Assembly: GCF_006345805.1 (NCBI RefSeq)
Contig: NC_043013.1
Location: 42,966,001-43,030,000, forward strand
Length of the DNA stretch: 64,000 bases
Direction: 5' to 3'
Source of the DNA: Octopus sinensis
Taxonomy: Eukaryota
This document shows, piece after piece, positions 1 through 64,000 of the stretch. Both the position numbers and the translations under genes were made by a program. The notes under the pieces were generated by a model. That model ran no database searches. It had not been told where the DNA came from and worked only from the letters and a program-made list of their open reading frames with translations. Every line of letters begins with the position of its first letter. Position 1 is the first letter of the stretch.

Positions 1-62
1 AAAATACTAAATTTACCACTTTTATAAAAGGAGATAAATTCTACCACATATGTTGAAGGAAA

Positions 63-800
63 TTATGTATGGGCTTTTGGGTAAACAACATTCTTTGTTT
101 TCTGGTTTGGAGTGTTGGCAAATAATTCTTGCAAACTACCTACCCTGGAGCAACCAACATTAAGGTGACCATGAGAAAAGCAAGCCAGTAGATTTCAAAG
201 AGTGACCTTAAGCTTTATTAATAGACATTGCAAAGCAAAGTCACACTGGGAATTGTGTTCATTTGAACTCAAATGGCATGTCTGTTGGTTTGATTGGAAT
301 TCTTGGAAAGAAAGCCTCTTCCCCAGAGGTACATCCATTGATGATGGTAGCTTCTGTCGCATTAGGTGATAATGTCTTCACAATCAACCTTGTCCCATTG
401 CATAATTTAGGAGGATCTAAATTTCTTAGAAGCAATATTGGGACTCCTACCTTCAGAAAAAGTTAATGTGGAGGAGTTCCAGGTGGCTCAAGTGAATTAA
501 GTAACTCTGTTGAGTAATGGACAGCTTGATTTTCATCAAGGACCGAATCAACGGATTTGTACTTCTTAATGACAGTTGGAATCTTATAAATTCATGGTTA
601 ATCCTTGCTACTGTCTCATATTTTGGAGCAAAAATTGCCGGCACACAGCCATTTATGTGAATTTTGATGATAGGTTTATTGTTGCCTCTGGTGTTCTGTA
701 AGGTTTTACCAGGAGCTTCCATTGCCCCTCTATGTGACATGGTGCATTCATCCCAAATGATAAGGTGGCATTTAAAAGCAGAATGAGCTGTTCGTCCTGC
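63..800 (-). mobile_element. Degenerate Helitron PIF1-type helicase fragment (C-terminal half)
   Basis: Minus-strand reading gives GRTAHSAFK, IIWDECTMSH, LKVGVPILLLRNLDPPKLCNGTRL, RIPIKPTDMPFEFK, QFPV*LCFAMSINKA, FSHGHLNVGCSRVG, with stops and frameshifts; these are hallmark Helitron RepHel helicase motifs. Confidence 0.9.
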
Positions 801-807
801 TTTTTCC

Positions 808-809
<2 letters not shown>

Positions 810-837
<28 letters not shown>
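810..837. repeat. (TG)n microsatellite
   Basis: Direct reading. Confidence 0.95.
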
Positions 838-840
<3 letters not shown>

Positions 841-1654
841 GATATTAAAATTGGAAAAATCCACCTTGTTTATAAAAAGTTTTAACCTGGACTTGCACTC
901 TCCAAGCCACTGGACAGGCTTCTTTCAGTTTCTGTCTACCAAATTCACTCACAAGGCATTGATCAGCCTAGGGCTATAGTAGAAGACACTTGGAGCCCAA
1001 AACCATGTAGTTGCAAAGCAAGTTTCTTAATATATAAATCATTCTTAAAGACATCACCACAGTCTGTTGAGCATTATAAAAGCTGTTGTTTTTCACTGAC
1101 AATAAGTGTTTCACATATGCTGTGCTATGTTTGACTTCTCTTGCATACATCCCTATCAGGATATATATTATCCAATTTTGTCGACAAATGTCCATTGTAC
1201 TATCTACAGGAGCCTAAATAACTCAGATTCAGCACTGTCATATAGAGACATATGGACACACATTGTAAATCATACAAATCATTTTATACTCATTTCAATT
1301 GTGGTTTGAAATATTGTCTAGAATTCCTCATATTAGTTTCCTCGTAACCATTTTTATAAATATGGACATTCTGCTGAATATGAACCTTTTGTGATAGTTA
1401 GTTATTTTGTGATAGTTATTTTCTGTTAACTTTACCTTGTCTTTGTTACGAGGATGACACTAATAATGGAACACCCTTCCCATGTGATGAGTGGTATGTG
1501 CTTGTCATTACAAATACTGTGTAAGAAACCGAGTCATCAAGAAGTCAGTCAAAAATAGTCATGTCTTTACTTGTCTAACTATACTGCTATACTGGAGTGG
1601 ACATTATACAGTCCAATGTTGGATTACAAGTCTTCTAAAATGAAATTTATATAT

Positions 1655-2043
1655 AGGTGCAGGAGTGGCTGTGTGGTAAGTAGCTTGCTTATCAACCACA
1701 TAGTTCCGGGTTCAGTCCCACTGCGTGGCACCTTGGGCAAGTGTCCTCGGGCTGACCAAAGCCTTGTGAGTGGATTTGGTAGACGGAAACTGAAAGAAGC
1801 CCGTTGTATATATGTATATATATATATATATATATATGCGTGTGTGTCTGTGTTTGTCCCCCTAGCATTGCTTGACAACCGATGCTGGTGTGTTTATGTC
1901 CCCGTTACTTAGCAGTTCGGCAAAAGAAACTGATAGAATAAGTACTGGGCTTACAAAAGAATAAGTCCCGGGGTCGAGTTGCTCGATTAAAGGTGGTGCT
2001 CCAGCATGGCCGCAGTCAAATGACTGAAACAAGTAAAAGAGTA
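1655..2043 (+). mobile_element. tRNA-headed SINE, family 1, full-length copy
   Basis: GGAGTGGCTGTGTGGTAAG..GGTTCAGTCCCACTG A/B-box-like head, central (TA)/(TG) tract, GAAACAAGTAAAAGA tail; homologous copies at 917, 7181, 14612, 19640, 20845, 23380, 28560, 34860, 53990, 58355. Confidence 0.85.
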
Positions 2044-2278
2044 ATAGCTTCATAACATCATTTCATGTATGCATTTGTTTTCTTTACTTTGTTCTGTAAT
2101 TTTTTTATATTATGATGTAATTTCAAATTTCTTGTACTGTTTCGATTTGTTGAAATTAACAATTTTTTTGTAAGAATTACAAACCTTTTGATATATGAAT
2201 TACTCTCATTTTTATCTCTAGTCTACCTCTGCAACCATCATCTTCATTTATTTGTCCTTTCAGGATTTTGAAATTCCA

Positions 2279-3085
2279 ATGCCTACAGCTGAAATTCCTT
2301 ACACTCGCTCTATCAGTAGCTTGACCATTCCTCCTTTCTTCACCAATTACCCTGATCTCTGGTTTGTCCAGGTAGAGGCACTGTTCCTGATAAACGGTAT
2401 TACATGTGAGGCTACTCGCTTTGCATATATTGTTTCTTCACTCCCATATAATGTAATTCAGAAAGTACGTGATCTTCTTGTTGCACCTCCGAATTCTGTG
2501 AGTTACGCTACATTAAAGGAGGAGCTAATTAAACGCACCTCTATTTCTCAGGAGGAGCGCTTTAACCAGCTTCTTTTTGGGGAGAAACTTGAAGACCAAA
2601 AACCTTCCCAGCTTCTCCATCATATGCGGTACCTACTAGCTGACAACACCATGAGCAAAGAATTTTTTAAAGAGCTTTTTTTTGCAAAACTTCCTGCCAA
2701 AACTAAAATGATATTAGTAGTTTTTAAAAATCAACAGTCTGTTGAGAAACTCGCTGAAGTAGCTGATCGCATTGAAGAAATCACTTCCTCAGCGTCAACT
2801 GTGACTAAAGTGGCAACCAAGTTACCTGCCACAAGCTGTCTTTCACCATATAACTCAAAGCCTGAAAAAGAGGATTTGCAAAAGGAAGCACTTCCAATAC
2901 AAATCCAACCATTGGAGATAGACAGAGTAAAGTATAGAAGCAGTAGTGAATCTTCTTGTAGCTCCAGTTTGTCCAAATCTGTTGACTGGAAATGCTGGTA
3001 TCACAGGAAGTTTGGTAGCAATGCTCGCCACTGCGTCCAACCTTGTTCCTTCAGCCCAAAAAACAATACCAGGTATTATTGGTAA
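2279..3085 (+). CDS. Intact Ty3/gypsy-type Gag (capsid-like, DUF7041-type) ORF, 268 aa from ATG 2279; no pol
   Basis: IPPFFTNYPDLWFVQVEALF..GIT..TRFAYIVSSL..VRDLL..PP..YATLKEELIKRT, QLLFGEKLEDQKPSQLLHHMR, LFFAKLP, LAEVADRI and terminal CWYHRKFGSNARHCVQPC match the usual layout of this Gag family; polypyrimidine-CAG acceptor ends at 2263. Confidence 0.85.
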   Translation: MPTAEIPYTRSISSLTIPPFFTNYPDLWFVQVEALFLINGITCEATRFAYIVSSLPYNVIQKVRDLLVAPPNSVSYATLKEELIKRTSISQEERFNQLLFGEKLEDQKPSQLLHHMRYLLADNTMSKEFFKELFFAKLPAKTKMILVVFKNQQSVEKLAEVADRIEEITSSASTVTKVATKLPATSCLSPYNSKPEKEDLQKEALPIQIQPLEIDRVKYRSSSESSCSSSLSKSVDWKCWYHRKFGSNARHCVQPCSFSPKNNTRYYW

Positions 3086-3442
3086 TAGATTTACTTGGCC
3101 AGACCCCTTACAGCCTACTTAGCATTATAAAAGCCTTTTTTCAAAATTAAAAAAAAAATTTTTTTAACAGCCAGTATGTATTACATAGGTGCTGTACTCT
3201 TTTGATCTCTCTTACTCTTATAATTTCTATAAAGGCATAAACATCTGAGAAGAGCTGTCTAACATCCACACATGTCATTCAAGAATCAATGTTTTCACAT
3301 GGACTGATACTCTACTAAGTAATAAGCCCACTACCCTAGCCACTGGGTGTTGTGCTATGCCTTCATGAAAAAATTTTTTAATCCTATGAATATATGCACA
3401 CACCTAAATCATCTTTTAATGCTCATTTTTTTTTATTTGAAA

Positions 3443-3998
3443 TATGAGGGTTGGCTAAAACGTTCATAGACTGATCAAGATACTCTCATGTGATGTGATC
3501 AAATGAGGTTTATTTTTAGACATAGCACTTCTTGTGGGCCACACATTTCTTCTATTAGTATTGCAGTGCTTGGATCCCATTCATGAAGAAGCTTTCATCC
3601 TGCTGTTCAAAAGATCATTAACAACAAATATGTCATTATCACTGTAATACTGGTTCCTAACCAAGTGTTTTTCATATTAGAGAACAGATGAAAATCAGAT
3701 GGGACCATATGAGGAGAATAGGGAGGGTGTTCAACCAGTTCAAAGCCACAGTCATCTATTGTAGCCATTGAAACTAACGATTTGTATGCTGGAGCATTGT
3801 AACACCACGATGCCAAATTTTGTCCAAGAGAAGTCGCTACAAGTTACTTTGAAGTCTTCTTTGAACAGTCAGATGTCAGTTTTACCTGGAAAGGAACAAT
3901 GCAGCTATTACTAAGAGTTGAAGTGGATGTATGCAAGATTTCACACCTAGCATCACTCTTTCATAGTCAGCCTATGAACTTTTCAGCCCACTCTTGTA
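3443..3998 (-). mobile_element. Internally deleted mariner element
   Basis: Imperfect TIRs (TATGAGGGTTGGCTAAAACGTTCATAG / CTATGAACTTTTCAGCCCACTCTTGTA); remnant YNAPAY..FELVEHPPYSPHMVPSDFHLF (mariner YSPDLAPSDFHLF motif). Confidence 0.85.
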
Positions 3999-5520
3999 CT
4001 GTCAATAATTTTTCCTCAGTTATTCCATTAAGTTCCATGCACATTTTCATAAATACAAAACTTCTGATGAATATGGACTACATTTATTTTCTGATGTACA
4101 TTTATTTTTGTTACATTTTACATCACCATCATCTTGACATCCTATACTATATTTTTTAAATTTCTTCATAATAGAATTAAAAGAATTTTGCTATAAATTA
4201 TTATCATTGTTATCTCTTACTTCTCCATCTCTACAATCATCATTTTCATTTATTTATATTAAAAGTGATATTGCTCATGTAATGTTTATCATTTAGGACA
4301 TGAAAATAGAATATTGTTTTGTTGTATATGGTTGTGCTGCCACGAACCTCTTTATCCAAAGTGGTGGACTTGTCAGCCATGTGAAGACAGAATTACTACT
4401 TGCATCTGAAAGGACCAAGCAATTAAATCTAGTACATCTTGTGTGTCATCATCATTGTTTTGATGTCCATTTTTCATTGGCTAGGCGGAATTCATTGAGG
4501 TAGATTTTCTACTGCTTGATGCCTCTTAATGTCACCAACCTTCACCTGTTTCCGAATAAGGTAAAATTCCCTCTGGTCCTTCAAACATGAACAGCATAAT
4601 AGCTGGATATGCTTTCACAGAAGACTGCAAACAAATGACATAGTATGACAGTGATACTCATTTTACAACTGTCAGATAATATCAAGACAAAGAGATTCAA
4701 ACATATACTTACACACACATATATACAAACACTCAGGCCTATGATCAGCTTCTATTTGCTTCTGTCTAGGAAGCAAAGGAAATGACTACCATTCCCCTCA
4801 AACTTTGCTTTTGTAATCTGGTTATAAGTGTTTTGAAACTGACCTATTTTCCATTACATTTCAGACATTCAGCATTGAGTTGCTGAAGCAGAAATGTCAT
4901 TATAGCAAATATTCTGCTCAACACCACAGATTTGCTTGTCAGTTGCTTGACCATAATAACCTCTTGAGTATGTCTCTTAGTGGCTGACTATATGTGCATT
5001 TCTGTTCATGAGCAGGAGTAGCCATGTATTGAGAGGGATTCTTTGGGGGTTTGAATAGATTTAAGAAAAGCAAAGTTTGAAGGAAATATTAGCCATTTTT
5101 CATACTTTCAAGGGGCAGCAAATAGGAAATAAGTTACTATCCAAGGTTCAAAGGTCTTGTGGTACACAGTGTAATTATAGGCTCCAAAATGTGAATAAAA
5201 AATATAATAAAATATTGTAACAGAAAGTGTACAGTGACATTGTTGTGAGGAGTGGAGTAGTCAACAGTCCTTTTTCAGGGTTAAGATAATAGAAGAAAGC
5301 TGACAGTGTTTTATGTCTTCTCTACTTGAGTGATTGGCTGCAACTGATGCAACAAGGCATGAACTTGTATATATAGGCAGGAAGTAGTAGGTGAGAGCAA
5401 GAGATGGAAAGAGAAATTAAGAGGCAGAAAAGCAGGCCAAGGAGAGGTGAAGGGAAAAATCCAAGTAAGAGGGAAACTGAAGGATAAAAATGAACTGAAA
5501 GAGTGTAAGGGAGCAAAAAT

Positions 5521-6150
5521 ACATATATAGTATAATGCTTTGAATGTGTTCGTGAAAGCAATCAGCAAGCCAATGGCCCCTGTTTTCCCAATGTAAAAGA
5601 ATGCCATAAAGCTTGTAGATAATAGTTTATAAGGCTGAAAGATGAGTAGCAGAAGTTTGGAGTAAAGCAGTACTGTGACTTGGGCCCAGTGATGGCAGTA
5701 TCATTAGCACGCCAGGCAAAATTCTTAGCGACATACTATCCGTCATAACATCCTGAGTTCAAATTCCACCAAGGTTGACTTTACTTTTCATCCTTTTGGG
5801 GTCGATAAAATTAGTACCAATCAAGCACTGGGGTCAATGTAGGCATTTCATGATGATCATTTACAGGGGAAGAATTTAATAGATTGGCAGTATCAGTATA
5901 TGGCTGGCCTTTATTTTATTTTACGATTATGTAAAAACAATTATTTCATGCATTATTTAGGAATTTTGAGGTTTTTTTTTTAAACAATTCTCTTGTTATA
6001 TGGATTTCAAATTTAGGCACAAGGCCAACAATTTTAGGGGAGAGGTAATTTTATTACATCAATCCCAGTGTTCAACTGGTACTTATTTTATCAATCCCAA
6101 AAGGAGAAAAGGCAAAGTTGATGTAGGCTGAACTTGAACCTGGAGCATAA
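5521..6150. repeat. Block duplicated in inverted orientation at 46640-47339
   Basis: Reverse complement of 46640-47339 aligns over non-repeat sequence and two SINE pieces. Confidence 0.85.
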
Positions 6151-6224
6151 AGACAGACAAAATGCCATTAAGCATCTTTCCCATCATGCTAACAACTGTA
6201 ATATTCATGAGAGGTCCTAAGATG

Positions 6225-6430
6225 GCTAGCTGGCAGAAACGTTAGCATGCTGAGCAAAATGCTTAGTGGTATTTCGTCTATCTTTACATTTTGAGTTCAA
6301 ATTCTGCCAAGGTCGACTTTGCTTTCCTTCCATTCAGGATCAATAAATTAAGAACCAGTTGTGTACTGGAGTCGATCTAATTGACTGGCACCCTTCCCAA
6401 AAATTTTAGGCTTGTGCCATGAGTAGCAAA
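6225..6430 (+). mobile_element. SINE family 2 copy
   Basis: CTGGCAGAAACGTTAGCA..GAGTTCAAATTC..GTCGACTTTGC core; other copies at 5690, 8030, 17745, 26200, 46990, 52412. Confidence 0.75.
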
Positions 6431-7180
6431 GAATATTGACAAGAGGTCCCCAAATCATGGAGTAAGTGTAAGAGAAGAAATTAGAAAACAAATTTATTTT
6501 AAATCAGTTGACAAACAAATAAGTACAATTCTTGAATTATTCTCAACAGGTTTGCCAGCAGGGATTTTTGGTGATCAGCACAACAGGCAAGGGGTTAAAT
6601 GATGTTCACAGAAGGACTGTAAACAATCTTACAAAACTTTGTGTAGCATACAAGGGGGTGCTGAAAAGTTTCTGGCTTTAAGGGTACCGTGAAAGACCTG
6701 GTGGGAAGCCCAACCTTCCAAGTTTTTTTACAGGGCTTAGAAAAACTGAAAGACTGCTGTATGTGTGTGTGCTTGCTACCTGACAATGAAGTCTTGGGTT
6801 CAGTTCCACTGCACAACACCTAAGAAAAGTATCTACTTTTATAGACCGGGCCTAAATTTGTTGACCTGATTTCGTTTCCTCTCATTGCTGAGGACGCATG
6901 GGTGTTGCTTTCACAATTGCAAGATCATGGTTTCAATTCCTGGACTGGGTGGTGAGTTGTGTTCTTGGGCAAAACACTTCGTTTCACAATGCTCTGCGAT
7001 CACTTCGACACTTGGCATGTGGTACACTTTTCATATGTTCAGGTAACGTCGATTTGATCACTGTAAACAACCTTTTACTCATTTCAGTCATTAGACTGTG
7101 GCCATGCTGGGGCACTGCCATGAAGGGTTTATTTTTAGTCGAACGAATCAACCACCAATATTTTTCTTTCTTTTTTTTTT

Positions 7181-7509
7181 AAGCCTGGCATTTATTCCAT
7201 TAGTTCCCTTTACCGAACGACTAAGTTACAGTGACAGAAACACAACACATTATCAAGGGTGGTAGGAGACAAACACAGACACACAAGGTGGGATTTTGGA
7301 TCAGGACACCCATATAAGTTGGATTTTCTTTGTTTTTACTCCACCACACATACATGACTTTTTTTCAGTTTCCGTCTACCAAATCCACTTCAAAGGATTT
7401 GGTCAGCCCAAGGCTATAGTAGAAGACACTTGCCCAAGGTGCCGTGCAGTGGGACTGAACCCAAAACCGTGTTGTCGGGAAGCAAGCTTCTTGTCACACA
7501 GCCACACGT
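7181..7509 (-). mobile_element. SINE family 1 copy
   Basis: Reverse complement of the 1655-2043 consensus. Confidence 0.8.
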
Positions 7510-8214
7510 GTAGATTGTTCAGCAAGAAATTGCGGAATCCTCGGACTGCGAGAGATTACCATCATATTCCTCATTACTCCGATTTCGAGACAGACCCCCT
7601 CCCACTACCACCATACCAATAATATGATAGTAACTTTTTAATCATTGAAAATCTGCACTTTTAATATGATAACAGTAAGTCACATCAAATGCTCAGTCAC
7701 ATTCCAATCATGTCCACTCTATCTTCCTTTTCAAATTTAGTGCATTTGTAACTACATGATACAGAGCATCCTTTTATTTTTTATTATTAGTACGGTGACT
7801 CGATTGCTGTTTCTAGCAAGACGAATTACCATATAGAAACTATCTCGTTGTTGTTCACACTGAAGACCTGAGATCAATGTATTTTCAGTCATCACTATTC
7901 AGCCTTTTCTTTCTTTCTTTTTTTTTTTTTTTTGCTGTGTAACAATGACTACATTATTTCAAGTGCGAATACATCCATTTTTTAAAGACAGTATGATGTT
8001 ATCTAAAGTTTAAATGAAAAATAATGGTTTCAAATTTTGGTACAAGGCCAGTAAGTTAGGAGGTAGTTGGTAAATCGATTACATTGACACTAGTGCTTAC
8101 CTGGCACTTATTTTATCAACCCCGAGAAAAAAAGTACCACTTGAGTACTGAGGTCGATGTAATCGACTTACCCACCACCCTAAACTTACAGGCCTTGTGC
8201 CAAAATTATAAACC

Positions 8215-8594
8215 ACTAGCAGTATCGCCCGGCGTTGCTCGGGTTTGTAAGGGAAATAACTATATAAGCATTTTTAGAGAGTTATAGCCAAAAAATGGAA
8301 AAAAAATTATGGTAAATTTTTTTTTAAATCGTTGACTCATCGTAGACATTTTTAGAGAGTTACTTCCCTTATATAATAGCGAAAAAATGCATTAAAATGG
8401 AAAAAAATGATGGTAAATTTTTTTTAAATCGTAGACTCATCGTAGACGCGCGCTAATACCCAGAAGGGCTCGATATGAATCACGACTATAAGATACCCGG
8501 TTTTGGTTAAACTGCACCGCAAAATGTGGGAGTAGTTAGGAATCTAAATCGTAGGAGACAGACAGCACACAACCTCACTTTTATATACAAAGAT
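8215..8594 (+). mobile_element. Non-autonomous Helitron/Helentron-like (DINE-1/HINE-type) element in the promoter of gene A
   Basis: ACTAGCAGTATCGCCCGGCGTTGCTCGGG start, internal ~80-100-bp tandem duplication (8269-8447), T-rich ..TTTTATATACAAAGAT end. Confidence 0.5.
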
Positions 8595-8892
8595 TATTGT
8601 ATTTAAACTTCAAATCACAACACACTGCGTAACACGACAATGAACCTTCGTGACTCGCTGACTGTGACGCTGTTGGCGCCGAGGAAACGCCGTCTGGGAA
8701 GTTGTCTAAGGGAGACAACTTCGTGAATCCGGGTAATTTTAACGAACAGACGAGATTTTGTTGGAACTGAATTTGATGTGTCGCCATTAAATCAGTGACA
8801 GCAATTCTTAAGAAGGTGTTTTGTTTTGTGTGGTTTTTAAAAATTTTCTTGACAATCACAAACAATACATAGATATATTATATTCATATATG

Positions 8893-9027
8893 ATGGCTAA
8901 TGCTAATGGAGAAATATCTAGTGAGAAATTAATAGATCTAAGGGTTGTGGATCTCCGTAATGAACTGGAAAAACGTGGACTCGATAAAAGTGGAGTGAAG
9001 GCCGTATTGTTGGAACGTCTTGAACAG
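8893..9027 (+). CDS. SAFB: SAFB-A exon 1 (SAP domain)
   Basis: [45 protein letters not shown]|GTAGGA; an in-frame ATG also lies at 8890. Confidence 0.95.
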
Positions 9028-12000
9028 GTAGGAATGAAATTACTTATGTCCATGTCTGTGTGTATGAAAGAGAGAGCGAGAGAGAAAAGGAAAGAGGGTT
9101 ATGTCGCTCCTTGTCGATAGATTTTCTTTTCTTTTAAATGTGAAAACAAATATTCACGAATGAACGCCCCCCCCTGCCTGTCTCGCAATTTTAAGACGTA
9201 TTTTGTATTTTTCGTTGTTGCTGATATCGTGAGAATCAAAAATTGCAACAACAAAAAAGAAAACTTGTCACGTTTCTCATCCATTATTCACTGCAGTCCT
9301 GTACTTCCGTCCTTCATTCATTCCCGTAGCACTTTCTACAACATATAAATTTCTTTAACTCGCCTTGTTCTTTAGGATTGAACGAAACGTTTGGTTTTTA
9401 GAATCGTCAGCGTCTACATACAGCATTAAAATTGATCAACTAATCAAATTTTCTTAAGCCATTTAAGAAAAAAATCATAAGGGAAAGTTAATGTGGGTGA
9501 ATGACGTCGTTTACCGACATGGACGGATTGTCAAATTCTATGCCGGCAACATGTTTTCTGACATCTCTATTATTAAGAATGGCTAGAGCAGCAGACGAAG
9601 TGTCTTCAGTAATAAGTTTGAATAAGAATGAATAACAACCTTCGTTGGTCGCATCTCCAGCGTCTACATACAACATATTTTTTTTTTCAATCTTAAGAAC
9701 GATAATGTATCCGAAAAATCTTCCGGAAAACACTTGTTGACTCGCCGTCTGAAGAAAATAAAAATTATCGACGAAGAATGTTACACGTGTACATCGACTA
9801 GGCAAAAAACACCCATTAAATCGCATTTAGCCGTGCTTTTAGTTCTCTGCGGCCCTAAAACTTACCAAGTTGTCGAAGAGTGTACTTCATTTCAGGAAAC
9901 CCCTCAATACCCTTCCTCAATAAAATATGGTTAATATCTACTTTTAACACCTGGCTACCAAAACAAAAAGCAAAACGAAAAAAAGTCATGTGTAATAGGT
10001 GTAAAAAATGTGTAGTAAAAGAATCTGAAAACCAAAATTTGCGCAAACGAACCAAAAGTGGGGAGAGGAGTTTCGGAAAATTCGCACGATCCAATTTTTT
10101 TCCCCTCGTAACTTTCAGGAAAATGGATATCTTTCGATGAAATTTTATAGAAATATCTTTCAAACTGCATAGGTTACGATTCTAAAGAAATTTGTGGGGG
10201 AAATGTTTTCTCAAGGTAGTTCGGAGAAGATTTTGGGTAAATTTACACGATAAAATTTTTTCCCTTAATAACTTTCAGGAAAATGTATATCTTTTGATAA
10301 AAGTTTATACAAATACTTTTCAAACGGCAAAGATTACAATAAATAAAGAAATTTTTGGGGAAAAATTTTTCCGATGAGGTGATGAGAGGAGTTTTGGATC
10401 AAGAAGACCACATATGTTGGAATTTCTCCGTTTTCACAGATTTTTCCAATTGTTTTTCAGCACAGCTTTCGAAATGATGAGGAACATTTTTTTAATTAAA
10501 AAAACCGTTTGGAAAAATTTATGATTTTTTTTTTTTACTTCCCACTTAATGATGATACCAATGGACCACACTCGTATCCATTGGTGGGATATAAGCATCA
10601 ACAAACAAGTGGTGATTTTTTTACCCCCATCTTAATTAAGCAAGGCCGTGTGTGTGCAAGAAAAAACATTTTCTAACATAAAAGTATGCCAATAAAATAA
10701 GTTATCTTTTACATACCTATTTTTTAAAAATCACTGTGGAGGAATGCCAGAAATGACCTCACGCTCTCCATTATTTTAAATTATAAACAGAAACAATCAG
10801 GGGCGGTGAGTGGGGTTGAAAAAAATCATAAATTTTCAATTTTTTTTTATAGCGTAAATGTGGAAAGAAAAATATTGAAAAACATCAATACATGCGAGAG
10901 TGTGAAAGAAACGAGGAGGGTTGTCTTGGGATGTGCTAACAACAGACAGCTCTCCCTTAAATCACACCTTTTCCTCTGAAAATATTTACAATTTTTTTTT
11001 TACCTAAAAGGCTCCTCCCATAGTTTTTAAATGCAAATAATTGGCCAGACTTGGGGGATGTGTGTGTGTGAGGAGAATGACAAATTGGCCAAAGTGAGTG
11101 GGTGGGACAAAAAATTGGCCGATGGGGGAATAAAAAACATGTGGTCTTCCCAATCCGAAACTTTTCTCCCCACCCCCTTGGAAAAAGTTTTCCTCACAAA
11201 TTTCTTTATAATTGCAATCTGTGCCTTTTGAAAGGTATTTGTGTAAACTTTCATTAAAAGGTACCTGTTTTCCTGAAAGTTAAGAGGAAAAAATCAGATT
11301 GTGTGAATTTTCCGAAAGTCCTCTCCCAACATGGTTTGTTTTGTTTTGGTGGCCAGGTGTTAAACTAGATTTTAACCTAAAAAATTTATCAACAAAACCT
11401 CTTCTATTATGTCTCAACACAGACTATGTAACCACACTCAAGCAGAAGACCAATCGATAGAAAGGTTTCTGCTAGACCTGAAAAACCTTGCTGTGAAGTA
11501 TTACATACAGTTTCTAATAGCAGAACAACACTGTGACTTATCAATTCATAACGCTTTTGTCTCAGGAATAAATTTCTTGACCATTCGTCCATGGTTACTT
11601 GAATCTACTGAAGATGACCTAGACTCTTTGATAAAAATTGTTTTAACAATGGAAGTGGCCAATAAGGATGCAAGGAACTTGTGAATAATGAACCCTTCAT
11701 GTCCTCAAGTTCTGGCAGCTGCAGGAAAACAATCCTGTTACAGGTGTGATGGGCCTATTCATCCAAAATCAACATGTCCAGCCAGGAACTCTACCTTTAA
11801 TAACTGCTTCCAAAAAGGACTCTGTGCCACCTGTTTGCATGACAAAGAAGCCTACTTCTTTCAAACAAATTGTTTTGGGGATCAGAACAGAAGGTAGGGC
11901 TGATCCCCAAAACAATTCAACGGATGTGCAAGATATAGTTGTGGAGAGGGAGAGATAGGGATATATAAGGGGCTATATTAGGTGGTTATGATGGTTGATA

Positions 12001-15000
12001 TGGGAAGGTATTGAGAATGATAGCAGATAAGAAGTGTTTAGAATGGAGTAAAGCAGGAGTGAGAAAAGGTAGTGGCTGAAGGCGCAGAAGGGTAGTGATT
12101 GGTTGAAATAATGTGGGCAGGGATGATGAGGAATGGAAGTGGTTTGGGTGGGAGGGGGCTGTCTGGGATATAAAATGTACCATGTTACTTGGAGATGAAT
12201 ACCTTAGTTGCGTGGTACCATAGATTTAGAGGGAGGAATGCTTGATTTGTTGGGGAGAAAGGAGGGGGACAGTCTCGCAGTTACAAGCATATGAGTGTGT
12301 TTTTTTAGGATTCTCATTAAATATAAACATGTAAAATTACCTCCTGTGGACTCCTAAAGCTTTATTTACCACCAAGGGTCAAATTGGACCACTTTGAGAA
12401 GCCCTGACCTAATTAGTTCTCTCCCATTTCCTCTATAGTTATTAAAAGCAGCTTTGTTTTGCATTTGATTTGTAAAATTCTGTGATTCTGTAGATGTGAA
12501 TTGTGCTGGGAGTTCCAAGTGGAGAAAATAAGTCTTGAGACATTGAGAGGTGATGTGAGCACAAACAAAGAAAAAACTAAATGATAATGCAATAATTTAT
12601 TAATTACTTTTAAAGGGTGCTGTTTCTATACACTAACTCTTTAGCTCTTGCATATTCCAATGATATTCATTCTATATCATGTATAGCTTTTACAATGTGT
12701 TGATTGTAAAATTGGGGTTTTAATTGAGAGAATATTCCACTGTCATAAAAAATTTTATAAAGATTTTTAGTAGAAAACAGATTTTTCTTTGGCATATTAC
12801 TCCAATGACCATACCAAAACTGAGACATTGGAGAAAAACCTGGTTCTATGGCCTGTTGAATCCATGGTAACATGTAATGGGAATATGAAATGATGATACT
12901 GTAACAATTTGCTTGAGCAGAAAAAGTGCAGTCAAGACATAGCATGCATTGGGTCATCCCATAAATAATGCAGTTATGTTCAATTGCATGACCTAAAAGT
13001 TGGAGGGGGACAGAATAAACTACCTGCATCAACTTGCTATAAAAGCAGGTAGTAATTTTATCTTGTACTTATTCTTAGTGCTAGTTTTGAAGAGTGTGGT
13101 TCGATTTGAACAACTATTTTTTCAAAGCTATAATGGAAGTGACAAAGGAGCATATTTGGTGTATTTCACTTTATGAGTTCAATAGAGGCAACAATGCAAC
13201 AGAAAGTGCAAGGAATATTAATGCAGTATATGGGGATCGGACAATAAGCATAAGCCAGTATCAATGGTGGTTCCAGAAATTCCAAGCTAGAAATTACACT
13301 CTAGAAGATGAGCTTCATCCTGGAAGATCTGTAGAGTTCAACGAGGACGTCCTGCAAACCCTGGTGGAACAAAATCCCATTGTAACTGTTGAGGAACTAG
13401 CAGAAAAGCTTGAATTTGGTCATTCAACCATTTATCGACACCTGCATGCCATCAGAAAAGTCAGCAAATTGGGTCAGTGGGTTCCTCACAAACTTTCTGA
13501 ATTTAAAATTTTGTGCAGAGTGTGAATGTGTGCTCTTCTTTGCTGTCATGTCTCACGAATGAACCTTTTTTGGACTGTAAAAGTGTCAGGCGCTGAAAAC
13601 AGTGGGTAGGGAAAGGAGAAACACTGGAACCCCAGGCTAAAGAAGGTCTTAATCCATCTAAGGTGTTGTTATCTGTTTGGTGGGATGTGAAAGGTTTAGT
13701 CCATTTTGAACTTTTAAACTCAAACCAAAGGAGATCTACTGCAAGCAGCTTGAGCAGCTTAAATCAGTGGCAGAAGGAAAATGACCATCTTTGGTTTCAA
13801 GACGAAAAGTGTTCTTCCATCAGTATAATACTCGGTGACATACAAAGAGGATGACATTCCAAAGGCTGGAGCAGTTTGAATGGGAAGCGATGCTCCACCC
13901 ACATTGCCCCTGCTTATTATTATTTATTCCACAGTCTTCAAAATCCTTTGGGTGGAAAAAATATGAATTCTGTAGACAAGGTCAGAACAGTATTGGGGGA
14001 GTATTTTTTGTCACAGACAAGTGAATTTTGGAAGAGGAGCCTTGCAAGTCTACCAGATAGATAGAAGAGCATTGTGGAAAATGAAGGAGAGTATATTTTA
14101 GATTAAAAAAGAATTTTGTTTATCTTAATTTTGAAAAATAAAAGAAGTATAAAAAAACCCACATTATTTATAGGATGACCCAATACATTCACTTTTCCAT
14201 ATAGATAGAAAATGTTAAAAGTATATGAAGAAAGTTTGGTCTTCCATTATAATAATTTGTCATTCTTTTATTTTGCTGTTTGTGACAATTGGTTGATTTA
14301 TATATAATATAACATGATATAATGTGTGTTTATGTGTGTATATAGACAATAAATTTTTGTCTGATTGCAACAGTTGGTGCTCTTGCAGAATACTTGCATA
14401 AAATTCAGCATCTATTACTTCTGCAGCTGTCTGCCAGTAATGTTTTATATATTTATATAGCCCTTTCACTTGACATATCATTCAAAAGTAAACAAAAATG
14501 TTGTTGACTTAAAATCGATTCCAGGAGATAAAACTTATGTGTGAAATTCGGTTTGGTTCCTGCTGATTAAATTACTGTGACATCTGCGTAGGGTTATTTT
14601 ATTTCTTTCATATAGGCACAGGAGTGGCTGTGTGGTAAGTAGCTTGCTTACCAATCGCATGGCTCCAGGTTCAGTCCCACTGTGTGGCACCTTGGACAAG
14701 TGTCTTCTACTATAGCCTCGGGCTGACCATAGCTTTGTAAGTGGATTTAGTAGATGGAAACTGAAAGAAGCCCATTGTATATATATATATATATATATGT
14801 GTGTGTTTGTGTGTCTGTGTGTCCCCCCACCATTGCTTGCCAACAAATGTTGGTGTGTTTACGTCCCTGTAACTTCTCGGTTCAGCAAAAGAGACCCACT
14901 AGGCTTACAAAGAATTAATTATAGGGTAAAAGCAGTGTAATGTTACAGTGAATTTGAGTGCCATATTTATTCATAAATAATGCCTACTTAACTCTTAACT

Positions 15001-15955
15001 ATGAAATCCCAGAAAAAATATCTCCTGTATATTATATGGACTGTTTTTTAAAATTTTTTCTTTATTAGTGTTAATGCTGTATAAAAAAAAAAGTATTTAG
15101 TCAGATTTATCAAAATTAATTATATAGACTGTAAAAGTATTGAACCAACATGGACAGATATAAATTACAATACGGGATGGAAACACTTCTTTGAATACTT
15201 CTGTTTTAAAATTTTCATTATTAAATTTCTTTTTTTCTTTTTTCAGTAGGAATGTATGTAATAACACTTCATTTTAATAAAATAAAGCTTTTGAATTGGA
15301 CCTTCATTTTCTTTCCCACCTGTATTTACTTTTAGGTATTGATCTGTCAATATAAATGATGGGTAGTGGCTGTATTGAAATTACAGGTGTAAGGAGCTGC
15401 AAAAGCATAATGTCCCCCTCTTTTCCTAAGTTAGCAATATACATGCATGCAGGATGTCTCAGAATTAACTATTCTATTTCAATTAAATTGGGCAAATTGT
15501 TAAAAAAAAAAAAACTGACAGATACCAAAACAAAAAGATTTATAAACCTTACATCAAAACTTTATTGAAAATGTTCAATATGTGCTCCGTCTGTATCCCT
15601 GAGAATTTCAAATCTATCTTTTGAAGCATTTCGAAGTTTTTCAGGAGTTATCTCCTGCACTGCTAACTGAATGCATTCTTTAAGTTCAGCTAAACTGTTG
15701 CTCTATCCTGGGGGTGGAGGTAGAGAAAATGATTGCAGCCAAACTGGAAAAAAAAAAGGAAAGAAAGAAAAAGCTCTCGTGGATAGATAGGTGGGATCCA
15801 ACAGGAATGAAAATAAAATTATAAAAATATAGACAAAATTTAAAATTTATACACTTTTAGCACATATTAATCATGATAAATATAAATAAAAGTGAGTTTT
15901 TTAAACAATTGTCTGATTTCACTGAAATAGATAGCTAATTCTTGGACACCCTGTG

Positions 15956-15988
<33 letters not shown>

Positions 15989-18900
15989 ATAGATGTTGTG
16001 ATATATATGAACCTAGCAATGCAGACATCACTTTTATCTATTTACACAGGCTCTAAAAAGTGAAGGAGAAACTCTTGAACATACTGAAGGAAGTAAAGAA
16101 AAAGCAGATACAGTTCCAACCAGTGAGTTACATTTTGTCTTAGCTATCTTGAAGTTCCATTATCTTTGGTAGTACTCTTGACTGACTTCCTTATAAGTAC
16201 AGGAGTGATGAATATTTTATTATGATTTACATTAAAAATAGTGTTTGTGCAATTCAAAGAAAATCTTTGATAGTTGCAAGAACATTTGTGTTCTTGATTT
16301 TATTTTGGAAAGTTAACTGCAGCCAAGTATTTAATCTCACTCAATACACAGAGGAAGTGGTATACTATAGGAGCAGTTTTTGTTGATCTGACATCCGCTT
16401 ATATATGATATGATTAACTGCCATCATCGTTTAGCGTCCGCTTTCCATGCTGGCATGGGTTGAACGGTTCAACTGGGGCCTGGGAAGCCAGAAGGCTGCA
16501 CCAGGCCCAGTCTGATCTGGCAATGTTTCTATGGCTGGATGCCCTTCCTAACGCCAACCACTCCATGAGTGTAGTGGGTGCTTTTTACGTACCACCTGCA
16601 CAGGTGCCAGATGAGGCTGGCAAACGGCTACGATCGGATGTTATTGTTAAATGATATACAGTTTAAAGGGTATGAATTTCATGTAATTTATCTTTGTTAT
16701 GATTGGAAGTAGACATTTCTTTACAATTCTGGATAGCAAAAATGGATGCACATGGATATTATAAAGTAGTCTACCTCAGGGTTGCATACTGGCTCTTTTG
16801 TTTGTTTAACATCTGCTAAAATGTTTTATCTATCTCTATGGTATATGCATAGCATACCAAAGACAAAATTTCAATGAAATCTTTTGATGAGTGCTACTTT
16901 AAGCAGTCTTAGCTCTTGTACATGAACAATGATTTACTTGTCAAATTCATGAAAATGCAGGTCTCTGAAGTCTATCTAAGAAGGAATTGCATAGTTAAAT
17001 ATATCATGGTCTGAAAGAAAAGTTGAACACTACAAGATTCCCTTATATCTGAGTCTGTGACAAGACTGTAGTCGCATATAAGCTGTCTACAAACTCAAGC
17101 AACTCTCGGTTGGGTGCAAGTCATCAAGCATTCAGAATATCTGAATTGGCTTTATAGATCTCACAGGAAGACAATAAATTGCATGACAAAACAATTTTCT
17201 GTCCACTGACTACTGGGAATTAGCAAGGTCATTGCTGACGTGAATAATATATACAGTGACAGCTCTTTAGTATTATGATGTATGGAAATAGGAGAGGATT
17301 TGTTGTCTCAAATGCATTGTAAAAGTTCAATATTATAAACAAAACAAAAGCAAATTTGAAAGTAACCTTTGAACTTTATGGTGCGGCTGTAATAATGTAC
17401 TTGCTGTAAAGTCAATGTACAATTAATGTGAAAGTTCACTTGTTAATTCAATAATACATATTCTCTTTCACTTAAATTTTTCTTTCTCTTAATTGATTGT
17501 TATTATCATTATTAATCCTTTAGCATTTAAACTGGCCATATCTGGCCCGAATATTCTACCAGTTTTATGATCAAATTGACCAGATCAGGCCTCTTGTACC
17601 TACAATGACATTCTAGAAATAAACAATCACCTCATCAAAATCTCAAAGCTACAGGATAATGCATGATTAATTCAAAACAATATGAATGAATAGGCTTTTG
17701 CATTTGACAGTAATTTAAATGCTAAAGGGTTAAGACAGCAATATAGCAGAATTGTCAGGGCATCGGACAAAATACTTGGTGGCATTTCTTCCAACTCTTT
17801 ACGTTCTGAGTTCAAGTGTCATCTAGGTTGACTTTGCCTTTTATCTTTTCAAGGTTAATAAAATAAATACCTGTCAAGTACTGGGGGTGGGATGGTTGAT
17901 AGTTGATGCGATCAGCTACCCAAATCCACCTCCTGTTAAAATTGCAGGCCTTGTCTAAAGTTTGAAACCATTAACTTTGTAGCATTCAGATTATTCTGTC
18001 AAATGTAATGCTTATTTATCCAGATTCTTTTGAATCCATCATGCATTATCTCACAGCTTCAAGATTTCAATCATGTGATTGTTTATTTTTAGAATGACGT
18101 CTGGCAGATTAAGAGTCTGGATCTAACCAGTTTTGACATAAAACAGAATATTTGGGCTGGATGTGGCTGGTTTAAATGCAAAAGGGTTATTATTATTATT
18201 ATTATTATTTATTTCTGTTTTTCAGATGCAACTGACTTGGGAGAAAATGAGGTAATAATGTTGTTTTTATATCCTAGTTTTTCTCAACCCTTTAATTATC
18301 TTCACTAGTTTCTTTTAGTCCTTTATTCCTCATAGCTTTTTTCCCCACTCCCTAATTATCTTCACTGTAGCACCACTCAAATGAATTATATGAAATACAC
18401 CAAGAAAATTTTGTTGAGTATCATTCTTCTAGCTAAATTACACTTAAACCAATGATGTTTGACCATGGTTTCATATGTAATGTTTTTTTCCTAATTTTCT
18501 TATAGCATTCTTTTTCTTTTCATTCTTCCCTATTCTTATTATATATAACAGATTATACAGAGGTTTCTGTAAGTTTATTTTAAATTTTAACATTTTTAGG
18601 TTTTGAGTGAAGATAAATTCCAGGAAGAAAGTGAACCTACAGATGTTCTTCGTAAGTATCACAGGTCTACAACTAAAAAGTTAAACATAGATGCTATATA
18701 TGTACCTGTGTGAATATGTGTCTATATTGACTAGTGTTGTTGAGGGTATCTAAAATTCCATTGCTGATTCCAGTAACAGCATTGGTGATGATACTGAGAA
18801 ATTTGTCAGTCACGACAATTTCATTTTGGACTAGAAAACTACTTACCTCAGTCTGCTGAGCTGACAAGTTCCTGTCCTATCATCATCATCATCATCATTT

Positions 18901-21900
18901 AGCATCCATTTTCCATGTTGACATGGGTTAAACAGTTTGACTAGAACTAGAATAGAGAGCTGCACCAGGTTCCAGTCTATTTTGGTTTGGTTTCTATGGT
19001 TGGATAGAATGTACTGGGTGTCTTATGTGTCACCAGCATGGGTGCCCTTAACATGTCACCAGCAAGGATGCCTTTAACATGTCACTGGCATGGGTAACTT
19101 CTACATGTCACTTATCATGGGTGCTTATAACGTGTCACTTGCACTGGTGCATTTATTGTGTCACCAACATAGGTGCCTTTAATATATCACTGACACTGGT
19201 GCCTTTAATGTGCCACTAACATGGGTGCCTTTAATGTGTCACCAGCATGGGTGCCTTTAACATGTCACCAATGTGGGTGCCTTTAATGAGTCACCAGTAT
19301 GGGTGCCTTTAACATGTCACCAAAGTGGGTGCCTTTGACGTGTCATTAACATGAGTGCCTTTTTATGTGTCACCAAGACAGGTGCATTTTATGTGTCACT
19401 CATTGACAAAAATATAGGATATGGTAAACTGTGCTTTGAAACCCTTCCTGCCTATGTCATCATTTAACATCCACTTTTCCATGCTTGTATAGATCAGATG
19501 GAATTTATTGAGGTAGATTTTCTATGTCCAGATGCCTTTCCAAGCAATATAATATTTCCCATGGCCACACTTGGTTTCTGTCGAAGACTGAGAACAAACA
19601 ACATTGCTTCTATGATGGCAATGCTTGTTTACAACCATCAAGGGATGACAAATCAAGGGTTCGATACACGTGCATGCACAGACAAACATATATCTATACA
19701 CCAGGCTTCTTTCAGTTTCCTTCTTGTAAATCCATTCAAAGGCTTTTGATTGGCCCAAAGCTTGTAGTAGAAGACATTTGCTGATGGTGCTGTGCAGGAG
19801 GACTGAACCTGAGACCACACGGTTGGGAAGCAAGCTTCTCAACCACACAGCCATAACTGCACATATGTTAACAGGATAATTAATCCTAAAACAGCAACTT
19901 GTTTTGTGGTGTTATGACTATCTAATATACAATTGAATATGTTATAGTGGTGTATTTACCTCAATGTTATATCTGGCCTTGCAGTGTTAAACTATTTTAC
20001 TTTGTGTTCAGATGTGTGATACACTATTTTGTCATGTAATGATACACGTAACTGATTAATATCTCTGAGCTAATTATATTAATTATATTAATTTCCAGAA
20101 AATAAATCAACTGCAGACATGGATGAGGTTGGTGAAGTTTGTGATCTTTTTTTATGAATTAGTTAATTTCTTCTGTTTATCTTCCATTTGTTAGTAATTA
20201 GTAATTAGAATGTCATCTGTTGGTAGTGGTGCTTATCATTTATTTCATTGTTTGTCATAAGAAGTAGATGACTTACTTTGTCATGGTGCCAAAAATATAA
20301 AAGCTACTTTCTGAGTTATAACACTCTTATTTGGAGACGTGTTTGACTGTTCAGGAGGCTGGTGAGATTTGAGTAATCATAAACTGTAACATAGGTTCAA
20401 CTCACAGTAGTGGATGGATCTGGTTTACCCATGGCTCATTACCTGAAATTAAAGTATTCAGTGACAATGACATATGATATATTTTCCATTTTCTTTGTGT
20501 TATTTGGTGAAAGTTGTTGTGGTGGCCTAGATTCACTATATATATATCACTATTTCACTTCCTGTTTCATGGTTGTCAATTCTCAGTATTGTCAATTACT
20601 TATCTCCTGCAAAATGGGGTTTCTCTGAATGATCTCTGGAGTAATGTTGCTCAACTGGATGTGCTGTTTGGAGATCAGGGAATCTCTCCAGGTTGACGGC
20701 TGCTTCTCTGCATTGGGAGGTCACAGCTCTGGACATGGGATTAGAATGTCACAGGAAAGAATCACAAGACTCATTCCTGAAGCTGAGCCAACCAGCAGGA
20801 GGCCTAAGGGGGTGGACCGAGAATGACATGGTTGGATAATATCCAGGTGCAGACGTGGCTGTGTGATAAGAGGCTTGCTTCCCACTGCATGGCACTTTGG
20901 GCATATGTCTTCTATTATGGCCTCAGGCTAACCAAAGCCTTGTGAGTGGATTTGGTAGATGGAAACTAAAAGAAGCCCATCATGTGTATATGTATGTGTG
21001 TGTGTGTGTGTTTGATCCCCACCACTGTTTGACAACCGGTGTGTCCATGTTCCCATAACCTAGTAGTTCTGCAAAAGAGATTGATAGAATAAGTACTAGG
21101 CTTTAAAAAAAATAAACACTGGGGTCAATTCATTTGACTAAAAATTCTTCAAGCCAGTGCCCCAGCATGGCCACAGTCTAATGACTAAAACAAGTAAAAG
21201 ATAGTCTCAGTTGGCTGTGCTTAGGGATCCAACCAGAAGATGTTGCTTTTGATAGGACCCTGTGGAGGAGGTACCTGAGGACTCTAACCCCATGATCCTA
21301 CCAGGAATAATGAGTAGAGATGAATGTATGGATGGTCAATTACTTATGATGGTGTTATCTGAATGGCAACTTTGACCCATTCATCAATGAAATGTTTTCA
21401 TTGATGAAGATAGCTGTGAATTTAAGTTGGTAGATTTTAGGTACAATGTGAAATACAATTAAGAGACATTATTTACATTGCACGGATATGTGTCCTCATC
21501 TGATTTACTCTCCAGCCTTCATCAGGTGTCCTAGTAGAATTTTGAACCCAACCTTGGGTTTGCATTCCTAAGGTTTTTTTTTTGCTGATATTATTATCAT
21601 TATTCAAGGCACTGCCTGAAATTGAACTCGGAATCTTGAGCTTAGTAGCCTGTGCTCTTTGCTATATGCCTGTGGGCAATTATAGAGTGAATTTTATATT
21701 AAAAAAAAATACCTTAGGAATGAGAACCCAGGGCTGGGTTCAAAATTGTACCAGGACACCTGATGATGGCTGGAGAGTAAATCAGCTGAAACATTGTGGT
21801 AACAACAAACAGGATGAGGACACATATTCATCCAATGTAAATAATATACAGAATTCTTCATCTCTAAAATATAGAACAGAATATAGAAGAGACATGATAA

Positions 21901-24900
21901 AAATTTCAGCTTTAGTTAAATATTTTTTTCTTTAAGATCTAATAAGTTATTTATTTATATTCTAGTTGGCTTTATTTTGTTATAATTGCTGTGTTTTAAT
22001 TTTCAGAAAGATGCAGAGACATCTGGTGTCTTTTCAAACACAAATCCAGACACTGACTCTCTGCTCCCTGGCAAAACTTCTGTGGAAGATCTTTCTGAAA
22101 ATCAACTACTTTCAAGTGATACCAAACCATCAGATATGTTGAGAAATGACACCTCTGATAAAGACCAATTTGTGGAAGAGCTACCTGCCACTACTTTAGA
22201 TACAAACAAAGAAACTGATGCTGCTCTGCAGGTAAACTGACTTGTTTTAAATTAATACTTTAGCTACATCACATTACTTGTTTCAGTGGGAATTTATGCT
22301 TTTACTTCACAAATGATAATTATGTTAGGCATGATATTTAACTTAATAATATGAATGAAAATAATTTTACTTCACAGTTCAGTAGTTGCTTGTCTTTGTT
22401 AAAGTTAATCAGTTACAAATTCCACTAATTTCTCAATCTGAAAACTATTTGAGAACAAAATAGCTTGATTCGCTTATCGTTCACAATTGTGTTTAATATA
22501 AAGATGAAAAAGTAATACTACTCTATGTATTTTCTTTCATTTGTTGTTGTTAGTCATGTAAGACATTTTGTATCTTCATTTTTCAGGGAGAATCTGATGA
22601 TCCATTAAAGAATACCATGGGTATGTAATTCAGTTTTGGCAAATTTTCTAAAATAATTTGCTTATTGAATATTTTGGTTGATCTCATATCACCTGTTGAG
22701 TCCCTGTCCTTCTCTCAATGAAAATAATGAAACACAACTCTTGATACAATATTCAAACTGTCTTTTTTTTACCAATGACACATTTACTGTTAATAAAGGT
22801 TCATATGAACTTTTATTTTCTGAGGAACTTATATTGGTTCAATATACAGTGTATAAACTTCTACTCTAGTATATGATGGTATTAGAAGAAAGTTCGTAGT
22901 CATTCCACTGTTGTCTTTGACATAGACAATTGGTTTATACTGTTTAGTTTTGTGAAGTATAATTGGCTGAGCTGTTAGCTTACAGACTGAAGGATAAAAG
23001 GTTTATATTCTGTTGCTGGTACTTCACTGTCTCAGTTCAGAGTACTTATCTCTCAATGAATCAATATACCTAGCTGTTGACATTTACCAAACTGTTCTAT
23101 GATTAATGTCTTTTTGTAAGCTGAAGTCCATTTATATAGCTAGAGAAAGTAATCATCTCTGTGTATCATCCCTTGAATCATCATTCTTATGTCAACTCTT
23201 CCATATTTGCATGAATCAGAGTTTATTGAGACAGATTTTCTATGGCTGGATGCCCTTCCTGTCACTAATCCTCATCTGTTTCCAAGCAAATCAATATTTC
23301 GCCATGGCTAGTCATGTTCTTGCAAAATATTGCAAATGAATGACACTGTTTGTATGATGGTGACACTCATTCACAACTATTACACAATGTCAACACAACG
23401 AGAGACACACACACATACCTCATGGTCTTCTTACAGTTTCTGTCTACCAAATCCACTACCAAAGCTTTAATTGGTCTGGGACTACAGTACCATGCAGTGG
23501 AACTGAACCTAAAATGTGATTGGGAAGCAAATTTCTTTACAACATACCAATACCTGTATCTCTATGAAGACAATATTGCAAGATTGTCTCCTAAGTATTC
23601 ATGGTTTTCACTAGTTAAGTTTAATATGAGATATGGTTGACTATATTTGATTCTTTTTTAGGAACTCTAAAATATGGGATAAAATGATGGTTTGAAAAGC
23701 AAGTTTTTAATTTTGAGAGCAACTATTAAAGTTGTTGATGGAAAGGCTATAGTACCCCTGTAGTGTTGCAACACTTCAGTGAATGTAATTGATATTGAAA
23801 ATTGTCAGAATTAATGCAAAATTGTGAAAGCCAATTCCCTGCCCCTTTTTAAGAATAATCAGTTTTGATTCCCATGTAGTTATATATGTGTATGTGCCTA
23901 TATATATATATAATAGTATTTTATAAGCTTAAAGCTTATAAAACACTATTATTATTATTATTATTATTTACAGAATTGTAAAAATCGATGCTGCTTACCA
24001 AAAACCATCGCAGAAAAAACATATCCACACATACACACACAGGGTCTCAAATTATTAATAACTTAACATTTAAAAATTTTACTTAAAAACTACTTGTTGG
24101 AATTCAATGAAATTTCCACAGAATGATGGCAGCAGTTATATGCATGTGGTGTGTAAAAAACACGAGGTTTTGCGAAAGTGTAAACAAACTGCAGCCATTT
24201 GCATGATTTCCATGAACTTTCAGTGTTCCAAATTATTAACGAGTAGTCTGATAATCATGTAATTGTGGGTCATAAATGCGATTTAACTACTTTAGAGAAA
24301 CCTGTTATTACTTCTGAACTTGCAAAAGGTAAATCAACATTAGAAATATCTAGAATAATTGGAAGATATCACCAAACTGTGAAAAAATTTGTTACATCTC
24401 CTACGAAGAGACATAAGAGAGCCAAAAAGGGTCAGTCGAGGGTTGTTTCTCAGAGTTCTCTGTTGTGAATTAGGCATGAAGCTGTAAAGAACCCAGGTCT
24501 TACAAGTGGAGAACTTTTCAAGTGCATTGGCAAAACAACTGTGTCCAGAATTATCCGATGTCATCTTCTGAAAAAGCTCAGTAAACCAGTGACATCAGTT
24601 AAAAGGGCCTCCTTTATATAAGGTACACGTACAAAATCGTCTGAAATGGGTAGAAACTGACATGAAGGTCAACCTTTCAAAAGTTTTGTTCAGGGATGAA
24701 ACTCGTGCAAACGTTGATGTAACTGATGGTTGGAGCAAGGGATATGTTTTAAATGGATCAGATCGTCATCAACACTTGAGAAGCCAACATGGGGGAGAAG
24801 GCATCACGATTTGAATAGGTATTATTGGAGGTATTATGGTTGGTTCATGGAAAGTGCTGAATGGTGTTAAAATGATTGCAGATGCTTATATGGCCTTTCT

Positions 24901-27900
24901 GAAGGAGCACCTTGAACCTTGGATAAAAAAGCAAAGGATCACCTTCAAGACAACCATAATATTCATGCAAGATAATGTGCCCTCGCACTCAGCAAGGATA
25001 ACTACAGAGTATCTGCAGTAATTAGGCTTCTGTGAACCTCAGAGGATGAAGTAAGTGGCTTGCCTGTTCCCCTGACTTAAACCCAATAGAAAACTTGTGG
25101 AGTATTCTAAAGTGATGAGTTAATGAGAATTGACGATTTAGGAGCAAGAATGAACTGTGGTAGGCAACAGTGGATGTGTCTCATGGTATAACATCAGAGG
25201 TGATCCAGAAATTAGCATATTCCATGGACCAGCACCTTTTCAAACTTATTTCAAACAAAAGCTCATTTATCCCTTACTAACCAGGTCACCAATCATTTTT
25301 GAATGCTGTTTATTTGATTATTTCTATTTCTTCCATGCTTATGACTGTATGTGTTCATTTCAGTATGTGCATCAAACAATTAAATTGGTATTTTCTTATT
25401 TACATGAATTTTAATTACATCTTGCTAATAATTTGAATCTGTGAAAGTTTGCATAAACTTGGTGCATGGCCATAGTTTCTGTGTTGTTTTACAGAACCTC
25501 ACATTTTTATGCATCATGTGCATATAACTGATGCCATCATTCTGTGAAAATTTTGTTGAATTCCAACAAGTGGTTTTTAAATAAAATAAAAAGATATTAC
25601 GCCATTAGTAATTTGAAACAAAGTGTAGAGAGAGAGAAAGAGAAAGAAAAAGAGATAGAGATGCTTTTAAATATTTTATGTCCACTTTTCCATGCTTGTA
25701 TGCATCAGATGGAATTTGTTGAGGCAGATTTTCTAATTTTCTACAGCTAGATGCCCTATCTGCCCTCAATCATCCTTATTTGTTTCCAAACAATCTAATA
25801 TTTCCCTTTGGAAGCAAATGTCACTGCTTGTATGACAGTGACATACTTTTATAATTATCACAGGATGCCAAGGAGGCACAAACACACTTGCACAGATACA
25901 TATGATAGCCTTCTTCAGTTTCTGTCTGTTAAATCCATTTGCAAAGGGTGTCATATCTATATTTAAGTATTCTCCGAATTAATTTAAAAGTAAACATATA
26001 TTTTTCTATTAACTTTTCTAGGTCGTATGAATTTCACATGTTAGAGTAACTCTTCCTCTATATAAAGCTACTACCCTACATAGTCTCCACCACAGGCGAT
26101 GCATGTACATCATCACTGAACCCCAACTCTTGAATCCACTTTGAAAAAATTCAGGTGTGCATTGTTGTGCACACTTCTTCACAACTACTTCTACCTTTCT
26201 ATTATAGGCACAAGGCCTGAAATTCTTGCAAGGGGTACTAGTCAACTACCATCAGCCCCAGTGTTTCACTGGTACTTAATTTATCGACCCTGAAAGATGA
26301 AAGGCAAAGTTGACCTTGGCGAAATTTGAACTCAGAATGTAGCAGCAGGCGAATACTGCTAAGCATTTCGTCCAGTGTTCTAACAATTCTGCCAGCTCTC
26401 CACCTTCAACTACTTCTACCTTGCCTGTGCTCATGAAGCTTCTTCATTGGACTAAATATGTGGAAGGCAGAAGGTACCAGATGCCAAAGATGTGTATGGT
26501 CATACATTACCATGGTGAATGTGGATTGTTTTCAGATTCTGGTTCAGTCATTTCCTCCTTGTCGCTTCTCTAAGCTTTTTGAGTTTTACAATGCACCACT
26601 TGTTCTTGATGGTACACTAACATTCCAGAAAAATCAAGGAAAATGAAACTCTTTCACTCCAAAAGTTAGTCGCTTTCTGTGCTGATTGCTGGCTCTTGAA
26701 CCTCTTATACCTTGGAGAAGAGGTGTGATGCTTTCATTTCTGCACCATAAATGCCTACATTTCATCCCCTGTCATTAGATCTGGAAAAAAAAAAAACATA
26801 TTCATTGACTTAAAATGCTTCCAGCAGATCAGATCAGAATTCTACCCTTCTCTCTTTCAAGTTGGTCATCTACTGTCTCCTGTGGCATATTGTGACTGCA
26901 ATTCAGTTGTGCAGCAACCTCACAGATTATGACTCATTGATTTGTTCTCCCACTAGTGCTTATTGTCAGTGGTTACAGCTGATGGTCTCCCACTGTGTAG
27001 TTTGTCTTCAGTACTGGCTTCCTCTCCTTTAAGCTTCTTCATCCATCTGTACACTTTGGTCTTGACAGTGGTATCATCTCTGTATACAACCTATAGCCTT
27101 CTATGGATGTTGGACACCCTGCACTTTGAACTACTACCATACTGGAGCACTGTCTCAAAAGTTTTTAATTGATAATAGTAATCTCAGTACTTATTTTGTT
27201 GATTGACTCCATTAATGCTATATGATTCCATTTTTTAAAATGTTGTTTTATAATCAGTGATATGACAACACAAACATTTCCACCACACAAGGGATTTCTC
27301 CGTGGTTTTATTTACAAATATCACTCACAAGTATTGATCAACAAAAGCCAATTGTAGAAATATGCCCAATTTGCTGTGTAATGGGATTGGACATGCAATC
27401 GTCATTGCAAAGTGAACTTCTTAACCATGCAATCAGGCCTTGCTATAGACATTATTCAACAGATGCATAGTTTGATTTTATTCAGAAAGGATTGCTAGGA
27501 GTTGCTTTTGCAATTCAAGTAAAGTTTGGTCCTCATAATAATCTATAAAAATCAAACTCAAGGTAAATTTATAACTAATTTTTACGAACACGCTCAAGAA
27601 ATAAAACAAATGGGGTTTATGTCAATTCAGAAAGTTTTCTTTGTGTGTGTTTGCATGCATTTGTTTAGATTCAGAATAACTGACAAGATAAGACATTGAA
27701 AATACCAACTTAATTTAAAATTTCAAATCTTCAGTGGGTATTCCCTTATCTTTGAGCAGGACACTTCTATAGGCTTCACTTAATTTAGGTGTGGAGAAAA
27801 GCTCTACATTCATGGATCTGGCTGACATCTTATTCTAGTACATATTCAGCTCTCTTCTGTTTAAAGCTACAGAATGCTCTATTTCTTATGGGGTTCCTCT

Positions 27901-30900
27901 GAAGGATTTCCTGAGTAATGTTACTTGACAAGGTGCATAGCTTGGATGTCTGCCTAGGTCATGCTGCTACTTCTCCCTATTGAGAGTCACAGCTTTGGTT
28001 CTATGGATATGTAATTAGTAGGTTGTAGAAAGGAATTGCAAAATGATTCTTCAAGCCAAGCCAACCAATGGGAGTCCAAGGCATAGACGGTAAATGTGAT
28101 GGTTGGCTAAGTCTCAGCTAGTCACACTTGGGAATCCAGCCAGAAAGGGATACTGATAGTTGCAGATGCCTGAGGACTCTACTCCCCTAACCCTCCCAGG
28201 AATAGTGAGTGAAGAAGATGGATATATGAAGCACAACAACTGAGATGTTAGTTATCTGAACAACTGATGACTTGATCATGGGTTTTAAATCTTGCCACAG
28301 CTATTTTATTGTTTCTCTGATCAATTACGAGCTATTGCATAAGTGGTGTGCATTATCATTTTTACACCAAGTTTTTCTACATTGACATAGATTGGATGTG
28401 ATTTACTGAAGTAATTTTCTATGGCCAGGTGCCTTTCCTTTTGCCACCCTTTACTTGTTTTACAAGTAAAATATGTTTTATCTTCTTAGATCTCACAGTT
28501 TTATAACTGCCAGGTTACAACACATCATTTGCAGTAAAACATCACAGTTGCTCAAGCATTGACTCTGTGAAGACACATGGTTCACACACATGCACAAATA
28601 TATACATGTACATGTGTATATTCGAGAGAAGTAGAGTGTGTATGTGTGGATATATATATATATTGGATTTTTGTACAGTTTCCATCAACCAAGGCCATAG
28701 AAGACATTTGCTCAAGATGCCATGCCATGATGAGGAATGGAAGACAAAATCAGGCATTTACTAAGTGAACTTTATAACCACACAGCCATTCCTTTACCTG
28801 TAAATGTCCAAATTGACCAATGCCACTCACAATAGCATGAGAAAATGCTGTAATACAAGCACATATATGAGTGTGATAATTTTAGTATATTGTACAAGAT
28901 TATATCCAGATCCATGTTTATTTTCTGTGAGCCCATAGTTTTGTCCAATGTTTTGTATTTCTGCTATGCTTTGAATGTGTGCTGAGTGCAATACCGTTGA
29001 AGACATATGGAATGAAAATTTGACACAAGTTTGTATGTGAAGTATAATTATTATCCGTATTTTAGCTGTAGTGCTTATATAGTCCATTGATCTTGTAGGA
29101 TTACTAGACCAAAAGCTTTTATTAGTAATGTTTTCTTTCTTTATTTCTTTATTTTCTATTTAAACTCTCAACACAGCACAGTCTGTTGTGGAGTGAGGTT
29201 TAACAAGTTTTCATTTCGTATCAACTATTTCATTCTAAATTAACTTTCTGTAGCATTGCCAGAACAGTCATCTTCATCTGCAGAGACGAATACAAAAGAA
29301 GAAAAGAGTGAAATGTCCACATCAACAGAGAATAACACAAAAGAAGAAGACAGTAAAATGTCCTTGTCAGCAGAGAATAATACAAAAGAAAAAAGAAACA
29401 GTGAAATGTCTTCATCCACAGAGAATAACTCAAAAGAAGAAAATAGCGAAAAATCATCCTCATCAGCCAGTGTGAAAAGCACAACATCACAGAAATGTAA
29501 TGAAATTAAAGGAGATAAGGTGGCCAAAACAGCTGTCTCGGAAAGTTTACCTTCAACACCAAGAGTTAAACGTAAAGCACCATTTGCATTAAAAGACACA
29601 GTCAGTATGGACACTTCCAACACTCAACAGGGTGAAGAAAATGAATCACTGATTGTACATGTTGATGATACACAGAATGATTTAGATGCTGATCTTGTGG
29701 CATCAAAGGACAAAGTGCGTGGCAAAACTGAAGCGAAGAAAACAGATGGAAGCAAAGTTGAAGAAAGGGCTAAAGGTAAAACAGAAGGAGGGCAAACTGA
29801 GAAGAAGGCTGATGAAAAGAAAGATGATAAAGATGTAAAGTCGAAGAGGTTGGTTTTCATGTCGTCTTTCCCACTGCTTTGATTCAAAGATGTCATTAGT
29901 TAAATGATCTTACTTCTCGGTAACAGATGTTGACATCTTGACTGCAACTGGGGTCTACAACTGCCAATGGGAACAGATTTTCTTAAACCTTAAGTTAACC
30001 TGTTTAAGTAGGTTTTCTTCAAAGAACATCCTCTCATGGCTAATCGTGAGTTATTTTAAAACAGAATATGTGAGTGTTTGTGTGTGTGTGGTTTGGTTGT
30101 TAGATTCAGGTTCAAACTACTAATTATAATAATGGTAGATATTTTCCTAGTCTTCTTCATAAAACAGGAAAATCTACTGTAAAGATTGTTCTGTGGAAAA
30201 CTCTTATTCACATCTTAGCCTGGGTTATAATTGACCAAAACCTATTTGACATAACTTTTCATTAGTTTCTGATATCTGAAACAAAAATGAAAGAATTAAA
30301 AACCCATATTTTCTCCTGGGTTGTCTGCTACAGCCTCATAAGAGATTATTATAGTATGAGTGTTTAAGTTGAGATGTGATGGATGATACCAATGAAGATT
30401 ATTGTTAGATAATGTTGCGCTGCTTATATTAGGAAATATTCATTATCTTTTAGATGGTTATTGTGAGCTATAGTTCATGAAATAAAAAGGGGCCAGCAAA
30501 TGGTTTAGGGGGTCGGCTGGGGTTCAGGAATCTCAATTGGAATGTTATTAATTACATGTGCTCAATCTCAGACATTAGGAGATTAACCAAATTGCTGAAG
30601 TATTATCCATGGGAACAGATTAACCAATGTCAAGAAGCAAAAATGTCTGTTTGGATGAAGATGGCAACAACAATTGAAGCAGATGAAGAGGAGGGATCCT
30701 GAGTTTTCAAGACTAAAAAGACACAACTTTACGGATGTTAGATAATTAATAATTTTTCTGCCAAAATACAAACTGGAAGATGCTTGGAAAGCCTGGTTCC
30801 TGTATTCCAGCCATGTTCCTGCTAAATTAGCAGTTAATGTTTAGGGAATTCCACATTGCTTGCTGACCTCTTTTTAGCTTCATGAAGACTATAGTTCTTG

Positions 30901-33900
30901 TCTTTTCGTACATTTTTCTTCATAAGTGTTAGTCACTTGATGTGTGGTGTCAGTTGTTAGTTAATTTAGGTAACCCATTTATGATCTTAACCGATATCTT
31001 CGTTTGAAATCAGTGGTTTTTGTATTCATTTATACCTGAAATGGGATAATAAATGTACAAAAGCACATTTTATATCAGGTAAGCTTCTTTCATCATCACA
31101 TTTCCCCTACATACAATATTAATTTGATAGTAATGATAAAAATATTAACTAGGTGGGTATAACATTTGTTGAAGTTATGTTGTTACATTTGTTCTTTCTC
31201 CCTTACATAATTGTCACTTGTTTTATGAAGATTTTCTGTGTGTGTGTGTTTATATATAAACGAGGGGGTACCCAAAAGAAACCAGAGTTTTGTAATATTA
31301 TTTTACTCACTTAGTTTTGCATGTTTGCACCTCTGTCACCTTCAAAATATTATCCATTTGAAGCAATACGTCAGTCCAGATGCATTTTCTACTGTTTGAA
31401 GCAGTCCTGGAACTCTTGCAAAGTGATGCCTTTCAACACCTCCGTCGTTTTTTTCTCCTCTTCCACATTTGCAAAACATTTTCCTTTAAGGACATTTTAC
31501 ATTCAGGGAAACAAAAAAAGGTCGCAGGGAGCAAGACCAACTTTCAACTGTTCTTTTAGTTCATGGCACACATTCAGTCCTGACTGCTTTTGATATTCCA
31601 TGAGCAAGCAAGGCCTAAATTTCGCTGTAACATTTGGAATTCCTCACTCAAAATTCATTGGCAGGAGCTCCAGAACACCCCAGTCATATCAACAAGTTCG
31701 TTAATTGTTCGGTAGTGGTCCTCGTTCATGAATTTTTGTGCTGTTTTCATTTGTTCAGGTAGGGCGGGTGTCAATGGTCACCCTGAATGAGGTTGGTTGT
31801 TAAGCAACAAGTGACTTGTAAACTTGTGCTACGCTCATGGCGATGTCCTTGTAATCTGTTTGAAGCATGACAGCTATTCAGCAACTGTTTGCCTCAGCAG
31901 AGAACAGAATTTTATGGAAGCATGCTGTTCCTTCATTGCAAAAATTGACAAACTGGAGAAACACAGCAAAACAAAGATGCACTACATGGCAGCTCAACGT
32001 AACCTGATGCCGCCAGTCAGCAGACTGATGCCTAAGGGTTGCATCAAGTGACTTCTAGTGACAGAAGCCTGAACTACACCAGGCTTGTCCAACAGAGAAT
32101 CTTTATAGTTACTTTTGGGTACCCCCTCATACACACACACACACACACACAAACAAACATTCATACTTTGTTCACTCTTGTACATAACTCTGCATATGTT
32201 TAGATTGAAGTCCCTAACATAAAGTGGTATTCTGTGTGTTTGCTAGTTCCATTTATATTTATGCTTATCATGAAATAATGTTGCAATTCAATTGCATAAT
32301 GTTCATTATTGATGATTGTAATATTTCTAAATGATTATTTTATTGTTGCAGTTCTTCCGATTCTAAGCCCAAAGTTCTCAAAAGCATCAAAAGTAAGTTG
32401 TTATTTTTTTCTCTTACCACATTTCCTGATATTTTTTTTCCTTGCTTTCTCAGCTTATTTCTACAGATTGAAATATTTGAAATTTGGACCTTCATCCCTC
32501 TTTTCATATTTATTGATGCATTTCTGTATTTAAAAGGCAACAACCAAAACAGTCGGAATTTGTGGGTCAGTGGTCTTGCTTCAAGTACCCGTGCTACAGA
32601 CCTTAAGAAGCTTTTTACCACATATGGCAAGGTATGCTGAATGATATCTGTTGTGTCTCCTTTCTGTAATTTTTAGTGATGTTAACAGGTACTTGATTTT
32701 TTTTTCTTAAAGGGGAAAATTACTATTTTATTTAAAATAAAATATTAATCTTTATCATCTTAATCAAACGGCAGAAAAACAGACAGAGAGACTATCCCTT
32801 TCTAGATGAAGATCAGTTGCAGTGGGAGGAGTTGAATCTCAAAAGAATGGGAAAACAAACAACAACTGAGTTGTACCTTATAATGAAACTCTTTTAAGAG
32901 CATTCGAATGCCACTGCAACATTGAGATTGATGCCTCAGAGAGGTCAGTTAAGTACATCATCAAGTACACACTGAAATGAAATGACCTAGCAGCTGTTCG
33001 AATAAACAATGATAACGAAATTAGTCAATATCTAATGGGTAGATATATTGAACTATCCAAAGCAGTTGCATCCATTTTAGGATTTTTGATTCATGAAAGA
33101 GCACCTGCAGTAGTGAGGCTGCAAGTTCATCTACCAGATGAACAAAGGATATTGCTCAGAAATAATGAGGATAAATATATCTGTCAATGAACAATATATG
33201 AAAACAACATTGACAGAATTCTTTTCATTGTGCATCAATGATGACTTTGCAAAAACATTACTTTATGCTTAAGTACCCATGTATTTCACTTGGAACAGCA
33301 GTAACAAAGAATGGCAAAAAAGAAGGCGGGAAAAAAACGTTGAAGGCCATTTGAACATTTTCAAATAAGAAACATTTGGTTGTGTTCATGTTATCACACC
33401 AAAGGTAGTAGAACTGTATTATTTAAGAATTTTATTTCATGAAATTCAAAATAGTATTTTTTCTTTCCTTCCATGCATTCAACTCAGAGTGGTTGTGGCC
33501 CAACAGGTTACAGTGGGTACATCTAGTATATATGTATATGTATATATAAATATTGTATAAAGGATTGTGGGTAAGGCCAAAACAATGCGAAGTAAATGCA
33601 AGGTAAATCACAAGAAAACAAATATGTGAATTAATGTAGACTTACCTTGTATTCAATATTTTTGGGTTATGACTCCATTTTCAAGAAATAGATGAATGTT
33701 GCTGATGTGCATGTGTGGAGTGGACATGCATGGAGAGGTGTTGCTATAGCAACCAGCTAGCTTCCTGTAACTCCTCTGTTATTGATATATATATATATAT
33801 ATATATCGCATCTTCCTTCCCTCTCTTGCTCTCTTCCTCTTCCCCTCGTCTTGTCTCTCTGGCTGGGTAACTATGTACCTCCTCTACAACAAGACATCTG

Positions 33901-36900
33901 CTTCTGTCTTTCTGTCTCACTCTAACCTTCCATCACCTGACACAAGATCACCTTTCCAATGCCCTGTCCTCTTTCAAAGATTCCTTGTCTTGCAAAGTTA
34001 CTTGGTGACCCTGCCAGTGCAGGTGTCACTTAAAAAGCACCCAGTCCACACTGTAAAGTGGTCGGCATTTGGAAGGGCATCCAGCTGTAAAAAACCATGC
34101 CAAAACAGACAGAGAAGCATGGTGCAGGCTCCTACCTGGCCAACTCTTGTCAAACCGTCCAACCCATGCCGGTCTGAAGGGGATGTTAAATGATGATATA
34201 AATCACATAGCTTTCTACACACACACACACATATATATATAAAATATCACACATTTTTAAACCATCAGCATTATTGATGATAATTGTCTAACTAGCTTAT
34301 TTATTTACTTTATTTACATTGTTCAGAGTGACATGGGAATGTCTGTACAACCTGAGCAAATAATTGCCAAAAATCTTTGTTTGAATCTACTGATTTATTG
34401 GTTTTCTTACCAATGTACATCAATGAATGATATACATGTACTCATCTATATGAAGAGCTTCCACACAATTTCTGTCAACCAAATTTTACCTACATGGCAT
34501 TGATCATCCTGCAGCTATGGTGGAGTACAATTTCCCTAGATGTCATAGATTGAAAGCAAACCTGGATTTAGGAGTTTCAGAAGCATACTTGTCCATGCAG
34601 CCATGCTAAATATCTGCTGAAAACATTTAATGTTCTTAACCTATAGTAACCTTCTTGCTTCTAAGCATGGGTCAGGTGGAGTTTATTGAGGCTGATTTAT
34701 GGCCTGATGCATCTTTCTGTTGCCAACCCTCATCTGATTCCAGTGAAAGTAATATTTCTTCATGGCTAGACATTTTTTGACATAATATTGGAAGTTAATG
34801 ATACTATTTATTTGGAAGTGACACTTGTTCATAACTATTATACAATGTCAAGACAAGGAGAGACACAAAGAAACACTCACACAGACATATGCACATATAT
34901 ACCACAGACTTCCTTCAGTTTCTCTCTATCAAATGCATTACAAGGCCTTTGTAGATTTGGGGCTATAGTAGAAGACTGTCATCCAAAGTGCTATGCTGTG
35001 GGACTGAACCTGTAACCATGTGGTTGGGAAGCCCTCTGTATTGGCAGTGTTGATAAGTATTGAATACATATCAAAGTAAATTTTCAAGTATAAACTTTTA
35101 AATTAAAAAAAATTTAATTTTGCTTTTGTTTTTGTCTACATCAGGTTGTTGGTGCCAAAGTAGTGACAAATGCACGAAGCCCTGGTGCTCGATGTTATGG
35201 TTTTGTAACTATGTCTTCTTCACATGAAGCTACTAAATGTATTCAACATTTGAATCAGACTGAACTGCATGGCCGTATGATATCCGTTGAAAGGGTGAGT
35301 TATCCCAAGTTCATTGTTTTGTCTATAGACCAGGTTGTCAGATAGTCATTAAGTGTATGGTTGCACTGAAATTAATCTGTTTTGTGATTGTAAACTGGTG
35401 CAAACACACACACTCGAAGGTAATATGTGGAGCAGAGTGCTTGCATTAGTAGTGGAATGTTGTTGATTCATAGTTGGTATTAGAATCAAGAAGGAACAGA
35501 GCTGTGATGCATATGAAGGAAGCAGAAAGTGCTTCATTAGGGATGTAACAGATGCCTGTGAGAGAAGGTTTGAAACTGAGAGCAAAGAATAAACCCTTAG
35601 TGAATAATAAAACAATATTGTTATTGCATAGTTTGGGTGACTTACAGCTGCACATGGTTTGATGGCAACAAGGATAATGGAAGAAAGATGTTATGCTACA
35701 GTGAGGGCAATAAACCAAGATTTTTCTGGAAGCATCAGTGCTGCTTGGTACCTCTGAAAGGACTGATATGTATGTAAACTATAGATATGTTTCAATAAAC
35801 TACTTCTGTATGAGTAGTGTGTGGTGGATATATATATATATATATGTGTATGTATTTAAATGATAAACACAGAGGCGATGACAAGTGAACAAGACCTTTG
35901 ACAATTTGCTGTGCTTGAGAAGACGTATCAAGCCAAGTGAAATTGTAGTCGTGGTCAGTGCCGGTGAGATGTAAAAGGCACCAGTGCCGGTGCCACATTA
36001 AAAGCACCTGCTAAAATCTTGGAGTGGTTAGCGTTAGTAAGGGCATCCAACTGTAGAAAATATGACAAATGAGACTGGAGCCTGTTGCAGCTCTCTGGCT
36101 TACCAGTCCCAGTCAGACCCATGCCAGCATTTAAAATGGACACTAAATGATGATGATGATGATGATGATGAAGCATAATGTACTGTTGTAGATGTTGTTC
36201 GGTGGCACCAGTCATGATCAAAGAAACATGTTGGGTGTAGGTGGTTGATTGAGTTATTGGATATGATCCATAGATCCAGCACTCTTTGTATACCTACCAT
36301 TCTTCTGTCTGGGTGATGATCACATTGACATTGTGATTTGTAGAAGTTTATTGTATGAGGTGTGTTGTAGCAGTTTACGTATCATCGTTTTTACACCAAT
36401 TTTTCCATATTGACATCAGTTAGGTAGGAATCCTAGCATCTTGCTACTCGTTTCAGTCCTTCGTCATTTTGGACCAGCAGCAATACTCAAGACTGCTTGC
36501 ATTACTATTGTGTTAGTCATGTTTAGTTTTTAGTGTGGCCTTAATAGCAAGTCATCCTTTCTGTCACCAACCACTTTACAGTGTAGCGCAGGTGCATTTA
36601 TCATGCCACTGGAAATTAAGAACTTCTCTGTGTCAATTCTTACTCGTCATTTCTTTTCAAGACAGGTTGTTTTTGCTACAGATTGTGGTATCTGTACCTT
36701 TCTTTTATGCAGACGTGGGCCAAGTGAACTCCTCTTTTTTATCTCTAGTATTTGAAACTTACAAGGTTTTCTTTTTAAGGTTCTTTGCCAATCAAGGTTG
36801 ACCTTTTTATTTTGTGTGTTGTCCACACATGCATGTTTTCACTTTCCATATCACCAATGTTATGGTAAGGAGAAAAAAAAAAACACCGTTTTTGAGGACA

Positions 36901-39900
36901 CCAAAGCTTTCTACTAGTGCCTTCACAAACATCATTTTAGAATGCAAAGGACCAGAAACAAGTGTTGCAAGCATTTTGTTCAACACTAACAGTTCTGTCC
37001 CTCTGAACCGGATTGGCCGTGAAAGGTTGGAAGGTGAAGTTGACTTTGGCATAATGTGAACTTAGTGCGCAGGTAGTTGGAACAAATATTGCTAAGCACT
37101 CTCATAAACCCCTTACAGCTATACCAAATTTCTCTCTTAATCCTTTTAGATACTAATCCTCCTTAGACCTCTCTTGGTCCTAGAATAATAACTTCCTATT
37201 TTAAAATGATCTAAATTAAAACCTTTCAATCAAAACTTCATGTTAATTTATGTTCCATTAATGATAAGGTTATATTACTAAATTCTTCATTATTTTCAAA
37301 ATTAAATGAAACAATATCAGTGTGTTGCAATAGAAATTTTGTAACATAAGGGTTAATGAAATGATTAATGCTGCTGCTATTTTGGTGGTTTTGTGTGAGA
37401 TATACTGGAGAATATATGAGGAGTGTTATGTATGTAATATATGATGAAGACATTAGCAGTAAACTAGTAGTGTAGAGATGTAATGTTTTTTGTTTTCTTT
37501 TTAGGCTAGAAATGAACCGGGAGCTCAGATAATTAAAATGCCAGAAACAAAAACAGCAGAAAAAAAAGGAGAAAAGGCTGAAGTGAAGAAAGACGGTAAG
37601 ATTTTTTTCAGAGGTTGATGTTTGTGCTGCTTATAAAATTTAGTAACAGAATTCTAATAGGGATCATCTACAAATTGCTCTAATGGAGCGATTTGTAGAT
37701 GATCTTGGTGTTTAATCTTTTTGATATGAACCTGCCTGAGACCATTCTTGGCTCTATGATAAGATTTTATTATTTTAGAGTGAACCAAGTTAAAACCATC
37801 CTTCAAATGTTCATTTGTTTCAAACATTAACTTAATAAGTTATTTGGCTAAATTCTTCAATTCTCTGAAAATTAATTTAAACAAAGCCAGCAAGCATATC
37901 CCCACAGAAATATGGTAACAAAATGATTAATGTTACTAAGCAGTAAATTTAACAAAATCACTATGTATACGATCCAGAGGGCTCTATATTGATTGAATAT
38001 AAAATAGATTAGTACCTAACTATTCAGTTGGTACTATATGTTTCTGTATGTATGAGTGAATGTATATAGATTCTAACTGTGTTTGTATGTGTGTTGTTTT
38101 ATTTTTTACAGAGAAAAAAGTTGGTGATAAGAAAGAAGGAGTGAAAAAAGTTGACAAAAAGGAGCCAAAGAAAGATGACAAAGACAAGCGACTGCTCAAC
38201 AGAAGGGATGATAAATACAGGAGAATATCCAGCAGGAGAAGCGACAAAGATAGGAAGACATCCAGCAGGAAAGATGATAAAAAACTTCCTTGCAACAGCA
38301 GCAGTCATCATAAACCATCAGGTCAGTCTCTAAAAGTTTAATCAAATGCATGTGTGTGTGTATGTGTGTGCATGCATGCTTTGTCCAAGACTTACTGCCC
38401 TGAAGACAATATTGTACTATTAGGTTGAGGAAAAATTTTGTGCACTGTGTTAAAATAGTGAACTGAATGAACTCACACACATCACAAAAATATATAAAAA
38501 AGCATTATTTTAACACAGCGCATGAACTTTTTCCTCAATCTAATATTTATCCTGCTTGATTATACTGATAAAATTTGTTGGGGATAAATTTGACTACTTT
38601 TCTTGTATTTCTATTTGTAAGTTGTTTTGATGACTTACTTTGTGAAAATGTTTCAGATAAAACTCATGTGACTACACCAAATAAAAGTACAGCTAAACCA
38701 ACAACAAGTTTGAAGCCAGCTACAAAAGAAGACTCTGAGAAAAGTGCAAAGCCTGCATCTCCATCATCAGCAAGCATCAAAGAGAAGGCTTCTGGTACAC
38801 CAAAGCCTAAATCACAGGGGTCTACTACCTCTTCTGCCAAGAAAGATATTTTATCATTTGATCAAATAAAAGTACGTATGATTTTATGTTTGTGCTTCTT
38901 AGTGTGTTTAATGGATGTCATATAAGTGTTTAGTTGAGGCTGTCAGACAATTGACTTAAGTATAATAGAATTTTTTAAAATGCTGTTTTGAAACTAGAAT
39001 GAATAACATTTAATTACTCCACCCAAAATTAATGTGTTATCATTGATGTCAGGCTGAAACTAGAGTTACTCTGAAAGTGATCACTAGTCAGTGTGTTCTT
39101 TTGAAATGTGGTGTTTCTCAATCAAAGTTTTAGAGTGTAGCAAAACTGAGATGTAATCTTAGGTGGATGCTTCAGTGATGCTGTTGCAGTATAGAATATG
39201 TGAAGACATTTCAAACCAGATTGGATGAAAGTAGGTGAAATATTATTTTATGAGAATAGAAGCACAGTGGGTTTGAGGATAAAGTACTGGACTACTGGCA
39301 ACACGATTAGAAGTTCAAATCTTTCTGCAGCTGTTATGTTGTGTCCTATTTGCTACAACGTATTGCATAATTCTGCTTACTCAAGTTTCATTGATTGATA
39401 AAACTTATTCCACTGGTTGAGTCATTAGCAAGAGGTGGAAAATGCATGGGTGTAAAGCAAGGAATTCTTTTGTTCTATATCAGAAGATAAGAAGGTTTTA
39501 TGATGTCATTGTCTATAACAGAACATAAAGTCTGTAAGTTGTCAGACATATTGTTATATTAGTGTAGGTTTTATCTTTTGACATGTCATAATCTATATTA
39601 CATAGCCTTTCTAAGGTATATGTGGGGTTTTTTCTGTATTTATGTGGTTTGGTTTTGTACATTTTATGTTGTCTGTTTAATTCTTTGCTATTTAAAAAAA
39701 TCATTCTCATTTCATATTCCATATTATGAAAATAAAAACAAAAACTCCACCAAATTTCTTGACAGAAGGAAAGAGAACGACAACGTTTACATCAGAGACG
39801 AAGGCGTCTTAAAGAACAGGAGAGGCGTCATTTGAGAAAGCTTGATCAGGCTCGTTCGCTTCAGCAAGATTTTGATAGGAAACAGAAAGAAAAAGCTCTT

Positions 39901-42587
39901 AAATTGGAGAGAGTTAGGGAGGATTTAAGGTCTGTTGAAAGTTTGTAAAAATTTAGCTATTTAATGTTTACACTTACTGTACTATTTAATACACCTTGTT
40001 TCCATACTTATGGTGTATTAGCTTAAAGGCCCTATGAGGTGTCTTTTAATCTACTGACACAAAATAGGAAGATCTGCAAACAGATCTCTGGCTTGTTTTG
40101 TTGAATTTGTTGAAATTGCTTCCTCCGGAGTCATATCCCAAACATATTCGTCGTTAAAGATCATGTAAAAAATTCGCCGAAAATAATTGCTGGATTTTGC
40201 AATAAATTTCAATTATTCCCAAAATTTATTTCCAAGTTATAAAAAATGTTATGGTACAAAAAAATTAGTCACAGAAAATCACGTAAAAATATTGCCGAAA
40301 ACAGTTGCAGTTATGAAAACTTGGGAATCCAAAATTTCAGGATTGCAGGTCTGGATCTGACCCAGAATGTTTTTAATTTACTCACAGAGTATGATAATGG
40401 TATGATAAGTTGGGCTATGGCCTCTAGGAGTAAAGTTGAAAAAGTGTGACACACTGGCACACTGACATTCACATTTATTATATTAGATGATTAAGAATTT
40501 TCAAAGAATAACTGTTGTGTCTACTATTACATAACAATATCTATTGGTCCTCTTCATACTGTTTTTATATTTTTTCACAGGAGAGAGAGACAGAGATTAG
40601 AAAAAGAGTTATTGCAAACAGAAAGATATAAGTTGGCACAAGAGTTTCTTGAAAGGGAGAGAGTTCGTGAAGAGCAACATCGGGCTGAGCTGATGCGGTG
40701 AGTAAAACAGACATTATTACATTATTTTTTCTCTTAACTCAATGTGATCTGAATCAGTGTCTGTGAAAGAACTGCTTTACACAATATCTTCATCATGTGT
40801 CTGTTTTCCATGCTAGCATGGGTTTGGTGGTTTGACCAGAGCTGGTAAGACTAGGGGCCACACTAGGCTCCATTGTCTATTTTGATATGGTTTCTATGGC
40901 TGGTTACCCTTCCTAACACCAACCACTCCATAGTATGTACTGGGTGCTTTTAATGTGGCACCATTTTTAAGACATTAGTAAGAGATTGGTGTAGATGTGG
41001 CTACTGTTTCTAGCAGGGTCTCTCATTAGCTTGTTATGGCATTTTACTCTCCAATTGAAGCTGTTCACTGTCCAGTTGTAGGTGAATGTATCTTTACTAG
41101 TGACCGCCTTCATTGTTTATTGTTAACATCATTTCATTTTGTTATTTAATCATAGGTTAGAAGAAATGAGACGTTCCATGAAAAGACCTTATGAGGAAGA
41201 ATTATGGGATGAACCAAAACGATCCAGGATGAGCAATTCCAGTAACCCTTCTAGATTTGAACTTCCATTCCAGAACGAATCTCGGTAAGTTGTGTGTGAC
41301 AGAGGCATTCTTATTACTGAAACTGTTAGATTTCCGTTTCTTCACTTTGATCTCTCATATGTACTTGTGTGTGTGTTTGTATTTATTAATTTATTTACAT
41401 GTCTTATTTCGTGTGTTTTTATTTCTCAGCTATAGGGAATATGAGCATGCAGATGATGAAAGACGTGTTGAGTGTTATGAGAGGAGGGAGAGTAGAACTT
41501 TGGACGGTGGAGGTCACTTTGATGAACGCAAAGAAAGAGAAATGACGAGAAGAGAGGTCAGTCATGTCCGAAATATTCGTGAACGAAATGAAAGACGAAC
41601 GGATGTCAGGTCTCGAACAGATGAAAATTTCAATCGGTAATTTTGTTGGCTTCTTTCTTTTATTAGTATTTTATTAGGGATACTGGAAAATAATGTTGTG
41701 GTTTTCATGAGGTATTTTAGTTAAATACTAATTCCTTCTCTGTACACTTTTCCAGATTTTTAAGATGTTCTTGACAAAGTTCGTAAAATTTCATGTTTGA
41801 GTCTATGACATAACCCCCTCAATTACTGCTTTTACTGTGTCATTACCAAGAACAATTAATCTTCCTGATTGATGTTTCATCAGTGATATCGCCATTCTTA
41901 AATTTGTTAAGCCATCTCTGTCATTATGGTACACTCACTCCATCAGGGTACAATAGTGCATAAGGTTTTTATCGTTTATGTTGCACTATTGATACTCTTT
42001 GTATACTGAATGTACACTTAATCTGTTGTTTAATATCACCACAAGACCCTTGTGTATCGGAGGGAAATCCACTCAATAGACACATAGTTTAATATTGGTG
42101 TATACACCAACTTCCATAAGGATATCAAAATATTATATATAGAATAGGTTTCTGAAGACGCCTGTGTTGAGATAATTTTCTACCTTTGTGTTTAATTTAC
42201 CTCTATTTTCAGGACACCCTATGAATTCAGAAGAGATACAGGACTAAGTCGAGAAAGATTCATTAGCTCTGATCAAGGACGAGATTCTGACAGACGAAAT
42301 ATTTCAGCTCATGATAGATTAGGCCGAGTGAGAAGTTCTCCTGGTAAGTTTTCATTGTTTTCTTACTGTATATATTTATCTGAAACTGTCTATTTCTCTA
42401 TTCCTTTCTCCAATTGCGTCCTTTCCTCTGCATATCTTACTTATTGATGTATATTGTTTTATTCTGTCTTATTCTGTTGGATTTGGATGTTCCTATTTAA
42501 TCTAAATAATTAGTTAATAAATTATATGAATTGGTATTATCTGGAAGTTGATGATTGAAAGAAATCATTTCCTCCATTTTCTTATTT

Positions 42588-42622
<35 letters not shown>

Positions 42623-43119
42623 CTCTAGCTCACATTAGTTTATGTTTCTTAGTACATCACCTCAGCTGTATTCTTTTCCATATCTCTATCTGTATATTCA
42701 TGAATCTCTCTCATTGTTCTGTTTTAAAAAAGTCATCTCTCATTGTTCTGTTTTAAAATTATATTTTCTTCCTTTCAGTTGGTGGACCTGACCAGAGACC
42801 TTGGGGTTCTGGCGGTGTAGATAGGAAAGTGGACAACTGGTCCCACATGCAAGGAAACGTTGGCAACAGTGGCATGAACCGATCCAATGGCCGGTGGCTT
42901 GGGGATTCCATGAACACAACTGGCCATAATGCCACAGGAGCATTTGTTGACAATGGTAGACCCGGTAACAATGAAGGGATGGGGCAGAACTCGAGACCTG
43001 GTAACATGTTTAGCAGCTCTCAGTCACAAGGTGGGATGATGATGAATACACATGGTGGTGGTAATTTTGGTGGTAATAACATGGGTGGTCGAATGCAACA
43101 GCCTTGTTTTGATGCTTAA
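8893..43119 (+). CDS. SAFB: SAFB/SLTM-family gene, copy A (20 coding exons, ~1019 aa)
   Basis: SAP domain, RRM nearly identical to the SAFB RRM ([54 protein letters not shown]), [10 protein letters not shown] coil, KRPY; exon lengths sum to 3060 nt with compatible phases. Confidence 0.95.
9929..11377. mobile_element. Degenerate fold-back DNA transposon (GGTTAA..TTAACC ends), related to 48898-50823
   Basis: GGTTAATATCTACTTTTAACACCTGGCTACCAAAAC versus GTTTTGGTGGCCAGGTGTTAAACTAGATTTTAACC; flanks TAAAATAT / TAAAAAAT; inner inverted arms ~10200-10380 versus ~11160-11330. Confidence 0.75.
11395..11900 (+). mobile_element. Decayed Ty3/gypsy gag remnant
   Basis: [48 protein letters not shown] followed by degenerate CYRC..H..CPA..C zinc-knuckle; broken frame. 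Confidence 0.65.
12947..14185 (+). mobile_element. Near full-length defective mariner transposon
   Basis: TIRs ATTGGGTCATCCCATAAATAATG / CATTATTTATAGGATGACCCAAT; HTH region [55 protein letters not shown]; stops and frameshifts. Confidence 0.92.
14612..14915 (+). mobile_element. SINE family 1 copy
   Basis: Matches 1655-2043. Confidence 0.8.
15540..15955 (-). mobile_element. Tc1/mariner-type transposase C-terminal remnant
   Basis: [32 protein letters not shown] on the minus strand; GGACACCCTGTGTA terminus-like motif. Confidence 0.45.
16050..16122 (+). CDS. SAFB: SAFB-A exon 2
   Basis: CAG|[24 protein letters not shown]|GTGAGT; paralogue at 53854. Confidence 0.85.
16422..16640 (-). mobile_element. 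SINE family 3 ((GAT)n-tailed, RTE-LINE-like 3' end) copy
   Basis: CATCATCGTTTAGCGTCCGCTTTCCATGC..GGATGCCCTTCCTAACGCCAACC; other copies at 18880, 33980, 35990, 40800, 43990, 56240. Confidence 0.75.
17512..17733 (+). mobile_element. piggyBac-like MITE (TTAA-flanked, CCCTTTAGCATT-type TIR)
   Basis: TTAATCCTTTAGCATTT...AAATGCTAAAGGGTTAA; copies at 17971-18189 and 60722-60926. Confidence 0.75.
17971..18189 (-). mobile_element. Second MITE copy, inverted relative to 17512-17733
   Basis: Reverse complement aligns along its whole length. Confidence 0.75.
18226..18251 (+). CDS. SAFB: SAFB-A exon 3 (26-nt micro-exon)
   Basis: TTTTTCAG|(N)ATDLGENE|GTAATA; phase 1 to 0; 29-nt counterpart at 54741. Confidence 0.7.
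18600..18651 (+). CDS. SAFB: SAFB-A exon 4
   Basis: TTTTTAG|[17 protein letters not shown]|GTAAGT; 52 nt, same length as 55303-55354. Confidence 0.8.
19014..19400. repeat. 26-bp minisatellite (~15 units) expanded inside a family 3 SINE
   Basis: Unit GTCACCAGCATGGGTGCCTTTAACAT. Confidence 0.9.
20099..20127 (+). CDS. SAFB: SAFB-A exon 5 (29 nt)
   Basis: TTTCCAG|(Q)NKSTADMDE|GTTGGT; paralogue at 58193. Confidence 0.8.
20610..20840 (+). mobile_element. RTE-like LINE 3' end remnant
   Basis: Degenerate [23 protein letters not shown]; similar piece at 27895-28250. Confidence 0.55.
20845..21200 (+). mobile_element. SINE family 1 copy
   Basis: Matches 1655-2043. Confidence 0.8.
21472..21842. repeat. 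Inverted repeat (~110-bp arms), Penelope-like terminal arrangement
   Basis: TGATTTACTCTCCAGCC..CATCAGGTGTCC..TTTGAACCCA..CATTCCTAAGG versus CCTTAGGAATG..TGGGTTCAAA..GGACACCTGATG..GGCTGGAGAGTAAATCA; family assignment is inference. Confidence 0.8.
22007..22231 (+). CDS. SAFB: SAFB-A exon 6
   Basis: TTTTCAG|[36 protein letters not shown]|GTAAAC; clear paralogue at 59260. Confidence 0.9.
22587..22620 (+). CDS. SAFB: SAFB-A exon 7 (34 nt)
   Basis: TTTTTCAG|[11 protein letters not shown]|GTATGT; same length as 59819-59852. Confidence 0.85.
24040..25441 (+). mobile_element. Defective Tc1-family transposon
   Basis: [70 protein letters not shown]; imperfect CAG..CAAATTATTA ends. Confidence 0.88.
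29254..29848 (+). CDS. SAFB: SAFB-A exon 8 (S/E/K-rich, internal 45-nt repeats)
   Basis: TTTCTGTAG|, 595-nt open frame ending KDDKDVKSK(S)|GTTGGT; contains [15 protein letters not shown]. Confidence 0.9.
31257..32131 (-). mobile_element. Internally deleted mariner element
   Basis: TIRs CGAGGGGGTACCCAAAAG / CTTTTGGGTACCCCCTC; minus-strand remnant [42 protein letters not shown]. Confidence 0.85.
32352..32392 (+). CDS. SAFB: SAFB-A exon 9 (41 nt)
   Basis: TTGCAG|[13 protein letters not shown]|GTAAGT; bridges phase 2 to phase 1. Confidence 0.8.
32537..32631 (+). CDS. SAFB: SAFB-A exon 10 (RRM N-half)
   Basis: [31 protein letters not shown]|GTATGC. Confidence 0.95.
32860..33450 (+). mobile_element. 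Degenerate Helitron Rep-region fragment
   Basis: [86 protein letters not shown]. Confidence 0.85.
35145..35294 (+). CDS. SAFB: SAFB-A exon 11 (RRM C-half)
   Basis: [50 protein letters not shown]|GTGAGT. Confidence 0.97.
37505..37595 (+). CDS. SAFB: SAFB-A exon 12
   Basis: TTTTTAG|[30 protein letters not shown]|GTAAGA (cf. the AKNEP motif that follows the SAFB RRM). Confidence 0.9.
38112..38321 (+). CDS. SAFB: SAFB-A exon 13 (K/D/R-rich)
   Basis: TTTTACAG|[18 protein letters not shown]|GTCAGT. Confidence 0.88.
38657..38871 (+). CDS. SAFB: SAFB-A exon 14
   Basis: TTTCAG|[23 protein letters not shown]|GTACGT. Confidence 0.9.
39766..39929 (+). CDS. SAFB: SAFB-A exon 15 (R/E coil)
   Basis: GACAG|[30 protein letters not shown]|GTCTGT. 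Confidence 0.9.
40581..40697 (+). CDS. SAFB: SAFB-A exon 16
   Basis: TTTCACAG|[38 protein letters not shown]|GTGAGT. Confidence 0.9.
41156..41284 (+). CDS. SAFB: SAFB-A exon 17
   Basis: CATAG|[29 protein letters not shown]|GTAAGT. Confidence 0.88.
41430..41636 (+). CDS. SAFB: SAFB-A exon 18
   Basis: TTTCTCAG|[19 protein letters not shown]|GTAATT. Confidence 0.88.
42213..42343 (+). CDS. SAFB: SAFB-A exon 19
   Basis: TTTTCAG|[26 protein letters not shown]|GTAAGT. Confidence 0.85.
42779..43119 (+). CDS. SAFB: SAFB-A exon 20 (terminal, G/N/M-rich)
   Basis: CCTTTCAG|[33 protein letters not shown]. Confidence 0.88.
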
Positions 43120-43228
43120 AAGGTTATGAGGCTTGTGTGAAACTCAAACTGAGGACTTTGTTACAGGTGGAGATGGAAGTCAGAGCAGGGTGTTTGTCTA
43201 GGAGGATCAGATGGAATCTGAGACACAG

Positions 43229-43234
43229 AATAAA
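43229..43234 (+). promoter_or_regulatory. Candidate polyadenylation signal of SAFB-A (another at 43623-43628)
   Basis: AATAAA 110 nt after the stop codon; usage unknown. Confidence 0.3.
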
Positions 43235-44934
43235 ACCTTCCTTTACTGTCACATATTCTCCATTCCAGTTGTCATTTTCTCTTCAGTTCTTGGACATCTC
43301 ATCATTCTTTCTGTTCATATTTATCATATTTAACATATAACACATACACACACACACCACATACACTCTGTCTTCTTTATATCACAATCTCTACCCACTA
43401 TTTGTAGTCTTAATGTATTTATTTCCTATGTATATGTTGCTATATTTTATCTCTAATATTCTTCCTCCTCCTTCATGCAATTGAATGTATTAATGAGAGA
43501 GAAGTGAGTGGAAGAGAGAACAAATAGACTGTATTTATGAAAGCGGGGGAGCAGGGAAGAAGAGCAACCACAGACTGTTATAACAAAGTACAAGAGACCA
43601 CATAGAATGTAATATATGGAGAAATAAATTTTATTTGCTGTAAAACACATAAAGGATGTTATTACTGTTATTACTCTCTTGTTTTGTCCATTTTATTTTC
43701 TATATCAATTTATCTATTTTAATTTATTAGTTAGAAGGGAGAGCGTCCATAATAACATTTGCAGGTCTTTCTCCTGGGCTGGTGAGATGGATATGACTAA
43801 TAATTCCAGCCTGGACATCAGAGGAAAAAGTATTTAGTTTGCACATATTCAACTGTTGTCATTTATTCATTAATAATTCTTAAGAAAAAAAAATACCAGT
43901 ACTTGCACACCGAGAGTTTCTATGTTAGAAGTGTTGTAAAAACATCATTTCAGAATAATAATTATTAATGGAGCCTGTGGAAATTCCACAGTGTAAGCCA
44001 GCATGCTGGTGCCATGTAAAAAGCACCCAGGCCACTCTACAGAGTGGTTTGGGTGCTTTTACAAAGTGGTTGGCATCCAGCCATGAAAACCATGCCAAAA
44101 CAGACCTCACTGGTGCTGGTGCCATATAAAAAACACTCAGCTGACTCTGTAAGGTGGTTGGCATTAGGAAGGGCATGCAGCCATAAAAACTATGCCAAAA
44201 TAGACTGTGGAGCTTGGTGTAGTCTTCTGGCTACTCACCTCTTGTCAAACCGTCCAACCCATACCAGCATGGAAAACGGATATTCAATGATGATAATTAT
44301 TAAACACAAGCAAAGCATTTCAAAAACATTCTTTTGAAGTCCTGCCATTTAATGAAAACTGCTTTTAAATATAATTGAAATGAACTTGCAAGGTATTGCT
44401 TATTTACCTTCTTTAATATGTTTGATAGATATGATGTGCTTTATAGTTTAAGGAAATAAAAGATTAATTAAAATGATAAAACTTTAATACTTAAAAATAA
44501 ACTACTTTGTCCAGCTGCAATCAAAGCTCAGTCCAAGTTATTTACCACTTGAGATGATTTTAATTTCTTTTCAGTTCAGCTACCTGTATATCAATACATT
44601 TCGCTATCTGCATATGTATTGATATATCTATAGACTAACCTACTTATCTGCTAGCGAATTATTATATTTACTGTGCCTTATGCTGAGGTATATATCTGTC
44701 TATTCTCATTATACTGATAAGCATTTGAACCTAATAAGAAAAACAATGAATAGTGGTGCTCTAGCATTTGCTCTGGAACATGTTAAAGATAAAATTGTAA
44801 CATTAACTATTTGCTATGGTCATTTCACAAATTTAAGTATCTGTTAATATAGCTTTTTATGCATAAATTTATAGATCTTCATAGTATTGTTTCATTTGTG
44901 CCTATAGTTTGGACACACATGCAGAATAATATAG

Positions 44935-45317
44935 ACCTTCCCCCTCTTTAGTTCTGATAGTGATTCAGCAATAAGAACAAGGTCATCAGCATAGAGGAGC
45001 TCCTAAGGGCATCCAGTTTTAAGTTCTGTTATGGCCTGGAGGACTATGATAAACAAGAGAGGGCTGAGAAGTGATCCTTGGTGAACTCCTACCTGTACAC
45101 TCAGTTCCTTGCTATATTCATTGCTGACTTTCACCTTACTGACAGCATCCCTGTACATGGCTTGTACAGCTTTCACCAACCACTTATCTATCTGTAGCTT
45201 CCATATAGCCCAGCAGATAAGGGAGCAGGGGACCCTGTCAATGGCTTTCTCCATGTCTACAAAAGCCAAGTACAGAGGTTTATTTTTGGCTAAATACTTC
45301 TTCTGAAATTGCCTCAT
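44935..45317 (-). mobile_element. RTE-clade LINE reverse-transcriptase fragment
   Basis: LYLAFVDMEKAIDRVP..VQVGVHQGSLLSPLLFIIVL..ELLYADDLVL. Confidence 0.9.
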
Positions 45318-45350
45318 GTAGTTACAAATGCACTAAATTTGAAAAGGAAG

Positions 45351-45652
45351 ACAGATTGGGTTTATTTACATTTGTGAAGAAAAAAAAGATACCCTTCCCC
45401 AACCCCTAACCCTAAATCTAAAATAGATTGAAATGCAATAGATCAATACTAGGGCCATAATTATGGGTGACATTTTCATTTGACACCGCTAGAAAAAAAA
45501 ATCCCATTTTCCGTAGCAGTGTCGTATGAAATTGTCACCCATAATTATAACCCTAGCATCGATCTATTGCATTTCAATCTATTTTAGATTTAGGGTTAGG
45601 GGTGGGGGAAGGGTATCTTTTTTCTTCACAAATGTAAATAAACCCAATCTGT
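45351..45652. repeat. ~300-bp near-perfect palindrome containing TTAGGG/CCCTAA units
   Basis: Arms 45351-45491 and 45514-45652, 22-nt loop. Confidence 0.9.
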
Positions 45653-46639
45653 TTCTTAAAGGAGGGACATATTCATTATGCACAGAATGTTATTTACGTC
45701 AGTGGAGGTAACTGATTGGTTAAAATTGCCGAAATGCAAAACATTTCAGACGAAATATCTTATAAACTATAGAATTTTCTCAATAAAGCCAAGAGAAAAT
45801 GATGTTTTATAAACACATTCTACCAGTATACGAAGTTTAAAACTTTTTAGTTACCTAGAAATTATGTTACAAAGTGCCGTTCAAAAGGAAAAGATCCATT
45901 TTTTTAAAAACAAAGTAAATAAAACACAAAGTAAGGATCGGCTAGTCGCGACTAGCTAGCGCGAGTACGCGCATTGGGACCACTCTTCTTAAGTAGTACC
46001 TTGTTTATTTATTTTTTTTAGGTATATAGTTTAAATGATACTCATATATGGTTACGTAAATTAATCCATGCATTGTGTGTGTGTGTAATTGATACTAATT
46101 CATCCAAGTAACTTGGTAGAGTCATTGTATGAGGCAGGTGCTGAAAAGTTCCTGGCTTTGGATAAAAGAAAATACAGGAGGATCAGTTAATTATGAATTT
46201 ATGTAACATATTCCCCTCTCAGATTCACACATTTATTGCACCAGGCATCCACGCTGGCAAGCCTGATGACAACAATTCAAGAATTGTACTTATTTGTCAA
46301 TTAATTTAAAATAAATTCATTTTCTAATTTCATTTCTCGCAGTTATTACATGATTTAGGGGCCTCCCGTCAATATTATAAAAATGCGGGTGAAACACAAC
46401 ATAACATGCGGTTGTCATGGTAACAAGCTGTTAATGCCTCGCTGTCTGTTGATTGGCTAAAATTACCCAAATTTCCCAACTTTATTTCCAAATAACATCA
46501 GATTCTTTAATTTACGAGATAAAGTAATTGGTTGATCGTAACCAAAATTCAGAGTTGCATTGATACACCAAAACTGAAAGCAATCTGAGCAAAATTAAAA
46601 GGGGCTCATTTTGCGAATGAGAAAGACTAGATTCTCTAT

Positions 46640-47339
46640 GTTCGGAGCTCAAATTCCTCCCGCATCAACTCTGCCTTTCTTCCTTTCCGGGTCGATGTAA
46701 TCAAATTATCTTTCCTCTGAAATTGCAGGCCTTGTGCCTAAATTCGAAATCTATATAACAAGAGTATTGTTTTTTTTTTTGGGCGATCCTTCGGTATAAG
46801 TACCGTAAGTGGCTTTGTTTACATTTCTGAAGATAACAGAAACCCTTTTCTCCCACCCCTCGAAATTCCTACTACAATGCAAGAAATAATTGTTTTTACA
46901 TAATCATAAGCACTTAAATCGTAGAATAAAGGCCAGCCATAAACTGATACTGCCAATCTACTAAATTCTTTTCCTGTAAATGATCATCATGAAATACCTA
47001 CGTTGACTCCAGTGCTCGACTGGTACTAATTTTATCGACCCCAAAAGGATGAATTGAACTTGGAATGTTACGATGGATGGCATGTCGCTAAGAATTTTGC
47101 CTGGCGTGCTAATGATCCTGCCAGCTTGCCGCCCTGACCTGTCCCTAAATTAACACTACACCAACCATCACTGGGCCTAAGCCACAGTACCGCCTCACTC
47201 CAAACTTCTGTTACTCATCTTTCAGCCTCAAATACTATCAACTACAAACTTTATGGCATTCTTTTACATTGGGAAAACAGGGGCCATTGGCTTGCTGAAT
47301 GCTTTCATGAACACATTCAAAGCATTATACTATATATGT
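46640..47339. repeat. Inverted copy of 5521-6150, just upstream of gene B
   Basis: See 5521-6150. Confidence 0.85.
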
Positions 47340-47626
47340 TAGGTCAACTTGTTGCCACCCTCTTCATCAAACTTTGAATCACTCTAACATTTTTCTAACT
47401 ATATTTCTGCAATAAATGACTCAGTTCAGTTTCAGCGTGACAAATTTGAAATTTTTCACTTCATTTTAAAATGTACAAATCAGTGATAGCCACCAAGATT
47501 CGATTTCCCCCTTGTGGAAAAATTTTCAGGAACGTAGAGTTCCGTAAAAGAGAACAAAGTTTGAAGAATTACGGAAGAGATAGTGGAGATCTCTTAGGAA
47601 TGGACCAAATATCAGGCTTGACGCTT

Positions 47627-47644
47627 TGTGCCATCTGGTGGCAA
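47627..47644 (-). promoter_or_regulatory. CTCF-consensus motif in the SAFB-B promoter
   Basis: Minus strand TTGCCACCAGATGGCACA matches the CCACCAG(A/G)(T/G)GGC core; ~155 nt upstream of the ATG. Confidence 0.5.
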
Positions 47645-47796
47645 CACTAAAAGAAGTAGCCTCAACGTCACCACGGATAGAAGGGAGCTAACTGTTGTAT
47701 AGCAAAATATTAAAACAGAATTGCGTCCTAACCAAGTTTCTGCTTCAACGTGAAACCAGTGGATTAAACAAATCTCGACATTCACTTACATATATC

Positions 47797-47931
47797 ATGG
47801 CCAGTGCAAGTGGTGAGATCTCCAGTGACAAGTTGATAGATCTCAGGGTTGTGGATCTCCGCAGTGAACTGGAGAAACGAGGTCTGGACAAGACTGGAGT
47901 AAAGGCCGTGTTGTTGGAACGTTTAGAAAAG
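47797..47931 (+). CDS. SAFB: SAFB-B exon 1 (SAP domain)
   Basis: [45 protein letters not shown]|GTAAGA. Confidence 0.95.
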
Positions 47932-50900
47932 GTAAGAGCGATCTTAATGAGCGACGGTGTTTATTATGTATAATATATATATATATAAAAACATAGTATT
48001 ATAATTATAATAATGTTGGAGGTTTCTTGAACCTTCAAAACTCGTGCAAAAATGTCTAACAGATCAAAATAAACCTATGAGTGTTGAAAAAAATTGATGG
48101 TTTCATTGTGGCGAAAGTCATTTGTAGCCATTTTAAACACAAACCGTTATAATGACTTTTGTTTGTATTTTATAAAAGCATAATTGATTATTTGTTACTA
48201 AGTATGAAAGTCCTTCGTTGTATATCTATCTACCCCTGGTCACCAGCAGCATTTCCCTTATTTACGGGAATCTAATGGAATATAATATCAGTTGTGAACG
48301 GACGGCGAAAAACTGATGCGTAATGGCGGAGTTTCGAAACAAGCTCAAAGCTCACCCACAAAAGTTGGATTTTCACTGTTTTCGCCGCGATTTATGAATT
48401 ACTTTTTGCACCACGAACTCGAAATAAGGTAAATTTTAATGGGGGAAAGCTTGTTAGAAGAACAATAAAAAATAAATAATAAAAAATCACCTCTCTCTCT
48501 CGTATCTTCACTAGCATCCCCATATAAAATCTTTTTCCTTTCATTATTATAGTTCATATTTTGAAACATGTAATTCGAAGAATAATTAAAATCTGGTATT
48601 AGCCATTTTATTATATCCTGCATTCTGAAACATTTCGAATTTCGTCCTTTCGGAGTTGATTAAGATAAGTATCAGTTGAGCAGACGATCATCGTAATCGG
48701 CTGTCTCCCTCCAAATGCTTAGGCCTTCTGCCCATAGTTGAAAGAATTATGAAAGAAAACTTTAATCAGTTTCCAGATCCTTAGATAACCGTATTTTCCC
48801 TTTGTACTTGAACCTAGAAGACTGAAGTATGAAAATATTTCACACGGGTCGTAATTGAACAGAAAAAAAGAATCAGTTTTTAAACATAAGATTTGTCGGT
48901 TAATATAGGGCGTAACAAATATCAGAAAATCAAAAAAAAATGTGTGTAATAGGTGTAAAACAACTTCCTATGAACGAATATGAAAAAAAAAATTCGCGCA
49001 CGCGAAAGGGGGGTGGGGGAGAGGCCTCGGAAAATTCACATCGGGAAGTTCCGAAAGCGTCTGAGGAGCTGACCCGGGCACCAAAACAAAAAAAAAACAG
49101 TGTAATATGTGTAAAACAACTTGCTCTAAACGAATATGACAAAAAAAAATGCGCTCTCGAAAGAGGGGTGGGGGAGAGGCCTCGGAATATTTATATCGGG
49201 ATTTCCGAAAGCGTCTGAACCGGGCACAAAAACAAAAACAAAAACAGCGTAATAGGTGTAAAACAACTTGCTCTAAACGACTATCATGAAAAAAATGCGC
49301 GCTCGCGAAAGGGGGGTGGGGGAGAGGCTTCGGAAATTTCACATCTTCAGTCCACGGCCTTTAAACTAAGAAAAAATAGTGTAATTGGTGTAAAACTACT
49401 TGTTCTAAACGAGTATCAAGAACACACACTCACACATGAATCATAAACTCCGTATTTCGCAAAAAAAAAAAATAAAGAGAAGAAATTCTGGAAAAAGTGA
49501 AGAAATGTTGGATCTCATTCCTTGGTTAAAGCTATTTTAAACCTTAAATTCATGCTTTTCTTTGAAATAGTTCAGATATATGCAATTCTTCTCACTTATT
49601 AAGATGCATTTATCAGAAAAAAAGAGACAGAAAAAATTATTATTTTGTGTCAATCCTTCCCTAATTATCCTTTATTAATTAGTTTTGGCGTGTATTTTTT
49701 TCCCAAATTTATTTTTTCACCTTTACAACACTGTTTAGTAAAGCAATTAATTATCTTTATAATTTGCATATTTGACTTATTAATCAAAATTCTCTAGATG
49801 TAATATATACTAAGTAATGCATCCTTCATTTATGTGTTCCGTTTTGTATTATGCATGCGTGACTGTTTGTATGTAAGTGTGTTTAACTGTGCACATGAAT
49901 GTGAATATTAAAGAACATATTTATTTACTATGATTGTTATTTTCAGAACAAATAAATCTTTTGGCTGTTATGTTATTGATGTTATTATTATTGCTAGTTA
50001 AAGGGTGGTGACTTGGCTGAATATTTTGAGTCTTGTAGTATGTAGTTGTGTTAGTCAATATTCTGAGTTCAAATCCAACTTATTTCTTTATCATCATTAT
50101 CGATGGACCACTCAAAGAGGTATGTATACATTATCATTTTCGTAACATAATTTCTGTAGTATTTCAAGATGTTTCTGACACGTATTTTGATTCACATGGC
50201 GGAGATCCAACATTTCTTCACTTTTTCCAGAATTTCTTCTCTTTATTTATTTTTTTTTGCGAAATACGGAGTTTATGATTCATGTGTGAGTGTGTGTTCT
50301 TGATACTCGTTTAGAACAAGTAGTTTTACACCAATTACACTATTTTTTCTTAGTTTAAAGGCCGTGGACTGAAGATGTGAAATTTCCGAAGCCTCTCCCC
50401 CACCCCCCTTTCGCGAGCGCGCATTTTTTTCATGATAGTCGTTTAGAGCAAGTTGTTTTACACTATTTCGCTGTTTTTGTTTTTGTTTTTGTGCCCGGTT
50501 CAGACGCTTTCGGAAATTCCCGATATAAATATTCCGAGGCCTCTCCCCCACCCCTCTTTCGCGAGAGCGCATTTTTTTTTGTCATATTCGTTTAGAGCAA
50601 ATTGTTTTACACATATTACACTATTTTTTTTTTGTTTTGGTGCCCGGGTCAGCTCCTCAGACGCTTTCGGAACTTCCCGATGTGAATTTTCCGAGGCCTC
50701 TCCCCCACCCCCCTTTCGCGTGCGCGAATTTTTTTTTTCATATTCGTTCATAGGAAGTTGTTTTACACCTATTACACACATTTTTTTTTGATTTTCTGAT
50801 ATTTGTTACGCCCTATATTAACCGATTTGTCCTTCCGTCTCTTACAAGACATTTTAATATTTACGCATAAACATTTCTTTTGACTGCATTTCAATATCTA

Positions 50901-53900
50901 TTAGCAATTTCTTTCAATGAAAAAAAAAAGGGTTTTTTTTGTTATACTAAAACAAAACAAATAATAATCCTTTCTGCTAAAACATGAACTTCGAAATTTT
51001 AGGTGAGGTGTTCGTCGATTACATTGCTTCCAGTATTTGAACGTATTTCATTTTACCGAACCTGAAACCATGAAAAATAAAGTTGACCCCGGCTTGAAAA
51101 TAAACAAGAATAACCTTTTCTATGAACTGGGGAAAACTTTTGGCATTCCTTCGATATAACTCGACAAAATCAAAACATTTCACTTCAGGTATTTCCGTGG
51201 GTTGTAGAGTATATATATAACGAAATTATCATTTTAAACTTGAAGGTAAAAGCCTTGCATATTTGGTCTCACCTGTTTCATGTGTGTATGTAAAATCCGC
51301 AAATTTCCAAGCAGAAAACAAAATCGGACTGTCATTTGCTTCCTCGGAAATACCCGAATTGAAATGTTTTGATTTTGTCGAGTTATATCGAAAGAATGCC
51401 AAACTTTTATATAAAATATATCAGCTGTTACTTTTAAGAAGCTTCGCTGTTGAAAATTTAAAAGCTTTCATTTATTTATTTATTGCTTTCATTAAAATTT
51501 TTTTATTTCTACTTAAATTTTTAGGGCCCACAAAAATTTAATCAATTTTTAGACTCAACTATACGGTGTGTGGCGAAGAATTTAGCCAGAGAATGATATA
51601 TAGGGAACTAGTTTTATTACCAGGAATGGAACGAAAGTACATTTAGAGGCCCTGGCCTGGGTAACAAATGCACAACTCAATAACGATCCTTTTTACATAT
51701 ATTTAATTGTCTTTGAGCGTTCATATTTTATTTTTGCCACGGTTATCCACTAGGTAAGTTTTGTACGAGGGAACTGTACACCTACCTTCGCGTCGTCTGC
51801 TGTCAAGCTGTACTCAATCCCAAACTCACGCCCTGCCCATGCATCCAAAGATAGCAGTTGCTAATGCTAATCCTCGCCTCACGTCTGTTAGTCGCGAGCT
51901 CCAAGGCAAATGAGGACGACCCTGGTCTTCTTTCCCTCACTTCCTCTCTCGCCCATCTTGTTCAATTCAAGCCCCTTGACCGTTGACATCACAGCCCTTT
52001 CCTTCCGGCTCATCTCATCTCCACACACCCCCACCACTAATCTCCAAGATCACCTCACTTCATGTCAAAACCTGCTATCCACCCAGGTGGATTCCTCACA
52101 CTGTGATATCCATAAGGAGGAAGCCTCGTTCTCTTCCTCTCCTCCACCTTCATCGTCTAACAAAACGACACTCCTGTGAACATCCAAAATGTGACGCGGC
52201 ATTCCATCCACAGAAACATTATTTTTGGAGTTAACAGCCATTACTGTTCCACTGAGATGTACAGTGTGCCTTCGGGAGCTTGACTCAGACTTCATCTCCG
52301 ACCTCCACAAAGATAGGATCTCTTCCACTTGGCATTCTGATGGTTTATTTGGATGCTGCCATTCATATCTAACTATCGCTCTGTGTGGCATGGACTCTTT
52401 CTTATTTCTTTACTGCCCACATGGGGCTAAACATAGAGGGGACAAACAAGGACAGACAAAGAGATTAAGTCGATTACATCGACCCCAGTACACAGCTGGT
52501 ACTTAATTTATCAACCCCGAAGGGATGAAAGGCAAAGTCAACCTCGGCGCAATTTGAACTCCGAATGTAATGGCAGACGAAATACCTGTTTCTTTATTAC
52601 CCACAAGGGTCTAAACACAGAGGAGACAAACAAGGACAGACAAACAGATTAAGTAGGTTATATCAACCCCAGTGCGTAACTGGTACTTAATTTATCGACC
52701 TCGGCGGAATTTGAACTCAGAATGTAACGGCAGATGAAATACGGCTACGCATTTCGCCTGGTGTGCTAACATTTCTGCCAGCTCGCCATGGCATGGACTC
52801 TTTGGCCTGTCCTGATCAAGGCGACATATTGTACCAGAATACTGCTTCCAGCAGTGAGATGCGCACCCCCCCTTCTCTCATGGCTTTGATCGTTTGATAA
52901 TGTTACATCCACTGCTAATCGTCTCCAGTTGTACTCTACTGAGATATTTCCCTGCTTGTGCACATCCAGAGCAGGGCCAACAGATTGACACCTATTGCAA
53001 TTCCCGACCACCTTTTGGATGCTCTGCCTAGTAACATCAGCATCAATCCTCCTGGCAAGATACAGGGTTCTATCCATGCCCATATGATGCATGGCATGCA
53101 GTCTCCTTAGCTTCAAGTCCTTTAACTGGCACACTGCAGTTATCCCCTGCTTTAAATTTTCCAGCTTTACCAACCAGACCTTTCTCATTCTGGTTAGAAC
53201 GTCTGCCTTGTTCCTTTCTGCAGGCACAAAACTGCACTCAGCTTCAAGAGCTTTCATGGGCATAATCTTAAACTTCACTGTTATGGTTTAGAAGACTATT
53301 AAATTGGTGGGAGGTAAGAACAGCCCAGAAGAATATCTACTTGCTCTGCAAATTCTTTGCTGAACTCTTTGCCAACCCACACTTCACTGTCTGCGTCTCC
53401 ATACATGGTTTGCATTACTCTCACTAACCATTTACCTAAATACCAGTTTAATAATGAACAGTTCTTTTACTGAGTCTTTTGTTATTTTCAGAATTAGTTG
53501 CAACAAACACAGTGTATTTCAACAGAAATATGATTTTAAAAAAACAAAAAGGTTTAACTAGGATTGAAAGGAAATGGCTCCCACTCTTAAAACTGGTCTT
53601 ACGAGAGAGGAGTCACCACACACTTATTGCTATCATTCCTATTACTAAAACTAATATGATTAATTTGTTATATAGCAAACCAATACAATTTGTGCTAGCA
53701 TTTAAAACCAGATGGTAATAGATTGATGATGATGATGTGTGTGTGTGTGTTACTTCAGATATCTAATGGTTTCTGTACCAACAATTGATAGAGATGTTGT
53801 GCTAATGGAGGTTGAAGGAACTCATCAGTGCTTTTGTTATCTCTTTGCCACAGGCTCTGAAAAGTGATGAAAATCATAAAGATACCGAAGGAAGTGAAGA

Positions 53901-54390
53901 GAAATCAGGTGCAGTTCCATGTCATTTATTTTGGTTATGGTTATTTTGTTTCTTTTGGTTTTATATCAATGTGTGTGTGTGTGTGTGTGTGTGCAGGCAT
54001 GGCTGTATACATAAGATGCTTGCTTTGCAACCATGTGATTTCAGATTCATCCTTGTTGCAGGACACCTTTGGTAAGTGTCCTCTACTAGAAGTCCAAGCT
54101 GTCCAAAAGTCCCAGACTTAGAGAAAATAATCACTGGGGTAGAGTTGTTCAGCTAAAACCTTCATGGCAGTACCTGAGCATAGCCTTAGTCCAGTGACTG
54201 GAACAAGTAAAAGATGAAAGAATATATATATATACTTTATTTAAAGCAGCAGAAAATTCAACAAAACCTGTTACTCTGAGTTTCCCGGGTTTTGTTGAAT
54301 TTTCTGCTGCTTTAAATAAAGCATATTACTCTACCACTGGTATTTGAGTACTCTTTTTTCCACCTTGTTTCACATTTATGTGTTTACTCC

Positions 54391-54445
<55 letters not shown>

Positions 54446-57400
54446 CAAAAACAATATAGTGAACAATTATAATTCAATTAAATTTAAATATTTTATACAA
54501 ACTAATGACACATCTCATAAATATATATATGTATATGTATTTAGTTCCAGCCACCCAACCATTCACTCATCCCTCCAGCTCTCCATGAATGCACACTTTC
54601 TTGCTAGTACTGAATTTGCTGGAGTTTTAATCTTTGAAGAAAATGGCATGATTCCATTATGTATAGGTTAATTTATAATTAGATATCAAATTTGATATTC
54701 ATTTCATTTCTCTTAAATAAATGTTCTTGTTATTTTTCAGACAATTTAGCTGCGTTAGTAAACGTTGAGGTGAGCTTTTTCTTTTTTTCCTAAATTTATT
54801 TCTAACAGTTTTTTTGGACTTGTAATTATCTCAACTTAGTCTTGCTTAATAATTTCACTAAATTACATAAAATACCATTGAAGAATTTTGCCCCATTCTC
54901 ATTCCATGCTGTTTCACAGCCAATGTTAGTTTGGCAAATCACTCCTATACAATTAGTACAAGACTTAAAAATGTAAATACTAGGGACAATTTATTCAGTT
55001 AAACCATGGCTGCAGCCCAATGACTGAAACAGGTAAAAATTAAAAGGTAGTTAATTGTATTAACCTGATTTTTAATAGAATTCACAGATGTTTTATATCA
55101 GCATTTTTCTGAGAATACTTTCATTTCCTTTCTACATCAATTCTTTCTCTCTCACACACACACATCTCATTTTAATTATATATAAAAAAATTATATATAA
55201 TTACACAACAAATTATATAATGTGTCACTTTCTCTAGACATTTTAGCAGTCATGTCTATGTGGACTTTTCTATTGGTTAACTTGGTATTTTGACAATTTT
55301 AGGCTTTCTGTGAAGAGAAATATCTGGAAGAAAATCAGTCTACTGAAGATATTAGTAAGTATCAGAATTATATAACTAAAGATACAGATTTTGTATATGC
55401 ATTTATGTGTGTTAAGATTGTATGTGTATATATTATGTGGTGTGTGTTTCAAATTTTATTGTTGTCTGATCAGCCCTCTCTCTCCCTCTACTTATTGCTT
55501 TCCCTTCTCTTTTCTGAGTTACATTTTAAGACTGCCATACCTCATCTTTAACATTTTCTTGTATCTACTATCATTGTCATACCGTCTTGGGTTGGTGTTG
55601 ATGGCCTCCCCACACCTTTGTCTCCCATTCTCTATAGTCATCTCTGCATACTTCTGACATTCATCTCTGTCACTGTACATCTCTCTCTCTCTCTCTCCCT
55701 CTACTGAGCCTCCCCACTCATAATCTCTCTATTTTCTAGTCTATCTACGGGTTTATTATACTGCTGCTTTCTACCTTTCTTGCACTGCCACTTGTCACCT
55801 CTTCCTTCTTGAGCCATTCCTATTCCTTCCACCTGCCTTTCTCCTCTCATACTGATATTTATGATCAACCACACCTCCAGCATTGTTCCTTTACTACATC
55901 CACCTCCACTCCACTCCCTTCTCTAACCATCTGTTATCACTCTCATTTCTCAGTGTGATGAACATACCCACCCATCTGTCCTGACCTGCTGTCCATATTC
56001 TCTCCTATACTCTCCTTGTTTTATCTTGAGAGTACTCTCTGACACTTTGTCACTACCATCACTGTCTTCTTTCCACTTACTCCCACCCACCCTTACATAA
56101 TGTGGGGTAGCCATGTATTTTCTCTATAAGAAGACACCTGTGCCTGTCTCTCTATCATACTCTGGCCTCTCAACACCTGGCATAACTTCCAACTCTACTG
56201 CAGTCACATTCAATGCTGGGTTCTTTTCCCCCATCTTGCAAGTTACTTGGTGACCTCCCTAGTGTTGGTGTCATGGAAAAAGCACCTAGAACAATGAGTA
56301 CAGTGGTTGACATTTAGAAGGGCATCCAAACCATGTCAGAGCTGACATAGGAGCTTGACACAATTCTCTGGCTCTGTTGGATCCTGTCAAACAGTTTAAC
56401 CTATGCCAGCATCAAAGATGGATGTTAAATGATGATGATTCTTGCAAGAACATTGGTGATAACACTGTGAGATGTATCAGTCATGATAACTTTTTGTTGT
56501 GGCAAGAGTCATTGACGCCCCAAGGGAATTGGAAGAATAGACTTGCCGAACTCTTATAAAATGTAGAGGATAGTAGTAGAGTGGTGTGTTTTTGGTAGTC
56601 TCGCAAAATATGTTGTGTGAACACATTGATTAAACTTCCACTGCATAATTTATCTATACCAACCTGTGGCACGAGATATTCAAAGCTTGCATAGGACGTT
56701 TTTTTCTTTTTTGGTATGAAACTGAAGAAAAAATTATTTAACATGGAATACTTGTTGGCTTGCGTGGTGCAGTTGCAACAGCAACAACAGCAGTTAAAAT
56801 ATCAACAACTACAGCAACAACAACAATACCAATAGTTACTGGAAGTAATGTTGAAGAATTCTGAAATTGCTTCAGGTTCATTCTCATCAGACAGTGCAGC
56901 AAATTCAATTGGAGAATTTATTTATAACCCAGGAGAAGGTCAAGTCACTCCTGGACACTACTGGTAACATGTAACCCAGTACAATCTGTTGCATGCACCG
57001 GGACATTGAGAAATTGGTGACAGCTGGTAGATGTTGTGCACTCAGCAGCCAAAGTACCTCAAGTAAAATACTATCATGTCCTATGAAAAGGCAGTAAGTT
57101 GGCAGAAGCGGTTTGGTAAAAGTTGGTGTATTAGTTCTGCATTGAGCTTGCACTAAACACGTAAGCTGCCGTAATGGTAGTTTTTCGAATAACTGTGTGT
57201 TGGTTCTGTTGCTAGAAATTGGTAAGGGTTTGATTCTCCTGCTCACAATATATTGGACACAGCGGTGCTGTGTTAACCAGCTAGAGGAGATGTCTTCTTG
57301 GAGTTAAAAAGTTGCACTGTAGTCCGTTTGAGTGAAAAACAAGAAAGCTTAGTACAACGCAAAATAAGAGTGCTGTGTGCAAAAATAAATGAAAATATTA

Positions 57401-59852
57401 CCTAAGTCTCAGGTGAGAATTATGTTAAAACATCTGGCAACAAGTCATCAGATTATAAAAGTGATGACTTAAAAAAGAAATAAAAATTCCTAATTTCAAA
57501 TTCCGGACCGATACTGTGTGGAAAGGCTGATATTGTGGAAAAGATACTAGAAAAATGAATAAAACTTCCAACGGAAGTCAATCTCAAAGAGGGAGATGTT
57601 GTGGTGAGAGTCATTGATACTCCTGGGGGATTGGAAGAATGGATTGGTCAAACTCTTAGAAAGAGTAGAAGTCAGTAATAGTGGGGCAGAGAGCGTTTTT
57701 GGTAGTTTCGCGAAGTATGTCTGTGAACACATTGATTAAAACTCCACTGCATAATTTATCTATACCAACCTGTGGCACGATATAAAGCTTTTATACTGTA
57801 AATAAATTAGTTGTGTTATTCTCCTTAGATTGTTTTATCTCTGTCTGCTGAGCTGACAAATTACACTCTTCACGGTAATATATTGTATGGGCAAGGAGTG
57901 CATTAGGACCCTTTCTGCCAATGTAATAACTAGTTAATATGTAATACAATGTCCTCATATTCAGGTGTGTGTAACTGAATTTTAGACTGAAATTTTAAAT
58001 AATACGGTTACACACACCAGTGTATATTAGTATTATGTAGTGTAGATTGATTAATTCAATGTTATGTCATACACAGTTGTGTGAAACTGTTTTAGTCTGT
58101 GTTCAGATGTGTGTAATATAGGTTTGTGTAACTGAATGATGTATAATGCTGAAGTTACTGAACTGATGTTGAATTATTTTTTTTATTTCCAGAAAGCGAA
58201 CATACTACAGACAACATGGATGAAGTTGGTGAATTTTGTCATATTTTTGCATATCAATGTCTGTCTTCTATGTATTTTCCAAATGTCACTGTTTTGTATA
58301 TTATTTTTTTGGAGGTATTTGCTCTGGCTTAGTAACAAAAATCTATTGTGTGTGCACAGGCATGGCTGTGTGGTTAAGAAGCTTACTTTGCAACCATGTG
58401 GATTCAGGTTCAGCCTTATTGCATGGCACCTTTGGCCAGTGTCCTACTAGAACACCAAGTTGTCCAATGCCTTGTTAATCTGTTTGGTTGACAGAGACTC
58501 TGTGCTTCCTGTCAGATTGTAGTATACAGAGGTGTGTGTGTATGATGTGCTTGTTTAGATTTCATCTACCAAGCCCACACCTCTGTTTTTATAAAACGAT
58601 TTACTTGTCATCCAACAACCCCCATTCCTCTGCCTATAATGCCATTTAATTTATCTTCCCTACTTTGGCATCAACCACACATTGCCTAAACAGCTCCTAT
58701 CAAGCTTCCATTGTTTCCATGAATAAAACAGTGGGAAACATTCTCCACTGGGTACATGATAATCTTTACTCATTCAGCAAAGACAGAATCATTGCACTTA
58801 TTAGGGAATAATCTTGAACTGAACCCTTTTTAGTGCTTAACCTGCAAAGTTGCAAAAACTGCTAGGATTCAGAAACACTTAGATCTCACCTGATGATCAT
58901 ACTCTACTGTGATGTGTTCACTTAGTTTACTTTAGTGTTAGAATTTCAATGTCAGTTTGATAATGCTATCCATGAAAAGGAAGTACACAGACGTACTGTG
59001 GTCATTAATAACAGTTGAATTTCATAACTGAAAAGAGCTTTACCTGTAGCACAGCAATGATCACTGTGAATCTCAAAGAAGAAAGTACTATTATTCTATA
59101 ATAATACTATAAAATTCCTTATAGTGAAAATGGAATACAGTAATAATTTAAGCATTGAATAAGAATAAGGTACTAATGGATATTACAGTGAGCAAAGGAT
59201 AAATATAGGATGATTCAGTGTTGATGGTTAACAGAAACCTGTTTTGTTTTAATTTTTAGAAAGAATCAGAGACATCTAATGTGGCATTAACAGATGTCTT
59301 CTTAAACACTACGAATACAGATGGGTACTCTTTGATCCCTGACAAAACTTCTGTGGAAGACCTTACTGAGGATCGACTGCTTTCAAGCGATACCAAACCA
59401 TCAGATATGTTGACAGATAACACCTTTGATAAAGACCAGTTTAAAGAGGAACTACCTATATCTTTAGATACGGACAAAGACACTTGTACTGATCTGCAGG
59501 TAATGAACATTTACTACAGCTATTGTTCTATTAACTAAATTACACTACTTCATAATTAGTTTTGGATTTGGCATTTTTAACTTAATAATATGTATGAAAA
59601 TAATTTTTGATTAGGTTTGGTAGTTACTTACATTTAACAGTTAACCAGTTACAAATTTCATTAACTCTTCAAACAGAAAACTATTTGAGATCCAAATATC
59701 TTCATACATTTACACAATTACATTCGATATAAAGATAAGCAATGTAATACAACTGTATGTATTTTGTTTCATCATTTGTTGCTGTTAGTCATGTCAGGTA
59801 TTTTCTTCGCTTTTTTAGGAAGAGCCTGGTGGACCATTAATGGATACCACAG
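47797..59852 (+). CDS. SAFB: SAFB/SLTM-family gene, copy B (first 7 coding exons; continues beyond the window)
   Basis: Seven exons (135, 55, 29, 52, 32, 240, 34 nt) match A exons 1-7 in order and phase, with no stops. Confidence 0.9.
48898..50823. mobile_element. 1926-bp non-autonomous fold-back DNA transposon, Merlin-like (GG ends, 8-bp TSD)
   Basis: TIR arms 48898-49516 and 50202-50823 are near-identical; exact TSD GATTTGTC at 48890-48897 and 50824-50831; arms built from ~130-155-bp subrepeats. Confidence 0.88.
51900..53420 (-). mobile_element. Decayed Ty3/gypsy pol remnant (RNase H end, integrase), split by SINEs
   Basis: [39 protein letters not shown] (HHCC), WRRLAVDVT; downstream [24 protein letters not shown]. 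Confidence 0.8.
52412..52788 (-). mobile_element. Two tandem family 2 SINE copies inserted in the gypsy remnant
   Basis: Two successive copies of the GGGGACAAACAAGGACAGAC..AATTTGAACTC core. Confidence 0.8.
53854..53908 (+). CDS. SAFB: SAFB-B exon 2
   Basis: CCACAG|[18 protein letters not shown]|GTGCAG; an alternative phase-1 donor at 53921 is possible. Confidence 0.7.
54236..54320. repeat. Perfect 33-bp-stem hairpin, 19-nt loop
   Basis: TTTATTTAAAGCAGCAGAAAATTCAACAAAACC and its exact reverse complement. Confidence 0.95.
54393..54442. repeat. (TA)n microsatellite
   Basis: Direct reading. Confidence 0.95.
54741..54769 (+). CDS. SAFB: SAFB-B exon 3 (29 nt)
   Basis: TTTTTCAG|(D)NLAALVNVE|GTGAGC. 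Confidence 0.7.
55303..55354 (+). CDS. SAFB: SAFB-B exon 4
   Basis: TTTTAG|[17 protein letters not shown]|GTAAGT. Confidence 0.8.
56495..57790 (+). mobile_element. Internally deleted Ty3/gypsy LTR retrotransposon with both LTRs
   Basis: ~180-bp direct repeats starting TGTTG at 56495 and 57597; purine tract AAAGAGGGAGA directly before the second; gag start [29 protein letters not shown] (ATG 56743); integrase-like [10 protein letters not shown]. Confidence 0.7.
58193..58224 (+). CDS. SAFB: SAFB-B exon 5 (32 nt)
   Basis: TTTCCAG|(K)[10 protein letters not shown]|GTTGGT. Confidence 0.8.
59260..59499 (+). CDS. SAFB: SAFB-B exon 6
   Basis: TTTTTAG|[43 protein letters not shown]|GTAATG. Confidence 0.9.
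59819..59852 (+). CDS. SAFB: SAFB-B exon 7 (34 nt)
   Basis: TTTTTTAG|[11 protein letters not shown]|GTATGT. Confidence 0.85.
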
Positions 59853-60721
59853 GTATGTCATTCATATGCATTAAATTTCCTAAAATTATCATTTTGTATA
59901 CTTTGGTTGACCTTAAACTGTTGAGCCATTCTCCACCTTTCAGCGAAAGTAACAAAACTCAACCAACTATAATATTCACACAAACTGAGTTTTGCCAATA
60001 ATATATACATTGTTAATGAAGGTTTCTTATAGAAGTCATATAAATTTCTAGTTTAGAATGAACTATATTGGTTCAATATATGATAGTCAACTACTACTGT
60101 AAAAACCCATGTAAATTGCGCACTTGTGATTTTCAGGATAAAATTTGTTAAAAAAAGCTTCTACTCATGTAAAATTCGCACCCAAAAGTTTTTAGAATTG
60201 CCGATATAGCTAGGGGAAAAAAGTTTTCAATTTAGTTGTATTTAGCATAATTTCACTTACTTATGATTAGATTTTATTAAATTTTCATTAAATAAAAATA
60301 ATTTCTGTTTGAAACATTGAAAGCTATTATATTACAAATTGTTTATGTTGTTTATGATAAACTTTATTTTACATTTCTTACCCACAAGAGATTATGTCCA
60401 ATCTTCAGCATACTGCTGCAGGTCTTTTCAAATCACAATCATAAGAAAAGTTGTTGATAAGAATTACCAATAAAAACAAAGCTGATAAATATCTCTGTAA
60501 CATCAAAAAGTGTAAATGAATGGCACTGATAATAAAATTTCAAGGCATTGTAAAAGCAAAAATTTTGTTTAACCTTTCCTTTTTGATAAGGATAGTCAAT
60601 TCTCCTCTGCTATAGTATATGTGGGTGTGTGTGTATGTGTAGTTTTAATTCATCAGTAGTTTTCTTTTTCATATCCTGTGTTGCAGTATCACTTGCTTGT
60701 TATTTTTGCTTCTTGTATAGT

Positions 60722-60926
60722 TTAACCCTTTAGCAATTATATTACTCTGTCAAATGCAATGCTTATTTATGCACATTGTTTTGAATTAATACTTCATTAC
60801 CTCATAGCATTGAGTTTTAGAGTGACATTGTTGTGTAGGTGTGAGATGCTGGATCTGGCCAGTTTGAATATAAAGCAGGGTGAATATTTAGACCAGATCT
60901 GGTCAGTTACAATGCTAAAGGGTTAA
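60722..60926 (-). mobile_element. piggyBac-like MITE copy
   Basis: TTAACCCTTTAGCAATT...AATGCTAAAGGGTTAA. Confidence 0.8.
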
Positions 60927-61559
60927 AATTAGATTTAGATGTATAATTTTGGATATCTACTTCTTTCATCAAATTCAGAGTTTTTCATGGGGATGCATGC
61001 CATGTTTTGAATATTGCTTTGTTGCTTTAACATAAGCTAAAGGTGACTTCATTTATAGATGAGGTGGAATAAGATTGTGTGAAATTCGTGCTTTTTATAG
61101 TGCAATAATATGAAATTGAAATATCATTTAGGAGCAGAATTAAAACCAGGATTTAGATAGTTGTCTGATCCTTATCTCTGTAACATTTGTATTGCCAATA
61201 ATTGTTGTCTGATGTAAACAAAATACTCCAGATACGTAAAGAAGAAGAATTGGAATGTTAGCTCATTCATGCCATTCCACTCTGATACCAAAACTCAAAA
61301 TATGGTTGTGAGCTTGGTTATGTAAGTTGGAGAATTAATCTGTTAATGTTTCAAGATCAAAATGTATACAAAATAGCATAAAATAATTTCTAATAATTTA
61401 TGACAACACCTGCAGAAGTAGTTGTATGAAAAGCGAATGTTAATTTTAGCGTAATTAGTAAAATAATGGATGAAAAATTGTTGATTCAAGATAATGTTTG
61501 ACAGGTCTTTTTTCAAGGAATAGAACTATTAGTTGAATTCAGAATTTTGAATCTTGTAT

Positions 61560-62080
61560 TCAGAATATATTATATATTTGTGATTGGAGATATATATATA
61601 TATAGATATCTATATACACATATACATACACACTTGTCTCCTCTTCTTACATTTCTGAACAGTAATCTATTTAAGACATGGTCATATAATGTTTTGTACA
61701 GGTATATATGTGTGGTGTGTATGTCTAAATGTGTATATGTATATATGTGTGTATATGTATATATGTGTATACACATATGTACTTACATATGTGTGTATAT
61801 GTATACTTATATATTTGTGTGTGTATATATGTCTATATATGCAGGGTGATTCAAAAGTCACCATACATAGGAAAAATTTATTTTTTTATAAGAAACAGTT
61901 AAATACAAAACTGTTTCTTATTAAAAATAGTTGCTCTTATAGCGACTTTTGAATCACCCTGTTTGTGTGCGTATATGTGTATGTGTGTGTATTTGTGTGT
62001 ATAGATATGTATATATGTGTGTGTTTATATTGTATATATAATATGATTGTACATTTTACCTTTTGTACATATGTGTGTTT
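61560..62080. repeat. Compound (TA)/(TG) low-complexity tract
   Basis: Direct reading. Confidence 0.9.
61842..61961. mobile_element. 120-bp Tc1/mariner-type MITE
   Basis: Perfect 18-bp TIR CAGGGTGATTCAAAAGTC / GACTTTTGAATCACCCTG plus an inner 13-bp stem. Confidence 0.85.
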
Positions 62081-62499
62081 TAAAACTTTACTCTGGTTTA
62101 GTCAGAGGAGGCTGCACCAATGACATTTGTAAGACACTAGGCTGGTGGAGGTAAAAGGAGATAGAAATTATGAATCCAGAGTTGCTGCTAACTACTACTT
62201 GATCCCTTAATTAACACAGTTGGAATTGGTTTTGTGTGTATTTGTTTGAAACTGGATGTCCTCCTGAGGCTATATTTCACTGGATGACTGTTCCATCTGT
62301 ATCTCTTAACAAGCACTATGCAATGGATGCTGCAGTCCGAAGCAGCGCATCAGGATACTGCGTTGTACAGAAATCTTGTTTTCAGTAATTTCAATAATTA
62401 TATATACTGGTTATGCCAGGTGTTAGTGAACACAATTTTAGCAGAGCATAAATGGAAAACAACCTAACAATTTTACAAGGCATATACCAAATTTTAACT

Positions 62500-63260
62500 T
62501 TCTCATTTCTCTTTCAGACAAATCAACAAGTCATATTCCTATCTGACATAGGAATGTAAAGGCATGCTGTGCTTGTTTCCCTAGCCACCAACTACAGTGA
62601 CTTGGAGACTGACAGCTTTTTAAATTTGGCTAATCCCTTCATGTTTAAGATCAGGAAAGAGCTAGAGACCACTGGCAAAGATGTACGAGACATTTTCAGT
62701 AGTCTTGCCTCATCAGGATGGCTATGTTCATCCAGCAAGTCCAGGACATGAACAACAGTGATTCCTTGTAAGTTGATGAGGTCCATTGCCAAGCATCTGA
62801 ATGTGGTAGCATCCACTTTAAGACATGTTGTGCATGAGGACGTCATGTACCAGTCCTAGGCGAGAGGAGAGAGCAGTTCATGTCTGGCAAAACCTAGGAG
62901 AACCAAGTATTCTGATTGAAGCATTTGCTGGACAATCTCAAGCCAAGAAACCAGTCGTTCCTTAGTTTTTCTTTGATAAATGTTGACCAGGACTAGAAGT
63001 TGAACAGTGGAAAATGACAGGTAGCTTAGCATGAAATCTGTCTTGGAACTCATGGTGATGAACATCATCTGTGATAGTCCTTTTGGTGCCATAAGTATTG
63101 AGGGCCATGTCGCACACTTCCGTCTCACTTCCCATAGAGCTTGAGGCAAGCTCTTCCTGTGGGACTATACTTCAACCAGTGTTTGGCTGCCTGAGAATAC
63201 CAAGGATTCTTTGAAGGCTACCTTTGTGAATGTGATGGGCAGCATGTTTCAGAACCACTT
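62500..63260 (+). mobile_element. Decayed Tc1/mariner-superfamily (maT/DD37D-like) transposase
   Basis: LMRSIAKHLNVVASTLRHVVHEDVMYQS*ARGEQFMSGKT*EN..LLDNLK, VDQD*KLN; many stops. Confidence 0.6.
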
Positions 63261-64000
63261 GATACTGACATAAAATCTTTCTGTGGTCACACCAAGGTCG
63301 TCATGGAGGATGGCTGGGGGTGGTTTAATGAATAACCTTCTTCTTTAATATATCTCATTGAACATGTGTACTATTTCCAGAAAATATATTTTGTCTATTT
63401 TTTAATTTTTACTTTACACTTAATTTTGTTGTAAATAACTACATGCACCCCTGTGTGTGTTTTGTGTTTGTATTCATATATCTAGATACAAAGTAGCTGA
63501 TGGAAGAGGTCATTGGAACCCCAGCATATTCTTGTGCTATTGCTTTATCTTTGAGCTGGACGCTTTTGTGACTCTCAGTGCATCTTGATGTAGGTAAAAA
63601 CTCTACATGTAGGGATCTGGCTGGCAACCAACTGATATCCTATTCCGGAACATTCGTCTTTTCTTCATTTAATGATACAGAATACTTTATTCTCTATAGA
63701 TCTGTAGAAAGTGTAATATGTATATATTAAGTACAAGTGAGAAGTCATCTTTCTGAATGACTGATGACTTAGTGATGGGTATCAAACCTACTGCAGTCAT
63801 TTTATTGCATCTCTGATAAAATTACTTGCCATTTCATAGACAGTGCACAATTATTGAAGTCTACTAAGCCAATCCTGCTTGTAGTTACACAGTCAAGTGA
63901 TACAGTACATGCTCATATATATATCGCTTGCCATTGCACAAGCAGTGTAGTATGTTCCAACGTATATCCAGATCCCGTAATTTCTGAGAGCCTGTAGCTT

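What the first reader, a model, noticed from the sequence alone, without database searches (positions are those of the whole stretch)
2240..3150. Isolated, intact Gag capsid ORF with a splice acceptor and no pol: candidate domesticated (Arc/PEG10-like) gene in an octopus
Seen: a 268-aa Ty3/gypsy-type Gag with no stops or frameshifts, while every other transposon ORF in the window (at least 10) is broken. It is preceded by a U-rich intron-like tract and a TTTGTCCTTTCAG acceptor 15 nt before the ATG. No protease, RT or integrase follows, and there is no LTR pair. Established: Ty3/gypsy gags have been domesticated repeatedly as capsid-forming host genes (Arc independently in tetrapods and flies; PEG10, RTL, PNMA). 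Inference: this may be the coding exon of a cephalopod RNA-packaging capsid gene. A recently truncated insertion is the alternative.
Basis: partly seen in the sequence, partly recalled or inferred. Interest (0 to 1): 0.75.

Follow-up and report, generated by a model that had tools for sequence, protein, structure and literature searches.

The report
Lone intact retrotransposon capsid gene
A complete, unbroken capsid (gag) gene from a CsRn1-type Ty3/gypsy retrotransposon sits alone, without its enzyme genes, about 5.8 kb upstream of a SAFB-like gene. The sequence around it hints, but does not prove, that the host has kept it as a gene of its own.

Summary
The ORF is real: ATG 2279 to TAA 3085 on the + strand, 268 aa, and the longest ORF in the 64 kb. 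It is a Gag of the CsRn1 clade of Ty3/gypsy elements. It has Pfam DUF7041, a confidently modelled two-lobed helical domain whose best fold matches are Arc, Ty3, PNMA2, PEG10 and HIV capsids, and the clade's CX2HX9CX3C "CHCC" knuckle. It ends where stand-alone relatives end. No protease, RT or integrase homology exists anywhere in the window; at most 13 in-frame codons after a double stop resemble the start of protease.

The claim of "no LTR pair" needs amending. The ORF lies between two decayed, colinear direct repeats, 1059-2263 and 3110-4265. These are about 75% identical in the blocks that align, and each is interrupted by a different transposon. They lack a TG..CA end pair, a primer-binding site and a polypurine tract. 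The "intron-like" U-rich tract is part of that repeat. The acceptor-like motif at 2263|2264 is rare (10 in 128 kb) but untested.

If the repeats arose together with gag, the open frame has outlived neutral decay, which implies selection. Orthology, dN/dS, copy number and transcription could not be tested. I put co-option at about 0.45 and a neutral, younger remnant at about 0.4.

The parts
2279..3085 (+). Complete gag ORF: 268 codons plus TAA
   Evidence: It aligns end to end with stand-alone Gag proteins of 260-350 aa. It keeps 34 of the 36 columns that are at least 90% conserved among 67 relatives.
2327..2575 (+). DUF7041 domain (aa 17-99), the N-terminal lobe of the capsid-like region
   Evidence: Pfam PF23055, E=1.3e-24, 86.8 bits against a cut-off of 28.
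2351..2788 (+). Two-lobed all-helical capsid-like domain (aa 25-170, nine helices)
   Evidence: AlphaFold model with block pLDDT of 86-97 over aa 11-170. The top Foldseek PDB matches are dArc1, HIV CA, Arc, PNMA2, Ty3 capsid and PEG10 CA-CTD. Single-lobe TM-scores are 0.68-0.74, but no match has E<0.001.
2993..3046 (+). CHCC zinc knuckle CWYHRKFGSNARHCVQPC (CX2HX9CX3C), aa 239-256
   Evidence: Read directly from the sequence. The same pattern is present in 140 of 154 relatives. PMC2582038 describes it as the signature of CsRn1-clade Gag.
3083..3088 (+). Two consecutive in-frame stop codons (TAA TAG) at the natural end of gag
   Evidence: The ORF has 12 residues after the knuckle; the family median is 11.
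3089..3127 (+). Possible vestige of the first codons of pol/protease (IYLARPLTAYLAL), in frame with gag
   Evidence: It weakly resembles the RL[FY][VI]xDxxTG..FLIDSG motif of gag-pol relatives, at the same spacing from the knuckle. This is only suggestive.
2244..2263 (+). Acceptor-like motif: pyrimidine tract plus CAG|G, ending 15 nt before the ATG, in phase 0 with the ORF
   Evidence: Motifs this strong occur 10 times in 128 kb of both strands. Only 0.4% of positions have one within 40 nt upstream. Its use in splicing is untested.
1059..1144 (+). Repeat block a1, the start of upstream repeat X1
   Evidence: About 74% identical to 3110-3215. The local score is 24 against 13.1 +/- 1.4 for shuffles, and 1.5% of random window pairs reach it. 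It contains a conserved AGCATTATAAAAGC.
2083..2263 (+). Repeat block b1, the end of X1, which abuts the ORF and contains the U-rich tract
   Evidence: 66-78% identical to 4083-4265. The score is 42 against 16.2 +/- 2.4 for shuffles, and 0 of 400 random pairs reach it.
3110..3215 (+). Repeat block a2, the start of downstream repeat X2, beginning 24 nt after the first stop codon
   Evidence: It carries a 21-nt A/T-run insertion relative to a1.
4083..4265 (+). Repeat block b2, the end of X2; no gag follows it
   Evidence: No gag relic is found in 4266-5600.
1649..2040 (+). SINE-like repeat inserted in X1 and absent from X2
   Evidence: Other copies lie at 14610-14895, 20839-21201 and 7072-7505(-). 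A star-tree estimate gives about 0.09 substitutions per site for this copy.
3441..4050 (-). Mariner-type transposon fragment inserted in X2 and absent from X1
   Evidence: Broken minus-strand ORFs include ...HPPYSPHMVPSDFHLF.... A TIR-like GGTTGGCTAAAACG lies at about 3445. I recognised it from the motif; Pfam gave no hit on the 68-aa piece.
8890..9027 (+). First coding exon of the neighbouring SAFB-like gene (SAP domain), with a CAG|GT donor at 9027|9028
   Evidence: Pfam SAP, E=1.7e-10; sequence. A CpG-containing stretch at about 8620-8740 (read by eye, not quantified; the window GC is only 0.38-0.42) may mark its promoter.

Best explanation
The ORF is the complete gag gene of a CsRn1-clade Ty3/gypsy (Metaviridae) retrotransposon. 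It encodes a two-lobed capsid (CA) domain, a 68-residue linker and a CHCC zinc knuckle. These are the parts such elements use to assemble particles and bind their RNA.

The rest of the element is gone. The sequence is cut a few codons after the gag stop. There is no primer-binding site, polypurine tract, protease, RT or integrase.

The gag fragment sits exactly between two old, colinear direct repeats (X1 and X2). These have diverged by about 25% or more, and each has since been invaded by a different transposon.

My preferred reading is that the X-gag-X unit arose in one event long ago. On that reading, the gag frame has been held open by purifying selection while everything around it decayed. 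That would make it a co-opted, or at least constrained, capsid-type gene lying head-to-tail upstream of SAFB, possibly entered through the acceptor at 2263|2264.

Shown: the identity, completeness, fold class, isolation and flanking repeats.
Inferred: the common origin of the repeats and gag, the age, and selection.
Not shown at all: expression, splicing, capsid formation or any host function.
For: Identity:
- DUF7041 match.
- Exact CX2HX9CX3C motif, described as the CsRn1-clade signature in PMC2582038.
- DUF7041-bearing polyproteins have Ty3/gypsy pol domains.
- The fold matches are capsid-like.

Completeness:
- The ORF aligns over aa 9-261 with 260-300-aa relatives.
- It retains 34 of 36 highly conserved columns, the same as the family mean.
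- It ends 12 aa after the knuckle, against a median of 11.

Isolation: there is no pol homology anywhere in the window.

Old flanks:
- Blocks a and b are significant against both shuffled and real-sequence nulls. They are colinear, with offsets of 2000-2070 nt.
- The boundaries of the repeats coincide with the ends of the gag fragment. Block b1 ends no more than 15 nt before the ATG, and block a2 starts 24 nt after the stop.
- X1 carries a SINE and X2 carries a mariner fragment.

Neutral expectation:
- The probability of having no stop codon, from substitutions alone, is 0.047 at d=0.09 and 0.006 at d=0.15. Indels would lower it further.
- By my own arithmetic (not a tool run), losing only 2 of 36 conserved residues caps any neutral period at roughly d<0.04.

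Acceptor motif: it is rare, with only 0.4% of positions having one this strong within 40 nt upstream.
Against: - No orthologue, dN/dS value, copy count or transcript could be examined.
- The exact protein is not among about 15 billion collected proteins. No representative exceeds 45% identity. So it is not an annotated gene in any proteome that the collection holds, although the coverage of cephalopods is unknown.
- The age argument fails if X1 and X2 are independent copies of a dispersed repeat, or of two diverged elements, rather than products of one event at this locus.
- The SINE age may be inflated by subfamily structure. O. vulgaris has hundreds of SINE families (PMC13282606).
- CsRn1-clade elements are common in cephalopods (PMC6238403), and 147 recent Ty3-like insertions are reported in O. 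vulgaris (PMC13282606). A young fragment is therefore plausible.
- The acceptor motif was noticed post hoc, and its tract is inherited from a T-rich repeat.
- The N-terminus is short (16 aa before PPFF, against a median of 29). The linker is unusually poor in arginine (2 against a median of 8). Either could reflect drift.
Confidence: 0.45

Rival explanations
1. Neutral remnant. This is a fairly recent copy of a CsRn1-clade element that lost its LTRs and pol through deletions or rearrangement. It has simply not yet had time to acquire a stop or a frameshift. The flanking repeats are unrelated to its age, being two copies of a dispersed repeat or the 5' regions of two diverged elements. The acceptor-like motif is chance.
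For: - CsRn1-clade elements are widespread in cephalopods (PMC6238403).
- Ty3-like families have been recently active in O. vulgaris (PMC13282606).
- Relatives elsewhere are multi-copy, stand-alone gag ORFs of the same length. One example is six copies at 90% identity or more on different Antedon chromosomes.
- The ORF looks exactly like an active family member, as a young copy would.
- It is not in the protein collection.
- The first-stage reader picked this ORF because it is intact, which is a selection bias.
Against: - It needs two deletions that spare the ORF to within 15 nt and 24-45 nt of its ends.
- It also needs the coincidence that colinear copies of the same repeat abut both ends of the gag fragment.
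- No sister copy at 50% identity or more appears among 1.84 billion representative proteins. This is unexpected for a recently active family if cephalopod assemblies are covered.
- There is no tRNA-Trp primer-binding site in either repeat. This argues against the repeats being the element's own LTR and leader.
- The possible pol vestige looks decayed at its conserved residues while gag does not, though this evidence is weak.
Confidence: 0.4
2. Gag-only non-autonomous LTR element, resembling the TR-GAG elements that I recall, from memory, having been described in plants. On this reading X1 and X2 are its LTRs, the internal region holds only gag, and the element was moved in trans by autonomous relatives.
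For: Direct repeats flank a gag-only internal region. A TATA-like AGCATTATAAAAGC is conserved in both a blocks.
Against: - The repeats have no TG..CA termini.
- There is no TGG-initiated primer-binding site between 2254 and 2300, and no purine tract before 3110.
- A target-site duplication cannot be defined.
- LTRs are identical at insertion, so about 25% divergence would make the copy old. An intact ORF would then still need selection.
- No other copy is present in the window.
Confidence: 0.08
3. Chance ORF or assembly artefact, with no biological unit at all.
For: None found.
Against: There are 8181 homologues at E<=0.001 and 379 at E<=1e-30. The domain, the motif and the fold are all as in the family.
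Confidence: 0.01

Closest known systems
Gag of CsRn1-clade Ty3/gypsy LTR retrotransposons (CsRn1, PwRn1, AgCR elements, Kabuki)
   Same: It has the CX2HX9CX3C 'CHCC' knuckle near the C-terminus and a helix-rich Gag of about 270 aa. The stop lies where family members with separate gag and pol ORFs in the same frame have theirs. The family's relatives are joined to PR-RT-RH-IN pol.
   Different: There is no LTR with recognisable termini, no tRNA-Trp primer-binding site and no pol at this locus. The N-terminus is shorter and the linker is poorer in arginine than in 67 relatives. The nearest relatives found are only 38-41% identical; those that carry names are echinoderms and arachnids.
Co-opted Ty3/gypsy gag genes: Arc and dArc1, PEG10/RTL, PNMA, Drosophila Gagr, beetle Crtg1
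   Same: It is an isolated, intact gag ORF with pol lost. The predicted CA fold has two lobes, and its best structural matches are these very proteins. It lies beside an ordinary host gene.
   Different: It comes from a different gypsy lineage. There is no sequence match to any PDB chain and no Arc, PNMA or Retrotrans_gag Pfam hit. The two criteria that define co-option, synteny across taxa and selection (PMC8321522), are untested. No CsRn1-clade or cephalopod case turned up in the papers searched.
Gag-derived restriction factors (mouse Fv1, sheep enJS56A1, yeast Ty1 p22 and the domesticated Ty1' gag)
   Same: These are gag-only coding units retained after the rest of the element was lost. They act by interfering with particles of related elements. 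That is a plausible role here, given how abundant CsRn1-clade elements are in cephalopods.
   Different: There is no functional evidence here. The comparison rests on general knowledge and on titles and abstracts seen (PMC10951436, 10.1101/741611).

Membership tests
CsRn1-clade Ty3/gypsy Gag | CHCC signature CX2HX9CX3C in the C-terminal region of Gag | tested here: met
   CWYHRKFGSNARHCVQPC at aa 239-256. The definition is taken from PMC2582038. 140 of 154 relatives share the pattern.
CsRn1-clade Ty3/gypsy Gag | The Gag family is linked to a Ty3/gypsy-order pol (PR-RT-RH-IN) | tested here: met
   Long DUF7041 proteins carry RVT_1, RT_RNaseH, RT_RNaseH_2, rve and Integrase_H2C2. Sources name several of them Ty3-G or 297-like. 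No BEL/Pao domains appear.
CsRn1-clade Ty3/gypsy Gag | Helix-rich, capsid-like fold | tested here: met
   The model has nine helices in two lobes, with pLDDT of 86-97 over aa 11-170. Capsid proteins dominate the Foldseek list, with single-lobe TM of 0.68-0.74, but all E-values are above 0.1.
CsRn1-clade Ty3/gypsy Gag | Element-level marks: LTRs, tRNA-Trp primer-binding site, 4-bp target-site duplication | tested here: not met
   No tRNA-Trp-like site occurs in 1000-2300 or 3080-4320. The flanking repeats lack TG..CA ends. A target duplication cannot be defined. The gene is of this family, but the locus is not an element.
CsRn1-clade Ty3/gypsy Gag | Phylogenetic placement with reference CsRn1, Kabuki or PwRn1 sequences | not tested
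   No reference sequences could be handed to the tools. RT, which is normally used for clade assignment, is absent here.
Co-opted (domesticated) gag gene, by the criteria of PMC8321522 | Shared synteny across species of at least two families, or a gene tree that follows the host tree | not testable with these tools
The metagenome scans were empty.
Co-opted (domesticated) gag gene, by the criteria of PMC8321522 | Evidence of purifying selection | tested here: inconclusive
   The evidence is indirect only. The ORF is intact and keeps 34 of 36 conserved columns, while the flanks are about 25% diverged and a neutral frame would rarely survive that long. The argument depends on the repeats and gag sharing one origin.
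Co-opted (domesticated) gag gene, by the criteria of PMC8321522 | Loss of the element's other parts, with gag kept intact | tested here: met
   No pol homology in 64 kb and no functional LTR, PBS or PPT.
Co-opted (domesticated) gag gene, by the criteria of PMC8321522 | Transcribed (here: spliced at 2263|2264) and translated | not testable with these tools
   No RNA data are available. The exact protein is absent from the protein collection. This counts mildly against an annotated gene.
Arc / PNMA / PEG10-RTL families proper | Sequence membership (Pfam Arc, PNMA or Retrotrans_gag, or a match to solved chains) | tested here: not met
   Only DUF7041 is found. There are no phmmer hits to PDB chains at E<=10. 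The resemblance is in fold and in kind, not in family.
TR-GAG-type non-autonomous LTR element | LTR pair with PBS and PPT around a gag-only internal region, present in several copies | tested here: inconclusive
   A direct-repeat pair is present, but no PBS or PPT was found. Copy number is not testable.

The most novel reading that the evidence does not exclude
The ORF is a cephalopod host gene derived from a CsRn1-clade Gag. It would be the first co-opted 'CHCC' capsid gene and the first reported in a mollusc. On this reading it has been maintained for tens of millions of years upstream of SAFB, and is expressed through a captured splice acceptor. Its protein would either form Arc-like particles or restrict the abundant CsRn1-type elements.
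Probability: 0.4. Interest if true: 0.75.

Novelty: new member of a known kind. Interest (0 to 1): 0.5.

Why it matters
Capsid genes taken over from Ty3/gypsy elements (Arc, PEG10, PNMA) carry RNA between cells and are tied to synaptic plasticity and placentation. All well-supported animal cases come from vertebrates and insects, and from other gypsy lineages.

A conserved, expressed capsid gene in an octopus would be an independent capture from a different clade, with an unusual zinc knuckle, in the invertebrate lineage with the most complex nervous system. That would make convergent use of capsids directly testable.

If it proves to be only a young fragment, it is an ordinary piece of a transposon family already known to be common in cephalopods.

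Tried and rejected
1. My first recollection was that DUF7041 plus the C-terminal knuckle marks BEL/Pao Gag. I rejected this because the long relatives carry gypsy-type pol domains and no BEL/Pao domains, and the motif is the published CsRn1 signature.
2. Pol displaced elsewhere in the window by nested insertions. I found none, even at E<=5. The weak Integrase_H2C2 ORF at 52766-53278(-) does not match the pol of these relatives.
3. A true LTR pair. The repeats exist but have no TG..CA ends, no PBS and no PPT.
4. A tandem duplication of a whole X+gag unit. There is no gag relic after X2 or before X1.
5. A LINE-mediated retrocopy of a gag mRNA. There is no poly(A) at the end of the fragment; the A10 run at 3149-3158 lies inside block a2. 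There is no convincing target duplication, only AT-rich 8-10-mers.
6. Relatives in JGI metagenomes, by protein and by a 26-nt exact pattern. Nothing was found. The 68-sequence alignment was too variable for that tool.
8. Profile search with the search for homologous proteins. Only 12 hits passed the word filter, and no cephalopod names appeared.
9. tRNA and tandem-repeat scans found nothing relevant.
Full report
OBSERVATION

An uninterrupted reading frame runs on the + strand from ATG 2279 to TAA 3085, 268 codons, and is followed at once by a second stop, TAG 3086-3088. It is the longest ORF in the 64 kb in any frame. The next longest, at 208 aa, is an exon-like ORF of the neighbouring gene. 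The string TTTGTCCTTTCAG ends at 2263, 15 nt before the ATG, and an exon starting at 2264 would be in phase with the ORF. The 223 nt upstream are 49% T.

WHAT THE PROTEIN IS

- Pfam gives one family, DUF7041, over aa 17-99 (E=1.3e-24, 86.8 bits).
- A full HMMER scan of 1.84 billion representative proteins finds 8181 relatives at E<=0.001. Most are stand-alone proteins of 260-350 aa that align with the query end to end. The best is only 41% identical over a comparably full-length match; a few shorter partial hits reach 45%.
- The relatives that carry names are echinoderm and arachnid 'uncharacterized' or 'DUF7041 domain-containing' proteins. They are often multi-copy within a genome.
- I first recalled this architecture as BEL/Pao, and testing showed that was wrong. 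Proteins of more than 1000 aa that begin with a related DUF7041 region carry RVT_1, RT_RNaseH, RT_RNaseH_2, rve and Integrase_H2C2. Their sources name them Ty3-G or 297-like polyproteins.
- The C-terminal CWYHRKFGSNARHCVQPC fits CX2HX9CX3C exactly. PMC2582038 describes that pattern as the unique 'CHCC' signature of Gag in the CsRn1 clade of Ty3/gypsy elements. The same paper notes that members express gag and pol as one fused ORF, as two ORFs in the same frame, or by -1 frameshift.
- 140 of 154 relatives have the exact pattern. They end a median of 11 residues after it; this ORF ends 12 residues after it.

STRUCTURE

- An AlphaFold model built on a 68-sequence alignment has mean pLDDT 79, with block values of 86-97 over aa 11-170. 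It shows nine helices in two lobes, then a disordered linker and the knuckle.
- Foldseek against the PDB gives no match below E=0.1. Even so, the top of the list is almost entirely retroelement capsids: dArc1, HIV-1 CA, rat and human Arc, PNMA2, Ty3 and PEG10. One lobe superposes on the Arc, dArc1 and PEG10 C-lobes at TM 0.68-0.74 and rmsd 2.4-3.0 A.
- The viral library gives caulimovirid coat proteins, retroviral Gag and a metavirus ORF1, again weakly.
- There is no sequence-level match to any solved chain.
- In short, it works like a CA-NC Gag but is not a member of the Arc, PNMA or RTL families.

STATE OF THE ORF

- At columns conserved in at least 90% of 67 relatives, it keeps 34 of 36 residues. 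That equals the family mean of 94.5%. At the 70% and 50% thresholds it is slightly below average but within range.
- It differs in two ways. Its N-terminus is short, 16 aa before the PPFF motif against a median of 29. Its linker has 2 arginines against a median of 8, lower than all 67 relatives, although the total of basic residues is normal.

WHAT IS AND IS NOT AROUND IT

- tblastn with nine gag-pol relatives hits only 2276-3112 at E<=0.01. Loosening the threshold to E<=5 adds only scattered chance-level matches (best E=0.77). So no protease, RT, RNase H or integrase of this lineage lies anywhere in the window.
- The 13 in-frame codons after the double stop (IYLARPLTAYLAL, 3089-3127) resemble the start of protease in relatives (RL[FY][VI]xDxxTG..FLIDSG) at the same spacing from the knuckle. 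This is weak. If it is real, the element was of the same-frame gag-stop-pol type and is cut about 9-13 codons into pol.
- Upstream, 1649-2040 is a SINE-like repeat with several diverged copies in the window.
- Downstream, about 3441-4050 on the minus strand is a broken mariner-type transposase.
- A SAFB-like gene runs on the same strand. A SAP-domain exon lies at 8890-9027 (Pfam E=1.7e-10) with a CAG|GT donor. It is preceded at about 8620-8740 by a stretch in which CpG dinucleotides stand out by eye; I did not quantify this. Further exon-like ORFs lie at 29.3, 38.6, 41.3 and 42.8 kb.
- The gag ORF therefore lies about 5.8 kb upstream of that gene's first coding exon, most likely outside it.

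THE FLANKING REPEATS

- Two colinear blocks recur on both sides of the ORF. Block a1 (1059-1144) matches a2 (3110-3215) at about 74% identity, with a 21-nt A/T-run insertion in a2. Block b1 (2083-2263) matches b2 (4083-4265) at 66-78% identity.
- Block b scores 42 against 16.2 +/- 2.4 for shuffles, and 0 of 400 random pairs of real window segments reach it. Block a scores 24 against 13.1 +/- 1.4, and 1.5% of random real pairs reach it.
- The layout is a1...[SINE]...b1 - gag - a2...[mariner]...b2.
- The sequence between the blocks no longer aligns. No gag relic follows b2 or precedes a1, and no third copy exists in the window.
- The repeats end within 15 nt of the ATG and start 24 nt after the first stop.
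- They are LTR-like in arrangement only. They lack TG..CA ends. There is no TGG-initiated primer-binding site after b1, no tRNA-Trp-like site anywhere in either repeat, and no purine tract before a2.
Its paralogue at 4051-4265 is also 45% T but lacks the CAG acceptor.

HOW STRONG IS THE SPLICE ACCEPTOR?

Sites with at least 15 of 18 pyrimidines followed by CAG|G occur 10 times in 128 kb of both strands. Only 0.4% of positions have one within 40 nt upstream. With any YAG the figure is 2%, and with a looser tract it is 9%. The motif is therefore uncommon. It was, however, noticed after the fact, it lies in a T-rich repeat, and its use is untested.

AGE AND SELECTION (INFERENCE)

- In simulated neutral substitution of this ORF, the chance of remaining free of stops is 0.48 at 0.02 substitutions per site, 0.16 at 0.05, 0.047 at 0.09 and 0.006 at 0.15. 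Indels would lower all of these.
- By my own arithmetic (not a tool run), keeping 34 of 36 conserved residues limits any neutral period to roughly d<0.04.
- The two repeats differ by about 25% in their best blocks, which is about 0.15 per lineage after correction. The SINE inside X1 is about 0.09 from its source by a star-tree fit to six window copies.
- On the O. vulgaris scale in PMC13282606 (JC 0.09 is about 25 My, 0.2 is about 56 My), these correspond to tens of millions of years.
- If X-gag-X arose in one event, the ORF is that old, and chance survival is very unlikely. Candidate events are a duplication with the gag fragment at the junction, or an LTR-like structure. This is the main argument for selection.
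- The argument fails in two cases. One is if the two repeats are independent copies of a dispersed family or of two diverged elements. The other is if the SINE divergence reflects subfamily differences, since hundreds of SINE families are reported in O. vulgaris.

WEIGHING

For a neutral, younger remnant:
- CsRn1-clade elements are 'very well represented in cephalopods' (PMC6238403).
- Nine Ty3-like families with 147 recent insertions are reported in O. vulgaris.
- The ORF was flagged because it is intact.
- Neither the exact protein nor any relative at 50% identity or more is in the collections searched. I cannot tell whether those collections hold cephalopod proteomes.

For co-option:
- The fragment is trimmed almost exactly to the ORF.
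- The same repeat abuts both ends.
- The flanks are decayed and invaded by transposons while the ORF is pristine.
- The acceptor motif is rare.
- No sister copies are seen.

I put co-option or constraint at about 0.45, a neutral young remnant at about 0.40, and a gag-only non-autonomous LTR element at about 0.08.

COMPARISON WITH WHAT IS KNOWN

- As a sequence, it is a new and rather divergent member of a known Gag family (CsRn1 clade).
- As a possible host gene, it would belong to a known kind (Arc, dArc1, PEG10/RTL, PNMA, Gagr, Crtg1) but come from a lineage and a phylum with no reported case. A survey of 2,011 eukaryotic proteomes lists none in molluscs (PMC8321522). My literature searches found nothing on octopus gag-like genes.
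- The two criteria used in that survey, synteny and selection, are exactly what could not be tested here.

LIMITS

- No cephalopod DNA or RNA was available, and the species of the window could not be verified.

Noticed in passing
window 8620-9027, 29256-29882, 38575-38925, 41257-41640, 42829-43119 (+): A SAFB-like gene on the + strand. Its parts are a stretch in which CpG dinucleotides stand out by eye (possible promoter, not quantified), a first coding exon with a SAP domain ([35 protein letters not shown]...), a Ser/Glu-rich exon-like ORF with an internal repeat (...STENNTKEE...), an Arg/Glu-rich piece and a Gly/Asn/Met-rich piece. The exons were not joined into a model.
   Followed up: partly
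window 1649-2040, 7072-7505(-), 14610-14895, 20839-21201, 19688-19866(-), 34887-35032(-), fragment 914-1029: A SINE-like family with at least seven copies or fragments in 64 kb, 66-87% identical pairwise. Each copy has an internal (TA)n or (TG)n microsatellite. ARAGORN finds no tRNA-like head in any of them.
   Followed up: partly
window 13094-13525 (+) and about 3441-4050 (-): Two separate mariner/Mos1-type transposase fragments. The first is an N-terminal HTH_48 piece (Pfam E=3e-17). The second is a broken C-terminal piece with ...YSPHMVPSDFHLF.... Neither is near full length.
   Followed up: partly
window 45003-45317 (-): A 104-aa fragment of a non-LTR-type reverse transcriptase (RVT_1, E=3.6e-8), inside or just beyond the SAFB-like gene.
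   Followed up: no
window 52065-53278 (-): A 170-aa ORF with a weak Integrase_H2C2 match (E=0.0025, below the Pfam cut-off). It is not matched by the pol of the DUF7041-type gypsy relatives, so it is probably a relic of a different LTR element.
   Followed up: partly
window 48968-49342 (-) and 50453-50791 (+): ORFs with repeated ...[14 protein letters not shown]... units in inverted orientation about 1.2 kb apart. They point to an inverted duplication or a foldback-type repeat.
   Followed up: no
window 1071-1084 and 3122-3135: A perfectly conserved 14-nt AGCATTATAAAAGC (TATA-like) in both a blocks, which are otherwise about 74% identical. It might be a promoter element of the repeat.
   Followed up: no
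window 54390-54445 and 42587-42618: (TA)n-type microsatellites that cross-match the TA run inside the SINE at 1807-1837.
   Followed up: no
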